Shown here piece by piece: positions 1 to 64,000 of a DNA stretch of 64,000 nucleotides. Within the stretch, counting starts at the first letter, position 1; the number at the start of each line of letters is the position of its first letter. Under the pieces are notes generated by a model, which was given only the letters and a program-made list of their open reading frames with translations, was not told the DNA's origin and ran no database searches. The stretch covers positions 2,382 to 66,381 of the forward strand of contig JBBTRV010000007.1 of assembly GCA_038065035.1 (NCBI GenBank), written 5' to 3'. A program made the translations under genes and the position numbers. This stretch comes from Patescibacteria group bacterium (GTDB lineage Bacteria > Patescibacteriota > Minisyncoccia > UBA6257 > UBA9933).

Positions 1-68
1 CTTTTAAAGTAGTTTTCTGTTAATCTTTTGGCAGATAATAATTGACAATTACATAAGGAGGATAAGCG

Positions 69-659
69 ATGAGAATATCTAAAATTATCACAATGACGAT
101 TGTATGTTTTTTTGTATTTTTGTTTATTTTTATTGTGGGCGTGAAATTTAGCTGGCGATTTCAAAAATCAGCGATTCTTATTGTTGATGTGGCGGATTAT
201 GGAATCGGCGGCAAGGAAAAAATATTAGATTGGTTCGAGCATAATGATGAGTTGAAAAACGAGTTTGATTTTCGGGCAATAATAACGACAAATGCCGATT
301 TTTCATCGTTTAATCCCTTTCGATTCTACGATGAAATTGAAGCAATGTTGGGCGCGAAAAATTTAATTCATGCCACTATGCCTGATTTGACGCTCGGCCT
401 ATATTTTTCTTCTGTGTTTTTCAAGAATAAAGACATATTTTCCGATAAAACAGAAAAGAATTTAATTATTATTTCCGGCCGCGCCAATCAGTCGCAAGAA
501 ATAAAGAATTTTCAGCTTAATAATCCAAATATCAAAATTATAATTGCGACGCTAAATTCTGAAAAGCAAAAGACGTATCCATTTAAAATTAAAAGAAAGT
601 CTAAAAACGTTGCGAAAGGAGGGCTAATACCCTCCTTTTTTATTTATTTGACTTGGTAA
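69..659 (+). CDS. hypothetical membrane-anchored protein
   Basis: ORF with SD-like TAAGGAGGA upstream of ATG; N-terminal hydrophobic helix; no recognisable family. Confidence 0.45.
   Translation: MRISKIITMTIVCFFVFLFIFIVGVKFSWRFQKSAILIVDVADYGIGGKEKILDWFEHNDELKNEFDFRAIITTNADFSSFNPFRFYDEIEAMLGAKNLIHATMPDLTLGLYFSSVFFKNKDIFSDKTEKNLIIISGRANQSQEIKNFQLNNPNIKIIIATLNSEKQKTYPFKIKRKSKNVAKGGLIPSFFIYLTW
617..642 (+). terminator. intrinsic-terminator-like hairpin (GGAGGG-CTAATA-CCCTCC then T6) inside the last codons of the 69..659 ORF
   Basis: seen in sequence: perfect 6-bp GC stem followed by TTTTTT; in-frame stop only at 657..659. Confidence 0.45.
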
Positions 660-717
660 ATTTTTAGGAATAAAGTTTATAATAATAACCCCTATAGATT
701 TAAGGAAATAGGGTCTT

Positions 718-3252
718 TTGTCTATGGAAGATAAAATAATTATAAAAGGCGCTCGGGTTCATAATTTAAAAAATATTTCTCTTGAGCTGCCGAAGAATAA
801 AATGATAGTTTTTACCGGCGTTTCCGGAAGCGGCAAGTCTAGCTTGGCGTATGATACGATTTTCGCCGAGGGTCAAAGGCGATATATTGAATCTTTAAGT
901 CCTTACGCGCGGCAATTTTTAGGGCAAATAGATAGGCCGGATGTAGATGAAATTATCGGGCTTTCGCCGGCGATTGCCATCAATCAAAAATCTTTATCGC
1001 ATAATCCGCGCTCTACTGTTGGGACGCTCACGGAAATTTACGATTATTTAAGGGTTTTATACGCGCGTTTAGGCGAGATTTTTTGCCCTTTGTGCGCCAC
1101 AAAAATTGAAAAATTATCTGTTGAAGAAATGGTTGATATCATTATTAAGAAAGCGCGGCGGGAAAAAGCGGAAACAGCGACGATTTTATCGCCGGTTGTC
1201 CGTGGTCGGAAAGGAGAATATTACCAATTGCTGTATGATTTTTTGAATTTGGGATTTTCCGAAGCGAGAATTGACGGAAAATTTCATTCGCTCCACGAAA
1301 AAATAGAACTATCCCGTTATAAAGCGCATATGATTGAAATTGTTATTGATAAAGTAATGATTAATCCGTCGGCAGGCGGAGAAAGCCGTTTGTTTGAAGC
1401 GATGGAAACGGCGTTAGATCACGGCAAGGGATTAGTTTTGGCTGTTTTTGACGGCAAAGCGCCGGTGGAAATTTTACTTTCCAGCAAGTGGACCTGCCCG
1501 AAAGACAATTTCGCTTTTCCGGAAATTGAACCGCGCTTGTTTTCCTTTAATAGTCCTTACGGCGCCTGTCCGATTTGTTCAGGCTTGGGAAAAACAGATT
1601 TGTTTTTAAATACTATTTGTCCGGATTGCCATGGAAAAAGATTAAAACCCGAAGCGTTAAGCGTAAAAATTAATGGAAAAAATATTTATGAAGTTTGCAG
1701 TCTGACGATAGATAAAATAAATGAATTTTTCAGCGATTATGAAAAGAAATTAACGGAAAGGCAAAAAACAATCAGCCAGAATATTTTAAAAGAAATAAAA
1801 GACCGGCTGCGATTTTTGCTGGAAGTCGGCTTGGATTACGTGAGCTTGACACGCGAAGCGGAAACATTGTCCGGCGGCGAAGCGCAAAGAATAAGATTGG
1901 CATCGCAAATCGGCTCGCAATTGTCGGGAACGCTGTATGTTTTAGACGAGCCGACAATCGGCCTTCACGAAAGAGACACGGAAAAACTGATAAAAATTTT
2001 GAAAACCTTAAAAGAGCAGAATAATACTTTAGTTGTCGTCGAGCATGACGAAAGAACGATTGAAGAATCGGATTATCTGGTTGATTTAGGGCCGATGGCC
2101 GGAAAAAACGGCGGTGAAATAACGGCAAGCGGCAAGATAAAAGAATTAATGAAAAATCATAAAAATTTTAAAAAATCTTTGACTTTAAAATATTTAAGCG
2201 AAGAAGAAAAAATCGAAATTCCGGAAAATCGGCGGCAGAAAATAACGGAAAAATTGAAAATTATCGGCGCCCGGGCGAATAACTTGAAAAATCTCAACGT
2301 GGAAATTCCTTTAAGGAAGTTGGTTTGTATTACCGGCGTTTCTGGCAGCGGCAAATCATCTTTAATTCACGATGTTTTGTATAAAAATATAATAAATTTA
2401 AAATCCGGATTCGGCGAACCGCTCCAAAACGCCAGCCAGATTTTTGGCAGCGAATATCTTGATAAAATCGTAATGGTTGACCAGTCGCCTATTGGCCGAA
2501 CCCCACGCTCTAATCCGGCGACTTACACCGGCATTTTTACGCCAATAAGGGATTTTTTCGCTTCTTTGGAAGAATCGCGGGCGCGCGGTTATATCGCTTC
2601 AAGATTTTCTTTTAATGTCAAATCAAGCAATAAAGGCGGACGGTGCGAGGCTTGCGAAGGCGCCGGATTTAATTTGATTGAAATGCATTTTTTGCCGCCG
2701 GTTTTGGTGCAATGCGATGTTTGCCGCGGCAAAAGGTTTAATAGGGAAACATTGCAGGTAAAACATAAAAATAAGAATATCGCCGAGGTTTTGGAAATGA
2801 CCATTGATGAAGCTTTGGAATTTTTTGACGGACTTTATACTATTACCGATAAATTGAAAGTTTTAATCGAGGTCGGCTTGGGGTATCTGCAGTTAGGGCA
2901 GTCAGCGACCACTTTATCCGGCGGCGAAGCGCAAAGAATAAAGCTTGCTCGCGAATTAACCCATCCTTTGGGCCGGCGCGCTTTGTATCTTTTAGACGAG
3001 CCGACTGTCGGGCTTCATTACCATGATATTGAAATGCTTTTGAGGGTTTTAAATAAACTGATAGAAAAAGGCAATTCAATAATTGTTATTGAGCACAATA
3101 TGCAGATTATCAAATCGGCTGATTATATTATTGATTTGGGGCCGGAAGGCGGAGAAAAAGGAGGCAAAATAATTGCTAAGGGCAGCCCTGAAGAAATCGT
3201 TAAAAATAAAAATTCTTACACCGGAGCGTATTTAAAAAAGTATCTTGCTTAA
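718..3252 (+). CDS. uvrA: excinuclease ABC subunit A (844 aa, shorter than typical)
   Basis: N-terminal ARVHNLKNISLELPKNKMIVFTGVSGSGKSSLAYDTIFAEGQRRYIESLS, two ABC ATPase halves (LSGGEAQRI twice), zinc-finger Cys clusters. Confidence 0.92.
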   Translation: MSMEDKIIIKGARVHNLKNISLELPKNKMIVFTGVSGSGKSSLAYDTIFAEGQRRYIESLSPYARQFLGQIDRPDVDEIIGLSPAIAINQKSLSHNPRSTVGTLTEIYDYLRVLYARLGEIFCPLCATKIEKLSVEEMVDIIIKKARREKAETATILSPVVRGRKGEYYQLLYDFLNLGFSEARIDGKFHSLHEKIELSRYKAHMIEIVIDKVMINPSAGGESRLFEAMETALDHGKGLVLAVFDGKAPVEILLSSKWTCPKDNFAFPEIEPRLFSFNSPYGACPICSGLGKTDLFLNTICPDCHGKRLKPEALSVKINGKNIYEVCSLTIDKINEFFSDYEKKLTERQKTISQNILKEIKDRLRFLLEVGLDYVSLTREAETLSGGEAQRIRLASQIGSQLSGTLYVLDEPTIGLHERDTEKLIKILKTLKEQNNTLVVVEHDERTIEESDYLVDLGPMAGKNGGEITASGKIKELMKNHKNFKKSLTLKYLSEEEKIEIPENRRQKITEKLKIIGARANNLKNLNVEIPLRKLVCITGVSGSGKSSLIHDVLYKNIINLKSGFGEPLQNASQIFGSEYLDKIVMVDQSPIGRTPRSNPATYTGIFTPIRDFFASLEESRARGYIASRFSFNVKSSNKGGRCEACEGAGFNLIEMHFLPPVLVQCDVCRGKRFNRETLQVKHKNKNIAEVLEMTIDEALEFFDGLYTITDKLKVLIEVGLGYLQLGQSATTLSGGEAQRIKLARELTHPLGRRALYLLDEPTVGLHYHDIEMLLRVLNKLIEKGNSIIVIEHNMQIIKSADYIIDLGPEGGEKGGKIIAKGSPEEIVKNKNSYTGAYLKKYLA

Positions 3253-3320
3253 TAGTTTTTTAGAATATATTATATTATGATAATTTATGCGGTTATAAAT
3301 TTTATGTCAATAACAATAAA

Positions 3321-4265
3321 ATGGAAAACAACAACGTAGAAAGAAGTATGGAGATGCGTTTTGGAGACGCGATAATCAAATCGCCGGAAGGTGGTATTCG
3401 TTATGGAGTTTTTGAATTACTTGAAGATAAGAAAATTACGCATGGTTTTAGCGCAATATCGAAAAATATGTCTTTTGGAGCGGAAAAAAGCGGATTAGAG
3501 AGAAGGGCGCTGAATGTTCGGTTAGGACAATTTTTGCGCGAAATTGGGATTCCAACAGAAAAACAAGTTATTATGACGGCAAATCTTTTTAAACCAATTG
3601 GAAACTTTGTAATTATTGGTGAAAAAGGGCTTACCCTAAATCAACTACCGCTACTTCGAGAGATATATGGCGATGATTTGGTACGATCTGCTTCAGATTA
3701 TCCGCGGTTTGTCGGAAGTGAATATGCCGCTGATGGCATATTCACTAATGAACCTGGAATAGCGCTTGAAGCCGTTTCTCGAGATTGTATGCCAATTATT
3801 GTAGCTGTCAGATCTGCTCAAAAGAGTTTAACGGGGATTGTCCATGGCGGAAGACGACAAATTGAAGCTGGTTTGGGTGAGCGTATTGTTGCGTTTTGCC
3901 GCGAATTTGCCGATGCTAGTCCGGAGGAAATATTAATAGGAATAGGTCCTCATATTCGTTCATGTCACTATTTCTTTAATCGCCGTCAGATTGCTGAAGA
4001 TGAAGGGGGGAAAAGCGTTTCGATCAACGAGGAGCGATGGGGTGATTATTTAATAAATAAAAGCAAGGATGTATTTTCTTTAGATATGGAAGGATTATTA
4101 ACACAAGAACTTATTAGCAAGGGCGTTCTTCCTCAATGTGTAGCACGCGCAGATTTATGTAGTTACGATGCGCAAGAACAGAGTTTTTCCGCGGCATCGC
4201 TTCGATATCAAAGCAAGCATAATCTTCCGCCAAGCCGAATGATAACAGTTGCTTTACACGATTAA
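3321..4265 (+). CDS. YfiH/PgeF-family (DUF152, laccase-domain) protein
   Basis: motifs SRDCMPIIVA, GIVHGGRRQ, IGIGPHIRSCHYFF and CSYDAQEQSF align with the conserved Cys/His blocks of E. coli YfiH; start codon uncertain. Confidence 0.6.
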   Translation: MENNNVERSMEMRFGDAIIKSPEGGIRYGVFELLEDKKITHGFSAISKNMSFGAEKSGLERRALNVRLGQFLREIGIPTEKQVIMTANLFKPIGNFVIIGEKGLTLNQLPLLREIYGDDLVRSASDYPRFVGSEYAADGIFTNEPGIALEAVSRDCMPIIVAVRSAQKSLTGIVHGGRRQIEAGLGERIVAFCREFADASPEEILIGIGPHIRSCHYFFNRRQIAEDEGGKSVSINEERWGDYLINKSKDVFSLDMEGLLTQELISKGVLPQCVARADLCSYDAQEQSFSAASLRYQSKHNLPPSRMITVALHD

Positions 4266-4407
4266 TTGTTGGTTTTAAGCTTAAACGTCTTTGCTGATTA
4301 TTTTGTTGAAAAATATTTTTCTATGTTTTTTCTCTATTGACAAAAAATTTTTCTCATGTAAACTGATAATTGTTTTTGAGTAATATTAGAATAACAAAAA
4401 CGTCTTA

Positions 4408-4431
4408 AAAAAGACTTTTAAAGTCTTTTTT
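4408..4431. promoter_or_regulatory. perfect 24-nt palindrome AAAAAGACTTTTAAAGTCTTTTTT (bidirectional terminator or operator)
   Basis: seen in sequence: the sequence is its own reverse complement, with A/T runs on both sides. Confidence 0.4.
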
Positions 4432-4459
4432 ATTTGGTCTTTGACAATAAAATAATATA

Positions 4460-4474
4460 TCCTCGGCGAAAGGA
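4460..4474. repeat. left arm of a 15-bp perfect inverted repeat (TCCTCGGCGAAAGGA) bracketing CDS 4512..5273
   Basis: exact reverse complement present at 5285..5299. Confidence 0.8.
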
Positions 4475-4511
4475 TTTATATTATCAAACAATTTACAAAA
4501 AGGAGGTCGTT

Positions 4512-5273
4512 ATGAATGTGGTATCAAGACTAGTAAGGTTGTTGCCAAAAGAACTTGGGCATCTATCCCTGATTGACCCGCGAATGATTGTTGAATTAAC
4601 GGTCGCGCTCAACAAGGAGATTGAGATAGTTGAACTTAATTCAATTCACTTTCTTAATCTGAATAAAAAAATTTTAGTTCCGCTTCCAGAAAATACCCGG
4701 AAGGACGGAATTAAAATAAGGAGCATCCAAATTGTTCCGTCCGCAGAAAATCCCTTTGTTCTGATTGAAACAAATGGGCCAATGACCCCACATCTAAAAC
4801 AGGTGGTTGAAGCATTGATCAAAACAATGGGAAACTTTGGGATAACAAACGCTTTTTTCCCCGGCAATATTTTTGAATCGTATAACAGGGAAGAAGCGGC
4901 GTTGTTTTTTTTCGGCCGCAATATGGATACTATTAAAATGGTGTCCTGCGGCGCAGAAAACATCAGGATTATCGATGGAAAATTTATTCTTTTTTGCCAT
5001 AAAAAAAGAATAATAAAAAAGATGCGTATTGTAGATTCTCAGTATGATTGGATAGTTGGATCGTTTGCATTGTGGAAAGCCGATGAAGACATTCTTTTTA
5101 TTGGCAGGCCGAAAAATGATTCAATAACGATAACTTTTCAAAGCGGGAGAGTTTTTCAAATTGATTCTTGGGGGGGGCAACAACAAGAACATATTGTTGT
5201 TGAACCAATGGCTGCTCACGTAGAAGAATCAATTGGCATAACTCAAGGAAATCAAGTCAAGATTTCCGTTTAA
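4512..5273 (+). CDS. hypothetical protein (orphan, no recognisable domain)
   Basis: ATG at 4512 preceded by AAAGGAGG SD (4498..4505); the ORF-track start at 4434 is an upstream extension. Confidence 0.5.
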   Translation: MNVVSRLVRLLPKELGHLSLIDPRMIVELTVALNKEIEIVELNSIHFLNLNKKILVPLPENTRKDGIKIRSIQIVPSAENPFVLIETNGPMTPHLKQVVEALIKTMGNFGITNAFFPGNIFESYNREEAALFFFGRNMDTIKMVSCGAENIRIIDGKFILFCHKKRIIKKMRIVDSQYDWIVGSFALWKADEDILFIGRPKNDSITITFQSGRVFQIDSWGGQQQEHIVVEPMAAHVEESIGITQGNQVKISV

Positions 5274-5284
5274 TTTGGTTTTAT

Positions 5285-5299
5285 TCCTTTCGCCGAGGA
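5285..5299. repeat. right arm of the 15-bp inverted repeat (TCCTTTCGCCGAGGA)
   Basis: reverse complement of 4460..4474. Confidence 0.8.
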
Positions 5300-5310
5300 A
5301 TTTTTGAAAC

Positions 5311-5345
5311 GCCGCATCTTTTTAAGGATGACGGCGTTTTTATTT
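5311..5345 (+). terminator. rho-independent terminator (AAACGCCG ... CGGCGTTTTTATTTT)
   Basis: 7-bp GC stem followed by T-run, downstream of CDS 4512..5273. Confidence 0.6.
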
Positions 5346-5379
5346 TGTATATTTTTTATTTTTAAGATAAAGTTATTGC

Positions 5380-6564
5380 ATGAATTTATCATTTCAAGCT
5401 AAAAAAGCGCCTCAAACTCCCGGTGTTTATATTTTCAAAGATAAGAAAGGCGGCATTTTATATATTGGCCGGGCGATTAATTTAAGAAGAAGAATAGTTC
5501 AATATTTTCAAAAGCCGGTAGATTTTCGCATTCAAGAAATGGTTGACTTGGCGAGAACTATTAAATTAAAAAAAACCAAAGGCGTTTTGGAAGCGATTAT
5601 TTTAGAGGCAAATTTAATAAAAAAATATTGGCCGAAATATAATATTAAAGATAAAGATGACCGATCGTTTATTTATATCTTTATACCCGAAGCAGAATAT
5701 CCAAGACCATATATTATTAGAGGAAAAGAAATTGAAAATCAATCTGCCAGCTGGTGGATAAAAACTGAAAAATTTAATTTATTCGGCCCTTATCAAAGTT
5801 TGTCGCTTGTGAAAAGCGCCTTAAAAATAATCCGTCGAATTTTTCCATATAGTGCCTGTAAGCCATTTCAGGGCAAGCCTTGCTTTGATTATCAAATTGG
5901 TTTGTGTCCGGGCTTGTGCATTGGCGCGATTTCCAAAAAAGATTATCAGAAAAACATTAAAAACCTGATTTTGTTTTTGAAAGGCGAGCGGAAAAAGCTG
6001 ATTGAAAAATTGAAAAAAGAAAATCCGGAAAAAATTAAGGCGTTGGAACATATTCAAGATGTGGCGCTTATAAGCGCTGACCAGCGACTTATGACAAATG
6101 ACTTACGACCGTTAAACCGCATTGAGGGGTACGACATTTCGCATTTATCAGGCAAAGAAATTTACGGCTCAATGATAGTTTTTATCAATGGAGAACCGGA
6201 TAAAACTCAATATCGTTTATTTAAAATAAAGAACGCAAAAGCCGGCGACGATTTGGCGGCGTTAAAAGAAATGATTATCAGGCGTTTTAAGCATAAAGAG
6301 TGGCAATTTCCAAATTTGATTTTAATTGACGGCGGTCGGCCGCAAGTAAGCCATATTGAAAAAACATTGAAAGAATTATCAATAAACATTTCATTGGTCG
6401 GTATATCAAAATATGCCAAGGACGAGTTGATTTTCGTTAAAAATATCAAAAAATCAACAAAAGTAATGAGCATGGCTTCTAAAAATATTTTGCTAAAAAT
6501 AAGAGATGAAGCCCACCGGTTTGCTCTAAAATCCAGTCGCCGGAAAAGATTGAAAATAGTTTAA
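5380..6564 (+). CDS. uvrC: excinuclease ABC subunit C, short form lacking the C-terminal HhH region
   Basis: GIY-YIG N-terminus (GVYIFKDKKGGILYIGRAINLRRR), Cys motif CPGLCIG, endonuclease-domain motif IEGYDISHLSG. Confidence 0.8.
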   Translation: MNLSFQAKKAPQTPGVYIFKDKKGGILYIGRAINLRRRIVQYFQKPVDFRIQEMVDLARTIKLKKTKGVLEAIILEANLIKKYWPKYNIKDKDDRSFIYIFIPEAEYPRPYIIRGKEIENQSASWWIKTEKFNLFGPYQSLSLVKSALKIIRRIFPYSACKPFQGKPCFDYQIGLCPGLCIGAISKKDYQKNIKNLILFLKGERKKLIEKLKKENPEKIKALEHIQDVALISADQRLMTNDLRPLNRIEGYDISHLSGKEIYGSMIVFINGEPDKTQYRLFKIKNAKAGDDLAALKEMIIRRFKHKEWQFPNLILIDGGRPQVSHIEKTLKELSINISLVGISKYAKDELIFVKNIKKSTKVMSMASKNILLKIRDEAHRFALKSSRRKRLKIV

Positions 6565-6585
6565 TTTGATATATACTTAAATAAT

Positions 6586-7038
6586 ATGATACAAAATTGG
6601 AATATTTTCATTCAATTATTTATTGCCGCTGTTCTTGGCGGTTTGCTTGGATTGGAGCGAGCTTTGGCCGGTAAAACAGCTGGACTTAGAACTTTTGCTT
6701 TAGTAAGCATGGGTTCGGCTTTGTTTATTATTATTTCAGAAACAATCGGTAATAATTATCTTGGTATTGCTACTTTTGACCCAATAAGAGTGGCTTCGCA
6801 GATTATCGTCGGCATTGGTTTTTTAGGCGCCGGATTGATTATATTTAAAGAATCAAAAATCAGCGGCCTGACAACCGCGGCTGGATTATGGGTGTCGGCT
6901 GGAATTGGCACTGCGGTTGGCTATAAATTATATTCGATCGCGCTTTTCGTTACTATTTTAACGCTTTTTATTTTTACAATTTTATGGTTTGTTGAAAGCA
7001 AAATTAAAAAAGAAGTTAATATCGATATAGAAAATTAG
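6586..7038 (+). CDS. MgtC/SapB-family membrane protein (N-terminal domain only)
   Basis: LGGLLGLERALAGKTAGLRT signature of the MgtC family; 4-5 TM helices. Confidence 0.7.
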   Translation: MIQNWNIFIQLFIAAVLGGLLGLERALAGKTAGLRTFALVSMGSALFIIISETIGNNYLGIATFDPIRVASQIIVGIGFLGAGLIIFKESKISGLTTAAGLWVSAGIGTAVGYKLYSIALFVTILTLFIFTILWFVESKIKKEVNIDIEN

Positions 7039-7049
7039 AACTTCATTTT

Positions 7050-7790
7050 ATGGAAAATCAAGAAAATTTAGGCATTGACCAAAATAAAAAAAAAGATTAT
7101 TTGTTGCCTTTGAGCATCATTATCGCGGCATTGCTTATTTCCGGCTCTTGGATTTATACAACCGGCTTAAAAAATGTTGAGCCGGAAAAACAAATTAAAC
7201 AACCGGCTGTTTCGGAGTCAAATCTTGAAAATGTAAAGCCGATTTCCAATGATGATTATATTAGGAGTAATCCCAACGCTCCTGTAAAAATTATTGAATT
7301 TTCCGATTTAGAATGCCCGTTTTGTAAACTTTTTCACGGAACAATGAAACGAATAGTTGATGAGTATGACGGAAGGGTGGTTTGGGTTTATCGCCATTGG
7401 CCATTGGAACAGCTTCATTCAAAAGCGAAAACATCGGCTTTGGCGGCAGAATGCGCCGGCGGGTTGGGTGGTAATGATAAATTTTGGCAATATTTGGACA
7501 AATATTTTGAAGCCACACCGTCAAATAATCAAATTGACCTTAGCGAATTGCCTAATTTTGCCGAAAGTATTGGTTTGAATCGTTCTCAATTTGAAAACTG
7601 TTTGCAAAGCGGAAAATATGCGTCAAAAATTGATAATCAAATACAAGACGCAGTTAATTCTAATCCGGAATGTCCGCGTTGCGGCACGCCGTTTAGCGTT
7701 GTGATTGGCAGGAATGGAAAAAAATATCCGATTCCCGGAGCATATCCCTATGAAGACGTGAAAGCGATAATTGAGGAGTTATTAAAATAG
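7050..7790 (+). CDS. DsbA-like thioredoxin-fold thiol:disulfide oxidoreductase with N-terminal membrane anchor
   Basis: CPFC active-site motif inside a thioredoxin-like segment; second CPRC near the C-terminus. Confidence 0.65.
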   Translation: MENQENLGIDQNKKKDYLLPLSIIIAALLISGSWIYTTGLKNVEPEKQIKQPAVSESNLENVKPISNDDYIRSNPNAPVKIIEFSDLECPFCKLFHGTMKRIVDEYDGRVVWVYRHWPLEQLHSKAKTSALAAECAGGLGGNDKFWQYLDKYFEATPSNNQIDLSELPNFAESIGLNRSQFENCLQSGKYASKIDNQIQDAVNSNPECPRCGTPFSVVIGRNGKKYPIPGAYPYEDVKAIIEELLK

Positions 7791-7857
7791 CTTTCAGTTG
7801 CCGTCTATTTTATTTTCACTAAGTTTCAAGCGCTAATAAATAATACTCGTTTCGTTT

Positions 7858-7937
7858 AATTTCCCGACAAAAATTTGGTTTCCGTCGCCGGCTCGCCGCG
7901 CTCGGGACTCCGACCAAATTTTTGTTTCCTGGAAATT
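7858..7937. repeat. long imperfect hairpin: 13-bp AT-rich arms (ACAAAAATTTGGT / ACCAAATTTTTGT) around a GC-rich core
   Basis: seen in sequence; lies downstream of the dsbA-like gene and followed by a T-rich tract; loosely related to elements at 20458, 24728 and 55390. Confidence 0.55.
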
Positions 7938-8006
7938 TACGCTCAACTTGTTTATTTATAATAGCGCTTCCAACAATCGTTCAAATAAAATAAACGGCTC
8001 CTTTAA

Positions 8007-9248
8007 ATGAATTTTAATTATTTAAAAAAATCTGATTCTCAAATTTATAATTTAATTTCTTCCGAAGCAAGGCGTCAAAAAGAAAATATTAATCTTATTG
8101 CTTCGGAAAATTTTGTTTCTGAAGCGGTTTTGGAAGCGCTGGGTTCGGTTTTTACAAATAAATATGCTGAAGGATATTCTGGGGCGCGTTATTATGCTGG
8201 AAATATTTTTGTTGATAAGCTGGAAGATTTGACGAAAGGGCGAGCGTTGAAACTTTTTATCCGCCAGCCGACGGAACAAAAGAATTGGGATGTTAATGTT
8301 CAATGTTATTCCGGCACGCCGGCTAATTTGGCGGTTTATCACGCTTTAGTGCCGCTCGGCGAAAAGATTATGGGAATGCGTCTTGATATGGGCGGGCATT
8401 TGAGCCATGGCCACAAAGCGAGCATTACCGGAAAATTATGGCAGCAAGTTGTTTATGGAGTGGATCAGAAAACTGAAATACTAGATTATGACGAAATTCT
8501 GGAAATCGCCAAGCGCGAAAAACCGAAATTGATTGTTTGCGGCTATAGCGCTTATTCGCGGATTATTGATTTTAAAAAATTCCGCGCTATTGCCGATGAA
8601 GTTGGAGCTATTTTAATGATTGATATGGCGCATTTTGCTGGACTTGTGGCTGGCGGCGTATATCCTTCGCCATTTAAGTATGCTGATATCGTTACAACCA
8701 CAACTCATAAAACTTTAACCGGACCGCGTTCGGCTTTGATTTTTTCCAAAAAAGAATTTTCGCCAAAAATTGATAAGGTTGTATTTCCCGGACTTCAAGG
8801 TGGGCCGCATATGAATCAAATCGCGGCAGTGGCAGTGGCTTTGGAAGAAGCGAGTAAACCGGCTTTTAAAAAATATGCCGAGCAGGTAGTGAAAAACGCC
8901 AAAGCTTTGGCTGATGCGATGCAAAAACTCGGCTGGCGGATTATTTCCGGAGGCACTGATACGCATTTATTTTTGGTTGATGTTTGGCAGAAAAATATCG
9001 GCGGAAAGGAAGCCAGCGAACTTTTGGAAAAAGCCGGAATTATTGTCAATAAAAACGCTATCCCTTATGATAGTAGAAGCCCGATTGACCCTTCGGGCAT
9101 TCGGCTGGGCGCGCCGGCGATTACTACCCGCGGAATGAAAGAAAAAGAAATAAGGCAAATAGCCGGTTGGATTGATGCGGTATTGACAAAAAGGAAAAAC
9201 TATGCTTCAATTAAAAAAGAAGTTTTAGCGTTTTTACGAAAATTCTAA
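8007..9248 (+). CDS. glyA: serine hydroxymethyltransferase
   Basis: SHMT N-terminus (LIASENFVSEAVLEALGSVFTNKYAEGY) and PLP-lysine region TTTTHKTLTGPR. Confidence 0.95.
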   Translation: MNFNYLKKSDSQIYNLISSEARRQKENINLIASENFVSEAVLEALGSVFTNKYAEGYSGARYYAGNIFVDKLEDLTKGRALKLFIRQPTEQKNWDVNVQCYSGTPANLAVYHALVPLGEKIMGMRLDMGGHLSHGHKASITGKLWQQVVYGVDQKTEILDYDEILEIAKREKPKLIVCGYSAYSRIIDFKKFRAIADEVGAILMIDMAHFAGLVAGGVYPSPFKYADIVTTTTHKTLTGPRSALIFSKKEFSPKIDKVVFPGLQGGPHMNQIAAVAVALEEASKPAFKKYAEQVVKNAKALADAMQKLGWRIISGGTDTHLFLVDVWQKNIGGKEASELLEKAGIIVNKNAIPYDSRSPIDPSGIRLGAPAITTRGMKEKEIRQIAGWIDAVLTKRKNYASIKKEVLAFLRKF

Positions 9249-9296
9249 ATTTTGATATTTGATAAAAAAATAAGATAGAAAAGGAGGTGATGAGGG

Positions 9297-9431
9297 ATGA
9301 TATTGTTTATAAAAATTTTTATTTTGTTTGGTTCAATTTGTGGACTATATCTTTTGTATTTGGTTATAAAAGATAAAGTCGAGTTGGCAAAAATTGACCG
9401 AATTTTAAACCGAAAGGAGGGTGAGGAATGA
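9297..9431 (+). CDS. small hydrophobic peptide (44 aa, MILFIKIFILFGSICGLYLLYLVIKDKVELAKIDRILNRKEGEE)
   Basis: AAAAGGAGGTGA SD just upstream; its stop overlaps the next gene's start (ATGA). Confidence 0.4.
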   Translation: MILFIKIFILFGSICGLYLLYLVIKDKVELAKIDRILNRKEGEE

Positions 9432-9628
9432 GTAAATTTGAATTGACTTGGAAAAATTTCCAAAAGGAAGAGAACGAAAAAGAAATAATTGCGGAAGGTT
9501 TAGTAGTTATATTCTTTTTTTATTTTTTTCTTTCATTTGTTTCGTTTTGGCAGTTTCTAGAAGGCGATGTGCCATATTCTTCGTTTTGGCACGCCCCTTG
9601 GAAATGGATTTTAAATGCTATTCTTTAA
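9428..9628 (+). CDS. small membrane protein (66 aa)
   Basis: GAAAGGAGGGTGAGGA SD; one central TM segment; translationally coupled to the upstream peptide. Confidence 0.45.
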   Translation: MSKFELTWKNFQKEENEKEIIAEGLVVIFFFYFFLSFVSFWQFLEGDVPYSSFWHAPWKWILNAIL

Positions 9629-9642
9629 AGGGGGTGATAGAC

Positions 9643-9870
9643 GTGAGGGTATTGGTTGAAAAAGTTGCAAGAAGCGGGAAAACAGCCGAAATAGTTGAGA
9701 TAGAAGTCGGAAATGTTTTATTCCGTTTCTTCCGTTCTAAAAATGGCCGGATAGCTTTTTCAAAAAGTAAGCCCGGCGTTCAAGTTTATGATCCGGCTCA
9801 GTTGTGGGTGCCGGAGAATCTTTTTAAAAAAGCGTATCGCCAGGCGATCGCCATTCTTTCTCGTCAATAG
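9643..9870 (+). CDS. small soluble protein (~75 aa), GTG start
   Basis: AAAGGGGGTGAT SD 5 nt before GTG; third gene in a row with this iterated SD context. Confidence 0.4.
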   Translation: MRVLVEKVARSGKTAEIVEIEVGNVLFRFFRSKNGRIAFSKSKPGVQVYDPAQLWVPENLFKKAYRQAIAILSRQ

Positions 9871-9873
9871 ATT

Positions 9874-9913
9874 AAAAGGCTCGTTGGAGATTTTTTCCAG
9901 CGGGCCTTTTTTT
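9874..9913. terminator. bidirectional terminator hairpin (AAAAGGCTCG ... CGGGCCTTTTTTT)
   Basis: stem with one mismatch, T-run on + strand and short T-run on - strand; lies between convergent genes. Confidence 0.55.
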
Positions 9914-9915
9914 AT

Positions 9916-11352
9916 TTATTCTCCCTTGATAACTGCTAATGGCGTTAGGCGAGCAACCTTTTTTGATAAACCGGCTTGAGAGACGATTTCCACCACTTCA
10001 TCAACATTTTTGTAAGCCTGCGGCGCTTCTTCGGCAATGCCGCGCATTGAATAGCATTTTACCACAATGCCTTTTGATTCCAAATTTTTTATAATTTCTT
10101 TTCCGGATAAAGTTTTAATTGCTTGGTGGCGAGACATTGTTCTGCCGGCGCCATGGCAAGATGAATAAAAACTCTCTTTTCCTTCTTCGGTGCCGCGCAA
10201 AACATAAGAAGCTGTGCCCATTGAGCCGGGAATAATTACCGGTTGGCCGACAGAGCGGTATTTTTCTGGAATTTCCTGGTGATTTGGAGGGAAAGCGCGT
10301 GTGGCGCCTTTGCGGTGGACAAGTAATTCATCCTCTAATTTAGCAATGTTGTGCGCCACGTCATACAATACAGTTAACATTTGACCATTGACATTTGACA
10401 TTTGACCGTTAAAAACTTTTTTCCAAGATTGCCTTATATAATGTGTAATCATTTGTCTATTTGCCCAGGCGAAATTCGCTCCGCAAGCCATAGCTTTAAA
10501 AAATCTTTGGCCTTCAGGAGAATTAAACGGAGCGCAAGCGAGTTCTCTGTCCGGCAAATGAATATTGTATTTTGGCATTACCTGAAGCATCAAGCGGATA
10601 TAGTCAGTGGCGATTTGGTGTCCCAATCCGCGGGATCCGGTATGAATCATTATAACAACTTGATTTTTAAACAACCCGAAAATTTCAGCCGAGTTTTCAT
10701 CAAAAATTTCTTCCACTTTCTGAATTTCTAAAAAATGATTGCCGCTTCCGAGCGTGCCGACTTGGTCGCGGCCGCGGTTTTTGGCGGTTTGAGAAACTTC
10801 AGAAGCATCAGCCAATTCTAATTTTCCTTTTGATTCGCAATTTTCAGAGTCTTCTTTTTCGCCGTATCCTTGTTTTATTATTTCCTGCGCTCCGTTTTCC
10901 AAAATTTTATCCAGTTCCAGAATATTCAGTTTTTCTAAATGGCCTTTGCCTAAGCCGGACGGCACGGTTTTTTGGATTTCAGTCGCTAACTCATCAAGTT
11001 TATTTTTGATTTTATCAACAGAAATATCGGATTTTAACAATCTAACGCCGCAATTTTCGTCGTAGCCCACGGCGCCGGGCGAAATAATGCCGTCAGAAGC
11101 GTGGGTGGCAAAAACGCCGCCAATAGGCGAGCCGTAGCCTTCGTGGACATCGGGCATTACAAGGGCGTGTTTTTCAATTCCTTTAAGAGTGGTTAAATTG
11201 ACTAATTGCTCCAAGCTTTTGTCCTTGAAAACACTTTCCAGCATTTTTTCGCTGGCGTAAATCCGCGCCGGCACAGCCATATCACTTCGGAAAGATTTTG
11301 GTATTTCCCAGAGATAATTGTTAATTTTTATCAAATCTTTTTTAATAATCAT
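9916..11352 (-). CDS. rtcB: RNA-splicing ligase RtcB
   Basis: RtcB motifs MPDVHEGYGSPIGGV, HTGSRGLGHQ and SSCHGAGR; true start taken as MIIKKDL (11352), because the ORF-track extension to 11424 runs through a terminator. Confidence 0.9.
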   Translation of the reverse strand: MIIKKDLIKINNYLWEIPKSFRSDMAVPARIYASEKMLESVFKDKSLEQLVNLTTLKGIEKHALVMPDVHEGYGSPIGGVFATHASDGIISPGAVGYDENCGVRLLKSDISVDKIKNKLDELATEIQKTVPSGLGKGHLEKLNILELDKILENGAQEIIKQGYGEKEDSENCESKGKLELADASEVSQTAKNRGRDQVGTLGSGNHFLEIQKVEEIFDENSAEIFGLFKNQVVIMIHTGSRGLGHQIATDYIRLMLQVMPKYNIHLPDRELACAPFNSPEGQRFFKAMACGANFAWANRQMITHYIRQSWKKVFNGQMSNVNGQMLTVLYDVAHNIAKLEDELLVHRKGATRAFPPNHQEIPEKYRSVGQPVIIPGSMGTASYVLRGTEEGKESFYSSCHGAGRTMSRHQAIKTLSGKEIIKNLESKGIVVKCYSMRGIAEEAPQAYKNVDEVVEIVSQAGLSKKVARLTPLAVIKGE

Positions 11353-11400
11353 TTTTAAAAGTTTAAATCTTTGAAGTTTTAAAAACAAGGTAAAATAAAT

Positions 11401-11428
11401 AAAAAAATGGCGATGCCGAGGCATCGCC
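11401..11428 (-). terminator. rho-independent terminator on the minus strand (GGCGATGCC/GGCATCGCC stem plus T7)
   Basis: seen in sequence: A7 on + strand directly 5' of the palindrome, i.e. a T-run after the hairpin on the - strand. Confidence 0.65.
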
Positions 11429-11451
11429 GAATAGATAAAAAGAGGTTTTTA

Positions 11452-11628
11452 TTTCTTATTTCCCCAAAACAACAGGGATAAGAACTTATTTTCCCTTTCT
11501 GTTTTAACTGCTTTAAATGCAATATCTCTATTAATGGAATTGCATTTAAAGCAATCGTTTTCTGCCGCATCGCAAAGGCCAGCCGGGCCTTCGCAATACT
11601 TCGTGAGAATAGCTTCTTCTAGCGGCAT
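11452..11628 (-). CDS. putative small Cys-rich protein (58 aa, C-x7-C-x6-C-x2-C)
   Basis: ATG at 11628 preceded by GGAGGTGATAT SD; contains a perfect 14-bp inverted repeat (11510..11523 / 11539..11552), so it may be non-coding. Confidence 0.3.
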
Positions 11629-11644
11629 TTTTTATATCACCTCC

Positions 11645-11875
11645 TTATTTGGAAATCTTCCTATACTGATTATGGATTAAGAAAAACGGCCAAAAGAAAA
11701 AGATTAATAACCCCATTAGAAGAATAATATTTTTTTCTTTTGGCGACATAAAAAATCTAACATTTCGAGTTGTAGTGAAAAAAAGTTTTCTTTCTGTCTC
11801 ATATTTATATTTTCTCGAAATTAATTCTCCGAGAATTATATAACATAAGACTCCTATCCAAAACACCCATTCCAT
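11645..11875 (-). CDS. small membrane protein (76 aa, two TM helices)
   Basis: ATG for MEWVFWIG preceded by AAGGAGGTGATAAAG SD. Confidence 0.45.
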   Translation of the reverse strand: MEWVFWIGVLCYIILGELISRKYKYETERKLFFTTTRNVRFFMSPKEKNIILLMGLLIFFFWPFFLIHNQYRKISK

Positions 11876-11939
11876 CTTTATCACCTCCTTATTTATTATT
11901 GTCAATTTAAATCAGTTTATATATTTAGCATATTTTTTA

Positions 11940-12377
11940 CTAAATGTCAAATACTAAATCAGTTTGCCATATTCGCTTTTTGCCATTTGCAATTTGCCGT
12001 ATATTAACATCCTGATAAGTGACAGCTTTAATATCTTCATCAAAACGAGTAACGGGATAGCCGGCAATTTCTGCCTCTAATTTTATTTTATCTTTATCAA
12101 TTTTTAATTTTTTTACTAGATAAATTTTTTTATTTATCTGGCTTATTGCTAGAATTTCACTCAAAAAATCAACAAGAAGCGAATTTACATCTGTAGATTT
12201 TATTTCTAATTTTTTAATTTTGTCCGCCAGCTGGCGGATTGATTTTTGATTTTTGAATTTTGAATTTAAAGCATTCGTCATTGCTTCTGAGGCATTACTA
12301 AATAATTCTTCAATTGTTTTGCCGTAAATCCGCAAGCGCAATTCAGCCGGATGAGATAAGATTTTATATTTTTTCAT
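11940..12377 (-). CDS. archease (RtcB activator)
   Basis: N-terminus MKKYKILSHPAELRLRIYGKTIEELFSNASEAM matches the archease family signature (H-[TP]-A-[DE] ... YG .. EELF.NAA.AM); lies ~600 bp upstream of rtcB on the same strand. Confidence 0.75.
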   Translation of the reverse strand: MKKYKILSHPAELRLRIYGKTIEELFSNASEAMTNALNSKFKNQKSIRQLADKIKKLEIKSTDVNSLLVDFLSEILAISQINKKIYLVKKLKIDKDKIKLEAEIAGYPVTRFDEDIKAVTYQDVNIRQIANGKKRIWQTDLVFDI

Positions 12378-13693
12378 TTAGATAAGTTAGTAAGCATGGC
12401 GCGAACTTCTTCTCTGTCATCAAAGTGAATAATTTTGTCTTTGAAAATCTGATAAGTTTCATGGCCTTTGCCGGCAATTAGCACGATATCATCTTTTTTG
12501 GCTAAAGAAATAGCTTTTTTTATTGCTTGTTTTCTGTCAACGATTTCGTATAAAATCTTATTCTTAATTCTTGATTCTGAATTTTGAATTCCTGATTTTA
12601 TCTGAGATAAAATCAGGTTTTGGTCTTCACTTCGCGGATTATCCGAAGTAATAATGACCTTGTTGGCTAGTTCGCTGGCAACAGCGCCCATTTTTGGCCT
12701 TTTTGATTTATCTCTGTCGCCGCCGCAGCCAAAAACAACTATTATTTTTTTCTTAGCTAAATTTTTTAGAAACATCAGCGCGTTTTTTAAAGAATCTTCC
12801 GTATGGGCGTAATCAACGAAAACCGTAAAATTTTGGCCTTCTTCAATGTTTTCCATCCGGCCGGGAACCGGCTTAACCGATTTCAGCACTTTTTTGATTT
12901 TTTCAATCGGGATGTTTTGAGATAAGCCAACGCAGATAGCTGCCGCGGCGTTATAAATGTTAAATTCTCCGATTAAAGACATTTCAAATTTTTCTTTATT
13001 AAAAGAAAAATTTGTGCCGTCAATTGTTAATTTGACATTAGAAATAATATTTAAATTTTGAATATTAATACGCTGTTTTTTATCGGGATTTAAAGCATAA
13101 AAACAGCGATTTTTTATTTTTGGCCTTAAAAAATATTTGGTATTTTCGTCGTCTAAATTATAAACTCCCACAGAGTTTTCTTTTTGGGCGACTTTTTCAA
13201 ATAACTTTATTTTGGCGTCGCGATAATTTTCAAAGCTGCCGTGGTGTTCAATATGCTCCGGAGAGAGGTTAGTAAAAACTGCGGCACTGTAATTAATAAA
13301 ACGATGGCGGAATTGTAAAATGCCTTCAGAAGAAGTTTCTATTACCGCGTAAACGCAATTTTCTCTTGCCATTTGAGAAAGCAGTTTCTGAAGCTTAAAT
13401 CTGCCAAGCATTGTTTTGCCTTCTTTATTCAACCATTCTTCATCACCGATTTTAAAATTAACCGTGGTGGCTAAGCCGGTTTTATAACCGCTGGAATTTA
13501 AAATGTGGTGAATTAAATTAGAAGTCGTGCTTTTGCCCTTGGTGCCGGTTACGCCAATAACAAGCATTTTTTCAGAAGGAAAGCCGTAGATGAAAGCAGC
13601 TGAGGCCGCTAAAAAATAATGATATGCCGGCTGCAATTTTTTATAAATTGATTTTGGAATTATTTTTTCAAAAAAACGAAGAAGCTTTTCCAT
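12374..13693 (-). CDS. Mur-ligase-family protein (MurE-like UDP-N-acetylmuramoyl-tripeptide ligase)
   Basis: P-loop VTGTKGKST, Mur-ligase central and C-terminal domain motifs; stop overlaps the archease start (ATGA). Confidence 0.7.
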   Translation of the reverse strand: MEKLLRFFEKIIPKSIYKKLQPAYHYFLAASAAFIYGFPSEKMLVIGVTGTKGKSTTSNLIHHILNSSGYKTGLATTVNFKIGDEEWLNKEGKTMLGRFKLQKLLSQMARENCVYAVIETSSEGILQFRHRFINYSAAVFTNLSPEHIEHHGSFENYRDAKIKLFEKVAQKENSVGVYNLDDENTKYFLRPKIKNRCFYALNPDKKQRINIQNLNIISNVKLTIDGTNFSFNKEKFEMSLIGEFNIYNAAAAICVGLSQNIPIEKIKKVLKSVKPVPGRMENIEEGQNFTVFVDYAHTEDSLKNALMFLKNLAKKKIIVVFGCGGDRDKSKRPKMGAVASELANKVIITSDNPRSEDQNLILSQIKSGIQNSESRIKNKILYEIVDRKQAIKKAISLAKKDDIVLIAGKGHETYQIFKDKIIHFDDREEVRAMLTNLSK

Positions 13694-13711
13694 AAAGGTT
13701 TTAATTATTGA

Positions 13712-15055
13712 TTATATATCAAGATATTTTAACGGGTCTATGTCGCCGCCGACTGGCAAGGGTCCACAAACGCGTGAGCTTCTGGTGCCTTCATAAAAAC
13801 CTGGAGTGGCTGGTGGAATAGTATTGGTGGCGTAAACCACAAAATGAAGATGGGGCCCGGTTGAAAGGCCGGTGTTGCCGCTGTAGCCGATAATTTGCCC
13901 TTTTTCCACTTTATCGCCGACATTAACAATCCAGCGCGAAAGATGGGCATATAATGTGGTTAAATTATTTTCATGTTTTACCATTACGAATTTTCCGTAA
14001 GCGGCTTTATAACAAGTTCTTTTGCCGTTAACGCGGTAATTATCCTGATCGCCGACCGCGATAATAGTGCCGGTTTCAGCGGCTAATAAAGGCGTGCCGA
14101 TAGGCGCGCCAAAATCCAAGCCATTGTGGTATCTTTTGCCTCGATTTCTGGTAAAGCCGTGTTTCTGTTCGGAACTAAATGTTCCGCGCGCCGGCGGAAT
14201 TTGTATAGGCAATCCTAAAACTCCGGGCCGTGGAATTGGCAAAAGCGTCGGGTCAATTTTCAACCGCAGCTCTTCTTCAAAAATGTCTATTTCTTCAGCA
14301 ATTTCATCCTGCAGTTTTTTCAGTTCTGAAAGTTTTTGCTGGTAGCTTTTTTCCTGGTTTTTAGTTTGTTCCAAAAGATATTGCTTGTCCTTTTTAATGT
14401 CTTCGGAAATTGATTTTTTATTTTTCAGATTAACGGCTTCATTTTCTTTCTCGGTTTTTTTTCCGGCGAGATCGTCTTTTTTTTGTTCTAAGTCGTCTTT
14501 AAGAATTTGCATTTCTGTCACTTCTTTCGTCAATGTTAATGACAAACTATTTAAGCTTTGCGCTTCAAATATGCTTTCCGCCAAATTTTTATTTTTCAAA
14601 AAAATAGTCAAAGGCGTTTCATCTTCTTTTTTCTGGAGTTTTATTAAAGTTGAGGCAATTGCTTCTTTTTGGGAATTAATTTTATTTTCAGTATCTTCAA
14701 TATCATAAGAAACAGATTCAACTTCAAGTTTTAAGCGGTCAATCAATATTTCGCTGGCTTTGATATTAAGAGTTATTTGATTAAGGCGAGTATCAACATT
14801 AGTAATTTCTTTTTTTAGAGTTTTTCCTTCTTCTTTGGTTTCTTCAAGGTTTTTTTGAGTTTCAGAGATTTGCGCGTTGATTTTTTTCAACTCCTCGGCT
14901 TTTTCGGAAATAGATGATTTAAGTTCTTCGGGAGTAGCGCCTTTTGCTATTTGGCGAGAGAAAATCCGAAATCTGAAATCCGAAATACTAAATAAATTCA
15001 AAATTATAAACAAAAATAAAAACAGAAATATAATATTTTTTTTATTAGTAATCAT
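13712..15055 (-). CDS. M23-family peptidase with long N-terminal coiled coil (EnvC-like)
   Basis: C-terminal HNGLDFGA ... GNTGLSTGPHLHF M23 motifs; N-terminal signal anchor and heptad-rich coiled coil. Confidence 0.85.
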   Translation of the reverse strand: MITNKKNIIFLFLFLFIILNLFSISDFRFRIFSRQIAKGATPEELKSSISEKAEELKKINAQISETQKNLEETKEEGKTLKKEITNVDTRLNQITLNIKASEILIDRLKLEVESVSYDIEDTENKINSQKEAIASTLIKLQKKEDETPLTIFLKNKNLAESIFEAQSLNSLSLTLTKEVTEMQILKDDLEQKKDDLAGKKTEKENEAVNLKNKKSISEDIKKDKQYLLEQTKNQEKSYQQKLSELKKLQDEIAEEIDIFEEELRLKIDPTLLPIPRPGVLGLPIQIPPARGTFSSEQKHGFTRNRGKRYHNGLDFGAPIGTPLLAAETGTIIAVGDQDNYRVNGKRTCYKAAYGKFVMVKHENNLTTLYAHLSRWIVNVGDKVEKGQIIGYSGNTGLSTGPHLHFVVYATNTIPPATPGFYEGTRSSRVCGPLPVGGDIDPLKYLDI

Positions 15056-15064
15056 TAAGGGTGT

Positions 15065-15646
15065 TTATCTTTTTGATAATAATTTAAGCGCCACCTTGAG
15101 CCGTTCTTCTATTTTTTTTATTTTTGCGGGGATTTGCCTTATGGTGTCTTTGATTTCAACGTGTTTATAGCCGAGATTTTTAAGCACTTTCTCAATGTCT
15201 TCGTCGGTTTCCACCATGGTAAGCACTTCTTCATTTTGTTTAGCTCTTATTTTGCCGGTTAATTCCAAGATTATCCGATGGGCGGTTTTTTTGCCAAGTC
15301 CGGCGGATTTTATTAAAAGGTCGGCCCGACCTTCGTTAATAATAGACGAAAAATTTTCGGTTTTTATCGCGTTGATTACTTTTAAGGCGATTTTCGGACC
15401 AATGCCGTTAATAGTATTCAATATCTCAAAAATTTCCAAGTCATCTGTTTTTAAGAAGCCGTAAAGCTCTAGCCCTTCTTGCTGGCGGATATTGGTATAG
15501 CAAAACAGCCGGATTTTTGAGTTTATTTTCGGCAGCTGTCGGAAAGTTTTTAAGGAAATGAATATTTTAAAGCCAATACCGTTGGCTTCAATTACCGCGA
15601 ATTGCGGTTTTTTGACAACGATTTTACCGGAAACAGAATAAATCAT
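15065..15646 (-). CDS. ruvA: Holliday junction DNA helicase subunit RuvA
   Basis: MIYSVSGKIV ... GIGPKIALKVI HhH motifs typical of RuvA. Confidence 0.85.
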   Translation of the reverse strand: MIYSVSGKIVVKKPQFAVIEANGIGFKIFISLKTFRQLPKINSKIRLFCYTNIRQQEGLELYGFLKTDDLEIFEILNTINGIGPKIALKVINAIKTENFSSIINEGRADLLIKSAGLGKKTAHRIILELTGKIRAKQNEEVLTMVETDEDIEKVLKNLGYKHVEIKDTIRQIPAKIKKIEERLKVALKLLSKR

Positions 15647-15704
15647 AATAAAAGGCGCTTTTTAACGCTTATTATTATTTTAAGCCATTATTGTTGACAG
15701 AGCA

Positions 15705-15830
15705 AATAAAAAATGTAAAATGTAAATATCAAATATCAAAATGACAATTTAAAATTTAAAGTGAATAAATAATAAAATTATTTTATTTTTTGTTAATTTT
15801 TACATTTTAATATGTTATTTTGCATTTTGA
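15705..15830. promoter_or_regulatory. divergent ruvA/rpsT promoter region with tandem heptamer repeats and long-range inverted repeats
   Basis: AAAATGT x2, AAATATC x2, AATTTAA x2 tandem units; AAAATGTAAAA / TTTTACATTTT inverted copies. Confidence 0.4.
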
Positions 15831-15846
15831 TTTTTAAACTTCTATC

Positions 15847-16101
15847 ATGCCAAAAATTCAATCAGCTAAAAAAGCCCTTCGCCAGAATATTAAGCGAAGA
15901 AAAGCGAATGTTAAAAAGAAAACCGAGTTAAAATCGGCTATTAAGCAATATAGAAAATTGGCTTCTGAAAATAAGGAAGAAGCGAAAAAATACTTGCCGC
16001 AAGTTTACAAAAAACTGGATAAATCGGCAAAAGTGAATCTGATTAAAAAAAATAAAGCTTCAAGATTGAAATCGAGATTAAACAAATTGTTAAAAACATA
16101 A
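15847..16101 (+). CDS. rpsT: 30S ribosomal protein S20
   Basis: MPKIQSAKKALRQNIKRRKANVKKK S20 signature. Confidence 0.85.
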   Translation: MPKIQSAKKALRQNIKRRKANVKKKTELKSAIKQYRKLASENKEEAKKYLPQVYKKLDKSAKVNLIKKNKASRLKSRLNKLLKT

Positions 16102-16122
16102 TCAGGAATACAGGCATCATTT

Positions 16123-18309
16123 ATGAAAAAAATACTTATTGGTTTATTTATTTTATCCGTTTTAATTATTAGCCAATTGACTGTTTTTGCGCAATCTTTT
16201 GATTGTCAATCCGATAAATTGATTTATATCAAGTATGGCCAGATTGGTGAAGAGGTAAAAAATTTTCAATCTTGCCTTATTAAATTCGGTTTTAATATTC
16301 AAGCTGGCGCCACCGGTTATTACGGCAAACAAACCCTTCAGGCGGTTAGCAATTTTTATAAGGCGTGGTATGGTAAATGGCATGGCAATTGGATAGGGCC
16401 AGCAGGCATTCAAAGATTAAAAACTCTTTTGTCTTACAGGCCGGTTTCCGGACAATTAGCAATTAAACCTTTTGAATCAAAAGACGATTTTCAAAATTAT
16501 TTTATATTAGCTTCAAAGGAAGAAGGATATTTAAGCAGAGGAATTACTTTAGATGCCTCAATTCAAAATTTAAGATCGCCGGTTTTGGGATTGCCTGGCG
16601 CAACGCCAATGGCAGCGGAGTCAGTAGCAGCCGCAAGGATTTCTGAGACTACGGTTCAGGTTAAAGGAATTGATGAGCCGGACATTGTGAAAACTGATGG
16701 TAAGAATATTTATTTTTCAAGAGAATCCTGGTATGTATTGCCTTTAATGAGTCCTGGCGTTGAAGGATTAATGCCGCCAATTTCCGGGCAATCATCTCAG
16801 ACAAAAATTATTAAATCATTTCCGCCAGCTGATTTATCTTTAGTATCTGACATTGATAGGACAGGCACTCTTCTTTTGTTGAAAGATAAGAATATTTTGG
16901 TAATTTTCAGCAACAATGAAATTTTTGGTTATGATATTTCAAATGAAAAAAATCCTCAAAAAAAATGGGAGATGAAACTTCAAAATTCTTCTTTTCTTGG
17001 CGCCAGATTGTATGGGGATAAGATTTATTTAACTTCCAGAAATTGGATCAGCGTTGATATTTCTTGTCCAATCAAACCGCTGATTTTAAATAATCGGGAG
17101 ATTAGTATTGATTGCCGGGAAATTTATCATCCTACCATTGTTTTGCCGGTTGACGCCGTATATAACGTTATGGCATTAAATCCTCAAACTGGCGAAATTA
17201 TCCAAAAAACTTCTTTTGTCGGCTCTTCCAGCAATTCTGTTCTATATGTTTCGCTTAATAATCTTTATTTAACTTATTCTTACCAGGACAATCCTTCAAA
17301 ATTCATTATTAATTTCTTTATTGAAAAAACAAAAGATTTATTGCCGAGCGTCATACTGGAAAAATTGAAGAAATTAGAAACTTATGAAATAAGCGATGGC
17401 GCTCGCTTATTGGAAATGGAAATAATTCTGAAAGATTATCAACGCTCTTTGGATAGCGACGCAAGATTGAGAATAGAAAATGAGCTTGCTAATCGTTTGA
17501 AAGATTACCAGAAAGAATATAAAAGAGAGATTGAAAAAACCGGTATTGTCAGGCTTAATTTAGATAATTTTGATTTGAAAACAGTGGGTACGACCCCCGG
17601 TTATCCTTTAAATCAATTTTCACTTGATGAATATAATGACAGCTTAAGAATTGCTACGACTATCGGCGAAAGAGGCAGGGGTTTTGGCTGGGCGATTGGC
17701 CAAGAAAGCGTTAATGATGTTTATGTTTTGGATAAGGATTTGAAAATTGCTGGCTCGGTTCAAGACCTCGGCAAGGGAGAAAGAATTTATTCAGTAAGAT
17801 TTATTGAAGACAAGGGATATGTGGTGACATTTAGGCAGGTTGATCCATTTTATGTTTTAGATTTGTCTAATCCCTTGAATCCTCAGCTGAAGGGTGAGTT
17901 AAAAATTCCCGGATATTCTTCTTATCTTCATCCCATTACCAAAGATAAAATCTTAGGCATTGGCATGGAAAGCGGCAATGTGAAGGTTTCTTTATTTGAT
18001 GTCAGTTCTCCGACTAGCCCAACTGAAAAAGCCAAATATGACCTTAAAGAGGACTGGTCGGAAGTTTTGAATAATTTCCACGCGTTTTTGCTCGATGATA
18101 AGCACCAGATTTTCTTTTTGCCGGCATCAAACGGCGGCTATATTTTCTCTTACAAAGACGACAAATTATCTTTGGTGAAAGCCATCAGCGATTTTGCGGT
18201 TAAAAGAGCAATTTACCTTGATGATTATCTTTATGTAATCAGCGAAAATAAAATCGCGGTTTTTGATGAGACGAATTGGAATAAAGTAAAAGAGCTGGAA
18301 TTAAAGTAA
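16123..18309 (+). CDS. secreted protein: signal peptide, peptidoglycan-binding-like domain, beta-propeller-like C-terminal region
   Basis: signal peptide ending AQS; PG_binding_1-like segment GEEVKNFQSCLIKFGFNIQAGATGYYGKQTLQAV; repeated beta-strand blocks. Confidence 0.5.
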   Translation: MKKILIGLFILSVLIISQLTVFAQSFDCQSDKLIYIKYGQIGEEVKNFQSCLIKFGFNIQAGATGYYGKQTLQAVSNFYKAWYGKWHGNWIGPAGIQRLKTLLSYRPVSGQLAIKPFESKDDFQNYFILASKEEGYLSRGITLDASIQNLRSPVLGLPGATPMAAESVAAARISETTVQVKGIDEPDIVKTDGKNIYFSRESWYVLPLMSPGVEGLMPPISGQSSQTKIIKSFPPADLSLVSDIDRTGTLLLLKDKNILVIFSNNEIFGYDISNEKNPQKKWEMKLQNSSFLGARLYGDKIYLTSRNWISVDISCPIKPLILNNREISIDCREIYHPTIVLPVDAVYNVMALNPQTGEIIQKTSFVGSSSNSVLYVSLNNLYLTYSYQDNPSKFIINFFIEKTKDLLPSVILEKLKKLETYEISDGARLLEMEIILKDYQRSLDSDARLRIENELANRLKDYQKEYKREIEKTGIVRLNLDNFDLKTVGTTPGYPLNQFSLDEYNDSLRIATTIGERGRGFGWAIGQESVNDVYVLDKDLKIAGSVQDLGKGERIYSVRFIEDKGYVVTFRQVDPFYVLDLSNPLNPQLKGELKIPGYSSYLHPITKDKILGIGMESGNVKVSLFDVSSPTSPTEKAKYDLKEDWSEVLNNFHAFLLDDKHQIFFLPASNGGYIFSYKDDKLSLVKAISDFAVKRAIYLDDYLYVISENKIAVFDETNWNKVKELELK

Positions 18310-18346
18310 TTTTATTGTGTCTTCTCAAAAAGAGTGCGAAAAGTGA

Positions 18347-20446
18347 TTATTCTTTTATCGCTTTTAATGATAATCCAATTCTTCCGTCTTCGTCGGCTCT
18401 TATAATTTTGGCCCTTACGGTGTCGCCGACCTTAACAACGTCTTCCACTTTTTCCACAAAGCCGTTTTTGAGTTCAGAAACGTGAATCATGCCGTCTTTG
18501 CCGCCGCCTAAATCTATTATCGCGCCGAAATCCAGGATTTTAATTATTGTTCCTTCAACGATTTCACCAATTTTGAAAATGCGCGTAAGAGACTGGATAT
18601 AGCGGATGGCGGAAACCGCTTCTTCGCGTTTGGCGGCCGCCACAAATACCCGGCCGGTTTGCTCAATATCAATAGTATGAACGCCGGTGTCTTTAATGAT
18701 GGTATTGATAATTTTTCCTCCCGGGCCGATTACTTCGCCGATTTGCTCCGGCATAATATCCAAAGTCATTATCACGGGCGCGTATGGAGAAATTATTTCT
18801 CTTGGTTTACTGATTACTTTATTTATAGCTTCAAAAATTTTCATTTTAGCTTCTTTGGCGCGCTCAAGGGAATTTTTAATAATTTCAAAAGTCAGGCCGT
18901 CAATTTTAACATCGGTTTGAATGGCGGTAATGCCGTTAACTGTGCCCGCGACTTTAAAATCCATGTCGCCATAATGGTCTTCCAACCCCTGAATGTCGGT
19001 TAAGAGTTTATATTTGCCGTTTTCATTAGTGATTAATCCGATTGAAATTCCAGCTAACGGCGCTTTAATCGGAACGCCGGCGTCCATTAATGACATTGAA
19101 GCCGCGCAAACCGTTGCCATTGAAGTTGAACCATTGGAAGACAAAATTTCAGAAACAACTCTGATAGTGTAGGGGAATTCATCTTGCGAAGGAATAATGG
19201 CTTTGACAGCTTTTTCCGCCAGATTGCCATGGCCGATTTCACGCCTGCCAATACCGCCCATTCTGCCTGTTTCGCCGGTGGAATAAGGCGGAAAATTATA
19301 ATGGAGCATAAACCGGCGCTTGCCGGAAACTTCCATTGTTTCAACTAATTGTTCGGCACCCGGAGCGGCTAATGTGGTAACGGCCAAGGCCTGCGTTTCG
19401 CCTCTGATAAACAAGCCGGAGCCGTGCAAGCGTTTCAAGAGGCCGACTTCGGCGTAAAGAGGACGGATTTCATCAAGTTTCCTAGCGTCAGGACGCTTAT
19501 CTGATTCAAGGATGTTTTTACGCACCAGTTTTTTCATTTCTTTTTCAATCAAGTCGTCAACCATTTCCATTTCCATTACTGATTCCTGAAGCAAATATTG
19601 CTTTAAATTTTCTTTTAATTCATTAAGTTTGTTTTTGCGCTCGTTTTTGTCCGGACTGTAAATAACCGGATCTAATTTGCCGTTTAAAAACGCGCTGATT
19701 TTTTCAATAAGCTCGGGAGCTGGTTCAACTGCTTGAATCGCCATTTTCGGCTTGCCGATTTTTAAAGCGATTTCCTTTTGAAAATTTATAAGTTTTTTAA
19801 TTTCCGCGTGAGCGGTTTCAAATCCTTCAATTATTTCTTCTTCTTTGGCTTCTTTGCCAGAAAGCTCAATCATATTGATTTTATTTTCCGTGGCAGAGAT
19901 AAAAGCGTCAAAAGTAATTGGATTTTCTCCGTTAATAAATTGGGAATTTAATGGGTTGATTATTGTTTGATTATTTATTTTGGCGATTCTGGCTCCGACA
20001 ATAGGTCCTTCCCATGGAATCGGCGATATCATTAAAGCCATAGAAGTGGAAAGCAGAGCGATAAAGTCCGGGTCATTCTCTTCGTCGTAAGAAAGTATTG
20101 TTACTACAATTTGCACGTCGCGGCGCAAACGATGATCAAAAAGCGGCCGGATACTTCTGTCTATTAATCGGCCGGAAAGAACGGCGTTTTCTGAGGGCCG
20201 GCCTTCGCGCCGCACGAAGCGCGAGCCGATTATTTTTCCCGCGGCGTAAAATTTTTCTTCGTAATCAACGACTAGCGGGAAATAATCAATTTTTCTGTCT
20301 TCTTTTCCGGCAGTAACAGTTACTAAGACAGTGGTGTCGCCGTAGGTGCCGAAAACAGCGGCGTCAGCTTGGCTGGCTAAATCGGAAATTTCAAATGTTA
20401 ATTTTTGTTCCACGCAATCTATTGAAAATTGTTGTTTGTTTAACAT
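18347..20446 (-). CDS. pnp: polyribonucleotide nucleotidyltransferase (PNPase)
   Basis: two RNase PH domains, then KH and S1 domains (GEIVEGTIIKILDFGAII) at the C-terminus. Confidence 0.95.
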   Translation of the reverse strand: MLNKQQFSIDCVEQKLTFEISDLASQADAAVFGTYGDTTVLVTVTAGKEDRKIDYFPLVVDYEEKFYAAGKIIGSRFVRREGRPSENAVLSGRLIDRSIRPLFDHRLRRDVQIVVTILSYDEENDPDFIALLSTSMALMISPIPWEGPIVGARIAKINNQTIINPLNSQFINGENPITFDAFISATENKINMIELSGKEAKEEEIIEGFETAHAEIKKLINFQKEIALKIGKPKMAIQAVEPAPELIEKISAFLNGKLDPVIYSPDKNERKNKLNELKENLKQYLLQESVMEMEMVDDLIEKEMKKLVRKNILESDKRPDARKLDEIRPLYAEVGLLKRLHGSGLFIRGETQALAVTTLAAPGAEQLVETMEVSGKRRFMLHYNFPPYSTGETGRMGGIGRREIGHGNLAEKAVKAIIPSQDEFPYTIRVVSEILSSNGSTSMATVCAASMSLMDAGVPIKAPLAGISIGLITNENGKYKLLTDIQGLEDHYGDMDFKVAGTVNGITAIQTDVKIDGLTFEIIKNSLERAKEAKMKIFEAINKVISKPREIISPYAPVIMTLDIMPEQIGEVIGPGGKIINTIIKDTGVHTIDIEQTGRVFVAAAKREEAVSAIRYIQSLTRIFKIGEIVEGTIIKILDFGAIIDLGGGKDGMIHVSELKNGFVEKVEDVVKVGDTVRAKIIRADEDGRIGLSLKAIKE

Positions 20447-20457
20447 AGTTTATATTT

Positions 20458-20560
20458 ACAAATACAATCGCAAAAATTTTTCTTCAACTCGCTCACCTCC
20501 GCCAGTTGGCGGACTGCGCTTCCGTTTAGGTTTCAGAAAAAAATTTGCGATTGTATTTGT
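20458..20560 (-). promoter_or_regulatory. long hairpin in the pnp 5' leader: 24-bp AT-rich arms enclosing the GC palindrome CCGCCAGTTGGCGG
   Basis: seen in sequence: 20458..20481 is the reverse complement of 20537..20560; sits 11 nt upstream of the pnp ATG with no SD in between. Confidence 0.55.
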
Positions 20561-20571
20561 ATTGTTTAAAT

Positions 20572-21087
20572 TTATTTTTTTATTATCACTCTCGGCATTC
20601 TTTCCAAATCAATGAAAATATCAGCGGCTTCTTTCAGTTTTCCGGAAGTGTTTCTGCTGAAAGCCGCTACCTCCACTTGTCGGCCAAGCCCCCATTTTAA
20701 ATATTCTACTAATGGTACGAAATCGCCGTCGCCGGTGACTAATATGACTGCGTCTAAAAATCCGGCCATTCTGATGGCGTCAACTGCCATGCCGACGTCC
20801 CAATTGGCTTTTTTCATTCCGCCGGCAAAAATCTGAAGTTCTTTCATTCTAAGCTCAATGCCGGCATTTTCCAAAGCTTCAAAAAAAGCGGCTTCAGCCG
20901 TATCTTGCGCAGAGGCAGTATCGCTTTTAACCACATAGCCGATTGCCCTGATTAATGGGCGGTTAGCGGTAAGATTTTTAATGAGTTCTTTGTAATTTAC
21001 CCGGCCGCGGTATAAATTTTTCGCGCCGTGATAAAGGTTTTGCACGTCAATAAATATGCCGACGCGCTGAGATTTGTGAGTGAGCAT
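20572..21087 (-). CDS. NYN-domain (LabA-like, PIN-superfamily) protein
   Basis: VGIFIDVQNLYH ... DVGMAVDAI ... VLVTGDGDF motifs of the NYN/LabA family. Confidence 0.7.
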   Translation of the reverse strand: MLTHKSQRVGIFIDVQNLYHGAKNLYRGRVNYKELIKNLTANRPLIRAIGYVVKSDTASAQDTAEAAFFEALENAGIELRMKELQIFAGGMKKANWDVGMAVDAIRMAGFLDAVILVTGDGDFVPLVEYLKWGLGRQVEVAAFSRNTSGKLKEAADIFIDLERMPRVIIKK

Positions 21088-21353
21088 TATTTTTTCAACC
21101 CTAATTTCTTCACTACGCTGGTATAGCTTTTATTATTGGTCGTTGATAAATATTCAAGCAATCTTCTTCTCTTGCCAACCATTTTTAAGAGTCCCCGGCG
21201 GGAATGATTGTCTTTCGGGTTTTTCTTCAAATGGTCGGTGAGCTCATTGATTTGCTTGGTGAGCATAGCAATTTGAACTTCAACAGAGCCGGTGTCGGTT
21301 TCATGGAGTTTATATTCTTTAATGATATTTTGTTTTTGCCGTAGAGTCAGCAT
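21087..21353 (-). CDS. rpsO: 30S ribosomal protein S15
   Basis: S15 family signature ([65 protein letters not shown]). Confidence 0.9.
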
Positions 21354-21356
21354 CTA

Positions 21357-21392
21357 TTTACGAAATACGAAATTTTACGAATATACGAATTA
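21357..21392. promoter_or_regulatory. TACGAAA/TACGAAT heptamer array in the rpsO / xerC divergent promoter region
   Basis: TTTACGAAATACGAAATTTTACGAATATACGAATTA; a near-identical block occurs at 42746..42790. Confidence 0.5.
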
Positions 21393-21536
21393 ATATAATT
21401 TATTTAAAATAAAAAAGCAAGAGACAATTTAGTTTAAAAGGCTATTTTGCGACTGCTTAGCTGTTGCAAAATAGCCGCGATCTTTTGCGATGAATATTTA
21501 TTCGTTGCAAAAGACTCTCTTTTGCGACAGATTTTT

Positions 21537-21545
21537 GGTATAATA
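21537..21545 (+). promoter_or_regulatory. extended -10 element TGGTATAAT for xerC
   Basis: perfect TGnTATAAT 6 nt upstream of the xerC ATG (short or leaderless mRNA); preceded by GCAAAA-containing inverted repeats. Confidence 0.4.
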
Positions 21546-21550
21546 GTTTT

Positions 21551-22456
21551 ATGGCTGATATTAATATTTTGCTTAAAAATTATCTTAATTATCTGGAAAT
21601 TGAAAAGAATCGTTCAGTAAAAACAGCGGCGAATTATGAGCGGTATTTGAAGGCGTTTTTTAAATTCGGCCGCATTAAAAATGAAAATGATATTACTATT
21701 GAAGCAGTGCGCGATTTTCGTTTGCATTTAGCGCGCCAGAAAAATCGCGCTGGCAAAGATTTTAAAAAAACCACCCAATCATATTATATTATCGCCATGC
21801 GAAATTTTCTTAAATATTTAATCAAAAATGATTACGATGTAATTTCGCCGGACAAAATCGAACTTCCGAAAATTTCCGAAAGGCAGATTGAAATTGTTGA
21901 ATATTCAGATTTAGAGCGTTTGCTTGCCGCGCCCAAAGGCGATGATTTGAAAAGTTTGCGAGACAAAGCGATTTTAGAGGTGTTATTTTCTACTGGGCTT
22001 CGTATCTCAGAGCTGTGTTCACTTAATCGTTATATTGATTTAAAACGCGGCGAGATAACCGTGCGCGGCAAAGGCGATAAATTAAGGGTTGTTTTTTTAT
22101 CTGACAGCGCCAAGAAAGCGATTGAAAATTATTTAAAAAAGCGCGGCGACGCCGAAGAAGCATTATTTATCAGCTTAACAAAAAGCAAAGCGTCAAAGGT
22201 TATTGGACGGATTATTTCGCGGACAGTTCAAAGATTGGTTGATTATTATAGCCGCAAAGCCGGTATTCCCAAACACGTGCATCCCCATACTTTAAGGCAT
22301 CTTTATGCCACTGACCTTTTAATCAACGGCGCTGATTTGCGTTCAGTGCAGGAGCTTTTAGGCCACGCCAATATCGCCACCACGCAAATATATACTCATT
22401 TAACCAATAAAGAACTTCGTGAAGTGCATAAGGCATTTCACGGAAGACGGAGATGA
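21551..22456 (+). CDS. tyrosine site-specific recombinase XerC/XerD
   Basis: C-terminal catalytic region HTLRHLYATDLLINGADLRSVQELLGHANIATTQIYTHL. Confidence 0.9.
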   Translation: MADINILLKNYLNYLEIEKNRSVKTAANYERYLKAFFKFGRIKNENDITIEAVRDFRLHLARQKNRAGKDFKKTTQSYYIIAMRNFLKYLIKNDYDVISPDKIELPKISERQIEIVEYSDLERLLAAPKGDDLKSLRDKAILEVLFSTGLRISELCSLNRYIDLKRGEITVRGKGDKLRVVFLSDSAKKAIENYLKKRGDAEEALFISLTKSKASKVIGRIISRTVQRLVDYYSRKAGIPKHVHPHTLRHLYATDLLINGADLRSVQELLGHANIATTQIYTHLTNKELREVHKAFHGRRR

Positions 22457-22510
22457 CGAGAATAACTTGCAAGTCTTGTTTTATTTTTTAGTCTATTTAT
22501 AATTTTAATA

Positions 22511-22849
22511 ATGGAGCTGCAATTTGATGTTTCCGAAGAAAGTAAAAAGAAAGAAGATGTTGTTTTGGCGCCATTAGAACCCAATATTGAAATCAGAACA
22601 ATGAAATCGGATATTCAAGCGTTGAAAGAAAGCGGCGGATATTTAACCAATATTTCCGGAGAAAGCGTACCGCCGGTTGCGCCGCGCGCAGCGGTAGTTT
22701 TAAATAAGCCGATTTTTGTTGAAAATCAGAATCCCAAGGCATATAATTTGCCGGCTATAAAAATTATTATTATAATAATTGGCGTTTTAATACTGGCGGC
22801 GGCTGTTGGTTTTGGCAGTTATTATTTGGCGTCCGAAGTTTTTAAATAG
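22511..22849 (+). CDS. hypothetical protein with C-terminal TM anchor
   Basis: ORF only; IIIIIIGVLILAAAVGFGSYY hydrophobic tail. Confidence 0.35.
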   Translation: MELQFDVSEESKKKEDVVLAPLEPNIEIRTMKSDIQALKESGGYLTNISGESVPPVAPRAAVVLNKPIFVENQNPKAYNLPAIKIIIIIIGVLILAAAVGFGSYYLASEVFK

Positions 22850-22850
22850 T

Positions 22851-23186
22851 ATGTTAAAAAAAGATTTACAACAATTTAAAAATCATCTTGAGAAAGAAAA
22901 GAAAGAAATTGAAAGCGAGCTGAAGAAGCATAAAAATATGCAGCGTTTCGGAGGCACGGATACTTTGGATATTGATCAGGAAACCGATGAGTCGGAAACA
23001 TACGTAAACCAATTATCAGTGATGCAGACATATAAAAATCGGCTGGGAGAAATTAATTCCGCTTTGAAAAAGCTTAAAAACGGAAAATATGGCGTTTGCG
23101 AAAAATGCGAAAAAGAAATTTCCGCGAAAGTTTTGAAAGTGAATCCGGAATCAAGGCTGTGCCAAGAATGCAAAAAGAAAAAATGA
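22851..23186 (+). CDS. DksA/TraR-family C4 zinc-finger protein
   Basis: coiled-coil N-terminal part, then C-x2-C-x17-C-x2-C (GVCEKCEKEI ... LCQECKK). Confidence 0.65.
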   Translation: MLKKDLQQFKNHLEKEKKEIESELKKHKNMQRFGGTDTLDIDQETDESETYVNQLSVMQTYKNRLGEINSALKKLKNGKYGVCEKCEKEISAKVLKVNPESRLCQECKKKK

Positions 23187-24715
23187 AAAATTTCTCCAAA
23201 GTTTATTCAGCCGAGCTTGAAGGAATTGACGCGAAAATAATAGAAGTGGAGACTGATATTAATGTCGGCCTCCACTCTTTTAATATTGTCGGCCTGGCGG
23301 ATAAAGCTTTAAATGAAGCCAAAGACAGAGTGAGCGCGGCTTTGAAAAATTCCGGCGTTAAGCCGCCGACGAAAGAAAACCGGAAAATTACCATTAATCT
23401 GGCGCCGGCAGACATTAAAAAAACCGGCTCTCAATATGATCTGGCGATAGCTGTCGGCTATCTTTTAGCAACTAAGCAGATCAAAGGTTTTAATACTGCT
23501 GATAAAATTTTTATCGGTGAGCTTTCTTTAGATGGCTCTTTGCGCCGCGTCAACGGCGGTTTAAATATCGCTCAAATGGCGAAAAAGAACGGTTTTAAAT
23601 TTCTTCTTTTGCCAAAAGAAAATGCCCCGGAGGCCGCGATTATCAAAGGAATCAATATTGTTCCAATAGGAGCATTAGATGAATTAATAAATTTTTTAGA
23701 AGAGCGGATTAGTATTAATTTTCAAAAAGACAGTGATTTGATTTTTAGCAGCGAATCAGCGATTGATATTTCCGAAATAAAAGGCCAGGAAAACGCCAAG
23801 CGGGCATTAAGCATTGCGGCAAGCGGCGGGCATAATATTTTAATGTCCGGTCCGCCCGGAGCCGGCAAAACAATGATGGCTCAGGCCCTAGTTTCAATAT
23901 TGCCTTATCCGGAACTGGAAGAAGCCGTTGAAATAACCAAAATTTACAGCGCTGCCGGACTTCTGGGAAATAAAAATTTTATTAATTTTAGGCCGTTTCG
24001 TTCGCCCCACCACAGCGCGTCTTTAGTTTCGGTAATCGGCGGCGGAGTCACTCCCAAGCCCGGAGAAATCAGTTTGGCCCACAGGGGAGTTTTATTTCTT
24101 GATGAAATTCCGGAGTTTCACCGCGATTTATTGGAAAGTTTGAGACAGCCTCTTGAAAGCGGCAATGTTTCAATTTCCCGAGCCAGGGGGTTTTTGAATT
24201 TTCCGGCAAGATTTTTAATGGTGGCGGCGATGAATCCCTGCCCTTGCGGTTATTTCAACGACTCGGCGAAGGATTGCCGTTGCAGCGCCAATGAAGTTTT
24301 TCGTTATCAGAAAAAAATATCTGGCCCGCTTTTGGACAGGATTGATATTCAAGTTGAAGTGCCGCGCGTAAAAATTGAGGAATTGAGAAAGGCAAAAACC
24401 GATGATTCCGGAGGAAAAATAAAAAGCAAAGTTAAAAGAGCGAGGGAAATTCAAATAAAACGCTTTGCGAAAACTCGGCCGAAAATTTATTTAAATTCGG
24501 AAATGAGTTCAAAACAGACTGATGAGTTTAGCAATTTTTCAGCTGACGCGGAAAGTTTTTTAAAAAATATCCTAGAAAAATCTTTTATTTCCGGCCGGGG
24601 TTATTATCGGTTATTGAAAATCGCCAGAACAATCGCCGACTTTGACGCAGAAGAAAAAGTGAAAAGTAATTATTTAGCCGAAGCGTTTCAGTATAGAGTG
24701 AGGGAGAAAGAATAA
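23183..24715 (+). CDS. YifB/ComM-family Mg-chelatase-like AAA+ ATPase
   Basis: Lon-like N-terminal domain, Walker A GPPGAGKT, GVLFLDEIPEF, C-terminal Mg-chelatase domain; start taken at ATG 23183. Confidence 0.9.
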   Translation: MKNFSKVYSAELEGIDAKIIEVETDINVGLHSFNIVGLADKALNEAKDRVSAALKNSGVKPPTKENRKITINLAPADIKKTGSQYDLAIAVGYLLATKQIKGFNTADKIFIGELSLDGSLRRVNGGLNIAQMAKKNGFKFLLLPKENAPEAAIIKGINIVPIGALDELINFLEERISINFQKDSDLIFSSESAIDISEIKGQENAKRALSIAASGGHNILMSGPPGAGKTMMAQALVSILPYPELEEAVEITKIYSAAGLLGNKNFINFRPFRSPHHSASLVSVIGGGVTPKPGEISLAHRGVLFLDEIPEFHRDLLESLRQPLESGNVSISRARGFLNFPARFLMVAAMNPCPCGYFNDSAKDCRCSANEVFRYQKKISGPLLDRIDIQVEVPRVKIEELRKAKTDDSGGKIKSKVKRAREIQIKRFAKTRPKIYLNSEMSSKQTDEFSNFSADAESFLKNILEKSFISGRGYYRLLKIARTIADFDAEEKVKSNYLAEAFQYRVREKE

Positions 24716-24721
24716 TAATTA

Positions 24722-24744
24722 AGCAGTAAAACAAACTGCTTTTT
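24722..24744 (+). terminator. rho-independent terminator (AGCAGT-AAAACAA-ACTGCT-TTTT)
   Basis: hairpin plus T-run immediately after the comM-like stop. Confidence 0.6.
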
Positions 24745-24864
24745 AGAACCAGAATAATTTTATTCCAGCGATAAAATTTTCTTCCCCCTCGCCCCGACGG
24801 CCCCCACTTTATTGGGGACTAAGCCCGTCGGGGCTACGGGATGTTCTTCAAAACAGTTTGTTTT
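24728..24864. repeat. copy 1 of a ~135-bp intergenic structured element (conserved flanks, covarying GC-rich nested hairpin)
   Basis: left block TTTTAGAACCAGAATAATTTT.TTCCAGCG.TAAAATTTTCTTC and right block CGGGATGTTCTTCAA.ACA are near-identical to 55403..55518; the middle forms CCCCGACGG/CCGTCGGGG around CCCCA/TGGGG. Confidence 0.7.
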
Positions 24865-24865
24865 A

Positions 24866-25372
24866 TTATTTCGCTAATGGGTTTTCCGCGCCCAAAACTT
24901 CAAAATGTAAATGGCATCCTGTAGGACCATGAGTGTTACCGGTATTACCCATATAGCCGATTAATTCTCCCTTACTGACATAATGGCCAAGAGAAGCAGA
25001 GATTTTTTCAAGGTGAGCGTAGCGGGTTTCCGTTTTGTTTGGGTGTTCAATTAAAATAAAAAGACCGTATCCCTCATTCCATCCTTCATTGCCGTCGCCT
25101 AATTTTTGGTCAGGAATAACAATTCCTTCGGCAGCTGCGTAAACCGGAGCGCCGCACCTGTTGGCAATGTCAACCGCGTTATTGTCATGGATAATTCCCC
25201 AATTCCAGCCGGTTGCGGGCGGGGAAAAATAAGAAGAGTTGCCCTTTTTTTGCTTTTTATATTCAACTGATGTTTTTTGAACAAGAGCATCGGAATATTC
25301 TTTAGAAGATTCAACAATCGGCGCTTCAGCGGACTCTTGAATATTTTGGGCGAAGGCGGGTTTCGCAATCAC
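24866..25372 (-). CDS. M23-family peptidase (short; N-terminus uncertain)
   Basis: GNTGNTHGPTGCHLHFEV M23 motif; GTG at 25372; the in-frame upstream region encodes a TM helix but has no canonical start. Confidence 0.75.
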   Translation of the reverse strand: MIAKPAFAQNIQESAEAPIVESSKEYSDALVQKTSVEYKKQKKGNSSYFSPPATGWNWGIIHDNNAVDIANRCGAPVYAAAEGIVIPDQKLGDGNEGWNEGYGLFILIEHPNKTETRYAHLEKISASLGHYVSKGELIGYMGNTGNTHGPTGCHLHFEVLGAENPLAK

Positions 25373-25565
25373 TGAATCATTGGAAGTATATTCTTGATTA
25401 TCTTTCTGGGGACCTCCAAGAATTGTTTGATCTTCGTCGTTAAAAGGCGCATTTTTATTGATTAAAGCGATATTGGCTATTAAAATAAGGGGAATTAAAA
25501 ATAGCGGCCACCAAATGGCGCTTTCTTGTTTGAACCAATGCTTTAATTTGTTTAATATAGTACTA

Positions 25566-27374
25566 ATGAATCCATTATATCAAGATTTAAATAAAGAGCA
25601 AATGGAAGCTGTGGATTACTCAGGAGGCCCGATTTTGATTGTTGCCGGAGCGGGTTCGGGGAAAACAAGAGTTTTAACCAGCCGTTTGATGGCTATTTTA
25701 AGAGCCGGTGCGGCTCCGGATAGCGTTATTGCTATTACTTTTACAAATAAGGCGGCGGAAGAAATGAGGAATAGAATAACTAATGACTTACGACTAATGA
25801 CTAATAACACTAATTTTGTCACAAGTTATAAGTCATTTGTCATTAGTCCGTTTATCGGCACTTTCCATTCTTTTGGCGCGCGGATTTTGAAAAAAGAAGC
25901 GCGTTTAGTTGGTAGGGGCGCCAATTTTTCGATTTTTGACGAAGACGATGTGATGAAAGTTATAAAAAATATTGTTAAAAATTTTAATTTGCCGGCTGGC
26001 GGAAAAAATCTTTCACCAGTCGCTTTGCGCCGGGAATTTTCGCGCGTTAAAAATGAATTGGCGGATATTGAAGAAGAAAATAAAACAACAAAATATCTTT
26101 ACAAAGAATACGAGTCGGCATTAGTTGAAAATAACGCTTTTGATTTTGACGATTTGATAGAAAAACCAGCGAGATTATTTTTGGAAAACAAAAATATTCT
26201 TGAAAAGTATCAAAATCAATTTCAGCATATTTTAGTCGATGAATTTCAGGACACGAATATAGCGCAGTATTTTCTGATAAAACTTTTAGCGGAGAAGCAT
26301 AAAAATTTAAGTGTTGTCGGGGATGATCAACAATCTATATATAAATTCAGGGGGTCGGATTACCGGAATTTTTTGAATTTTGAAAATGATTGGCCGAAAA
26401 TAAAAGTCGTTTTGTTGGAGCAAAATTATCGTTCCAGCGGTAATATCATCGCCACCGCTTCGGCTTTGATAAAAAATAATAAATTCCAAAAACGAAAGAA
26501 TCTTTGGACGGAAAATTTGAAAGGAGAATTGGTGAAAATAATCGAATGCAAAAATGAAGACGAAGAAGGATTGTGGATAGCAGATAAAATCTCCAATAAT
26601 CCGCAACAATTAGTTGCTGTATTATATAGAACCAACGCTCAGTCGCGGGCGATTGAAAGCGCTTTGATTGATAAAGGAATCGCTTATCGGATTTTCGGCG
26701 GCATTAAATTTTACGAAAGAAAAGAAATAAAAGATATTTTGGCCGGCCTTCGCTGGGCCGCTAATCCTAATGACTCGGTGAGTTTGGAAAGATTAAAAAA
26801 AAATCTTTTGAAAGGACAATTTAAGGCTGTTTACGAGGGATTGTCAGGCTTGGCTGACAGGCTAAAGCCAACCGAGATGATTGATTTTTTCCTTGAAGCG
26901 ACTAATTATTTCACTCAATTAAAAAAAGAGTATCTGAATTATGAAGAGCGTTTTGAAAATATTCAGGAGCTGGTTCGTTTTGCTTCAAGTTTTGATAATT
27001 TAAGCGATTTTTTGGAAAGAGTGTCGCTTTTTCAATCAACGGATATTATAAATGATAAGTCAAAAGTCATAAGTCAAAAGTCAAATGTTTTTTTGATGAC
27101 CGTTCATTTGGCGAAGGGTTTGGAATTTGACGCAGTTTTTATCGCCGGTTGTAATGAAGGGTTGATGCCGCACCAGATGTCGTATTATAGAGACGAAGAA
27201 ATAGAAGAAGAAAGGCGTTTGATGTATGTGGCGATGACTAGAGCAAAAAAAGAATTATTTATCAGTTTTTATAATATGCCGTCAAGGTTTTTGTACGAAT
27301 TGCCGCCGGAACTCATTGAATTTACCGGCGAGCGGTCATTGGATGACGAAGAAAGATATATTAGCATTGATTAA
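25566..27374 (+). CDS. pcrA: ATP-dependent DNA helicase PcrA/UvrD
   Basis: motif I GAGSGKTRVL, Ia AITFTNKAAEEM, II VDEFQDTN, VI VAMTRAKKEL; start at MNPLYQDL. Confidence 0.9.
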   Translation: MNPLYQDLNKEQMEAVDYSGGPILIVAGAGSGKTRVLTSRLMAILRAGAAPDSVIAITFTNKAAEEMRNRITNDLRLMTNNTNFVTSYKSFVISPFIGTFHSFGARILKKEARLVGRGANFSIFDEDDVMKVIKNIVKNFNLPAGGKNLSPVALRREFSRVKNELADIEEENKTTKYLYKEYESALVENNAFDFDDLIEKPARLFLENKNILEKYQNQFQHILVDEFQDTNIAQYFLIKLLAEKHKNLSVVGDDQQSIYKFRGSDYRNFLNFENDWPKIKVVLLEQNYRSSGNIIATASALIKNNKFQKRKNLWTENLKGELVKIIECKNEDEEGLWIADKISNNPQQLVAVLYRTNAQSRAIESALIDKGIAYRIFGGIKFYERKEIKDILAGLRWAANPNDSVSLERLKKNLLKGQFKAVYEGLSGLADRLKPTEMIDFFLEATNYFTQLKKEYLNYEERFENIQELVRFASSFDNLSDFLERVSLFQSTDIINDKSKVISQKSNVFLMTVHLAKGLEFDAVFIAGCNEGLMPHQMSYYRDEEIEEERRLMYVAMTRAKKELFISFYNMPSRFLYELPPELIEFTGERSLDDEERYISID

Positions 27375-27400
27375 CAATTTAACAATTAAGTAATTAATTC

Positions 27401-28234
27401 ATGACTAAATTAGGACAGCATTTTTTAATAAATAAAAAAAAGATTCTAAAAATTGTTGAAACGCTGGAGTTAAAAGATGGCGACACGGTTATTGAAATCG
27501 GGCCAGGACACGGAGAGCTCACAACGGCGATTATCGAAAGATTAGAAGATTTAAAGATTGAAAGATTTAAAATTGTCATTGTTGAAAAAGATAGAGAATT
27601 AGTTCGGGCCTTGGAGCAGAAATTTAAAACTAAAAATAAATTAGAAATTTTAGAAGGCGATATTTTGAGAATTTTACCAGAAATAATTTTTCAATTTAGC
27701 AATCTTTCAATTAGCAATTATAAACTTGTTGGCAATATTCCTTATTATATAACAGGATACTTATTGAGAATCTTGGGAGAATTAAAGAATAAGTCTTTGT
27801 TAATTGTTTTACTAATTCAAAAAGAAGTGGCGGAAAGAGTTTGCGCGAAACCGTCAAAAATGAATTTGCTTGCCGCTAGCGTTCAATTTTGGGCGGAGCC
27901 GAAAATAATCGGCTATGTTTCCAAAAAAGATTTCCGGCCCCAGCCGAAAGTTGACAGCGCGATTATAAAGCTAAAAGTTAAAAGCGAGAAGTTAAAAATT
28001 AAGCCGGAAGATTATTATAAATTTATCAAGATTCTTTTTAAACAGCCGAGGAAAACTATTTTAAATAATTTAATGGCGGGAGTAAGGAATAAGAAATTGA
28101 AAATAAAGGATAAAAAAGGAATTATGGAAAAATTATCTAAAATCGGCATTAATCCGCAAGCCAGGCCGCAGGATTTGAGCTTGGAGGAAATTGTTAAGTT
28201 AACAGCGTTGTTTGAAGGCGAAAAAGTGATATAA
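27401..28234 (+). CDS. rsmA: 16S rRNA (adenine1518/1519-N6)-dimethyltransferase
   Basis: LGQHFLINKKKILKIV ... VIEIGPGHGELT SAM-binding motif. Confidence 0.9.
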   Translation: MTKLGQHFLINKKKILKIVETLELKDGDTVIEIGPGHGELTTAIIERLEDLKIERFKIVIVEKDRELVRALEQKFKTKNKLEILEGDILRILPEIIFQFSNLSISNYKLVGNIPYYITGYLLRILGELKNKSLLIVLLIQKEVAERVCAKPSKMNLLAASVQFWAEPKIIGYVSKKDFRPQPKVDSAIIKLKVKSEKLKIKPEDYYKFIKILFKQPRKTILNNLMAGVRNKKLKIKDKKGIMEKLSKIGINPQARPQDLSLEEIVKLTALFEGEKVI

Positions 28235-28251
28235 TAAAGGTAATTTAATCA

Positions 28252-29877
28252 ATGAATAATTATCTTTCCAATATCTTCAATAAGATAGAAAATTTAGATG
28301 TTTCCTTTAAATTGTTTTTAACGGCTTTTTTCAGCATTGTTTTTCTGCGCAGCATTCTGGAAGGTTTTTCAGACCCGGGTTTTCATGGCCCTTTTATGGG
28401 GTGGACAACTTTATTGCTGCATATGCCGATTTGGTTTGCATCAGTTTTTGTTTGGCTGTTGATATTATTAAAAGTTTTAACAAAATCTCCAATTGAAAAA
28501 CTAGCTAAAGTTCAGCTTTTATTTTTTCCTATTATTTTATTTCCGCCTTTGTTTGATTTAATCATTACTCGCGGCATCGGCAAATTTTTGTCTTATATTT
28601 TTGTCAGTAATATTGGGGAATTGGGAGAATATTTCATAAGGTTTTTTTTACAGCCGACAATTAGTTTGGGTATTCGGTTAGAAGCGGCAATTGTTTTTTT
28701 TGTATTTGGCCTTTACGTCTACTTCAAAATAAGAAAAACATCTATCGCGATTGTCGGCGTTTTTTTAACCTATGTTATTCTTTTTATTTTCGGCAGTTTT
28801 CCAAGTTTTCCGGCGATAATTTATTCATTGAGCGGCTTCGATATCAGTCCTATTATTTTTTATCAGATATTGGCCGCCAAAAGCCATAATATTCTAATTG
28901 CGCAGAATTATCTGTTTCCTCAGCAAAATTTTTCTGAAAAGTTTAGAGATTTTTTTAATTTAATTATTTCAGCTCAAATTTTTATCAGCTTGGCTGTCGG
29001 CCTGATAATGTTATTTTTTCTTTGGAATAAAGATAAATTTTTGGCATTTATAAAAAATATCAGACCATTAAGATTATCGCATTATTGGTTCATGTTTTTG
29101 ATCGGAATTATTATTGCTTATTCTCTTTTTGGTTTTTTACCGTCCTTTAATTTTTATAATTTATTGGCCTTAGTATTGATGCTAATTGTTATCGCCTTGC
29201 TTTGGCTGACGGCTGTTGGAGGAAATGATATTTATGATATTGAAGCGGATCGTCTTTCAAATCCCCAGCGTCCTTTGGTCTTAAATAAAATAACAATTTC
29301 AGAAGCAAAAAATTTCAATTTTATCCTTTTTTTATTATCTATTATCGGTGCTTTAATTATCGGCTATCAGTCATTCGTTTTAGTATTTTTCAGCCATATT
29401 GTCGCTTTTTTATATTCCTCGCCGCCGTTTAGATTAAAAAAAATTTTAATTTTAAATTCTTTTTTAATCGCTGTTGCCTCATTGGCTATGATATTGAACG
29501 GCTTTTTTTGGATTGTGCCGGAGTTAAAATTAACGCAGTTCCCTCTTAATTATCTTATTTTAGCGCTTCTTGGCGGGACTTTAGCTATTAATTTTAAGGA
29601 TATCAAAGACATTGAAGGCGATAAGAAAACAGGAGTTAAAACCTTGCCGGCAGTTCTAGGGATGGAAAAGGGAAAATTCATTATTGGAATCTTGTCTTTT
29701 ATTGCTTATCTTTTGGCGCCGGTTTTTTTGAAAGAAATCGGGCTATTATTATTGGCGGGAATCTTTGGAATAATATGTTTTATTTTTATCACTAAGAGCA
29801 GATTTAATGAAAAATTGGTATTTTTAACACATTTTATTTATATCTTTTCGATTATTATGTTTTATTGGCTAAAATGA
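28252..29877 (+). CDS. UbiA-superfamily prenyltransferase with ~270-aa N-terminal polytopic extension
   Basis: NDIYDIEADR and KDIKDIEGD Asp-rich motifs in the C-terminal half; many TM helices. Confidence 0.6.
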   Translation: MNNYLSNIFNKIENLDVSFKLFLTAFFSIVFLRSILEGFSDPGFHGPFMGWTTLLLHMPIWFASVFVWLLILLKVLTKSPIEKLAKVQLLFFPIILFPPLFDLIITRGIGKFLSYIFVSNIGELGEYFIRFFLQPTISLGIRLEAAIVFFVFGLYVYFKIRKTSIAIVGVFLTYVILFIFGSFPSFPAIIYSLSGFDISPIIFYQILAAKSHNILIAQNYLFPQQNFSEKFRDFFNLIISAQIFISLAVGLIMLFFLWNKDKFLAFIKNIRPLRLSHYWFMFLIGIIIAYSLFGFLPSFNFYNLLALVLMLIVIALLWLTAVGGNDIYDIEADRLSNPQRPLVLNKITISEAKNFNFILFLLSIIGALIIGYQSFVLVFFSHIVAFLYSSPPFRLKKILILNSFLIAVASLAMILNGFFWIVPELKLTQFPLNYLILALLGGTLAINFKDIKDIEGDKKTGVKTLPAVLGMEKGKFIIGILSFIAYLLAPVFLKEIGLLLLAGIFGIICFIFITKSRFNEKLVFLTHFIYIFSIIMFYWLK

Positions 29878-29951
29878 TGATTAAAACATAGACAAAGATA
29901 AGTTATTCACATTGTTTTCATCGGTGATATAAGTTATTCTTACTATTAGGA

Positions 29952-30803
29952 ATGAAATTTTTTAAAGTAGTGGCAACGATTCTAATTTTCAGCGGCGGAA
30001 TAGCCGGTACTTATTTAATTATTAAAAATTCTGATTCGGAAATCAGCAATATAGACTTAAGTTCATTGAAACAGTCAATAAAAGACTCAGTAAGCGATAA
30101 TCCCCTTGTGTGGCTAGACAATATTTCTGCAACAAGTTCTTTAAATGAAGCAATTTTCAATGAATCTCAAGAAAAATATAATGCAAATAGTCTTCAATCT
30201 TTTAATTTAACCAAAATAGCGTCTCAATCAATATTTAGCAAAGCGCAGGAAGCGAGTCAAAACGGGAATGATTCTGTTGCGTTGCTTACTCAGAATGATT
30301 TAGAAATTCAAGTGGCGATTCAGGAAACTCTTGATTCATTTACCGACCCATTATCAATTTTTTATGATCCTGTTTCTGAAAATAATTTAGCGATTATTGA
30401 TGATAATTCTTTGCAAGCCCAAATAAAATATTACGAAGATTATCAAGAGATTATAAAAAGAGCGTTTGACAATTTTAAAAAAGACAGCGGTGAAATTTTA
30501 CGCGATGTTTTTGAAAAAAAAGATTTTTCCTCCGCACAAAAGGCGATGGAAATTTATAAAACCTTAGCTGATAATTTTATTAAACTCATTGTTCCGTCAA
30601 GTTTGGTGGAATTTCATATAAAAAATATCCAACATTATCAAAATGCTTATTTAATTTACCGAGCAATTTCTCAATATTCTCAAGACCCTCTTAAAACTTA
30701 TTTAGCAGTTAAGGCTATTCCTCAGCTCTATGGTGAAACCGAAGAAATTCAAAATTTATTTAAAGAAATATTAGAAGAGCGGACAAAAGAATTTAATTTA
30801 TGA
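29952..30803 (+). CDS. hypothetical membrane-anchored secreted protein (first gene of the T4SS-like cluster)
   Basis: N-terminal TM anchor; no known domain. Confidence 0.4.
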   Translation: MKFFKVVATILIFSGGIAGTYLIIKNSDSEISNIDLSSLKQSIKDSVSDNPLVWLDNISATSSLNEAIFNESQEKYNANSLQSFNLTKIASQSIFSKAQEASQNGNDSVALLTQNDLEIQVAIQETLDSFTDPLSIFYDPVSENNLAIIDDNSLQAQIKYYEDYQEIIKRAFDNFKKDSGEILRDVFEKKDFSSAQKAMEIYKTLADNFIKLIVPSSLVEFHIKNIQHYQNAYLIYRAISQYSQDPLKTYLAVKAIPQLYGETEEIQNLFKEILEERTKEFNL

Positions 30804-32398
30804 AAAATTCAATAAACTACAAAAGAAAATTATTAATATTTTTTTTAGTTACTGTCTTTTTTTATGGTTTATCAGGATTTTTATATTATCCTGCTCAGGC
30901 GGGGATTGCTTCAGGTAGCATAATAAACGATCCTATACATACCGTTGAAACTCTTTTGCAATCGATTTGGGATAAATATATAGCAAACTGGGAATTTTGG
31001 AGGGATCAGGTAATAGATAGTATTGTGGCGCGGATTATTAATGATTTTAACGAAGAAACGGTTAAATGGGTTCAGGGAGTTGGTGATAAAAAAGGCCCTA
31101 AATACGTGACTGATTGGGAAGATTTTGTAAAACAAGCGGGAAAAACCGCTGAAGATCAGGTTATTCAAGATGTTGGTTTGGCGCGACTTTGCTCTCCGTT
31201 TAGTGTACCGGTTAATATTTCTCTTCTTCCGGTTCAAAGGTTTCAAGATAAAATTTCCTGCACTTTTAACGATATTGGCCAGAATCTTGAGGATTTTTAT
31301 GAAGATTTTCGAAACGGCGGTTGGTTGGGATATTCGGAGAGTTGGAAACCGGAAAATAACTACTTTGGACAGATGATAATGATTCATGATCAATTAGTAA
31401 TGGAAACCGCTAAAAAACAAGAAGCGGCTAGTAATGAAGCTTTGGCAAGTAGAGGATTTTTATCAGTGAAAAAATGTGTTGAACAGGGACCAATAGATCC
31501 AATTAAAAGGAATGAAATATTTGATAGTTGTTTTGCCGGTTACAATTATGATCCCGATAAAGCTAGTGATTGCGCGGACAAGGCCGATAAAGAAGCGGCT
31601 ATTTGTGAAAAAGAAGAAATCATCACTCCGGGAGATGTCGTGGCTGAAGCTATGGGCGATGTGGTTCGGTCTGATAGAGAGCGCGTTTATAATAGCCGTT
31701 CTGAAAAAGCTTTATATAATTTAATTGCAAATATTACTAATGCCGCTATTAATCGGGTAGTGAAAGATGGAATTGGTTATGTAAAAGAACAGATGAGCGA
31801 TGATGAGAAAAAACAAGCTGATCAGGATTATAAAGATATGATTGATAGGGATAATATTAGAAAGAAAAAAGAAATGATAACTGAAATTAACAAATTAGTT
31901 ACAGAATGGCAATATATTCTTGGAAGAAAAGATCGGTCGCCTACTAATTCTTCTCTTTCTTATTCGCAACAAACTCTTGCCGCTTTACAGGAAATTCAAA
32001 GACGCAATAAATTGGCCAGCCAGTCGCAACCTCCTTCTTTATTGCCTTCTTGTAATCCGCCGGTTTCAGATAGCGATATAGCTCAAATTCAGGCAGAGGT
32101 TAACCGGTTAGATGCCGAAGTCAGCGATTTGGAAACAAAAATTAAAGAAGCCAATGATTTGATTACGGAAATCAATAATGTTGATTTAAATAACATCCGG
32201 GCAAATTCTTTAGTGCAGGATAAATATTTCCAATTTACGCAGAAATACAGCAATGATGAAACAATAAGCGGAATGGTTACCGGTTCAAACAGGAAGGCGG
32301 CTGATAGCGAGCGCAATGATAAGCGAACAGAATTTAACGGCGCGCAAACAAGATTAAATACTTGTATTCAAATCCAATCGATGAATTCAGCCCCATAA
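30800..32398 (+). CDS. hypothetical secreted Cys-containing protein with C-terminal coiled coil
   Basis: signal peptide ending AQA; start overlaps the previous stop (ATGA). Confidence 0.4.
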   Translation: MKNSINYKRKLLIFFLVTVFFYGLSGFLYYPAQAGIASGSIINDPIHTVETLLQSIWDKYIANWEFWRDQVIDSIVARIINDFNEETVKWVQGVGDKKGPKYVTDWEDFVKQAGKTAEDQVIQDVGLARLCSPFSVPVNISLLPVQRFQDKISCTFNDIGQNLEDFYEDFRNGGWLGYSESWKPENNYFGQMIMIHDQLVMETAKKQEAASNEALASRGFLSVKKCVEQGPIDPIKRNEIFDSCFAGYNYDPDKASDCADKADKEAAICEKEEIITPGDVVAEAMGDVVRSDRERVYNSRSEKALYNLIANITNAAINRVVKDGIGYVKEQMSDDEKKQADQDYKDMIDRDNIRKKKEMITEINKLVTEWQYILGRKDRSPTNSSLSYSQQTLAALQEIQRRNKLASQSQPPSLLPSCNPPVSDSDIAQIQAEVNRLDAEVSDLETKIKEANDLITEINNVDLNNIRANSLVQDKYFQFTQKYSNDETISGMVTGSNRKAADSERNDKRTEFNGAQTRLNTCIQIQSMNSAP

Positions 32399-32404
32399 AA
32401 CATT

Positions 32405-33871
32405 ATGAAATCTTTTGGAACTAAAAAAATATTTTTAATAATTCTGCTGATAATAGCAATATTGGGCTTTGGTGGAGTTAAAACAACCCATGCTTTTTTT
32501 GATGTTTCATTAGCTGATCTTGTGTCTAGTGTTGTTACGTTTCCTGTTCAGGTTATAGCTTATATTTTCGGCTATATTGCTAAAATTTTATTTACTCTTG
32601 GTGGTTTGCTTATAGAATTAGGCTTGAACGTTAATGAGCATTTATTAGATGATGCTTCGCCGGTAAAATATGGCTGGAATATTGTTTTGCAATTTACGAA
32701 TCTTGGCTTTGTTCTGGCGATTATTGTCATTGCTTTCGCCACGATTTTAAGAATGGAAAGTTATGGGATGAAAAAAATTCTTTGGAAACTTGTTGTGGCC
32801 GCCTTACTGGTGAATTTCAGCTTAGTAATTGCCGGAGGATTTCTTAATATTTCTCAAATTTTAACAGATTATTTTTTGTCTAAAGCTACATTAGAAGGTC
32901 AGGGATTTTCTTCTTTTTCGGAAAATTTTGCCGCTATGTTCAAAATTCAAGCTTTTTTTAAAGTCGCAAGCGTAACAGAAGGCTTTGATGATAGTGTATT
33001 ATCAGGAGCTGCAGCGATTGGAAATACATTTGGCGCGGGAGTTTTAACGAATATAGCTTCACTTGCCTTATTGACTTCTTTTACTTTGATCGGCGCGCTT
33101 GTTTTATTAGCGGTGGCTATAATGCTTTTGATTCGTTACGTGTATATGGCTATTTTGTTGATTGTATTGCCGGCAGTATGGTTAGCCTGGATTTTTCCAA
33201 ATACTGATAAACATTGGAAAGAATGGTGGGATAAATTTATTAGATGGACATTTTTTCCGCCAATAATGCTTTTTTTCTTATATTTGGATGTTTATATAAT
33301 GGAAACCCAAAAGGAATATGTAAAAGGCATTGTTGCGGGCGTTAATCCTGCGGCAAAGAGCAGTCTTGGCCTTACTTTTGGCTTTGATGCGATTGGAAAT
33401 CTAATTATTATTTTTGGTTTAGTTATAGGAGGACTTTTAGTGGCTAATAAATTAAGCATTATTGGAGCAAAAGAATTTTATGGTGCGGCGCAGGGAGCGA
33501 ATAAAAGCCTTGCTCATTGGACAGGGAGACTTCCATTAAGGGTTGGATCTAGAGGGCTAAAGAAAATTGATGAAAAATGGGGAGAGAAAATAAAAACGAA
33601 AGGAGAAGAATGGTCTCAAAAAAGTAAGTATGATCCTAGAAGATGGTTTGCTGGCGGAATTAAAGAAGCTAGTAAAGGCATAAAAAGGGGAGCTGTTTAT
33701 AAACCACCAAAAGAATACGCTACTTTTTGGGGTAGTACTTGGGGTGGTATGAAAAAGGGATCGGGGTTATTCAAGAAAAAGAAACAGCAATTTAAGGTGA
33801 TGACTGATAAAGGCGAAACAACTCTTGAGGGAGAAGCGGTTGAAGAAAATAAAGAAGAAAAGAAAGCATAA
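32405..33871 (+). CDS. polytopic membrane protein, VirB6/TrbL/PrgH-like candidate
   Basis: signal peptide, then at least 6 TM helices and a Lys-rich C-terminal tail; position in cluster. Confidence 0.45.
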   Translation: MKSFGTKKIFLIILLIIAILGFGGVKTTHAFFDVSLADLVSSVVTFPVQVIAYIFGYIAKILFTLGGLLIELGLNVNEHLLDDASPVKYGWNIVLQFTNLGFVLAIIVIAFATILRMESYGMKKILWKLVVAALLVNFSLVIAGGFLNISQILTDYFLSKATLEGQGFSSFSENFAAMFKIQAFFKVASVTEGFDDSVLSGAAAIGNTFGAGVLTNIASLALLTSFTLIGALVLLAVAIMLLIRYVYMAILLIVLPAVWLAWIFPNTDKHWKEWWDKFIRWTFFPPIMLFFLYLDVYIMETQKEYVKGIVAGVNPAAKSSLGLTFGFDAIGNLIIIFGLVIGGLLVANKLSIIGAKEFYGAAQGANKSLAHWTGRLPLRVGSRGLKKIDEKWGEKIKTKGEEWSQKSKYDPRRWFAGGIKEASKGIKRGAVYKPPKEYATFWGSTWGGMKKGSGLFKKKKQQFKVMTDKGETTLEGEAVEENKEEKKA

Positions 33872-33886
33872 AAATCAATAAATAAA

Positions 33887-35458
33887 ATGGATTATTCATT
33901 AATTACTGAACAACAAGCGCAAAAAAAATATAATTCTTTGCCTGATAAAATTAGGAATGTTTTAGATTCAGAAAATAGCGTTATGACGGTGGGCCAGATA
34001 TGTCGGAAGCATCATTTAGATGATGAAAGAATATTGATAGTTAATCAGTTAGTAGCGCTGATTTTATTAGGTTTTGTTTCGCCAAATGATTTTAGTCAGG
34101 AGATTATGGATAATACTCATTTGAATTATCAGCATTCTGATGATATTGCAAAAGAGATTTATGAGAAAATTTTCGCGCCGATTAGAAGCGAGATTGATAA
34201 AATTTATTCGCCAGTTCCACCTATTGCATCTTTGGTAAAAAAAGAAATGCCGGCCGCGGAGATCAAGGAAAAAGAGATTTTGAAAATAACCGAAGATAAG
34301 GAAGAACACCTCATTGATTTGCGGACTTTTGAGAAGAATATTAATCAACAACTAATAACTGACAACCAACAACAAATAATTTCAAAAGTTGAGAAACCGC
34401 CTGAAATCAAAAAAGAACTACCACAAGTTCCTTTACCAAGTAAAGAGAATACTGAAGCCACTCTGCTTACTAAATCTTTAGTAGAGGCAGGTCCAATGAT
34501 TCTTCATAAAGAAATTGAGACTAAGCCGACTTTGGGCAAGCAAAGGTCTTTAGGCGGATTATTCGGATTTTTGAGAGCGCAGAGATTAGGAGAAGCGAAA
34601 ATTGATAAGCAAAAGCCAGTAACAGCAGAAGTGGAAATTCCTATTTTAGAGTTGCCGAAGCCCTTCGACATTGCTCGGGGCAAGCCGTCTGTGGTGAGCA
34701 AAGTCGAACTACCGAAAGTGGTTCATTATAGCGATTTGAAAACGTCGGTTATTAAACCTATAACCGATAACTTACAACCGACAACAATTAAAATATCGGA
34801 AGTGTCGTTACCACTAGCGCCAAAACCTTTTGACATGACTCAGCGGGAGAAACTAGAAAGTAAAAGCAAGATTTTTGAATCAGAAATAGAAAAAGCCAAA
34901 GCAGCCGGATTGATTATTAATAATCAATCTCGAATAGCAGTCCCGCAAAGCGGGACGCTACGGGGTACACAGCCGCCGATAAGCGACCAGCAATTCAATA
35001 TTGAAGAAATACCGGTTGAGATTGAAGAAATTCCAAGAAAAAGTTTTTTCAGCAAAATTCTTCAGTTTTTCACTGGTTTGTTTGTGACGAAGAAAAAAAT
35101 TATTAAAGAAGTGCCAGAGCAAAAAGAAAACTTGATTTCTAAACTTGCGCAAGAAAGAAGTAGGGGGGAAATTTCTATGCCTTTGCCGCCGACGCCGCCA
35201 GCAGCCAAGGCCGAATCACCAAAGAGAGGATTTGAATTTCCGCTGGAATTTAAGCTGCCGGAGCTCAAGAAAAATAATCAATTACCGGCAGTCAATAATC
35301 AACAGCCAATAACTGATAATTTACAATTAAAAGAGCTTGAACCGCCGGAGGTTCACGAGGCGAGAGAAAAACAGCAGCCAATAATGGCAAAACCAGAAGA
35401 ATCTAAAGCGAGCGATGAAGAAATTATTGATTTAAGGACATTTCAAAAAATAAAATAA
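33887..35458 (+). CDS. low-complexity Pro/Lys/Glu-rich protein with internal repeats
   Basis: repeated LPKPFD and IIDLRTF(E/Q)K motifs; no TM. Confidence 0.4.
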   Translation: MDYSLITEQQAQKKYNSLPDKIRNVLDSENSVMTVGQICRKHHLDDERILIVNQLVALILLGFVSPNDFSQEIMDNTHLNYQHSDDIAKEIYEKIFAPIRSEIDKIYSPVPPIASLVKKEMPAAEIKEKEILKITEDKEEHLIDLRTFEKNINQQLITDNQQQIISKVEKPPEIKKELPQVPLPSKENTEATLLTKSLVEAGPMILHKEIETKPTLGKQRSLGGLFGFLRAQRLGEAKIDKQKPVTAEVEIPILELPKPFDIARGKPSVVSKVELPKVVHYSDLKTSVIKPITDNLQPTTIKISEVSLPLAPKPFDMTQREKLESKSKIFESEIEKAKAAGLIINNQSRIAVPQSGTLRGTQPPISDQQFNIEEIPVEIEEIPRKSFFSKILQFFTGLFVTKKKIIKEVPEQKENLISKLAQERSRGEISMPLPPTPPAAKAESPKRGFEFPLEFKLPELKKNNQLPAVNNQQPITDNLQLKELEPPEVHEAREKQQPIMAKPEESKASDEEIIDLRTFQKIK

Positions 35459-35462
35459 TGCG

Positions 35463-36089
35463 ATGCAATTTCAAGTACCTCAATTTATCGATATTGAAAA
35501 TAAAATTGTCGGGCCTTTGAGTTTGAGGCAGTTTTTGTATGTGGCCGCCGCCGGCGGATTGAGCTTTTTGCTTTTTTTCCTGGATATTTTTAAGTTGTGG
35601 AGCTGGGTGATGCTCAGCGCTGTTTTGGTCGGCCTAGGCGCGGCATTGGCATTCGGCAAATATAACGGCCAGCCATTTCCTAAAATAGCGCTTCGGGCTT
35701 TTAGTTTTTTTGTAAGGCCCCGGCTTTATCTATGGCGAAGGGAAATTGAGGAAATAACCATTGATGTGCCGGAAATAAAGATTCCTGAAATTTTGCAGAA
35801 GCCCTTGGAAAAAGAAGCGAAAAAATCAACTGTTAAATTTCCAGCAATGAAACATCTTGAAATTCCGGCGGAAAATGTCGTAATCAAAAGAAAATCCTTG
35901 AAAGAATATTTTCCGGATATGCCGTCGGTGAAAAATTTGATGCTTAATTTAATGACTACTAAATCGCCGATTCCCAAAAGGGAAAAGCCTCACTTGCTCA
36001 ACTGGGGTCAAGTGCCGAAAGAAAAATTTGAGATTTTAAAGAGAATAACCGGAGAGAAAGAAATGGCAAGGCGAGTAGATTATAAATAG
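35463..36089 (+). CDS. PrgI-family (VirB3-like) membrane protein
   Basis: N-terminal FQVPQFIDIENKIVGPLSLRQFLYVAAAGGLSFLLFF resembles the PrgI family start; two TM helices. Confidence 0.6.
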   Translation: MQFQVPQFIDIENKIVGPLSLRQFLYVAAAGGLSFLLFFLDIFKLWSWVMLSAVLVGLGAALAFGKYNGQPFPKIALRAFSFFVRPRLYLWRREIEEITIDVPEIKIPEILQKPLEKEAKKSTVKFPAMKHLEIPAENVVIKRKSLKEYFPDMPSVKNLMLNLMTTKSPIPKREKPHLLNWGQVPKEKFEILKRITGEKEMARRVDYK

Positions 36090-36104
36090 TATATAATAAT
36101 ATAT

Positions 36105-36746
36105 ATGACACAAAATGTTTCCACGCAACAATTCGTTGATATTGAATCCGTTAAAAACGGCGTTTTGGTTTTAAAAAACGGCAGTTTGAGGAAAATTTTA
36201 ATGGTTTCCGGAATTAATTTTGACCTTAAGTCGGAAGAAGAACAGGGCATTATTATTAGCGCGTTTCAGAATTTTTTGAACACTTTGGAATTTTCCATCC
36301 AATTTCTTGTGCATTCAAGAAAAATGAATATTTCCGCTTATCTTGAAAAGCTTCAGCAAAGGGAAACTCAGGAAGAAAATGGGCTGTTGAAAAATCAAAT
36401 TTCCGAATATGTTGAGTTCGTCAGAACGTTCGTGGAAAATAACGCCGTGATGGCGAAAACTTTTTTCGCGGTGGTGCCTTACGATTCTGTTCAAATTTCC
36501 AAAATCGGCGGTAATATTTTGTCAAATGTGAAATTTTGGCAGAAGAACAAAAAAGTTGAAATAAAAGACGAAGATTTAGAGCAAAAAATTATGAGGATTA
36601 ACCAAAGGACAGAACAGGTAAGCAACGGTTTAAATCAAATCGGCCTTCGGGCGGTGGCTTTAAACGATGAAGAACTGACGGAATTATTTTATAATTTATA
36701 TAATCCCAGCGATATGGAGAAAAAGGAAATAAAACATGGAAATTAA
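36105..36746 (+). CDS. VirB4/PrgJ-family ATPase, N-terminal domain encoded as a separate ORF
   Basis: VDIESVKNGVLVLKNGSLRKILMVSGINFDLKSEEEQ matches the N-terminal region of Gram-positive VirB4 homologs; overlaps the next ORF by 11 nt in another frame. Confidence 0.65.
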   Translation: MTQNVSTQQFVDIESVKNGVLVLKNGSLRKILMVSGINFDLKSEEEQGIIISAFQNFLNTLEFSIQFLVHSRKMNISAYLEKLQQRETQEENGLLKNQISEYVEFVRTFVENNAVMAKTFFAVVPYDSVQISKIGGNILSNVKFWQKNKKVEIKDEDLEQKIMRINQRTEQVSNGLNQIGLRAVALNDEELTELFYNLYNPSDMEKKEIKHGN

Positions 36747-38475
36747 AATCCCCCAATCTTATAATGCTTCGGAGAAAGACGCTAAAGACATTATTGCGCC
36801 GGCGGCTTTGGAAAATAATCCCGGCTATCTGAAACTTGGCGACAAATTCGTTAAAACAATTTTCATTTTTACTTATCCGCGCTATTTATCAAGCAGCTGG
36901 CTTAATCAGTCGATTAATCTGCCGGAAATGATGGATATCGCGATTTATTTCCATCCCATAGACACGGTTTTAGCTCTTAAAAATTTGAAGAAAAAAACCG
37001 CCAATATTGAAGCTCAACTGATGGACAGGGAAGAAAAAGGATTAATAAGGGATCCCCAGCTTGAAACCGCTTATCAGGATATAGAAATGCTGCGCGACAC
37101 CTTACAGCAGGCGCAAGAGAAAATATTTAATGCCGGCGTGTATATAACTTTCCAGGCAGACTCTCTTGAAGGATTAACTAAATTGGAAGAAAAAATAACT
37201 ACTTTATTTGAAAGCCAGTTGATTTACGTTAAGCCTGCGCTTTTCCAACAGATAGAAGGATTTTCTTCAACTTTGCCTTTGGCTTCGGATAAACTGGGTG
37301 TTTGGACTCCGCTTAACACCGCGCCCGCTTCCTCGCTTTTTCCTTTTTCTTCAATGGACTTGACTTATGACGATGGCATTCTTTACGGCATCAATCGTCA
37401 TAATAACGGCTTGATTATTTTTGACCGGTTTTCTTTGGAGAATGCGAATTTAGTTGTATTTGCCAAAGCCGGCGCCGGCAAAAGTTATTCGGTTAAGTTG
37501 GAAATCATCCGTTCAATGATGATGGGAATAGATGTTTTGATTATTGACCCGGAAAATGAATACCAGAAATTGGCAAACACGGTTGGCGGCAGTTTCTTTA
37601 AAATTTCTTTGACTTCGGAAAACGCAGTTAATCCTTTTGACATTCCAATTATTCCGAAAAATGAAGACGCCGGCGATATTTTTAAATCCCATATTTTAAA
37701 TCTTACCGGACTTTTGAAATTGATGCTTGGTAAAATCACTCCTGAAGAAGACGCGCTTTTGGATAGAGCGATTACGGAAACTTACGCTTCGCGGGGCATC
37801 ACCGCTGATATACGGGATTTTACCAATATTGCTCCGCCTTTGCTTGAAGATTTAGAGCAGGTTCTTGAAAATATGGAAGGCGGCCGGGGATTGGCCGAGC
37901 GGCTGTATAAATTTACCAAAGGCACTTACGCCGGATTTACCAATCGGCCGACCAATATCGATATAAAAAATCGCTTGATTGTTTTTTCAGTTCGTGATTT
38001 GGAAGAAGAGCTGAGGCCGATAGCAATTTATATCGTGCTTAATTTCGTCTGGAATTTGATTCGGGCCGAACTTAAAAAAAGAATTTTAGTGATTGACGAA
38101 GCATGGTGGATGATGAAATATCCGGACAGCGCCAGCTTTTTGTTTAGCTTGGCGAAGCGCTGCCGGAAATATTATCTTGGGCTGACGACCATTACTCAAA
38201 ACGTGGCGGATTTTCTGGAATCGCCTTATGGCCGGCCGATTATTACTAATTCGTCGCTTCAGCTTTTATTGAAACAAGCGCCGGCGGAAATAGAAATTAT
38301 CGCTAAAACTTTCAATCTTTCCGAAGCGGAAAAGCAATTACTATTGGAAGCCAATATCGGTGAAGGATTGTTTTTCGCCGGCTTAAAACACGCGGCAATT
38401 CAGATTATTCCGTCTTATTTTGAAAATCAGATTATTACCACTAATCCGGAGGAGATATTGGAGATGAAAGAGTAA
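36736..38475 (+). CDS. VirB4/TraC/PrgJ-family conjugation-type ATPase (central and C-terminal part)
   Basis: IIAPAALENNPGYLKLGDKFVKTIFIFTYPRYL entry motif, Walker A GAGKS, Walker B ILVIDEAWWMM. Confidence 0.85.
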   Translation: MEIKIPQSYNASEKDAKDIIAPAALENNPGYLKLGDKFVKTIFIFTYPRYLSSSWLNQSINLPEMMDIAIYFHPIDTVLALKNLKKKTANIEAQLMDREEKGLIRDPQLETAYQDIEMLRDTLQQAQEKIFNAGVYITFQADSLEGLTKLEEKITTLFESQLIYVKPALFQQIEGFSSTLPLASDKLGVWTPLNTAPASSLFPFSSMDLTYDDGILYGINRHNNGLIIFDRFSLENANLVVFAKAGAGKSYSVKLEIIRSMMMGIDVLIIDPENEYQKLANTVGGSFFKISLTSENAVNPFDIPIIPKNEDAGDIFKSHILNLTGLLKLMLGKITPEEDALLDRAITETYASRGITADIRDFTNIAPPLLEDLEQVLENMEGGRGLAERLYKFTKGTYAGFTNRPTNIDIKNRLIVFSVRDLEEELRPIAIYIVLNFVWNLIRAELKKRILVIDEAWWMMKYPDSASFLFSLAKRCRKYYLGLTTITQNVADFLESPYGRPIITNSSLQLLLKQAPAEIEIIAKTFNLSEAEKQLLLEANIGEGLFFAGLKHAAIQIIPSYFENQIITTNPEEILEMKE

Positions 38476-38483
38476 AAATATTT

Positions 38484-38813
38484 ATGGAGAAAAAAATTTC
38501 ATTGCCGGAGATAATTTTAATCAATTTATATATTATTCCGTTAGATGCAATTGGTTTATTGCTAGTTTTTTTCGGATTGGACGATTTTTGGATTATAGAT
38601 ATTTTAACCTTTCCAATAACCCAATTTTATTTTAGAATGATAGGAGCGAAAGCTAACGCCGATTTAATCACTAGTCTGGTGGAATTAATTCCTTATGTTG
38701 GCGCTTTGCCGATTAAAAGCATTGGTGTTAATTTGACTATTTATTTTACTAATCACCCGCCAAAAATAATGGAAAATTTGCCGATTTCAAAAATGGCTGG
38801 AGTAAAAAAATAA
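38484..38813 (+). CDS. small membrane protein (109 aa)
   Basis: two hydrophobic helices; position in cluster. Confidence 0.4.
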   Translation: MEKKISLPEIILINLYIIPLDAIGLLLVFFGLDDFWIIDILTFPITQFYFRMIGAKANADLITSLVELIPYVGALPIKSIGVNLTIYFTNHPPKIMENLPISKMAGVKK

Positions 38814-38823
38814 AATAACAAAA

Positions 38824-39546
38824 ATGACGAATTTCAAAATTCAAATAGGATTTATAAGTCTAATAAGTTTAATAGGATTTGTAGGACAAATAGGATATGC
38901 CCAAATTTCGCCTCAATTTATGGTTAGTTGGCAGGCGGATTCAACAGCGCCGGCATGGTATTCGGGAAAAATTTTTCCGACTAAAGATTCGCCGGTTGAA
39001 ATAAGTTTTGAATTGATTGACAGCAGTTCGGCTTCGCTCACTGCAGGCGGCAAAATTGTCGACCTTTCAAAAACCACTATCCGCTGGTATATTAACGATA
39101 AATTAGTTAAAAATGAAAGCGACGGTTTGGGAATCAAGTATTTAAAATTTATCACAGCTGATTATCCGGGACAAGACACGGAAATCAGAATCTCCATTCC
39201 GAATTATAAAAATTTCGGGCCATTGGATAAAATCATCGCAATTCCCATTGTTAAGCCGCAAACGATTATTATCGCTCCTTATTCCGATAGAAAAATAACC
39301 GCTGGCAAAAGCGTGTTTGAAGCGATTCCGTTTTTTTTCAGCGCGAAAGATTTAAGCAATATTACTTATAAGTGGTTTGTTGATAATCGGGTGGTTTCTG
39401 ACATTGGCGATAATCAGAGGATTCTTGATTTTAATATCCCGCAAGAAGTGCCCAAAGGAACAGTTGTTAATATTAAAGCGACAATAAAGAATTTATTAAA
39501 AGATTTGGAATTTTCCAGTGGGAACTTAAATGTGGAAATAAAATAA
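38824..39546 (+). CDS. secreted protein with two tandem ~90-aa beta-rich domains
   Basis: signal peptide ending AQI; internal duplication (TIRWYINDKLV / TYKWFVDNRVV). Confidence 0.4.
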   Translation: MTNFKIQIGFISLISLIGFVGQIGYAQISPQFMVSWQADSTAPAWYSGKIFPTKDSPVEISFELIDSSSASLTAGGKIVDLSKTTIRWYINDKLVKNESDGLGIKYLKFITADYPGQDTEIRISIPNYKNFGPLDKIIAIPIVKPQTIIIAPYSDRKITAGKSVFEAIPFFFSAKDLSNITYKWFVDNRVVSDIGDNQRILDFNIPQEVPKGTVVNIKATIKNLLKDLEFSSGNLNVEIK

Positions 39547-39548
39547 TT

Positions 39549-40238
39549 ATGTTCGCAAAAATTTTTATTTTTTTGATATTTATTTTTGTTTTAATGTCAG
39601 GCGGTTTTATAAGTCATGGTGCGCAATTTGATTATCCGTGGTCGGGAATAACGGAAGTCGGCGGCCAAAGCGGATTAGTAGCTGAATTTTACCAAATCGC
39701 TTTGGCTTTGGTTAGCGTAACCGCTTTTGCAGTGATGGTTTTCGCCGGAGTGCTTTATATTGTTAGCGCCAGTAATCCATCAAAACAAAAAGAAGCCATG
39801 GATTGGATTTGGGCCGCTGTTTTTGGCATTGTGCTTTTATTGGGAGCGTATTTGTTGTTTTACACAATAAATCCGGAATTAGTGAAATTAACGCTGCCGG
39901 GGGTAGATAAAATCGATCTTCCTCTACCTTCAATCTTAAGTCCGTCTTCAAGCCCTGTTTTAGCTCAAGCACCGTTAAATCCGGCAGCAACTAATATGAT
40001 TTCTTTGCAACCTCCATCAGCTGCTGAAGTAGCTGCTTGCCAAAGAGATGCGTCAACAATTCAAGACGCCAGCGGGAAGAAAGCTTATTGTGATGGAAAT
40101 AAACAAAATAAATATGAATGGATTAGCGGGAAATGTGATAGCATAGCTACGACAAGAGATGCTCAAAATTATTGCAAACAAAAAGGAAAAACCGACGCAG
40201 TTTTCGCTAAAGATTGGGGAGTTTGTTGTAAACCATAA
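39549..40238 (+). CDS. T4SS-type pilin (TrbC/VirB2-like, Gram-positive/CPR pilin family) with Cys-rich C-terminal extension
   Basis: signal peptide, then FYQIALALVSVTAFAVMVFAGVLYIVSASNPSKQKEAMDWIWAAVFGIVLLLGAYLL matching the two-helix SAGNPSK-type pilin core; ~90-aa tail with 7 Cys. Confidence 0.65.
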   Translation: MFAKIFIFLIFIFVLMSGGFISHGAQFDYPWSGITEVGGQSGLVAEFYQIALALVSVTAFAVMVFAGVLYIVSASNPSKQKEAMDWIWAAVFGIVLLLGAYLLFYTINPELVKLTLPGVDKIDLPLPSILSPSSSPVLAQAPLNPAATNMISLQPPSAAEVAACQRDASTIQDASGKKAYCDGNKQNKYEWISGKCDSIATTRDAQNYCKQKGKTDAVFAKDWGVCCKP

Positions 40239-40257
40239 CTCAAACCATTTTACTTAA

Positions 40258-41403
40258 ATGAAAAAAGCAATTTCAATATTAATTATAATTTTATTTATTG
40301 TTGCCATTGGCGTTGGCGTTTATTTCGGCTGGCAGAAATCAAGGGAAATTTTAACGCCGCCGTCAGATATTAACCCGCAACCCATAATTGATAATCAACA
40401 ACAGCCGCCTTTAACGGCTCCGAAGCCGAAATTAAAAATTATCAGCGTTCAATCAGCTTTTGATTATTGGACGGCTGTTTCCGGAGATGTTTTTTATATT
40501 AATCAAGAAGGCAAAATTTTTAAAGCGAAGTCCGGTAGTGAGCTTGGCTCTACTACTCGGGTGAATGAAAAAGAAGATGAGCTGATTAGCAATAGAGAAA
40601 TTAATAATCTTACCAGTATAAAATCGAATAAAGACGGAACAATGGTAATGGTTAAATACGGCGATTTGAGTTTTCCAAAGCTGGAAATTTTTGACGTTAA
40701 TAAAAAAGTTTGGCAGTTGATCGGAGATAATATAAGCGTTGCTGATTTTTCTCCGGACAGCTTAAAAATAATTTACGTTGAAAAAAAGGGCAATGGAACA
40801 AGCGATTTAATTACCAAAGATTTAAATTCCGCTAAACCAAAGACTATTAAAATTATGTCTTTATCTTATTTGCCATATGACTTGGCGTGGATTGGCGCGA
40901 ATAATATTTTGCTGATTCCGGCGCCTTCCGCCGGCTACGCCGGAGAAATTTGGCAAATTGACATAAAAAATAAAACAATCAAATCTTTCGCAAGCGATTT
41001 CGGCTTATCAATAAAATTGTTTTCCGGGAGCGATAATGGCTTGCTGTTTGATAGCACTAAGAATCAAATGAGTTTAGTTGACGCTAATGGCGCGATAAAA
41101 GCAAATATAGGAATTTCAACTCTGCCGGAAAAATGTTTTATGAATGCGTCTAAAATTTATTGCGCTATTATGCAAAATTATTCAAATACTCTGCCGAAGC
41201 CAATTCTTCCCGATGATTATTTGAAAAAAGCGTTTTATTCGCGGGATAAAATTTACGCTATTGACATAGCCGATAATTCTTCCGAGCTTGTTTTAAGCGA
41301 TGAATTGCCGCCGGCTATTGACGCTGTTAATTTATCTTTAAATGGAAATAATTTGTTTTTCATTAATCGTTATGATAATAGGGTTTACAATTTAGAATTA
41401 TAG
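40258..41403 (+). CDS. membrane-anchored beta-propeller-like (TolB-like) protein
   Basis: N-terminal TM anchor; repetitive beta-strand content; last gene of the cluster. Confidence 0.4.
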   Translation: MKKAISILIIILFIVAIGVGVYFGWQKSREILTPPSDINPQPIIDNQQQPPLTAPKPKLKIISVQSAFDYWTAVSGDVFYINQEGKIFKAKSGSELGSTTRVNEKEDELISNREINNLTSIKSNKDGTMVMVKYGDLSFPKLEIFDVNKKVWQLIGDNISVADFSPDSLKIIYVEKKGNGTSDLITKDLNSAKPKTIKIMSLSYLPYDLAWIGANNILLIPAPSAGYAGEIWQIDIKNKTIKSFASDFGLSIKLFSGSDNGLLFDSTKNQMSLVDANGAIKANIGISTLPEKCFMNASKIYCAIMQNYSNTLPKPILPDDYLKKAFYSRDKIYAIDIADNSSELVLSDELPPAIDAVNLSLNGNNLFFINRYDNRVYNLEL

Positions 41404-41404
41404 A

Positions 41405-42742
41405 ATGTCCTTCTTTAAGCGAATTTTTTTATATTTAAAAATGCCGGAAATGCGGCTTTTTTGGTATTTTGTTTTATTTTTCGCGATTTTTTGGGCAGTT
41501 AATTTTCTCGTTAATTTTGAAATTATTTATTTATCAATGCCGCTGATTTTTATTAATAGCGGACTACTGATGTTTTTTTTAATTTTTGCTTTTTCTCATA
41601 GCATAAAATTAGCCGGGAAAAATCTTGAAATAAAAACCGACAAAGCTGCTTTCGTGAATATTCTTTCCGTTTTGCCGAGTGGCATCGTCGTCTACGATAG
41701 AAATCTAAAAATTTTGCTTTTTAACAAGACGGCGGAGAGTATTTTTGGCATCAGCGTTGATGATGTTGTGGGACAGCGTTTTAGTCCTGACAGAGTTAGC
41801 CAATCGCGCTACCAGCTTTTAAGTCAGGTTCTTTTTCCGTCGTTAGCTCCGACGGTTGTTAAATATTCAGACGCTGGAGGGTACCCTCAAACAATGGATT
41901 TATCTTTTGAAAATCCGAATATCGAATTAAGAATTATCACCGATAAATTTATTGACGCGAACGGTGATGCGGTTGGATTCATTAAAATAATCAGCGACAG
42001 GACGCGCGAAAAAGAAATGCTGCGTTCAAAAAGCGAATTTATTTCAGTTGCCGCCCACCAATTAAGAACGCCGTTGTCAGGGCTTAACTGGGCGATGGAG
42101 AGTTTGGCAAAAGAAGCGATAAGTGAAGCGCAAAAAGAAATTATTGATACTGCGCTTAAGGCCACGGCTTATCTTTTGAAGATAGTCAACGACTTGCTTG
42201 ACGTTTCAAAAATAGAAGAAGGCCGTTTCGGCTATAATTTTGAGGAAGTGAATATGGCTGATTTTATAGAAACAGTTATAGGAGAAACAAAAGAATTAAG
42301 CGAAGAATCGGGCATTAAAATTAATTTTCAGAAACCGGAATCGGATATTAAGGCGACTATTGACCCACAGAAATTAGGCATGGTTTTGTTTAATCTTTTA
42401 GATAATGCTGTTAGATATAATGTTAAAAACGGGGAGGTCTTCGTTGATTTAGATAAATTAAAAGATAAACCATATATCAGGATTAGCGTTAAAGATACTG
42501 GCATTGGGATCGCTGAACAGGAAAAAGAGAAATTATTTACTAAATTTTTCAGGGCGGATAATGCCATTAAAGCCGCTCCAAATGGTAGTGGATTAGGGCT
42601 TTACATAGTGAAAAATATCATTAAAAGGCACGGTGGAGAAGCTTGGTTTGAATCGGAAATAAATCGCGGCTCAACTTTTTATTTTACTTTACCGATTGAT
42701 TCAAAATTGATACCAGTAAAAGAAATAGCATATGACGAATAA
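41405..42742 (+). CDS. sensor histidine kinase (TM helices, PAS, HisKA, HATPase_c)
   Basis: H-box SVAAHQLRTPLSGL; N, G1, G2 boxes (LLDNAVRYN, DTGIGI, GLGLYIV). Confidence 0.85.
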   Translation: MSFFKRIFLYLKMPEMRLFWYFVLFFAIFWAVNFLVNFEIIYLSMPLIFINSGLLMFFLIFAFSHSIKLAGKNLEIKTDKAAFVNILSVLPSGIVVYDRNLKILLFNKTAESIFGISVDDVVGQRFSPDRVSQSRYQLLSQVLFPSLAPTVVKYSDAGGYPQTMDLSFENPNIELRIITDKFIDANGDAVGFIKIISDRTREKEMLRSKSEFISVAAHQLRTPLSGLNWAMESLAKEAISEAQKEIIDTALKATAYLLKIVNDLLDVSKIEEGRFGYNFEEVNMADFIETVIGETKELSEESGIKINFQKPESDIKATIDPQKLGMVLFNLLDNAVRYNVKNGEVFVDLDKLKDKPYIRISVKDTGIGIAEQEKEKLFTKFFRADNAIKAAPNGSGLGLYIVKNIIKRHGGEAWFESEINRGSTFYFTLPIDSKLIPVKEIAYDE

Positions 42743-42745
42743 TTT

Positions 42746-42815
42746 ACGAAATACGAATATGTACAAATATACGAATAAAAATTAGTATATTCGTAATTGA
42801 TTAGTATTTCGTGAA
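42746..42815. promoter_or_regulatory. TACGAA/TTCGTA heptamer array and inverted repeats upstream of fpg
   Basis: TTTACGAAATACGAATATGTACAAATATACGAATA followed by TATATTCGTAAT and TATTTCGTGAAT; shares its first block with 21357..21392. Confidence 0.5.
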
Positions 42816-42829
42816 TAAGCGAAGCGAAT

Positions 42830-43771
42830 ATGCCAGAGCTTCCTGAAGTTCAAACAATAGTAGAAGATTTAAAGAAAAAGGTTGTTGGCAGAATAATTAC
42901 CGGCGTTTGGTTTGACGCTCCGAAGATAATCACCCTTCGACTGGCTCAGGGTGATGGTGAGCGAAGTCGAACCATCAAAAAACCAAAAGCCACAGAATTC
43001 CAAAAACAAATTAAAGGATTAAAAATTACAGATATTCAGAGGCGCGGGAAAAATATACTTATTTATCTTGTTAAAAGCTATAAACTAAAAGCTAAAAGCT
43101 GTTATTTATTGCTTATTCATCAGAAGATGACCGGGCATCTGTTAGTTGGCAAATGGCAAATGGTAAATGGTAAAGTGGAAAGTTTGATTAAAGGGTTGTT
43201 GCGGGAAAAAGTTAATAACTATATCCATTTAATTTTTTATCTTGATAATGGCTGGCAATTAGCGCTTTCTGATTTAAGGAAATTCGCCAAAGTTTTGTTT
43301 GGTTTAAAAGAAGAAATTGAAAATTTGCCAGATTTAAAGATGCTTGGACCTGAGCCGCTCGATGAAAGTTTTAAGATTGATAAGTTTATAAGTTTAATAA
43401 GTTTGGAGAAAAGAAAAATCAAGCAGGTTTTAATGGACCAAGAGGTGATTTCCGGTATTGGCAATATTTACAGCGATGAGATTTTATGGCAAGCGAAAAT
43501 CCATCCTTTTACTCCAGCCAATAGATTGAAAACAGGGCAGTTAAAAACCATATATTCGTCTATGCGCCAAATATTAAAAAAAGCCATAAAATTGCGCGGC
43601 ACTTCTATTAGCGATTTTCGGGACACTTCCGGCAAATCCGGCGCTTATGCCGATATTAGAAAAGTATATGCTAAAGAAGGGGAAAAGTGTCAACGTTGTC
43701 AAACCTTAATTAAAAGAATTAAAATAGGAGGAAGAAGCGCACATTTTTGCCCTAAATGCCAAATAATATGA
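42830..43771 (+). CDS. fpg: formamidopyrimidine-DNA glycosylase (Fpg/MutM/Nei family)
   Basis: MPELPEVQT N-terminus, H2TH region, C-terminal C4 zinc finger CQRC ... CPKC. Confidence 0.9.
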   Translation: MPELPEVQTIVEDLKKKVVGRIITGVWFDAPKIITLRLAQGDGERSRTIKKPKATEFQKQIKGLKITDIQRRGKNILIYLVKSYKLKAKSCYLLLIHQKMTGHLLVGKWQMVNGKVESLIKGLLREKVNNYIHLIFYLDNGWQLALSDLRKFAKVLFGLKEEIENLPDLKMLGPEPLDESFKIDKFISLISLEKRKIKQVLMDQEVISGIGNIYSDEILWQAKIHPFTPANRLKTGQLKTIYSSMRQILKKAIKLRGTSISDFRDTSGKSGAYADIRKVYAKEGEKCQRCQTLIKRIKIGGRSAHFCPKCQII

Positions 43772-45402
43772 TTAAAAACAGGAAATATATTTTTGTTGTT
43801 GGCGGCGTAATGTCCGGCGTTGGCAAAGGCGTTGCCGCGGCTTCAATCGGCAAGATTTTGCAAGCGCGCGGTTTTGAAGTGACTGCCATAAAAATCGACC
43901 CTTATGTCAATGTTGACGCCGGCACGATGAATCCGACTGAACACGGCGAAGTTTTTGTGCTTAATGACGGAATGGAATGCGACCAGGATATGGGAAATTA
44001 CGAGAGGTTTTTGGGTAGGGATTTGACAAAAGACAGTTATATGACAACCGGCAGTATTTATCTTTCAGTAATCAATAAAGAGAGAAATTTAGAATATGGC
44101 GGTTCTTGCGTGGAAGTAGTGCCGCACATCCCATTGGAGGTGATAAACAGGATTGATAAGGCGGTTTTAAAGAATAAAGCGGAAATTGTTATTACTGAAA
44201 TTGGCGGAACAGTAGGCGAGTATCAGAATATTTTGTTTTTGGAAACAATAAGGATATTGAAGCTTAAAAAACCAAAAGATGTTTTGCTGGTTTTGGTAAG
44301 TCATTTGCCGTCATTGTCTGATAATAGCGAATTAAAGACAAAGCCAACTCAATATGCTGTAAGAACATTGAACTCAGCCGGACTTCAGCCGGATATTGTT
44401 CTTGCGAGGGCAAAATTTCCATTAGATAAAAAAAGGAAAAATAAGATAGCGGTAAATTGCAATATTTATGAAAACGATGTTATTTCCGCTCCGGATGTGA
44501 AAAATATTTATGAAGTGCCGCTTAATTTTGAGAGAGATAATCTTTCCGGCAATATTCTAAAGAAACTGAATCTTCGGCCAAGAAGCAGGGACTTGAAAGA
44601 TTGGAGAAGATTAATTAAAAACGCCGCTTCCGCCAGAAAAACAGTAAAAATCGGAATTGTCGGAAAATATTTCGGTTCGGGAAATTTTGTTCTGGAAGAT
44701 TCTTATATTTCAGTTATTGAAGCCGTTAAACACGCCGCTTGTTTTTTTAAAGCTCAACCACTCATCCAATGGATAGATGCTGAAGATTTTGAAAAAAATA
44801 AAAACAATCTTAAGAAATTAAAAGGGTTTAACGGCATCATTGTGCCGGGCGGATTTGGCAGCCGGGGGGTTGAGGGCAAGATAGCGGCGATTAAATATTG
44901 CCGGGAGAATAAAATTCCGTTTTTCGGTCTTTGCTACGGCATGCAATTGGCAGTGGTGGAATTTGCCCGTTCAGTTGTTGGTTTAAAAAAAGCTAATACT
45001 ACAGAGATTGACCATAAAACTCCTTATCCAGTAATAGATATTTTGCCGGAACAAAAAGAAAATCTGGAAAAGAAATATTATGGAGCTACAATGAGGTTGG
45101 GCGCCTGTGAAGCGCATTTAAAAAGTGGAACAATAGCCGGCAATGCATACAAAAATTCTTTTATTTCCGAGCGTCATCGCCATCGCTATGAAGTAAATCC
45201 GGATTATATTGAAGAGATTGAAAAGAAGGGATTGATTTTTTCTGGTTTTTCTTCTGATCGCCGGCTGATGGAAATTGCGGAGCTTCCGAAAAATAAGCAT
45301 CCATTTTTTGTCGGCGTCCAATTTCATCCGGAGTTTAAATCATGGCCGCTCAAACCCCATCCGTTATTTAAAGAATTTATGAAAGCGGCAATCAAAAAAT
45401 GA
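43768..45402 (+). CDS. pyrG: CTP synthase
   Basis: KYIFVVGGVMSGVGKGV N-terminus; glutamine amidotransferase GLCYGMQ and HPEF motifs. Confidence 0.95.
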   Translation: MIKNRKYIFVVGGVMSGVGKGVAAASIGKILQARGFEVTAIKIDPYVNVDAGTMNPTEHGEVFVLNDGMECDQDMGNYERFLGRDLTKDSYMTTGSIYLSVINKERNLEYGGSCVEVVPHIPLEVINRIDKAVLKNKAEIVITEIGGTVGEYQNILFLETIRILKLKKPKDVLLVLVSHLPSLSDNSELKTKPTQYAVRTLNSAGLQPDIVLARAKFPLDKKRKNKIAVNCNIYENDVISAPDVKNIYEVPLNFERDNLSGNILKKLNLRPRSRDLKDWRRLIKNAASARKTVKIGIVGKYFGSGNFVLEDSYISVIEAVKHAACFFKAQPLIQWIDAEDFEKNKNNLKKLKGFNGIIVPGGFGSRGVEGKIAAIKYCRENKIPFFGLCYGMQLAVVEFARSVVGLKKANTTEIDHKTPYPVIDILPEQKENLEKKYYGATMRLGACEAHLKSGTIAGNAYKNSFISERHRHRYEVNPDYIEEIEKKGLIFSGFSSDRRLMEIAELPKNKHPFFVGVQFHPEFKSWPLKPHPLFKEFMKAAIKK

Positions 45403-46211
45403 TAATCTTTTTATACGGTTCTGATTTTTACCGCAGACGGCAGAAATTAAATGAAATAATTGAGGAATATCGCCAAAGAGGCGCTGATAACCGGCGTTTT
45501 GATTTTGGCAATTCGGAAAGCGAAGAAGAGTTTATGCGGTTTAAAGAATTTATTTCCAATAGTTCGATTTTCAATAATAAAAAAACAGCTATTACAGAAA
45601 ATATTTTTTCTTTTGAAAATTCTAAATTATTGGCTAAAATTTTTAAGGATAATCCGGAAAGCAATGATTTGGTTTTGATTGTTTCTGAAGAAAAAAAACC
45701 GGCGAAAGATTTCAGTTTTTTGCTTAAAAAACCGGTTTTATTTCAGGAGTTTAAAATTTTAGAAAACGCTCAATTTGAATTTTTTATTAAAAAAGAAGCG
45801 GAAAAGAGAAAATTAAATTTGTCGGCGCGAATAATTGGCTTTCTGGCGGAAGTTTTCAAAGGCGATTCTTGGGCGATAATTAATGAATTGGAAAAATTAA
45901 GCTTGTTGAATCCAAAATATTACGCTGATGCTGATAAATTAAGAGAGATTATTGATTATGGACAGCCGCTTGCCCAACAGAAATTCTTTTTTGCTGTTAA
46001 TGGCATATTAAGAAATTCTTCTATAAGTCAAAAATTAATCAATCTTGAAACTTTGTTGTCTTATCAGGAAGAGCCGGCGAAAATTTTTAATTTTTTGGCA
46101 AGTTTTGCTAATACTCTGCCAGCAATTAAGAAGATGGCTGATTACGATGTAGCAATTAAATCAGGAAAAATGGATTACGAGGAAGCATTAGTGGACTTGG
46201 TTTTGGGTTGA
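45399..46211 (+). CDS. DNA polymerase III delta-subunit-like protein (short)
   Basis: N-terminal MIIFLYGSDFYRRRQKLNEII resembles HolA; weak overall similarity. Confidence 0.45.
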   Translation: MIIFLYGSDFYRRRQKLNEIIEEYRQRGADNRRFDFGNSESEEEFMRFKEFISNSSIFNNKKTAITENIFSFENSKLLAKIFKDNPESNDLVLIVSEEKKPAKDFSFLLKKPVLFQEFKILENAQFEFFIKKEAEKRKLNLSARIIGFLAEVFKGDSWAIINELEKLSLLNPKYYADADKLREIIDYGQPLAQQKFFFAVNGILRNSSISQKLINLETLLSYQEEPAKIFNFLASFANTLPAIKKMADYDVAIKSGKMDYEEALVDLVLG

Positions 46212-46265
46212 ACTTATCCACAGACAAAACTATTGTAGGGGGGGCTTTAGTGGTAAAATAAGCTT

Positions 46266-47309
46266 ATGGTTAATCAACAGCTTATAGATTATATTAAAAA
46301 CCAATTAAAACTTGGCAGGAGCGAAGATGTTATTAAAGCGATGCTGAAAAATAATGGCTGGCAGGAAGCGGATATTGAGGAAGCGTTTAAGGAAGTTTTG
46401 GGCCAGAATATTCAACAACCGCAATCATCTTTGTCTGACTCTCGGCCGGTTTATTCTTCAAGTGAATCCTCATTTTCAGGCAATGCTTCGGAAGTTGCTT
46501 TGCCGGGAGGTTTGGATTTATTAAAACAAAGCTGGCGGATTTATAAAAGCCGGTTTTGGACGTTGATTGGAATAATAATAATTCCGAATGTGATTTGGTT
46601 TTTAGGCGCCGGCTTAATTTTATTATTAGGAATTAAATCTGAAGCGGAAATTGAAGGTTTATTAATAATAGTTTTAGCTATTATCGGCATTATAGGATTT
46701 ATTTTATTTATCTTGGCGGGTGCGGCATTATTTTATGCGGTGGCGAATGAAACATTTACTATTAAGAAGGCATTTCGCGAGGTGGGAGAAAAAGGAATTA
46801 AGTCTTTTATTTGGGTTGGTGTGTTAACAATTTTTGTTTTATTAGGTGGATTTGTTTTAGGAATTGTGCCAGGAATAATTTTTTTGATTTGGTTTGCTGT
46901 AGCTCAATTTGTGTTTATTGTTGAAGGCCAAAAAGGATTTAATGCGCTTTTGCGGAGCAAAGAATATGTTTCCGGCAGATGGGGAAAAGTTTTTTGGCGA
47001 ATGGTTGTTTTTGGGATAGTTGCTTTAAGTGTTGGTTTAGTTAGTGGGGGACTTTCATTAGTAATAGATTCCGAAAGAATTTTTAATATTTTCTTGTCTT
47101 TTATTAATGTTTTAGTTGCACCATTTATGGCGGCTTATTTCTTCTCTCTTTATGTCGCACTTCGGCAGACCCAGTCAGAACTTGTTAATCAGCCGGTTAA
47201 AGGTAAAAAAGGATTTTTTGTTTTTTGCGCGATTTTAGGATTATTGGCGCCGTTTATTATGCTTGCAATATTTTTTGGTTTTCGTCGTTTTTTGATTTTC
47301 ATTTTTTGA
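46266..47309 (+). CDS. hypothetical polytopic membrane protein with soluble N-terminal domain
   Basis: ORF with about 6 TM helices. Confidence 0.4.
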   Translation: MVNQQLIDYIKNQLKLGRSEDVIKAMLKNNGWQEADIEEAFKEVLGQNIQQPQSSLSDSRPVYSSSESSFSGNASEVALPGGLDLLKQSWRIYKSRFWTLIGIIIIPNVIWFLGAGLILLLGIKSEAEIEGLLIIVLAIIGIIGFILFILAGAALFYAVANETFTIKKAFREVGEKGIKSFIWVGVLTIFVLLGGFVLGIVPGIIFLIWFAVAQFVFIVEGQKGFNALLRSKEYVSGRWGKVFWRMVVFGIVALSVGLVSGGLSLVIDSERIFNIFLSFINVLVAPFMAAYFFSLYVALRQTQSELVNQPVKGKKGFFVFCAILGLLAPFIMLAIFFGFRRFLIFIF

Positions 47310-47412
47310 GTCGATATTAATTAATTTGATTAATTAATACAAAAATATTGGAATAATTCTCTAAATTATGCTATACTTAAAAAGTCCAAAAAGGGCTTTT
47401 TTAATTGTAAAA

Positions 47413-49368
47413 ATGGCAAAAAAAACCAGTAAAAAAGAGGAAAAAATCGAGACAAAACCGCAAAATAACGGTTCTTACGAGGCCAAAGATATTTATGTTT
47501 TAGAGGGCCTAGAGCCAGTGAGAAAACGGCCAGGAATGTATATTGGCACAACCGGTATTGAAGGCTTGCATCATTTGATTTGGGAAGTTGTAGATAATAG
47601 TTTGGATGAAGCCATGGGCGGTTTTGCTAAAAACATTAAAGTTGAGCTGTTAAAGAATAATCGGGTGGCGGTAACTGACGATGGCCGAGGCATACCGGTT
47701 GATATCCATCCTCACACGAAAAAATCAGCTTTAGAAACTGTGCTTTGCACGCTTCATGCTGGCGGAAAATTCGGCGGAGATTCTTATAAGGTTTCCGGCG
47801 GGCTTCACGGCGTCGGCGTTTCAGTTGTTAACGCCCTTTCAAAATGGTTAAAGGCAGAAGTTTGTCGGGATGGCAATTTATATGTTCAAGAATATGAGAG
47901 GGGTAAGCCGAAATTCAATGTAAAAAAATCGGGCAAGTGCGGAGCTACCGGCACGAAAATTATTTTTGACGCTGACTTGGAAATTTTTTCAAAAGTTGAT
48001 TATGACAGAAAAAAAATAGTTGACCATCTTCGTCAGCAAGCGTTTCTTACTAAGGGCGTGAAAATCGAAATTATTGACGAGCGTGAAGAGACGCCGTTTT
48101 ATTATTCTTTTTATTTCGAGGGCGGACTATTGTCTTTTATTGATTATTTGAATCGTTTTCGCCAATCGATTCAAAAAGAAGTTTTTTATGTTAATAAAGA
48201 GTATGAGAAGATAGAAGTTGAAGCCGCTTTTGTCTACAATCAGGAAATTGAAACAACTGAATTAAGCTTTGCCAATAATATTTACACGACTGATGGCGGA
48301 ATGCATTTAACCGGTTTTCGTTCAGCTTTGACTCGCACGCTTAATGATTATGCAAGAGCCAGTAATTATTTAAAATCGGCTGATGAAAATTTAACCGGCG
48401 ATGATATTCGCGAAGGGTTAGTGACTATTGTTTCCGTGAAATTAAGCGAGCCGCAATTTGAGGGTCAGACAAAAGCGCGATTGGGAACGCCGGGAGCCAG
48501 AACCGCCGTTGAAACAGTTGTTAATGAATCTTTAAAAGAATTTCTTGAAAAGAACGGCAATGACGCGAGAGCGATAATTGAAAAATGCCTTTTGGCGCAA
48601 AAAGCGAGGAAAGCCGCCAAAGCTGCCAAGGAAACAGTTTTAAGAAAAGGAGTGATGGAAGGTATGACTTTGCCGGGAAAGCTCGCTGATTGTTCAACTC
48701 GCAATCCCGAAGAAGCGGAGCTATTTATAGTGGAAGGCGATTCAGCTGGGGGCAGTTGTAAACAAGGACGCGACCGGAAACGGCAGGCAGTTTTGCCGTT
48801 AAAAGGAAAAATTTTAAATGTTGAAAAAGCGAGAATTGATAAAATGCTTGCTAATAACGAGATTAAGTCGCTAGTAATAGCTTTAGGCACAGCCATTAGA
48901 GACAGTTTCGATATAGGAAAGTTGCGTTATCATAAAATTATAATTATGACTGATGCGGATGTCGACGGTTCGCATATTAGAACATTGCTTCTGACGCTTT
49001 TTTACCGCCATTTTCCCCTGCTTATTGAAAACGGCCATTTATATATTGCTCAGCCGCCGCTTTACAGAATTCAAAAAGGCAAAGAAATGCAATATGCTTA
49101 CGGTGATACGGATAAAGAAAAAATTATCAAATCATTCGACGGAGCTCAAGGAATCAATATCCAGAGATATAAAGGCTTGGGAGAAATGAATCCTGAACAG
49201 CTTTGGGAAACAACTTTAAATTACGAGAATAGGGTTTTAAGGCAGGTATTAGTTGAAGACGCTCAAAAAGCAAGCGAATTATTGGATGTTTTAATGGGCG
49301 AAGCAGTTGAACCGAGAAAAGCGTTTATTCAGAGCCAGGCGACTTTGGTTAGAAATCTTGACATATAG
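47413..49368 (+). CDS. gyrB: DNA gyrase subunit B
   Basis: GLHHLIWEVVDNSLDEAMGG (GHKL), TOPRIM EGDSAGGS, PLKGKILNVEKA. Confidence 0.95.
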   Translation: MAKKTSKKEEKIETKPQNNGSYEAKDIYVLEGLEPVRKRPGMYIGTTGIEGLHHLIWEVVDNSLDEAMGGFAKNIKVELLKNNRVAVTDDGRGIPVDIHPHTKKSALETVLCTLHAGGKFGGDSYKVSGGLHGVGVSVVNALSKWLKAEVCRDGNLYVQEYERGKPKFNVKKSGKCGATGTKIIFDADLEIFSKVDYDRKKIVDHLRQQAFLTKGVKIEIIDEREETPFYYSFYFEGGLLSFIDYLNRFRQSIQKEVFYVNKEYEKIEVEAAFVYNQEIETTELSFANNIYTTDGGMHLTGFRSALTRTLNDYARASNYLKSADENLTGDDIREGLVTIVSVKLSEPQFEGQTKARLGTPGARTAVETVVNESLKEFLEKNGNDARAIIEKCLLAQKARKAAKAAKETVLRKGVMEGMTLPGKLADCSTRNPEEAELFIVEGDSAGGSCKQGRDRKRQAVLPLKGKILNVEKARIDKMLANNEIKSLVIALGTAIRDSFDIGKLRYHKIIIMTDADVDGSHIRTLLLTLFYRHFPLLIENGHLYIAQPPLYRIQKGKEMQYAYGDTDKEKIIKSFDGAQGINIQRYKGLGEMNPEQLWETTLNYENRVLRQVLVEDAQKASELLDVLMGEAVEPRKAFIQSQATLVRNLDI

Positions 49369-49426
49369 CGCGTTCAATGCTTATATTCTATTTATTCTAT
49401 ATTGAATGCTGTAAATAATAATTATT

Positions 49427-49612
49427 ATGACAAATCGATTTATTTCTTATATTCAAGAATCGCGGCAAGAACTTAAGAAAGTCAACTGGCCGTCAAGGCA
49501 AGAAACAATTCGCTTAACAGTTGTTGTTATTGGGCTGTCAATCGGATTAGCGATTTTTTTAGGCGCCATTGATTTTATATTAAGGTACGCGCTTGAAATA
49601 TTTTTAACATGA
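49427..49612 (+). CDS. secE: preprotein translocase subunit SecE
   Basis: 61-aa single-TM protein ESRQELKKVNWPSRQETIRLTVVVIG; immediately precedes nusG. Confidence 0.85.
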   Translation: MTNRFISYIQESRQELKKVNWPSRQETIRLTVVVIGLSIGLAIFLGAIDFILRYALEIFLT

Positions 49613-50187
49613 TTCAATCAGCGGAAAAAGCTCAAAAAATTACGGATAAAGAAAAAAAAGAAGAGCGGCAATGGTACGCGGTGCATACTTATGCCGGTTA
49701 TGAAGACGCGGTGGCCAGGTATTTGAAGCAAAGGGTTGATTCTCTGGAAATGCATGATAAGATTTTTAACGTTATCGTGCCGAAAGAAAAAAAGATTAAA
49801 ATTAAAAACGGTAAAAGAAAAACCATTGAAGAAAAAATTTATCCCGGCTATGTTTTGGTTGATATGTTAATGAGCGAAGATTCATGGTATGTGGTAAGAA
49901 ATACGCCGAGAGTAACCGGATTTGTCGGAGCTGATTCAACCGAACCAACGCCGATTTCAAAAGAAGAAGTGTCTTCGATTATGGCGCGGATGACCGGCGA
50001 AGAGCCGAAATTCAAGGTAGAACATCGCGTTGGCGAATTGGTTAAAATCACCGATGGTCCGTTTAAAGATTATGAAGGCAAAATCGACGCCATTGACGAA
50101 GAGCATGGAAAAGTAAAAGTAATGGTGCCGATTTTCGGCAGGGAAACGGCAGTTGAATTGGATTCATTGCAAATACAGAAAATTTAA
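49609..50187 (+). CDS. nusG: transcription termination/antitermination factor NusG
   Basis: NGN domain [11 protein letters not shown] and C-terminal KOW ([18 protein letters not shown]). Confidence 0.9.
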
Positions 50188-50189
50188 TT

Positions 50190-50615
50190 ATGGCTAAATC
50201 TATTAAAACAATTTTAAAACTTCAAATACAGGCAGGAGCGGCTAATCCTGCGCCGCCGATTGGTCCGGCCTTAGGTCAGCACGGCGTTAATATTGCCCAA
50301 TTTTGCCAGCAATTTAATGAAGCGTCAAAAGATATGGTTGGCAGCATTGTGCCTGCAGAAATCACTATTTATGAAGACCGGACTTTTGAATTCAAGCTGA
50401 AAACTTCGCCGGCTTCTGATTTGCTGCGTAAGGCTGCTGGTGTTGAAAAAGGCTCTGGCAATCCTTTGAAAAATAAAATCGGTAAAGTTAATAAAGACCA
50501 AATTCGCGAAATTGCCGAAAAGAAAATGGCGGATTTAAACGCTAATGACGTTGAAGCGGCAATGAAAATTGTGGAAGGCACGGCAAGAAGCATGGGTATA
50601 GAAATAGAAAAATAA
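50190..50615 (+). CDS. rplK: 50S ribosomal protein L11
   Basis: [27 protein letters not shown]11 signature. Confidence 0.95.
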
Positions 50616-50659
50616 ATATCAGAAATTTTCCATATCGAGTACAATGAATATGATTTTTT

Positions 50660-50686
50660 GTGGGTAGTAATTACTACCCACTTTTT
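50660..50686 (+). terminator. rho-independent terminator: perfect 22-bp palindrome GTGGGTAGTAATTACTACCCAC plus T5
   Basis: seen in sequence, directly after rplK. Confidence 0.7.
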
Positions 50687-50699
50687 CTATAATTATAAA

Positions 50700-52160
50700 A
50701 TGTATAAACCGACAATTGGCTTGGAGATTCACGTTGAATTAAAAACACAAACGAAGATGTTTTGCGGCTGTTTAAACGATTCCGAAGAAAAGCGGCCGAA
50801 TTTTAATATATGTCCGATTTGTATGGGACACCCCGGAACTTTGCCGGTGATTAATAAAAAAGCCGTTGAGTCAGTTTTAAAATTAGGATTAGCGTTAAAT
50901 TCACAAATTCCGCCTACTTCAAAATTCGACCGCAAAAACTATTTTTATCCGGATTTGCCGAAAGGTTACCAGATTTCGCAATATGATAAACCGTTGGTTA
51001 TCGGCGGCCAGCTTAATAACGTAAAATTAAGACGTATTCATTTAGAAGAAGACACTGCCCGACTGGTGCATGGAGATCCTTCGACAAGCTTAGGGTTACC
51101 AATTTCGTTGGTTGATTTCAATCGCGCTGGCGTGCCGTTGATGGAGTTAGTAACTGAGCCGGAAATAAAAAATGGCGAGGAGGCCGTGAAATTTGCCAGA
51201 GAATTACAGCTGATTTTAAGATATTTAGGTATTTCCGACGCCGATATGGAAAAGGGCCAAATGCGAATTGAAGCCAATGTAAGCGTAAGCAAAAACAGCG
51301 AGTTAGGTACTAAAGTTGAAATAAAAAATCTTAATTCTTTCCGAGCTGTCGGCGAAGCGATTGATTATGAAATAAAAAGGCAGGAAGATGTTTTAAAAAA
51401 TAGCGAAACCGTTAAGCATGAAACTCGCGGCTGGGACGAAAATAAAAAGAAAACTATCCATCAAAGAGTTAAGGAAGAAACGCACGATTATCGTTATTTT
51501 CCGGAGCCGGATTTGCCGCCGCTGGATTTGACTGACACTGATTTTATTAATATAGCAGAATTGAAAAATTCAATCCCCGAGCTTCCTATGCAAAAAAGGG
51601 AAAGATTTGAAAAAGAATTCTGGCTTAAGGTTGAGCAAATGGAGGTTTTGATTGAAGACAGAAATTTGGCGGAGTATTTTGAAAATTCCGTTTCTGAACT
51701 TCTTGAAGAAATTAAAGAAGCGGACGCGGAAGAAAAGAAAAAGGCTATTACTTTATTATTTAATTATCTTACAAGCGATATTAATGGATTTTTAAGCCAA
51801 AAAAGAATAACCATTAAAAGTTTAAATATTACTCCGGAGAATTTTTCCGATTTGATTTTACTGATTTTTAGAAATGAGATTTCCAGCCGTGTGGCGAAAG
51901 ATTTAATAGCAGAAATGCACGAAACGGGTTCTGATCCGCGCCAAATTATCACTGAAAAAGGATTATCTCAAGTTTCTGATGTTTCTGAAATTGAAGATAT
52001 TGTTAAAAAAATAATTTCTGAGAATCCAAAGCCGGCCGAGGATTATAAAAATGGACAGGAAAACGCTTTGCAGTTTTTAATCGGCCAGACAATGAAAGCC
52101 AGCCGCGGCAAAGCTAATCCTAAGGTAGTCAAAGAAATTTTAGAAAAACTTTTAAAATGA
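50700..52160 (+). CDS. gatB: Asp-tRNA(Asn)/Glu-tRNA(Gln) amidotransferase subunit B
   Basis: YKPTIGLEIHVELKTQTKMFCGC N-terminus, GatB core, C-terminal YqeY-like domain. Confidence 0.9.
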   Translation: MYKPTIGLEIHVELKTQTKMFCGCLNDSEEKRPNFNICPICMGHPGTLPVINKKAVESVLKLGLALNSQIPPTSKFDRKNYFYPDLPKGYQISQYDKPLVIGGQLNNVKLRRIHLEEDTARLVHGDPSTSLGLPISLVDFNRAGVPLMELVTEPEIKNGEEAVKFARELQLILRYLGISDADMEKGQMRIEANVSVSKNSELGTKVEIKNLNSFRAVGEAIDYEIKRQEDVLKNSETVKHETRGWDENKKKTIHQRVKEETHDYRYFPEPDLPPLDLTDTDFINIAELKNSIPELPMQKRERFEKEFWLKVEQMEVLIEDRNLAEYFENSVSELLEEIKEADAEEKKKAITLLFNYLTSDINGFLSQKRITIKSLNITPENFSDLILLIFRNEISSRVAKDLIAEMHETGSDPRQIITEKGLSQVSDVSEIEDIVKKIISENPKPAEDYKNGQENALQFLIGQTMKASRGKANPKVVKEILEKLLK

Positions 52161-52164
52161 TTCT

Positions 52165-52800
52165 TTATTTATGATTGTGAAATTTAATTTCAATCCCATT
52201 TTTTGTAATAATTGATTTGCGAACGAATAAAAGAATAATCGCGCTTAAAATCGCGAATAAAGACGTTGCTATAAATACTGATTTAAATCCGAATAAGCTG
52301 GCGATTGAGCCGCCGATAATGCCGGCAAGGCCGATGCCTATTCCAACAGAGCTGCTGTTAAGCGCCCAATCAAAAGCAGCGTGCTTTTTATCGAGATGTC
52401 TCGAAAACATAGCCATCCAGGAAGGAAGATATAGGGCGAATCCAAGGCCTTTAAAAAATTGGATTAAATAAACTTGCCATAATTCTTTGGCAAAAACAAA
52501 GCTAAAGGCGCTTACTCCGGCAATCAGCATTCCGGCAATAATCATATAAAAATCGTCTTTTTCTCCCTTATTTTTGTCTAAAATAATAGAGATGGGAATT
52601 TGCGCGATTGACTTTACTCCCCAATAAATTGTCGCTAATAAGCCGACGGAAATAAGAGTGGCGCCGGCGATATTTTCTATGACAAAAATTGAAAAAATCG
52701 GGTCAATAACGCCCCATCCGCTCCATAAAAGCAGGTCGCTGATAATAAGATATCTGATAATTTTATTAAGCCAGCCGTCTAAATTTATTTTTTGGAACAT
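52165..52800 (-). CDS. MFS-like transporter half (6 TM helices)
   Basis: six predicted TM helices with MFS-like loop motifs; only 211 aa. Confidence 0.45.
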   Translation of the reverse strand: MFQKINLDGWLNKIIRYLIISDLLLWSGWGVIDPIFSIFVIENIAGATLISVGLLATIYWGVKSIAQIPISIILDKNKGEKDDFYMIIAGMLIAGVSAFSFVFAKELWQVYLIQFFKGLGFALYLPSWMAMFSRHLDKKHAAFDWALNSSSVGIGIGLAGIIGGSIASLFGFKSVFIATSLFAILSAIILLFVRKSIITKNGIEIKFHNHK

Positions 52801-52809
52801 AAAATCAAA

Positions 52810-55371
52810 CTATTTTATTTTAAAGGCAATTTCTTCATTTTCTAATGTTATATCAATAGCATTTCCTTTGGCAATTTCCTGCCTTAATATTTTTTCCGCC
52901 AAAACACTTTTTATTTTTTCGGAAATTACGCCACGCAAAGGCCGGGCACCGAAAACCGGATCATAGCCCAGCGCGGCGATTTTGCAAATAGCGGCATCAT
53001 TGAATACTAAAGAAATACCATGTGTTGCTTCTAATGTTTTTGTCAAGGCGATTAATTGGAGTTTGGCTATTTCTTCAATATCTCTAATTGAAAGATTTTT
53101 AAATACGACTATTTGCGATAAGCGATTAAGAAGCTCCGGTTTGAAATAAACAGTAAGTTTTTTCTTAATAGTTTCGCTGATTTTTGGCATTGATTCTTTA
53201 GCCTCAATCATTTCTTTGATAAGTTCGGAATTGGCGTTGGATGTGGCAATAATTATAGTATTGGAAAAATCAACGATTTTTCCGAAATTATCAGTAAGCC
53301 GACCGTCGTCAAAAACCTGCAAGAATAAATTTAAAATATCAGGGTGGGCTTTTTCAAACTCATCAAGAAGAATTAAGCTATATGGCTTTTGGCTGATGCA
53401 TTCCGTCAGTTGGCCGCTTGTTTGGCCGTCTGGAGAACCGATAAACCGATAAATGCTTTCTCTGGTTTGGTATTCCGACATATCAAAGCGAACCATTGAT
53501 TCCTCGGAACCAAATTGGATTTTTGACAAATTTTTTGAAAGTTCGGTTTTGCCGACGCCGGTCGGACCAACGAAAAGAAACGCCGCAATTGGCCCTTTTC
53601 CCCTTGATAAGCCGCTTCTGTATTCTCGTAAGGCGCGACTGACGGCGGAAACAGCTGTTTCCTGATTAATGAAAGATTCATGGATTATTTTTTCAAGATT
53701 GAGCAAGTTTTTGGTCTCAGCCTCGCTAGCATGCCTCAATGGGATATTTATTTTTCTTTCAGCAACAGAAATAACATCATTAGCTTTTAAAATTTTATTG
53801 CCGCTGTTTTCCACATAAGATAATGTCTCTTTTAAAAGTTCTTCCGCGCTGGACGGCAGGAGTTTATCCCGAAAATGTTTATGGCTGATGGAAACAGCGC
53901 TTTTTATGGCTCCGAAAGTAATTGTTATTCTATATTTTTTTTCCAAGAGCAAGCTGTCAAAAGTGAGAAGTTTGACAGCTTCATCTTCGCTTATTTCTTC
54001 AACGCGGATAATTTCAAAAGCGTCTTTAAAATCGTTTAAAGATTCAATATATTGTTTGAATTCTTTTGGATAAGTGGCGCCGATTATAGGAATTGAATCA
54101 TGGCTGATTATCGGCATTAGAATATCAGCGGCGTTAAATCCATTATTCGGTGAAGTTTTGATTAAATTATGAATATCCGGAATATAGAGAATAATATTGC
54201 CGCTGGATATTATTTCTTCTATTATTCTGTTTAGGCGGCCGGTTATTTCTTCTGGCGGCGCGCCGGCGATTAAATTGCTGATTGATAAAGCAATTAATCT
54301 TTTATCAAAAAGCGCTTTGGGAATTTCATCTTTAATAATTCCAAAAGCCAAAGCGGCAACTATGGTTTCTTTGCCGCTACCGGGCTCGCCGATAAGCAGA
54401 GCATTGGGCTTTATTACCCTTGATAAAGTGTTAACTAAACGGTCGTATTCTTGCTTATGGCCGATTAAAAAGCCAATTTGTTTTTCTCTGGCTAAATCGG
54501 TAAAATCAACGCCGTAGGCGTCAAGAGTAGGCGTTGGCCGTGCTGTCCAGGCGCGATTCATTACGCGGTGTCTTATTCTTTTTGGTTGGTTGATGAAAGA
54601 GCTTAGATTCACCGGTAATCGGCGCCAAAAGCTGAGATAACCGGCATAATGGCTGAAAATCATGGCGTTTGGCAAGTCATCGGGATTAATGTCAAACATT
54701 TTAAGAATCCGTTGGATAAACGGATTATCAACGGTTCGTAAGGCGACAAACAAGCTTTCCGGCGATATAAATTGATTTTGAACGTAAACAGCTTCATCAA
54801 AAGCCAGTTTTGATATTAATCCGGCTTTTTCAAAGCATTCTTCTTTTGCCGCCCTTATTTTTTTATTTTCTTCGGAATTGATAAATTCATCAATTTTATT
54901 TTCTAATTCAGAGACCGGCACATCCATTTTAATCAAAGCTTTTTTTATATCCGATTGGTGGACTAAAAGTTTTAGCAAATACAGGTAAAAATCTCCGCCA
55001 AGAAGCATTGCTTTATCACACGCCCTTTCAAGGAGAGAAAAACTTGACGGCGTAAGGAATTGGGCGGTGTTGATGTTTTCTTGGGAAAAATCTATTTTTC
55101 TTCTTTCTATTCTCGGAAGATAACGCGTAAATCCAAGAATAGAGCGGTCAGCTTCTTTAATATGAATTAACCGGTCGAGTAAAAATAAGCTTAATAATAA
55201 GCCGGCATAAAAAAGCGGTTTTATTTCAGAAGTAATAAAAACAAAAACTAAAGCGCTAAAAATCAGAATCGCATAAAAAGAATTAATAATCAGCCGCGCC
55301 AAAAATCTAGAGAAAGCGTTCATTTTCAGGCGGCTGTCGTAAAAATGAATTTGAGGCAGGGGATTAGTCAT
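52810..55371 (-). CDS. ClpA/ClpB/ClpC-family two-AAA+ ATPase with N-terminal membrane anchor
   Basis: AAA-1 LLIGEPGSGKETIVAALA and AAA-2 FLFVGPTGVGKTELSK ... RFDMSEYQ motifs; two N-terminal hydrophobic helices replace the canonical Clp N-domain. Confidence 0.8.
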   Translation of the reverse strand: MTNPLPQIHFYDSRLKMNAFSRFLARLIINSFYAILIFSALVFVFITSEIKPLFYAGLLLSLFLLDRLIHIKEADRSILGFTRYLPRIERRKIDFSQENINTAQFLTPSSFSLLERACDKAMLLGGDFYLYLLKLLVHQSDIKKALIKMDVPVSELENKIDEFINSEENKKIRAAKEECFEKAGLISKLAFDEAVYVQNQFISPESLFVALRTVDNPFIQRILKMFDINPDDLPNAMIFSHYAGYLSFWRRLPVNLSSFINQPKRIRHRVMNRAWTARPTPTLDAYGVDFTDLAREKQIGFLIGHKQEYDRLVNTLSRVIKPNALLIGEPGSGKETIVAALAFGIIKDEIPKALFDKRLIALSISNLIAGAPPEEITGRLNRIIEEIISSGNIILYIPDIHNLIKTSPNNGFNAADILMPIISHDSIPIIGATYPKEFKQYIESLNDFKDAFEIIRVEEISEDEAVKLLTFDSLLLEKKYRITITFGAIKSAVSISHKHFRDKLLPSSAEELLKETLSYVENSGNKILKANDVISVAERKINIPLRHASEAETKNLLNLEKIIHESFINQETAVSAVSRALREYRSGLSRGKGPIAAFLFVGPTGVGKTELSKNLSKIQFGSEESMVRFDMSEYQTRESIYRFIGSPDGQTSGQLTECISQKPYSLILLDEFEKAHPDILNLFLQVFDDGRLTDNFGKIVDFSNTIIIATSNANSELIKEMIEAKESMPKISETIKKKLTVYFKPELLNRLSQIVVFKNLSIRDIEEIAKLQLIALTKTLEATHGISLVFNDAAICKIAALGYDPVFGARPLRGVISEKIKSVLAEKILRQEIAKGNAIDITLENEEIAFKIK

Positions 55372-55389
55372 AGTGGTAATTAATTATCT

Positions 55390-55527
55390 CGACAGATTTA
55401 TCTTTTAGAACCAGAATAATTTTGCTCCAGCGGAAAAATTTTCTTCGCCTTCGGCGCGCTGAGTCCGACCGTAGTCGGACGCCAAGCTCAGCGCGCCTGC
55501 GGGATGTTCTTCAAGACAAATTTGTCG
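55390..55527. repeat. copy 2 of the ~135-bp structured intergenic element
   Basis: flanks match 24741..24855 (43/45 and 18/19 nt); the middle forms GCGCGCTGAG/CTCAGCGCGC around TCCGAC-CGTA-GTCGGA; the left arm overlaps the -10 region of the Clp ATPase gene. Confidence 0.7.
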
Positions 55528-55561
55528 TTAGTTATATTCTGTAATTTTGATTTCTTGTATA

Positions 55562-55906
55562 TTAGTAAATATTAAATAGTAATTTATAAATTATAAAAAT
55601 CGGAATTCCTAGCCAGATAATATAGATTGTGACGGCGATAATAAAAATAAATAAATAAACAATTGTTCCTATGCATAATCTGACGCTTCTGAAAATAAAT
55701 CCCAAAATATAGCCGATAATGCTGCGGTCTTGGTAAAGCGGCTGAAAAAGATGACGTAGAGTTATTTTAAAGGCCAACACGCGGTCTATTTTTTCCAGTT
55801 GGGAGATAATAAAATGAGAATAGACAAAAAAACTTTTAATGTACCAATGCCGCAGGAATTCTTTAATGCGGAATAATAAGCGATTAAGAAGATAAATTAA
55901 TAACAT
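55562..55906 (-). CDS. hypothetical small membrane protein
   Basis: ORF with 2 TM helices; ATG at 55906, 5 nt after the stop of the dehydrogenase gene. Confidence 0.4.
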   Translation of the reverse strand: MLLIYLLNRLLFRIKEFLRHWYIKSFFVYSHFIISQLEKIDRVLAFKITLRHLFQPLYQDRSIIGYILGFIFRSVRLCIGTIVYLFIFIIAVTIYIIWLGIPIFIIYKLLFNIY

Positions 55907-55911
55907 AGCCA

Positions 55912-56949
55912 CTATACTGGCGATATGGAATATTTTGTTTCGCCTTTTTCGAGGTATGATTTAATATTTTCAATATCAGTGTCTAAAATTCTCTGCAATG
56001 CTTCTTTGGTGTTAAAAGCGTTGTGCGGAGTGATAATAATGTTTGGCATATCAATTAAAACATGGCTTGCTAAAACGGTTTTTAAATTATGTCCTTCGGG
56101 ATTGCCGTGGAGCAAAAAAGTTTTTTCATCTTTAATAATTCCCTCTTCTTCCAAAACATCGGTTCCATAGCCGCCGATTTGCCCTTCATTAAGCGCCTTA
56201 ATAAGAGCTTCGGTTTCCACTAACGGTCCGCGGGCGGTATTGATTAACACCGCGCCTTTTTTCATTTTAGCGATATTTTTGCTATTGATAAGATAATGGT
56301 TTGATTCGCTGTAAGGGATATGAAGAGTGATGACGTCGGAATTTGCCAATAATTCTTCAAATGGAACGTATTTAAAGCCGATTTCTTTTTCAAGTTCTTT
56401 GTTGGGATAAACATCAGAGGCGATTACATTCATTCCAAAACCTTTAGCGATTTTTATTGAATATCTGCCGATTCTGCCGGTGCCGACAATGCCGATGGTT
56501 TTTCCGTTCAAGTCAAACCCTTGGAGGCCGTCAAAAGAAAAATCAGCCCGTTCGCGGATTTTGTCAAAGGCCTCGTAAATTTTCCTTGAAAGATTAAGCA
56601 ATAAGCCGAAGGCGAATTCCGCCACCGTATTATCGCCATAGCCGGGCACATAACCGGTTTTGATGTTTTTTTCTTTGGCGATTTTTAGATCAATATGGTC
56701 AAAGCCGGTGGAGCGAGTGGTGATAAGCTTAAGATTTGGGAAACTATCTATAACTTCTTTTTTTACTTCTGAGCCGACGAAAACGGAAATTGCATCAAAG
56801 TCCGTTAGTCCTGAGTTTTGCCGAAGGATTTCTGGCAGATTGTCTTTATTTAACTTTTCTTTACTGAAAAAAAAGTCAGCGTTTGATAGCCGATTTTTAA
56901 CATAATCAACTTCCCAGTCTTCAATCTCAAAAAAAGCGATTTTTACCAT
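55912..56949 (-). CDS. D-isomer-specific 2-hydroxyacid dehydrogenase (D-lactate dehydrogenase-like)
   Basis: NAD-binding GIVGTGRIGR, catalytic R/E/H region (ARGPLV ... HNAF). Confidence 0.85.
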   Translation of the reverse strand: MVKIAFFEIEDWEVDYVKNRLSNADFFFSKEKLNKDNLPEILRQNSGLTDFDAISVFVGSEVKKEVIDSFPNLKLITTRSTGFDHIDLKIAKEKNIKTGYVPGYGDNTVAEFAFGLLLNLSRKIYEAFDKIRERADFSFDGLQGFDLNGKTIGIVGTGRIGRYSIKIAKGFGMNVIASDVYPNKELEKEIGFKYVPFEELLANSDVITLHIPYSESNHYLINSKNIAKMKKGAVLINTARGPLVETEALIKALNEGQIGGYGTDVLEEEGIIKDEKTFLLHGNPEGHNLKTVLASHVLIDMPNIIITPHNAFNTKEALQRILDTDIENIKSYLEKGETKYSISPV

Positions 56950-57022
56950 GTTTTTATTATAACTAATTTTTTATAAAAATAACAAGTCTTGTTTTAAAAT
57001 TTTTAAAATTTATAATAATCGT

Positions 57023-60000
57023 ATGAAGTTTGTGCATCTCCATACTCATTCCCATTATTCTCTTCTTGACGGCCTGGCAAAAATACCAGACCTTATTGCC
57101 CGTGTCAAAGAATTAGGCATGGACGCGGTTGCTATAACCGACCATGGCAATCTTTACGGCGCGGTTGAATTTTATAAAGAAGCGATTAAACAGGGCATAA
57201 AACCAATTTTGGGAGTAGAAATTTATGTAGCGCCGAAAAGCCGCTTTGACAGAGACGGCAAAAAAGACGACGACCGGTATTTTCACCTGACGCTTTTGGC
57301 GGAAAACGATATTGGCTGGAAAAATTTAATTCAATTGGTTACCAAAGCTAATCTGGAAGGATTTTATTACAAGCCAAGAGTTGATAAAGAATTATTAAAA
57401 GAATTCCATGAGGGTATTATTGCTTTAAGCGGCTGTCCGGGCGGGGAAATTTCGCAAGCGATTATCAATGATGATTTTGAAAAAGCCGAAAGTCTAGCGA
57501 GAGAATATTCTGATATTTTCAGCAAGGATAATTTTTTTCTGGAAATCGGCCATCATCCGAATATTCCGGATATCGCCAAATCGTCTCTAGGCATAAGAAA
57601 ACTCTATGAAAAAACAAAAATTCCCTTGGTTGCCACTCAGGACATTCATTACTTAAAAGCTGAAGATGCTCAATACCATGATATTTTGCTGGCGGTGCAA
57701 ACCGGCAATAAATTATCCGATGACGACAGGCTTACTTTAAAAGCCGATGATTTTTCAATGCGTTCGCCTGAACAAATGGCTGAGGTTTTTAAAGATTTGC
57801 CTGAAGCGATTGAAAACACCGCGAAAATTGCTGAAAGATGCAATGTTAAATTAATTCTTAATCAAATACTTCTGCCATCTTTTCCCTTAGAAGAAGGAAC
57901 AATGGCAAATCAATATCTGGAAAAATTATTGAAAGAAAAACTTCCGCAAAGATTTTCTAGTCCTGACCAAAAAGTAATCGAGCGTTTAGAATACGAATTA
58001 AAAGTTATAGAAAAAACAAAATTTGCCGATTATTTTTTGATTGTGCAGGATTTCGTCAATTGGGCAAAAGAGCATGGCATTGTTGTCGGGCCGGGCCGGG
58101 GTTCGGCGGCAGGCAGTTTAGTGTCTTATGTTTTAGGAATTACCGATATCGACCCTTTGAAATATGATTTGCTTTTTGAAAGATTTTTGAATCCCGAACG
58201 CATTGCTATGCCTGATATTGACATTGATTTTGCCGACAATCGGCGCGACGAAGTTTTCGCTTACGTCCGTCAGAAATATGGAGAAGACCGCGTTGCCCAG
58301 ATAATCACTTTTGGAACAATGGCGGCGCGAGCTTCAATCAGAGACGCCACTCGGGCAATGGGGCTTCCCTATGCTTTAGGCGACCAAATTGCCAAGCTAA
58401 TTCCATTTGGATTGGAAATAGAAGAAGCGTTGAAAAATGTTAAAGAATTAAGCGATTTATATGAAAGCAATCAGGATGCGCGAAAAGTTTTGGATGCTGC
58501 CAAGCATTTGGAAGGCGTGGCAAGGCACGCATCAGTGCATGCTTGCGGCGTGGTAATTAGCCGCGACCCGCTTACTAATTGGGTGCCTTTGCAATACGCG
58601 CCGCAAAATCAAAATATTATTATAACTCAGTTCGAAATGTATAAAATTGAGGATATTGGCTTGTTAAAAATGGACTTTTTGGGACTTAAAAATTTGACGA
58701 TAATTGAAGAAACAATTCGCCAGATAAAAGAAATGAAGGGCGAAAGTATTGATATTTCCAAAATTCCGCTTGATGATAAAAAAACTTTTGAATTATTCCA
58801 GAAAGGCGAAACAGTTTCTGTTTTCCAATTTGAATCTGAAGGTATGCGCCATTATTTGAAGGAGTTAAAGCCGACTGAATTTGAAGATATTATTGCCATG
58901 GTTTCGCTTTACCGGCCCGGACCAATGGAACTTATTCCATCTTATATTAAAAGAAAACATGGTCAGGAGCCAATTGTTTATTTGCATCCAAGACTTGAAC
59001 CGATTTTAAAAAATACTTATGCTATCGGCGTTTATCAGGAGCAAATGATGAGAATTGCCAGGGATTTGGCCGGCTTTACATTGCCTGAAGCGGATATTTT
59101 GCGTAAGGCCATTGGCAAGAAAATTAAAGAATTATTGGACGCTCAGCAAGAAAAATTGATAAATGGAATGATTAAAAACAACATTGATGAAAAAATAGCC
59201 CGAAAAATTTGGGAATTATTTCCGCCATTCGCCAAATATGGGTTTAACAGGTCGCATGCCGCTTGCTACGCTTTAATCGCTTATCAGACGGCTTATTTGA
59301 AAGTTTATTATCCAATTGAGTTTATGACAAGTTTGTTTAACGCTGACAGCGGCGACATTGAAAGAATCGCTTTTTTAATAAGCGAAGCGAAAAAAGCCGG
59401 CATTATTGTTTTGCCGCCGGACATCAATAAAAGTAATGTTAAATTCGCGCCGGAAGATAATGGCATTAGATTCGGGCTTTTAACGGTTAAAAATGTCGGC
59501 TTAAATATTGTCGAAGCGATTATTGAAGAAAGATTAAGAGGTGGAGAATTTCAAAATTTCGCCGATTTTCTAAAACGGGTACTTCATAAAGATTTGAATA
59601 AGAAATCTTTGGAAAGTTTGATTAAGGCCGGCGCGTTTGATTCAATGAAAGAAGAGCGGGGCATGCTTTTGGCGAATATTGATAATATTTTGGCTTACAG
59701 CCAAAGCGTGAAAAAATTTTCGCTTTCATCGCAAAACAGCCTTTTCGGCGGAAATATTACTAATGGATTTTTGAAATTAGAACCGGCGCCAGCCGCGACC
59801 AACAAAGAAAAACTGGCTTGGGAAAAAGAGTTGGTCGGGCTTTATATCTCCGAACATCCTTTAAAGCAGCACATGCAGAGATTATTGACCAGTAAAGTAA
59901 GGGCGATAAACGATATTAAGAAAAATAAAAATACCAGCGACATTTTCCGAATTGCTGGCGTGATTGCTAAAATTCAGAAAATTATCACTAAAAACGGCCA

Positions 60001-60181
60001 ATCAATGATTTTCGCCAAAATTGAAGATTTAGGAGACGGAATGGAAGTTTTGGTATTCAGCGACGTTATGAATAAAAATTTGCCATTGTGGAAAGAAAAT
60101 AATGTTGTGATTATTGAAGGCAAGCTTTCTTGGCGAGATGATGAGCCGAAATTGATAGCGCAAAGCGCGGTAGAACTATAA
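57023..60181 (+). CDS. dnaE: DNA polymerase III alpha subunit
   Basis: PHP domain FVHLHTHSHYSLLDG, polymerase core, C-terminal OB fold. Confidence 0.95.
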   Translation: MKFVHLHTHSHYSLLDGLAKIPDLIARVKELGMDAVAITDHGNLYGAVEFYKEAIKQGIKPILGVEIYVAPKSRFDRDGKKDDDRYFHLTLLAENDIGWKNLIQLVTKANLEGFYYKPRVDKELLKEFHEGIIALSGCPGGEISQAIINDDFEKAESLAREYSDIFSKDNFFLEIGHHPNIPDIAKSSLGIRKLYEKTKIPLVATQDIHYLKAEDAQYHDILLAVQTGNKLSDDDRLTLKADDFSMRSPEQMAEVFKDLPEAIENTAKIAERCNVKLILNQILLPSFPLEEGTMANQYLEKLLKEKLPQRFSSPDQKVIERLEYELKVIEKTKFADYFLIVQDFVNWAKEHGIVVGPGRGSAAGSLVSYVLGITDIDPLKYDLLFERFLNPERIAMPDIDIDFADNRRDEVFAYVRQKYGEDRVAQIITFGTMAARASIRDATRAMGLPYALGDQIAKLIPFGLEIEEALKNVKELSDLYESNQDARKVLDAAKHLEGVARHASVHACGVVISRDPLTNWVPLQYAPQNQNIIITQFEMYKIEDIGLLKMDFLGLKNLTIIEETIRQIKEMKGESIDISKIPLDDKKTFELFQKGETVSVFQFESEGMRHYLKELKPTEFEDIIAMVSLYRPGPMELIPSYIKRKHGQEPIVYLHPRLEPILKNTYAIGVYQEQMMRIARDLAGFTLPEADILRKAIGKKIKELLDAQQEKLINGMIKNNIDEKIARKIWELFPPFAKYGFNRSHAACYALIAYQTAYLKVYYPIEFMTSLFNADSGDIERIAFLISEAKKAGIIVLPPDINKSNVKFAPEDNGIRFGLLTVKNVGLNIVEAIIEERLRGGEFQNFADFLKRVLHKDLNKKSLESLIKAGAFDSMKEERGMLLANIDNILAYSQSVKKFSLSSQNSLFGGNITNGFLKLEPAPAATNKEKLAWEKELVGLYISEHPLKQHMQRLLTSKVRAINDIKKNKNTSDIFRIAGVIAKIQKIITKNGQSMIFAKIEDLGDGMEVLVFSDVMNKNLPLWKENNVVIIEGKLSWRDDEPKLIAQSAVEL

Positions 60182-60190
60182 ATAAAATAA

Positions 60191-60225
60191 GGCCAGTGAT
60201 GCGTAAACGCGTTCACTGGCCTTTG
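60191..60225 (+). terminator. terminator hairpin GGCCAGTGA ... TCACTGGCC with short T-run
   Basis: 9-bp stem immediately after the dnaE stop. Confidence 0.5.
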
Positions 60226-60407
60226 ATCACAAATAGTCATCCAATATATTTATTTTTTTTATTGGTGCCGGACTTATGGCAAATTGAATACTAACTATGT
60301 TGTTGCTTCATTGAAGCGTATCCATTTTGCGATAAGCCTTTTGGCTTTAATCACCTTCTTTCTATTCCAGTTCAGGGATTTTTTCGTCTTCTGCCTGGGA
60401 AGTTTCG

Positions 60408-60461
60408 TTAAATAAATTGTACTCCGATGGTTAGTGCTACTGCAGGTGCTCGTATCATCAT
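60408..60461 (-). CDS. putative 17-aa hydrophobic peptide (MMIRAPAVALTIGVQFI)
   Basis: GGAGGTGATA SD directly before tandem ATGs; very short, so it may be a leader peptide or spurious. Confidence 0.25.
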   Translation of the reverse strand: MMIRAPAVALTIGVQFI

Positions 60462-60479
60462 TATCACCTCCTTTTATTA

Positions 60480-60780
60480 AGTTGTGAAAGAGCAATTTAC
60501 CTCAAAAGTTTAAAATCCGGTGAAAACTTTTGAGGGTGACGCCTTGCCAGTAATTTTTATTGGGCAATATGGCGTCTATTAAATTAATTAAATATAATTA
60601 ATTTATTTTTCCATCTGTCGGCGTATTCGCCTGGCTTTCATAGGGCGCTAGCTTACCCTACGGATGGACAGGTAACCGGATTGTCCCTAACCTGTAGGTT
60701 TAGATAGTCGGTTTCTAGAAAACCTCTATCATCCCTAAATTTCCTATAATTATATAATTATACTCATATACAAAATCTTG
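60480..60780. ncRNA. candidate structured non-coding region (class unknown)
   Basis: 12-bp perfect hairpin CCTCAAAAGTTT/AAACTTTTGAGG; nested GACGCC/GGCGTC; a CCTAC..GGACA..TGTCC..ACCTGTAGG block with mutually exclusive helices; GC-rich versus surroundings; no convincing ORF. Confidence 0.35.
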
Positions 60781-60918
60781 TCAAGGGGTGGAGGCAGTAT
60801 TATTTTCCGTAATCTTTTTCTGTTCTACTGGTTTTTTAGCCGGTAGAAAATATTTCTTTCTTTTCTTTTTTCGGGAGTATTCATTTTTACGCCCGACAAA
60901 AATTACATTTGCCATCAT
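60781..60918 (-). CDS. small highly basic protein (45 aa, MMANVIFVGRKNEYSRKKKRKKYF...)
   Basis: AAAAGGAGGTGAG SD; start 1 nt after the stop of the upstream small gene (coupled). Confidence 0.4.
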   Translation of the reverse strand: MMANVIFVGRKNEYSRKKKRKKYFLPAKKPVEQKKITENNTASTP

Positions 60919-60919
60919 C

Positions 60920-61039
60920 TCACCTCCTTTTCTTATTCTTAATTTTTAAAAGAATTAGCCACGTGATAACCGCGCCAAAAATAGATGATCCGAGAATAAG
61001 AGTAAATAATATTATTGTTTGTGATGTTTCTGTTGACAT
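60920..61039 (-). CDS. small single-TM peptide (39 aa, MSTETSQTIILFTLILGSSIFGAVITWLILLKIKNKKRR)
   Basis: AAGGAGGAAATAATC SD before ATG; stop TGA lies inside the SD of the next small gene. Confidence 0.4.
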   Translation of the reverse strand: MSTETSQTIILFTLILGSSIFGAVITWLILLKIKNKKRR

Positions 61040-61104
61040 GATTATTTCCTCCTTATTTTATTTTGATTTAATGCTTAAAACAAGTTAACATATTTTTATT
61101 AGTT

Positions 61105-62079
61105 ATGTCAAATCAATTTTCAAAATCCAAAATCATCGTTATTTTAGGGCAAACAGCGAGTGGCAAATCCGAATTGGCGGTAAAAATCGCCAAAAAATTC
61201 AATGGCGAAATTATTTCTGCCGATTCAAGGCAGGTTTATAAAGGCCTTAATCTTGGTTCCGGCAAAATTACCAAAAAAGAAATGCAAGGCATTAAACATC
61301 ATCTTTTAGATGTGGTAAGTCCGAAAAGAGTTTTTACCGTGGCGCGATATCAAAAATTAGCTAAAAAAGCCATAAAAAAAATTTTGAAAAAAGGTAAAAT
61401 GCCGATTATTTGCGGCGGCACCGGGCTTTACATTGACGCTTTGATTTATGATTGGCAATTGCCTGAAATTCCGCCCCAGCCGAAATTAAGGAAAGAATTG
61501 GAAAAAAGGACAACAAAAGAATTATTTAAAAAATTGAAAAAACTTGATTCTCGCCGGGCGAAAAATATTGATAAAAATAATAGAAGGCGGTTGATTCGGG
61601 CCTTGGAAATTGTTTTAATAACCGGCAAGCCAGTATCGTCTTTTCAAAAAATATCTTCTTATGATGTTTTGCTGATTGGCATCAAAAAATCTCCGGAAGA
61701 ATTAAAGAAGCTGATTAAAAAAAGATTATTAAAACGGTTAAAGCGTGGAATGATTAAAGAAGTAAAAAATCTTCACGAAAAACAAAAATTGAGCTGGCAG
61801 CGGCTGGATGATTTTGGCTTGGAATACCGGTATGTTTCTCGCTTCCTTCGTCAGCGAGCGCAGATTAGCGCAGACAGAACGCAAAAAAACGTAGAAAAAA
61901 AACAAGCTGTCCAAAAATTAATAAATGAAATGATAGAGACGATTGAAAAAGAATCTTGGCAATATGCTAAACGCCAGATAACATGGTTTAAAAGGAATAA
62001 AAATATTTATTGGATTTCTGAAACGGATGAAGCGATTAAATCAGTAGAAATTTTTTTAAGCCAATCTATAAAACTATAA
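61105..62079 (+). CDS. miaA: tRNA dimethylallyltransferase
   Basis: P-loop GQTASGKS, SADSRQVYKGLNLGS, GGTGLYIDAL motifs. Confidence 0.9.
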   Translation: MSNQFSKSKIIVILGQTASGKSELAVKIAKKFNGEIISADSRQVYKGLNLGSGKITKKEMQGIKHHLLDVVSPKRVFTVARYQKLAKKAIKKILKKGKMPIICGGTGLYIDALIYDWQLPEIPPQPKLRKELEKRTTKELFKKLKKLDSRRAKNIDKNNRRRLIRALEIVLITGKPVSSFQKISSYDVLLIGIKKSPEELKKLIKKRLLKRLKRGMIKEVKNLHEKQKLSWQRLDDFGLEYRYVSRFLRQRAQISADRTQKNVEKKQAVQKLINEMIETIEKESWQYAKRQITWFKRNKNIYWISETDEAIKSVEIFLSQSIKL

Positions 62080-62172
62080 AAGGTTGATTTATTTCTTATT
62101 TTATTATAGTCTTGCAGTTGATTCAGAGAGGCATGTAGAAGAACTTTAATTTATAAATAAGGAGGATTGGAA

Positions 62173-62556
62173 ATGGGAAAAAAAATTTTAGTTGTGGACG
62201 ATGATATTTCCTTAAGAGAGATGTTAAATTTAACTTTAAAAACGTTAGGATATGATGTTTCTCTCGCGGAAAACTGGAAAAAAGCGTTGAATTTATTAAA
62301 ATCCGAAAACTTTGATATTTTAATGACGGATTTTCAGATGCCGCCGATGGAGGGCATTACAAATGGGATTGAATTAATCAGATTTGTAAAGTTAAATGAA
62401 ATCAATTCCGAAATGAAAATTATTTTGATGTCGGCAGAAATGAATGAAAGTATTGAATTAGTGGCTTTGGCTGCTGGCACCGACGCGGCGGTAAATAAGT
62501 TTGAAATATGCCGCATAGAAGCAATAAAAAAGCTATTAGAATTAGATATTTCTTAA
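62173..62556 (+). CDS. stand-alone response-regulator receiver domain (CheY-like)
   Basis: KILVVDDD ... phospho-acceptor D in LMTDFQMP ... conserved K; TAAGGAGGATTGGAA SD. Confidence 0.85.
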   Translation: MGKKILVVDDDISLREMLNLTLKTLGYDVSLAENWKKALNLLKSENFDILMTDFQMPPMEGITNGIELIRFVKLNEINSEMKIILMSAEMNESIELVALAAGTDAAVNKFEICRIEAIKKLLELDIS

Positions 62557-62576
62557 TAATGGAATATTTTTCCTCG

Positions 62577-62610
62577 GCCCTTCTGGTATTCGCGTCGGAA
62601 GGGCTTTTTT
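62577..62610 (+). terminator. rho-independent terminator (GCCCTTC ... GAAGGGC TTTTTT)
   Basis: 7-bp GC stem plus T6 right after the receiver gene. Confidence 0.7.
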
Positions 62611-62643
62611 ATTTCGATTTTAAATTAAGGTATAATTAACACG

Positions 62644-64000
62644 ATGGCCAACCAAGAAATCGCGAAAATTTTTTATCAAATCGCCCGTTACTTGGAAATG
62701 GACGGCGTGGCTTTTAAACCATACGCCTATGAAAAAGCGGCTTTGATTTTGGAAACCATAAAAGACGATGTCGTGGAGATTTACGCGAAAGGCGGAATTA
62801 AGGCGTTGGAAGAAATACCGGGAATCGGCAAAAGCATTGCCGAGAAAATAGAAGAATATCTGAAAAAAGGCAAAATCAAATATTATGAAGAGTTAAAAAA
62901 GCAAATGCCTTTAAATATTGATGAGCTTATAAGAGTTGAAGGCTTAGGGCCGAGAAAAATAAAAATCTTATACGAGAAATTAGGAATTAAAAATTTGAAA
63001 GATTTGGAGAAAGCGGCCAAAGCCCATAAAATCGCGCCTCTTTTCGGATTTGGCGAAAAAACCGAGCAGAACATTTTAGAAGGCATTGAATTCGCCAAAA
63101 GAGAAAAAGGCAGGTTTTTACTGGGCGACATTTTGCCGGAAGTGGAAATAATTTACGAAAAGCTGAAAAATCTGGAAAGCGTTGAGAAAATAAGTTTGGC
63201 AGGGTCTTTAAGGAGAATGAAAGAAACAATCGGCGATGTTGATTTTCTGGTAATTTCCAATAATCCTCGGTTGGTTATGGATTTTTTTATTTCTTTACCC
63301 GGAATTGTTAAAGTCTGGGGCAAGGGAGCGACAAAATCTTCAGTCCGGATGAAAAACGGCTATGATGTGGATATCCGCGTTGTACCGTCAAAAAGCTATG
63401 GCTCGGCATTGCAGTATTTTACCGGCTCAAAAGAGCATAATATTATTTTGCGCAAAATCGCTATTGATAAAGGATACAAACTTTCGGAGTATGGTTTGTT
63501 TAAGAGTTCAAAAATGATTGCCGGAGAAAATGAAGAAGATATTTATGAAAAACTGGGGCTCCAATGGGTTCCGCCGGAGATAAGGGAGAATACCGGCGAG
63601 ATTGAGGCAGCTTTGAAAAATAAATTGCCAAAACTGGTAGAATTAAAAGACATCAAGGGTGATTTGCATACGCAAACGAATTGGAATGGCGGAGCCAATT
63701 CAATAGAAGAAATGGCGGAAATAGCGATGGCAATGGGCTATGAATATATCGGCATTTCTGACCACACGAAATTTTTAAAAATTGAGCACGGATTAGACGA
63801 GAAGCAGATATTAAAACAAAGAAAAGAAATAAATAATATCAACTCAAAACTCAAAACCAAAGGCCAAAAGCTAAAAATTTTACACGGTTGCGAAGCGAAT
63901 ATAATGTCTGATGGCTCTATTGATATTAAAGATGAAGTTTTGGCGCAATTGGATTATGTGATTGCCGGCGTTCATTCACAGTTAAAAATGCCAAAAAAAC
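62644..64000 (+). CDS. family X DNA polymerase (PolX) with C-terminal PHP domain; 3' partial, runs off the window
   Basis: HhH motifs IPGIGKSIAEKI, nucleotidyltransferase GSLRRMKETIGDVDFLV, PHP-like DLHTQTNWNGG ... ISDHT; no stop before position 64000. Confidence 0.85.
   Translation, partial: MANQEIAKIFYQIARYLEMDGVAFKPYAYEKAALILETIKDDVVEIYAKGGIKALEEIPGIGKSIAEKIEEYLKKGKIKYYEELKKQMPLNIDELIRVEGLGPRKIKILYEKLGIKNLKDLEKAAKAHKIAPLFGFGEKTEQNILEGIEFAKREKGRFLLGDILPEVEIIYEKLKNLESVEKISLAGSLRRMKETIGDVDFLVISNNPRLVMDFFISLPGIVKVWGKGATKSSVRMKNGYDVDIRVVPSKSYGSALQYFTGSKEHNIILRKIAIDKGYKLSEYGLFKSSKMIAGENEEDIYEKLGLQWVPPEIRENTGEIEAALKNKLPKLVELKDIKGDLHTQTNWNGGANSIEEMAEIAMAMGYEYIGISDHTKFLKIEHGLDEKQILKQRKEINNINSKLKTKGQKLKILHGCEANIMSDGSIDIKDEVLAQLDYVIAGVHSQLKMPKK

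Follow-up and report, generated by a model that had tools for sequence, protein, structure and literature searches.

Two loci in the window, as we call the whole 64-kb stretch of DNA analysed here, carry copies of the same structured element. Copy 1 takes up the whole 150-nt gap between two convergent genes, a comM/Mg-chelatase-like gene and an M23 peptidase gene, and copy 2 is found between a clpB-like gene and an ORF of 116 amino acids; neither window copy is located within a gene. The neighbouring genes and the parts of both copies are listed below in window coordinates. The strand given for a whole element is the one that folds better, and its parts are given without a strand.

23096-24715, plus strand: comM/Mg-chelatase-like gene, neighbour of copy 1
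24727-24865, minus strand: copy 1, whole element, 139 nt, 144.7 bits with the covariance model
24727-24749: copy 1, left arm of P1, TAAAACAAACTGCTTTTTAGAAC, ending 3' in the invariant GAAC (24746-24749)
24751-24782: copy 1, P2, AT-rich hairpin AGAA-T-AATTTTAT / ATAAAATT-TTCT (helices 3 and 4, 98.7% paired across the aligned copies)
24764-24770: copy 1, invariant loop of P2, TCCAGCG (CGCTGGA on the minus strand)
24786-24840: copy 1, whole GC-rich arm (helices 5 and 6)
24786-24788 / 24838-24840: copy 1, P3a, CCC / GGG
24791-24800 / 24825-24834: copy 1, P3, GCCCCGACGG / CCGTCGGGGC
24801-24817: copy 1, distal hairpin CCCCCA..TGGGG
24818-24824: copy 1, bulge ACTAAGC (family consensus ACCAAGC)
24843-24865: copy 1, right arm of P1, GTTCTTCAAAACAGTTTGTTTTA, starting 5' with the invariant GTTC (24843-24846)
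24866-25372, minus strand: M23 peptidase gene, neighbour of copy 1
52810-55371, minus strand: clpB-like gene, neighbour of copy 2
55390-55527, minus strand: copy 2, whole element, 138 nt, 138.1 bits with the covariance model
55390-55411: copy 2, left arm of P1, CGACAGATTTATCTTTTAGAAC
55413-55444: copy 2, hairpin P2, with the invariant loop TCCAGCG at 55426-55432
55448-55503: copy 2, whole GC-rich arm
55448-55450 / 55501-55503: copy 2, P3a, CCT / GGG
55453-55463 / 55487-55497: copy 2, P3, GGCGCGCTGAG / CTCAGCGCGCC
55464-55479: copy 2, distal hairpin TCCGAC-CGTA-GTCGGA
55480-55486: copy 2, bulge CGCCAAG
55506-55527: copy 2, right arm of P1, GTTCTTCAAGACAAATTTGTCG
55562-55912, minus strand: 116-aa ORF, neighbour of copy 2

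The first-pass annotation of the window had described conserved blocks around a variable middle. The left block, TTTTAGAACCAGAATAATTTT..TCCAGCG..AAAATTTTCTTC, is indeed common to both loci, although with an identity of 40/44 instead of the 43/45 claimed, and all four differences between the window copies affect the two pairs that close hairpin P2. The right block, CGGGATGTTCTTCAA.ACA, is also shared (18 of 19 positions identical). As had been proposed, the GC-rich middles differ in sequence and form the same nested hairpins, with GCCCCGACGG/CCGTCGGGGC around CCCCA/TGGGG in copy 1 and GGCGCGCTGAG/CTCAGCGCGCC around TCCGAC/GTCGGA in copy 2. The inverted repeat said to bracket each copy exists as well (23-nt arms, 87% complementary, in copy 1), but its arms proved to be those of P1, the helix that closes the element. 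Compared with its own shuffles, each window copy folds with z = -5.3 to -8.1, and the minimum free energy of copy 1 is -64.2 kcal/mol on the minus strand versus -55.6 kcal/mol on the plus strand. An 18-mer and a 21-mer block occur exactly twice each in the 64-kb window, with 0.36 and 0.11 chance matches, respectively, in shuffles when three mismatches are permitted. The covariance model, run on the window with its filters off, found no third copy; the next best score, 16.6 bits, came from copy 1 on its reverse strand. On the minus strand, a hairpin that resembles a terminator and has a T-run overlaps the end of copy 1.

Both window loci are members of one repeat family, here named F1, a non-coding palindromic repeat of ~140–150 nt. 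An exact gapped pattern with 25 specified bases, scanned against one genome per species, gave 28 loci, of which 27 were real and one, within a gene of Lawsonibacter, was due to chance. The 27 came from 19 species-level genomes, all of them Patescibacteria/Parcubacteria, labelled Colwellbacteria, Harrisonbacteria, Wolfebacteria, Jorgensenbacteria, Liptonbacteria, Brennerbacteria, ‘Paceibacterota’, Patescibacteria group, and one unclassified bacterium; six automatically named assemblies among the pattern-positive genomes carried a Saccharibacteria label. A metagenome scan with the same pattern added 89 further stretches (86 real and three chance matches). Groundwater from Rifle (RIFCSP) and Hainich was among the sources of the copies. 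A covariance model trained on 29 copies returned 124 matches on the fetched loci, which reduced to 86 distinct full copies, and it also recovered copies without the exact pattern. In a divergent second copy in L064 (90 bits), otherwise invariant helices were changed compensatorily and both unpaired motifs were kept. Further copies were found in CPR genomes only, those of Parcubacteria/Paceibacteria. However, the expectation of many copies genome-wide has to be reduced to a modest number, that is, at least four per genome, with one or two exact-pattern matches per contig of 150–290 kb. Exact-pattern matches reached up to four per genome, and at least four F1 copies are present in each of MHIV01, JAZGAA01, and JACOXB01.

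F1 is thus real and widespread within Parcubacteria, and it is absent from Rfam and the other collections searched. The Rfam check recommended in the first-pass annotation placed the element outside every Rfam family: no match in the window reached a gathering threshold, the best sub-threshold score was 18.3 bits against a threshold of 54, and permissive E-values returned noise. A known ribozyme core, hammerhead or other, was rejected; Rfam gave no match to a ribozyme family, and the junction strands of F1 do not fit the hammerhead core. A tRNA-like element was likewise discarded; ARAGORN detected no tRNA or tmRNA in the window. Searches of viral contigs, GenBank phages, and PLSDB plasmids gave no match to F1, and the searchable literature yielded no account of a comparable element from CPR. 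A profile of the element-encoded peptide obtained a single 39-aa match in the protein database even at E <= 10, in a search whose word index is ill-suited to this query.

The consensus fold of F1 is a rod with a three-way junction formed by P1, P2, and P3. The closing helix P1 comprises ~22 bp; an internal loop of 2x2 or 3x3 interrupts it, beyond which come a single covarying pair and the invariant GAAC/GTTC. Pairing in P1 continues to about 22–25 nt on each side. P2 is an AT-rich hairpin capped by the invariant 7-nt loop TCCAGCG. In P3, a short CCC/GGG helix is followed by one of 9–10 bp that is GC-rich and variable in sequence, together with a distal hairpin; P3 also carries an invariant 7-nt 3' bulge with the consensus ACCAAGC. 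The arms of P1 are complementary in every copy yet covary, with only a loose consensus and two subfamilies. The most conserved parts of F1 are the internal loops, and the termini are its most variable part. An archaeal bulge-helix-bulge intron was rejected, since the internal loop of F1 is symmetric and not staggered.

The suggestion that compensatory stems with conserved unpaired blocks mark a selected RNA or DNA structure was examined with the covariance model and was borne out, with pairing far above that of shuffles. In 81 distinct aligned copies, an alignment that favours the structure because it was fitted to the covariance model, standard pairs occupied 94.4% of cells versus 71.8% in shuffles, both sides had changed in 37 of the 41 pairs, and 735 cells were compensatory. 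None of 500 shuffles matched the observed values, and one of 500 did so for the count of further pair types. Controls with slid partners gave pairing of only 36–54%, and an independent MAFFT/RNAalifold analysis agreed, with compensatory changes in 28/41 pairs.

F1 also shows a clear strand polarity. The minus strand (in the sense of the window) had the lower minimum free energy in 82 of the 86 copies, with means of -76.3 versus -66.7 kcal/mol, and the consensus fold reached -51.9 kcal/mol on the minus strand versus -46.1 kcal/mol on the plus strand. Within P1, the plus-strand A.C combination, equivalent to G.U on the minus strand, was found 83 times versus 10 for plus-strand G.U. These wobbles cluster at core offsets 7, 8, and 11 (13, 13, and 21 of 80 copies, respectively). 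The internal loop of P1 opposes pyrimidines to pyrimidines on the plus strand, so that its minus-strand form is tandem G.A or purine-rich. Since F1 is oriented either way with respect to genes, mutational strand bias cannot explain this polarity. The better structure of the minus strand suggests that a folded single strand of defined polarity, either RNA or ssDNA, is probably the selected form.

Regarding genomic context, 43 of the 86 distinct copies were intergenic with determinable neighbours, seven were located in genes, and 36 were unclassifiable; the intergenic location given by the first-pass annotation is therefore the usual one but not a strict rule, with ~8% of distinct copies lying in frame within genes. 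The 43 intergenic copies were distributed among tandem (15 + 8), convergent (11), and divergent (9) arrangements. The left end of F1 typically begins ~14 nt past the stop codon of a co-oriented gene, and the better-folding strand often differs from the strand read out of the adjacent gene. A riboswitch was rejected on account of the lack of a consistent 5'-UTR position. No conserved promoter or terminator was seen at the copies, and no consistent T-run follows P1. Among the 749 ORFs flanking copies (~770 kb), no recurrent partner gene was detected, the clusters being housekeeping families only, and neither an integrase nor TnpA or TnpB recurred in this flanking DNA. The idea that the element might be a terminal part of an insertion sequence was likewise not supported, as no IS or transposase gene recurs beside copies. 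No target-site duplication was observed on comparing an empty with a filled NifS site, nor a consistent direct repeat in the flanks of 80 copies. One subfamily has TC on both sides of its copies, which is ambiguous as a duplication. No convincing target motif was found at the insertion sites, and the search for an autonomous long version, with left and right halves far apart, gave short 3' remnants only.

The seven distinct in-gene copies occur within four intact conserved genes, namely NifS, MnmA, ParB, and Mpg. A NifS/IscS-like cysteine desulfurase accounts for three of them, which share one loop. ParB has two, both N-terminal and ahead of the match to the ParB domain, and MnmA and a DNA-3-methyladenine glycosylase (Mpg) have one each. 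The inserts in NifS and Mpg share one orientation, read as ..NQNNFAPAAKFSSPSA.., and those in MnmA and ParB have the opposite one, read as ..REKKILPLEQNYSGS... All seven keep the frame and contain no stop codon, despite differing lengths (core of 102–113 nt). NCBIfam confirmed the host genes; the profile matches of NifS and MnmA are split exactly at the insert, that of Mpg is a stretched single match with the insert inside it, and no NCBIfam family model matched an insert itself. Judged by alignment, the NifS insert falls at what looks like a short surface loop of E. coli IscS, and the position in MnmA likewise looks like a short surface loop of E. coli MnmA. The same insertions were present in independent assemblies (L022/L054/L117, L028/L111, L003/L073, and L025/L042). 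The element has 2.0 open frames out of six versus 1.29 in an approximate neighbour-preserving shuffle, a modest excess that carries no argument. No gene split out of frame by a copy was found among the 86 copies; L113 was considered as a split-gene candidate and discarded, as the translations of its flanking ORFs look spurious. The kept frame, the lack of stop codons, and the lack of frame-breaking split genes suggest that the in-gene copies are translated, rather than spliced, and, as read from sequence, would add ~50 residues to their hosts.

The NifS site is filled in some genomes and empty in others. In L022 and L117, the element lies between ..KFF and NQKIS... The site is empty, reading uninterrupted as ..KFFNNQKIS.., in L115, which at 76% amino-acid identity is their nearest relative within the set, and in the outgroup L106. 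The more distant L028 and L003 (58–63% identity) are filled with perfectly intact copies; intact copies in the same loop at such divergence require selection in place, repeated insertion, or gene conversion. The L003 NifS copy and the Mpg copy of L096 share a distinctive long AT-rich distal hairpin, which points to moving or converting subfamilies and not to a single ancient insertion. Further signs of turnover include orphan 3' fragments of ~40 nt in L087 and L058, a neighbouring gene in L010 whose stop is the element's own TAA, copies head-to-head in L064, and three copies within 7 kb in L051. Between the window and other genomes, the element is 82–87% identical, and the best-conserved coding regions are only 65–75% identical.

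Many copies are nested in larger units of 200–520 nt bounded by inverted repeats. One unit of ~420 nt begins with GTAAGAATTCC..GCGTTGTTTACAT, continues with F1 and a second rod, and ends with ATGTAAACAACGC..GGAAATCTTAC; it was found nearly unchanged amid unrelated flanks, three upstream (L027, L102, and L094) and three downstream. L083 joins the upstream flank of one locus to the downstream flank of another, which reflects either recombination or a chimeric assembly join at the repeat. A compensatory U-A to C-G change separates near-identical copies of the L027/L083 type. A second rod family, F2, has the core AAACGGAAGCGCAG-hairpin-CGTGAGCGGGTTGAA and follows F1 at ~50–75 nt in nine loci. The window contains a copy of F2 and a third rod:

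20452-20562: F2 copy
7800-7998: third rod

Between them, F1, F2, and the third rod account for a number of the widest intergenic gaps in what is a very compact window.

On balance, we consider F1 to be probably a selfish, non-autonomous palindromic DNA of the RPE/MITE kind. Its presence in all contexts and orientations, its in-frame survival in genes, the filled and empty sites, the remnants, the nesting, and a conservation above that of housekeeping genes fit a selfish repeat. Such an element would spread within and between genomes, mobility being the putative cause of the observed distribution; it would land mostly between genes and would persist within them only where the frame is kept and the position is a tolerant loop. 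The folded minus-sense single strand may be the substrate of a putative trans-acting enzyme, for which the CGCUGGA loop and the GCUUGGU bulge of the minus strand would be the contact points. Any effect of the two window copies is probably passive only, through stable hairpins where transcripts end. Observations that sit against a selfish element are the lack of a recurrent partner gene near copies, the lack of an evident target duplication, and the fact that its loops, not its termini, are conserved. The perfectly intact copies in one NifS loop at 58–63% identity also count against it, as does the compensatory change between L027/L083-type copies, since this is equally expected of a functional RNA.

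The branched fold with its invariant motifs, the polarity, and the persistence in deep lineages keep both host-RNA and folded-DNA alternatives under consideration. A cis-acting RNA useful to the host would be a transcript-end hairpin that terminates, protects, or processes mRNA in a REP/BIME-like manner and is maintained by host-level selection. Strong covariation with strand polarity, the usual start just past a co-oriented stop codon, and intact copies in distantly related genomes agree with it, as does copy 1, which alone fills its convergent gap and has a terminator-like hairpin and T-run overlapping its end. However, copies occur in both orientations to flanking genes, including the nine divergent, promoter-side positions, and even within coding sequences in both orientations; the adjacent gene often reads the strand that folds less well, P1 is not consistently followed by a T-run, and truncated remnants and empty sites exist, so that we regard this role as unlikely. 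The copies could instead be genes for trans-acting small RNAs, for instance protein-binding ones with a long Y RNA-like closing stem, each copy being an independent gene. Copies inside ORFs or abutting stop codons, remnants and composites, and the lack of a visible conserved promoter or terminator and of a conserved neighbouring protein gene make this highly improbable, despite the rod-plus-junction with two invariant unpaired motifs and the several paralogous copies per genome. The in-gene copies would be harmless if F1 were a small intron-like intervening sequence, removed from RNA by itself or by a host enzyme. CPR bacteria have introns in rRNA genes, and the insertion into the conserved enzymes NifS, MnmA, and Mpg and into ParB, together with a highly conserved fold with invariant junction and loop nucleotides, would be in line with this. 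It is nevertheless disfavoured by the kept frame, the dual orientation, and the mostly intergenic location: 7/7 in-gene copies are in frame and stop-free with differing lengths, one RNA fold cannot serve copies in both orientations, and 43 copies are intergenic versus seven in genes (36 unclassifiable). As no copy among the 86 splits a gene out of frame and Rfam gave no match to a ribozyme or intron family, an intron is very improbable.

A folded-ssDNA site, such as an attC-like recombination site or the end of an IS200/IS605-type (PATE-like) element handled by a tyrosine or HUH enzyme, would agree with a structure that is kept as its stem sequences vary, with one strand that folds better, and with the lack of a visible target-site duplication; the GAAC...GTTC of P1a even faintly resembles the attC-core AAC/GTT. 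Yet CAGAAC / GTTCTTC does not fit RYYYAAC/GTTRRRY, the copies are single and dispersed without cassette arrays, internal sequence conservation far exceeds that of attC, and no integrase, TnpA, or TnpB recurs in the ~770 kb of flanks, which makes such a site distinctly unlikely. A broader proposal is that F1 is more than tolerated junk and is a structured nucleic-acid element of a new class, on which purifying selection acts directly and which has a putative protein partner of its own. It may be a folded RNA or ssDNA intermediate that moves by a mechanism unlike that of known transposons, jointly with nested rods (F2 and others), or it may serve the cell as an RNA module, possibly excised, wherever it is transcribed. 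In either version this is unlikely, and it is retained because the loops do not vary between candidate phyla, the polarity comes with recurrent G.U at three P1 positions, copies persist in the NifS loop across deep lineages, and near-identical copies differ by compensatory changes.

Strongly structured repeats living in frame inside essential genes are, to our knowledge, known essentially from Rickettsia and Wolbachia only. F1, read as a selfish palindromic repeat, would be a second natural example, in free-living or episymbiotic CPR bacteria, and would indicate that this behaviour recurs in reduced genomes. The way in which such elements spread has been a question since 2000, and F1 offers handles on it in its invariant loops, its polarity, and the many metagenomes in which filled and empty sites can be compared. 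For CPR MAGs, conserved proteins would be inflated by ~50 residues where F1 lies within a gene, and the repeat probably gives rise to chimeric assembly joins. The F1 covariance model could serve for annotating the element.

Among known systems, bacterial MITEs (Correia/NEMIS, ERIC, RUP, and YPAL; PMC2229807) resemble F1 in being small (100–200 bp), non-coding, and multi-copy, with stem-loop transcripts, dispersal at gene ends, and nested or composite copies. However, a classical MITE ends in inverted repeats of conserved sequence, duplicates its target (TA or another site), and has a parent insertion sequence, whereas the termini of F1 are variable and neither a duplication nor a parent element was found near its copies. 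REP/BIME palindromes with their RAYT transposases are likewise extragenic, located at 3' ends, and folded as single strands, and REP can stabilise mRNA. They are simple hairpins of 20–40 nt that carry a GTAG motif and are linked to a RAYT gene, while F1 is branched and ~150 nt long, and no RAYT-type gene was seen near its copies. With attC sites, F1 shares a structure kept while stems vary, one favoured strand, and the length range (57–141 bp). In contrast, attC sites have little internal conservation, R/L boxes, and cassette arrays beside intI, none of which applies to F1; this identity was rejected, as ..TCAGAAC / GTTCTTC.. does not fit RYYYAAC / GTTRRRY, the copies are single and dispersed, and no integrase recurs.

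The NCBIfam library includes RPE domain models, and for the insert-bearing proteins it reported the host-gene families only; judged by these protein searches, F1 has no sequence relation to RPE. F1 lies outside the RPE families, all of its matches being in Patescibacteria, a different phylum. The RPE are palindromic repeats of 105–146 bp with long stem-loops (Ogata et al. 2000, cited through PMC2229807); they are mostly intergenic and also fused in frame into 19 protein genes, and the mechanism of their spread is described as not established (PMC2229807). F1 is like them in its size, its long stem-loop palindrome, its several copies in small reduced genomes, its location mostly between genes with in-frame fusions into conserved protein genes, and the lack of a clear target duplication. 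Unlike RPE, F1 was seen in fewer copies per genome, branches at a three-way junction, has invariant loops, and is conserved across distant lineages above the level of housekeeping genes. What F1 adds to the RPE precedent is its branched fold, in which two unpaired motifs are invariant, its clear strand polarity, and a structure that stays intact across deep lineages.

Copies of F1, the palindromic repeat family of Parcubacteria, are often embedded as the left module in larger composites, 200-520 nt long, that carry inverted repeats at both ends, as in the arrangement GTAAGAATTCC..GCGTTGTTTACAT ... ATGTAAACAACGC..GGAAATCTTAC. The second module in these composites is another rod, a copy of F2 (a second rod-like repeat family) or an inverted F1. 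The composite units, the orphan F1 fragments and the further rods of the window are as follows:

L027, ~6990-7430: composite unit containing F1
L083, L094, L102 and L064; also L017, L053 and L029: composite units containing F1
L087, 4150-4200, minus strand: orphan 3' F1 fragment (CCTGCGGGATGTTCCGCACGACA...)
L058, ~295-335: orphan 3' F1 fragment (CCTGCGGGATGTTCCGCACGACA...)
Window, 7800-7998: third rod-like structure, ~200 nt
Window, 20452-20562: copy of F2, rod-like repeat

One composite unit of ~420 nt recurs almost unaltered, with unrelated flanks on either side, and in L083 the upstream flank from one locus is joined to the downstream flank from another, a combination that arose either by recombination or because the assembly is chimeric across the repeat. 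The 3' fragments in L087 and L058, in which the remainder of the element is absent, look like decayed or truncated copies of F1.

In L010 (~3700-3712), the gene to the left of the F1 copy runs on through the arm of P1, the closing helix of the element, and terminates at a TAA within the invariant GAACCAGAATAA of F1, which therefore provides both the C-terminus and the stop codon. In the window, the called start of a clpB-like gene (52810-55371, minus strand) lies 18 nt from F1 copy 2. In its product, the match to Clp_N and the first of the P-loops both fall ~120 residues further along than is expected of a ClpB protein. Perhaps the start was called too far upstream; alternatively, the protein could carry an extension at its N-terminus.

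The third rod takes up the 216-nt gap ahead of a gene that, by eye, we take to be glyA-like, and comprises three nested AT-rich helices (GCCGTCTATTTTATTT/AAATAAAATAAACGGC, AAGCGCTAATAAATAA/TTATTTATAATAGCGCTT and GACAAAAATTTGGT/ACCAAATTTTTGT) enclosing a GC-rich centre, TTCCGTCGCCGGCTCGCCGCGCTCGGGACTCCG. Separately, a long imperfect AT-rich palindrome (15731-15835; 47-nt arms, 70% complementary, 11 nt spacing) lies between divergently oriented genes, within an intergenic gap of 200 nt. The window is otherwise densely packed, and its largest gap by a wide margin (60182-61104, 923 nt) contained no ORF of at least 70 aa and no Rfam or tRNA match.

The F2 copy of the window is flanked by a 699-aa ORF (18347-20446, minus strand), presumably PNPase-like as judged by eye, and by ORF 20572-21087. 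Its AT-rich arms (32 nt, 88% complementary) enclose the GC hairpin TCCGCCAGTTGGCGGA, and its minus-strand core is AAACGGAAGCGCAG..GGTGAGCGAGTTGAAG. In nine other loci, F2 flanks an F1 copy on one side, ~50-75 nt away, and its portion AAAATTTTTCTTC..CTCGC..hairpin..CTGCG is similar to the right two-thirds of F1.

Follow-up and report, generated by a model that had tools for sequence, protein, structure and literature searches.

What purpose does a type IV secretion system (T4SS)-like gene cluster serve in a Patescibacteria genome if it carries neither a relaxase nor a coupling protein? We addressed this question for the cluster at positions 29952 to 41403 of a 64-kb stretch of DNA (the window), and confirmed that it is a real, intact monoderm-type T4SS locus. 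The cluster is an ordinary example of the relaxase-less, pilin-bearing chromosomal T4SS described in papers from 2023 to 2025, which is present in nearly all of the ultra-small bacteria of the candidate phyla radiation. In a survey of 3,035 assemblies, most Patescibacteria VirB4 proteins (2,425, from 2,407 assemblies) fell into one clade nested in MPF-FATA. Proteins of this clade are accompanied by TrsD, PrgI, VirB6 and VirB2-like pilins and not by a relaxase, and virB4 is often close to KsgA and the origin (PMC12102498). The original prediction had called the composition of such clusters poorly defined; this survey, however, covers both composition and distribution.

Gene layout, motor and pilin

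The locus consists of 11 co-oriented, tightly packed genes on the forward strand, O1 to O11, and neighboring genes from O1 to the histidine kinase downstream are spaced by -11 to +19 nt. Twelve genes had been predicted, although that list itself sums to 11 and reaches 12 only with the kinase. The family guesses made from the raw sequence (a polytopic VirB6-like protein, a PrgI/VirB3-like protein, a small membrane protein, a tandem-domain secreted protein, a T4SS-type pilin and a TolB-like propeller) were all upheld by HMM and profile tests. Sequence comparison showed a membrane platform of O3, O5, O6 and O7 and a VirB2-like pilin, O10; the other six proteins (O1, O2, O4, O8, O9 and O11), of the envelope or the cytoplasm, are conserved as well. 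No VirB8-like or VirB1-like component was recognized within the cluster.

The ATPase, O7 (36736 to 38475, 579 aa), exceeded the cutoff of the NCBIfam CD1110-family VirB4 model (369 versus 325 bits) over model positions 180 to 729 of 752 and matched Pfam P-loop_TraG (5.5e-23). O7 comprises the rest of the VirB4 N-terminal domain followed by the P-loop domain, with a Walker A motif (AKAGAGKS, residues 243 to 250) and a Walker B motif (ILVIDE, 450 to 455) that are invariant among orthologues. These orthologues number in the hundreds, measure ~580 aa and show 74 to 95% identity; the best homologues, about 580 aa long, all belong to Wolfebacteria/Patescibacteria. VirB4 was 83% identical to the Wolfebacteria orthologue in locus L002, compared to only 63 to 77% for KsgA, UvrD, Fpg and PyrG. 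O6 (36105 to 36746, 213 aa), which overlaps O7 by 11 nt, is TrsD/TraD-like: it matched NCBIfam TrsD (NF041427) with 3e-10 and 40 bits, well short of the 200 required for the family, aligned to positions 4 to 186 of the 792 of the VirB4_CagE model, and carries a precomputed Pfam assignment to PF26593 (TraC-like). In a VirB4 of full length, its counterpart is the N-terminal stretch of ~190 residues. Jointly, O6 and O7 are colinear with one such protein; they are fused into a single gene in two lineages (loci L018 and L024), and nearly all 80 loci have the two-ORF layout. The prediction of a VirB4 ATPase split into two ORFs was thus correct for the ATPase and for the two ORFs, but the "split," as judged from these alignments, is a conserved two-gene TrsD and VirB4 arrangement, as in TrsD/TrsE of pGO1, and no frameshift.

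The PrgI/VirB3-like membrane protein O5 (35463 to 36089, 208 aa) exceeded the gathering score of Pfam PF12666 PrgI (3.3e-10, 40.8 bits versus 27), and its orthologues, found in 75 loci, share a conserved C-terminal tail (...ARRVDYK). O3 (32405 to 33871, 488 aa) has at least six hydrophobic helices by hydropathy. It had no Pfam match itself, and PF04610 TrbL/VirB6 was matched by 6 of 36 syntenic O3 orthologues (best, 1.1e-6), consistent with a polytopic VirB6-like protein.

The putative pilin, O10 (39549 to 40238, 229 aa), starts with a VirB2-like module made of a signal peptide, a transmembrane helix (residues about 45 to 72), a short basic loop and a second helix (about 87 to 108). Next come a Pro/Ser linker and a C-terminal domain (about 160 to 229) that is specific to the genome, has six cysteines and is predicted to be extracellular. 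The score of O10 against PF18895 lay slightly under the gathering score (2.2e-5, 24.9 versus 26.6 bits), and 49 of the 53 syntenic orthologues matched this family. The only PDB sequence matches were VirB2 T-pilus chains, with a weak profile match. Moreover, 29 of the 53 orthologues matched the Mycoplasma-ICE pilin-like family NF045849 (Mbov_0395), with a best value of 8.5e-8, below the curated cutoff. The C-terminal extension is hypervariable among orthologues and contains an M23, M15 or YkuD peptidoglycan-active domain in some species. It is from the VirB2-like module alone that we infer a pilus, and a filament of the canonical VirB2 type might not tolerate an extension of >100 aa on the sole pilin of the cluster.

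Conserved accessory proteins

The roles given to the six remaining proteins are putative and derive from conserved synteny and predicted location only. O1 (29952 to 30803, 283 aa), the first gene of the block, encodes an N-terminal membrane anchor (residues 6 to 24), as seen by hydropathy, and beyond it a helical, extracytoplasmic region that evolves fast. O1 matched nothing in Pfam, NCBIfam or the PDB; a word-indexed search returned 2 homologues only, and an iterated HMM recovered syntenic orthologues in 40 loci. O2 (30800 to 32398, 532 aa) has a Sec signal peptide (AQA at residues 32 to 34) and a conserved helical domain of ~300 aa that contains Cys, and it ends in a coiled coil. The original prediction counted both O1 and O2 as secreted, but O1 has only its N-terminal anchor. 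The O2 family is large, with 4,624 clusters at 50% identity (E<=1e-10); O2 had no match in Pfam, NCBIfam or the PDB, and its low-confidence AF2 model gave no fold match.

O4 (33887 to 35458, 523 aa; family not recognized) lacks a signal peptide and combines a conserved N-terminal domain of ~105 aa with a long Pro-rich disordered region; orthologues occur in 61 loci. It is Pro-rich (8.6% Pro) as predicted, but the expected repeats are only short and degenerate, the short motif IDLRTF occurring twice (residues 143 to 148 and 514 to 519). O8 (38484 to 38813, 109 aa) is multi-pass by hydropathy and was not matched in Pfam or NCBIfam; its orthologues, found in 63 loci after HMM iteration, share the motif ElIP.vgaLP. 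O9 (38824 to 39546, 240 aa) carries a signal peptide and two tandem Ig/PKD-like beta-sandwich repeats, compared to three in most other Parcubacteria. Its profile matches to Hoc and Ig domains were weak, and its relatives matched BiPBP_C, Cadherin-like and PKD. O11 (40258 to 41403, 381 aa) consists of an N-terminal membrane anchor, a Pro-rich linker and a beta-propeller with an invariant Cys pair (293 and 302). Its family profile matched TolB structures in the PDB (7.9e-12), and orthologues were present in 59 loci. The survey does not mention TolB or a propeller (PMC12102498).

Inheritance and relation to known systems

About 80 Parcubacteria species share the order UvrD-KsgA-O1...O11, and the UvrD helicase and KsgA/RsmA methyltransferase genes (25458 to 28234, forward strand, by Pfam; context, not components) lie directly upstream of O1 in most long loci. 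Since the same gene order is found in about 80 species, we conclude that the cluster is vertically inherited and is not an integrative and conjugative element (ICE). Comparison of every ORF of >=100 aa in the window with Pfam detected no VirD4/T4CP, relaxase or VirB11, as had been predicted, and none of the three was found in the 10 kb upstream of the window, giving 74 kb in total. No conjugative set was thus seen in these 74 kb, and the proposal of a minimal non-conjugative apparatus is supported by the missing T4CP and relaxase and by the synteny. An M23 peptidase gene is located 4.6 kb upstream of the cluster on the opposite strand. The predicted PAS histidine kinase (41405 to 42742, forward strand; a membrane protein, PAS-HisKA-HATPase by Pfam) starts 1 nt after O11. 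This adjacency is kept only in the Wolfebacteria-like loci L001-L003, L010 and L030, and the kinase is a lineage-specific neighbor and a possible regulator of the cluster.

The locus shares with the Patescibacteria-clade T4SS (Southlakia epibionticum ML1 SEML1_0006-0019; survey PMC12102498) a chromosomal location, VirB4, TrsD, PrgI/VirB3, a VirB6-like protein, a VirB2-like pilin, a cluster free of relaxase and T4CP, KsgA linkage, an origin-proximal region and strong conservation. It differs by having, in place of a six-pilin array, only one pilin gene, whose product carries a large C-terminal domain, by the lack of peptidase/lysozyme genes immediately 3' of virB4, and by a class-wide accessory set (TolB-like propeller, tandem Ig-like protein, O1, O2, O4 and O8) unmentioned in the survey. 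The MPF-FATA systems of pGO1 and pIP501 (TrsC-TrsD-TrsE and TraC-TraD-TraE) have the same core order of VirB3-like protein, separate TrsD and VirB4, and the same monoderm architecture without VirB7, VirB9 and VirB10. In contrast, they are plasmid-borne, encode their own relaxase, T4CP, VirB1-type hydrolase and VirB8-like proteins, and lack a VirB2-like pilin; the TrsD match of O6 also stays well under its cutoff.

O7 exceeds the family cutoff of the Clostridioides CTn2-type (CD1110) systems, and O6 plus O7 are colinear with the VirB4 of the Mycoplasma ICE (Mbov_0395-0397), whose Mbov_0395 family was matched by 29 of the 53 pilin orthologues as above. All matches to Mycoplasma models remain under curated cutoffs, however, and both systems are mobile, possess genes for DNA processing and have VirB4 in one piece. 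The Agrobacterium VirB/T-pilus system has the same pilin layout of signal peptide and two hydrophobic helices, with the weak VirB2 profile match, and equivalents of VirB3, VirB4 and VirB6. The locus of this monoderm organism nevertheless lacks the outer-membrane core (VirB7, VirB9, VirB10), VirB5, VirB8, VirB11 and VirD4, and its pilin has a long C-terminal domain that VirB2 does not.

Possible functions of the apparatus

We consider it very likely that the locus is a chromosomal, vertically inherited Patescibacteria-clade T4SS of Wolfebacteria-like Parcubacteria, derived from monoderm MPF-FATA conjugation machines, which is not conjugative and rather serves host contact and macromolecule exchange. 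An ICE or ICE remnant that transfers DNA by means of a relaxase and a VirD4 whose genes lie in other parts of the genome is very improbable. The best VirB4 matches are indeed to conjugative families (CD1110/CTn2, Mycoplasma ICE VirB4 and TraC), a tyrosine recombinase lies at 21551 to 22456, and most Patescibacteria genomes have VirD4-like genes far from virB4, with relaxases in few (PMC12102498). However, gene order and housekeeping flanks are constant across about 80 species, the locus shows no compositional anomaly, and relaxase and T4CP are absent from the 74 kb; the survey counted only 109 relaxase homologues in 103 of 3,035 genomes, 15 of them near virB4 (PMC12102498), and in S. epibionticum the distant T4CP gene is dispensable while the T4SS is essential. 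Even less credit can be given to a decaying relic, a pseudogenized cluster with a frameshift-broken VirB4. VirB4 homology is indeed divided between two ORFs that overlap and differ in frame, but this reading is effectively refuted by the conservation of the two-ORF layout with its ~580-aa C-terminal ORF, the TrsD match of the N-terminal ORF, the invariant catalytic motifs, and a VirB4 conservation exceeding that of flanking housekeeping genes.

Helicobacter pylori ComB and archaeal Ced are likewise VirB4 based and free of relaxase and coupling protein, and a DNA-uptake (competence) machine of this kind would suit organisms without nucleotide synthesis. In the class ABY1, the T4SS co-localizes with comF, recG and radA, and O7 has weak matches to CedB (1.3e-11) and CedD (1.2e-4), which stay far below cutoffs and do not amount to sequence-level membership. 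We nevertheless regard this function as unlikely, since no ComEC or DprA-type gene was linked to the cluster in a Pfam scan of the window. Moreover, Saccharibacteria genetics separate competence from the T4SS: in S. epibionticum, transformation depends on T4P and ComEC, and comEC deletion abolishes it without affecting viability (PMC12857230), whereas epibiotic growth requires the T4SS and its pilins (PMC10633639, Wang 2023). A pilus-less adhesion or cell-wall-remodeling module, in which the "pilin" is a membrane-anchored carrier that displays variable domains for hydrolysis or binding and no substrate is translocated, would fit the hypervariable extensions and the normal absence of pili from Gram-positive T4SSs (PMC12857230). 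Such a module is quite improbable: simple Sec-dependent surface display would not call for VirB3, VirB6 and a VirB4 motor under strong conservation, S. epibionticum cannot do without its pilin arrays, and a cultured member of the phylum was reported to have host-reaching tubular structures, possibly T4SS pili (bioRxiv 10.64898/2026.06.21.733656).

Most probably, the cluster would serve host interaction, as a pilus or as a conduit. The roles listed in the original prediction (uptake, attachment, delivery) agree with the non-conjugative role favored in the literature (PMC10633639; Quinonero-Coronel 2025, PMC12102498; review PMC12857230), with DNA uptake the least favored given the dispensability of comEC. 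In the host-contact apparatus that we propose, a VirB4 hexamer, completed by TrsD, would dock on VirB3/VirB6 and pull pilin out of the membrane, so that a pilus or tube may polymerize. Secreted O2, the tandem Ig-like protein and the anchored propeller of the TolB type would make up the portion that spans the wall and its distal continuation, or be attached to them, and the species-specific, outward-facing pilin C-terminal domain would touch the host envelope. Lacking both relaxase and coupling protein, the apparatus would not conjugate DNA. To the described system, our analysis makes modest additions, namely, a conserved accessory set, a hypervariable pilin C-terminal domain and the large unannotated O2 family. 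The apparatus would more probably mediate contact with the host cell and an exchange of macromolecules, either delivered to the host or taken up from it, on which reduced-genome episymbionts would depend for growth.

Gene block and predicted motor

An ORF listing gave eleven ORFs of 100 aa or more (O1 to O11), all in the same orientation on the + strand at 29952-41403 of the window. Together with family matches from HMM and profile searches, this confirmed a T4SS-like cluster where the original prediction had placed one; the twelve genes counted there were a miscount, since its own list has eleven items. Spacing between genes of the block ranges from -11 to +19 nt, with overlaps of 4 nt between O1 and O2 and of 11 nt between O6 and O7, so that the packing is operon-like. 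Promoter and terminator scans returned no more than the shuffled expectation.

We then considered the putative motor. O7 (36736-38475) matched the NCBIfam model of CD1110-family VirB4 with 369 bits (cutoff 325) over model positions 180-729 of 752, and the Pfam TraG-type P-loop domain (P-loop_TraG) at 5.5e-23. Its Walker A (AKAGAGKS at 243) and Walker B (ILVIDE at 450) motifs are intact and invariant in 15 orthologues. By these matches the block encodes a predicted VirB4-family ATPase, as expected of the VirB4-defined T4SS superfamily. O6, immediately 5' of virB4, matched the NCBIfam TrsD/TraD model NF041427 at 3e-10, under the curated cutoff, carries a precomputed Pfam assignment to PF26593 and aligned to positions 4-186 of a generic VirB4 model. 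It is thus a separate TrsD-like gene, homologous to the VirB4 N terminus, and the matches of O6 and O7 make the two colinear with one VirB4. Indeed, O6 and O7 correspond to residues 10-215 and 225-786 of a single 770-790-aa protein in the related loci L018 and L024.

The 120 best O7 homologues, from named Wolfebacteria and Patescibacteria, were all about 580 aa long and 74-95% identical, and the exact O7 protein is present on contig CAYIZW010000001.1 of the metagenome-assembled genome GCA_964368375.1. The constant length of these homologues indicates that the division of VirB4 into two ORFs is conserved rather than erroneous. A frameshift or pseudogene was rejected on the same ground, as well as on the two-ORF synteny, the fusion in L018 and L024 and the family-model matches.

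Near virB4, O5 belongs to the PrgI/VirB3 family (PF12666, 3.3e-10, 40.8 bits; gathering score 27), and a predicted PrgI/VirB3-like gene is conserved in 75 loci. O3, the VirB6-like candidate, has at least six hydrophobic helices by hydropathy and no PDB match; 6 of 36 syntenic orthologues matched PF04610 (TrbL/VirB6), and O3 of the window itself did not. So far as sequence can tell, the component families are recognizable and the motor motifs intact.

Conservation and chromosomal setting

A scan of a genome collection recovered 80 loci with 57-79% VirB4 identity. They belong to different species of Parcubacteria, among them Wolfe-, Jorgensen-, Harrison-, Taylor-, Nomura-, Kaiser-, Giovannoni-, Nealson- and Zambryskibacteria. 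In iterated local HMM searches, essentially all loci of sufficient length showed the order UvrD-KsgA-O1-O2-O3-O4-O5-O6-O7-O8-O9-O10-O11. The eleven genes thus form one conserved block, to which the six that match no known family also belong, and the block is vertically inherited. The synteny comparison suggested with the original prediction thus returned the same block and housekeeping flanks in about 80 species. Identity to the Wolfebacteria-like relative L002 (GCA_000997755.1), compared over VirB4, the UvrD/KsgA flank (25458-28234) and the downstream flank (42830-45402), was highest for VirB4, at 83%, followed by PyrG with 77% and Fpg with 69%, then by UvrD with 64% and KsgA with 63%; for the accessory proteins it ranged from 31 to 50%. 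The block is under strong purifying selection.

A Pfam scan covered every ORF of 100 aa or more in the 64-kb window and was supplemented by the called genes of the 10 kb upstream, 74 kb together. Housekeeping genes flank the block (UvrABC, SHMT, RtcB/archease, MurC-like, RuvA, PNPase, ComM-like, UvrD, KsgA, UbiA, Fpg, PyrG, GyrB, NusG, L11, GatB, ClpB, DnaE and MiaA), and searches of the window for tRNAs and Rfam RNAs found none. The usual origin-proximal genes rnpA-yidC-jag lie with UvrB in the 10 kb beyond the window start, rnpA-yidC-jag being 7.6-9.3 kb upstream of window position 1 (L084:692-2395, on the stretch covering that region). Cumulative GC skew rises monotonically over all 64 kb. 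Both observations suggest an origin-proximal, leading-strand location, and the block is probably about 40 kb from the replication origin.

Several neighbors deserve mention. A 541-aa UbiA-family prenyltransferase (28252-29877) stands between KsgA and O1 in this genome only; in other loci with both genes detected, KsgA is directly followed by O1. A PAS-HisKA-HATPase kinase (41405-42742) starts 1 nt past O11 and has no adjoining response regulator; a stand-alone receiver-domain protein is encoded 19 kb downstream of it (62167-62556). The kinase is next to the T4SS block only in Wolfebacteria-like genomes. RNA-handling genes, namely RtcB ligase with archease, PNPase and an NYN-domain nuclease, are grouped upstream (9916-12377 and 18347-21087, both on the - strand). 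They are noteworthy in that host RNA was recently proposed as a food source for these bacteria.

Pilin and accessory proteins

The putative pilin O10 (39549-40238) scored 24.9 bits against PF18895 (T4SS_pilin), just under the gathering score of 26.6. Among its syntenic orthologues, 49 of 53 matched PF18895 and 7 matched TrbC/VirB2, and the sole PDB matches of the family profile were chains of the Agrobacterium VirB2 T-pilus. O10 is thus a predicted VirB2-like pilin near virB4, and HMM matches were found for all three of the ATPase (O7), PrgI-like (O5) and pilin (O10 orthologues) families named in the original prediction. After signal-peptide cleavage, O10 would retain two helices with a short basic loop between them, followed by a Pro/Ser linker and a 6-Cys domain; from this topology, the linker and the C-terminal domain would face the outside. 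The pilin module is conserved, and its C-terminal extension is hypervariable between species, being either one of several Cys-rich domains or a domain active on peptidoglycan, of the M23, M15 or YkuD type (further examples of variable C termini are L024:12173-12985, L031:13662-14549 and L058:12761-13708). The 6-Cys domain of the window had no homologue in the other 83 loci. Moreover, 29 of the 53 pilin orthologues (alignment A6) matched NF045849, the NCBIfam model of the Mycoplasma-ICE Mbov_0395 "pilin-like" conjugal transfer protein, with a best value of 8.5e-8. This suggests that monoderm MPF-FATA elements already had pilin-like genes, a hint that such systems may have had the pilin natively rather than taken it from diderms.

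Of the remaining proteins, the O11 family profile matched TolB structures at 7.9e-12, and O9 consists of a signal peptide and two Ig/PKD-like repeats (its single-sequence AlphaFold2 model, with a pLDDT of 34, was unusable). A second envelope propeller is encoded at 16123-18309, a position unrelated to the block, by a 728-aa protein with PG_binding_1 and Beta_propel (PF09826) domains. O2 (30800-32398) is a secreted, Cys-containing helical protein whose family comprises 4,624 50%-identity clusters at E<=1e-10 and had no relative in Pfam, NCBIfam or PDB by profile and family searches. AlphaFold2 predicted its conserved domain from a 37-sequence alignment as mostly helical, with low confidence (pLDDT 63, pTM 0.39), and Foldseek found nothing for this model in the PDB at E<1. 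Profile searches of PDB sequences gave nothing meaningful for O1, O2, O3 or the O4 N-terminal domain; Pfam scans of family members gave no match for O4 and, for O2, no family that two or more members shared. A word-indexed homologue search with O1, a protein too divergent to align, returned 2 proteins only, and hhalign detected no relationship between O1 and O2.

The repeats of O4 are short and degenerate. O4 carries IDLRTF twice (34313-34330 and 35426-35443), the second copy near the C terminus, where most other Parcubacteria have DPYREP. Similarly, O5 ends in ARRVDYK/R (36060-36086), and other lineages have LKDLAWSLDV. These conserved short end motifs thus differ between Wolfebacteria-like genomes and other Parcubacteria, and they may be docking peptides. 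From synteny and predicted location, O1, O2, O9 and O11 would be wall-spanning or distal parts, and O4, cytoplasmic with a conserved N-terminal domain and terminal motif, would be an adaptor.

Comparison with known systems and possible function

Gram-positive conjugative T4SSs encode a relaxase and a VirD4/TcpA coupling protein, whereas neither was found here within 74 kb. The expectation that VirD4, relaxase and VirB11 would be missing was borne out by Pfam for the window's ORFs of 100 aa or more, and the called genes of the 10 kb upstream, where an adjoining conjugative set might have been located, also had no relaxase or VirD4/TcpA-type coupling protein. These absences argue against conjugation. 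Conjugative operons also include a VirB8-like (NTF2-fold) protein and a VirB1-like hydrolase; neither was recognized here at the sequence-profile level, since O1, O2, O4, O8 and O9 gave no Pfam, NCBIfam or PDB profile match to these families. O9 and O1 were considered as the missing VirB8-like protein and set aside, O9 being all-beta and Ig-like and O1 apparently helical by sequence, neither of which suggests an NTF2 fold. The only hydrolase near the block is a small M23 peptidase on the opposite (-) strand (24866-25372), just upstream of UvrD and 4.6 kb upstream of the block. It is kept at that position in a few related genomes (L002, L003, L008 and L073) and is a possible stand-in for the VirB1-type enzyme.

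An integrative conjugative element would show variable presence, an att-flanked insertion and a linked integrase. Here, in contrast, locus and flanks are syntenic in about 80 species; a XerC/D-like recombinase does lie 8 kb upstream of the block, amid housekeeping genes. Type IV or competence pili require PilB/PilT, PilC and pilins of the prepilin peptidase type, and Pfam found no T2SSE, PilC or N-methylation-motif pilin family in the cluster or the window. A role in DNA uptake linked to ComEC is disfavored by genetic data from Saccharibacteria. The block is thus chromosomal and vertically inherited, with housekeeping flanks and conserved synteny and without a relaxase or coupling protein nearby.

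A system of this kind has been described. In Southlakia epibionticum, a T4SS cluster with essential pilins and no recognizable coupling protein or relaxase is needed for epibiotic growth (Wang et al. 2023, PMC10633639). A survey of 3,035 genomes placed 2,425 VirB4 proteins from 2,407 assemblies in one Patescibacteria clade nested in MPF-FATA, accompanied by TrsD (2,272 homologues), PrgI/VirB3, VirB6 and VirB2-like pilins; relaxases are almost always missing, most coupling protein homologues are encoded at a distance from virB4, and KsgA, RnpA and DnaA often lie close to the locus (Quinonero-Coronel et al. 2025, PMC12102498). The synteny of the present block agrees with this published picture and, together with the exclusively patescibacterial origin of the 120 best O7 homologues, gives indirect support for a place of its VirB4 within that clade. 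For a cultured member of the phylum, a 2026 preprint describes uptake of host RNA and tubular structures that are possibly T4SS pili (bioRxiv 10.64898/2026.06.21.733656). The original reading as a nonconjugative T4SS is thus correct, being supported by families, synteny and literature, and is not new. On its predicted components, the locus is a true and complete representative of the known Patescibacteria T4SS and calls for no new category.

By analogy with established T4SS biology, VirB4, held by VirB3 and VirB6, would drive extraction and polymerization of the pilin, with TrsD supplying the missing N-terminal part of VirB4. A bolder proposal, which we regard as unlikely, is that the block builds a VirB4-driven tube that breaches the host envelope and imports host macromolecules such as RNA. 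Its outer surface would carry a rapidly evolving, species-specific "warhead," the variable pilin C terminus, which would be a peptidoglycan hydrolase in some species and a small Cys-rich binding domain here. A previously unrecognized extracellular scaffold of the TolB-like propeller, the tandem Ig-like protein and O2 would assemble the tube. If this proposal were true, the apparatus would be a feeding organelle and not a secretion system.

About 80% of Patescibacteria genomes have T4SSs of this kind, and the only species amenable to genetics cannot grow on its host without them. The present locus is a clean, complete Wolfebacteria example, and its comparison with about 80 related loci defines which accessory genes are class-wide: O1, O4, O8, the large unannotated O2 family, the tandem Ig-like protein, the TolB-like propeller and the pilin with its hypervariable outer domain. 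They offer well-defined targets for structural and genetic studies of the ways in which ultra-small episymbionts draw on their hosts.
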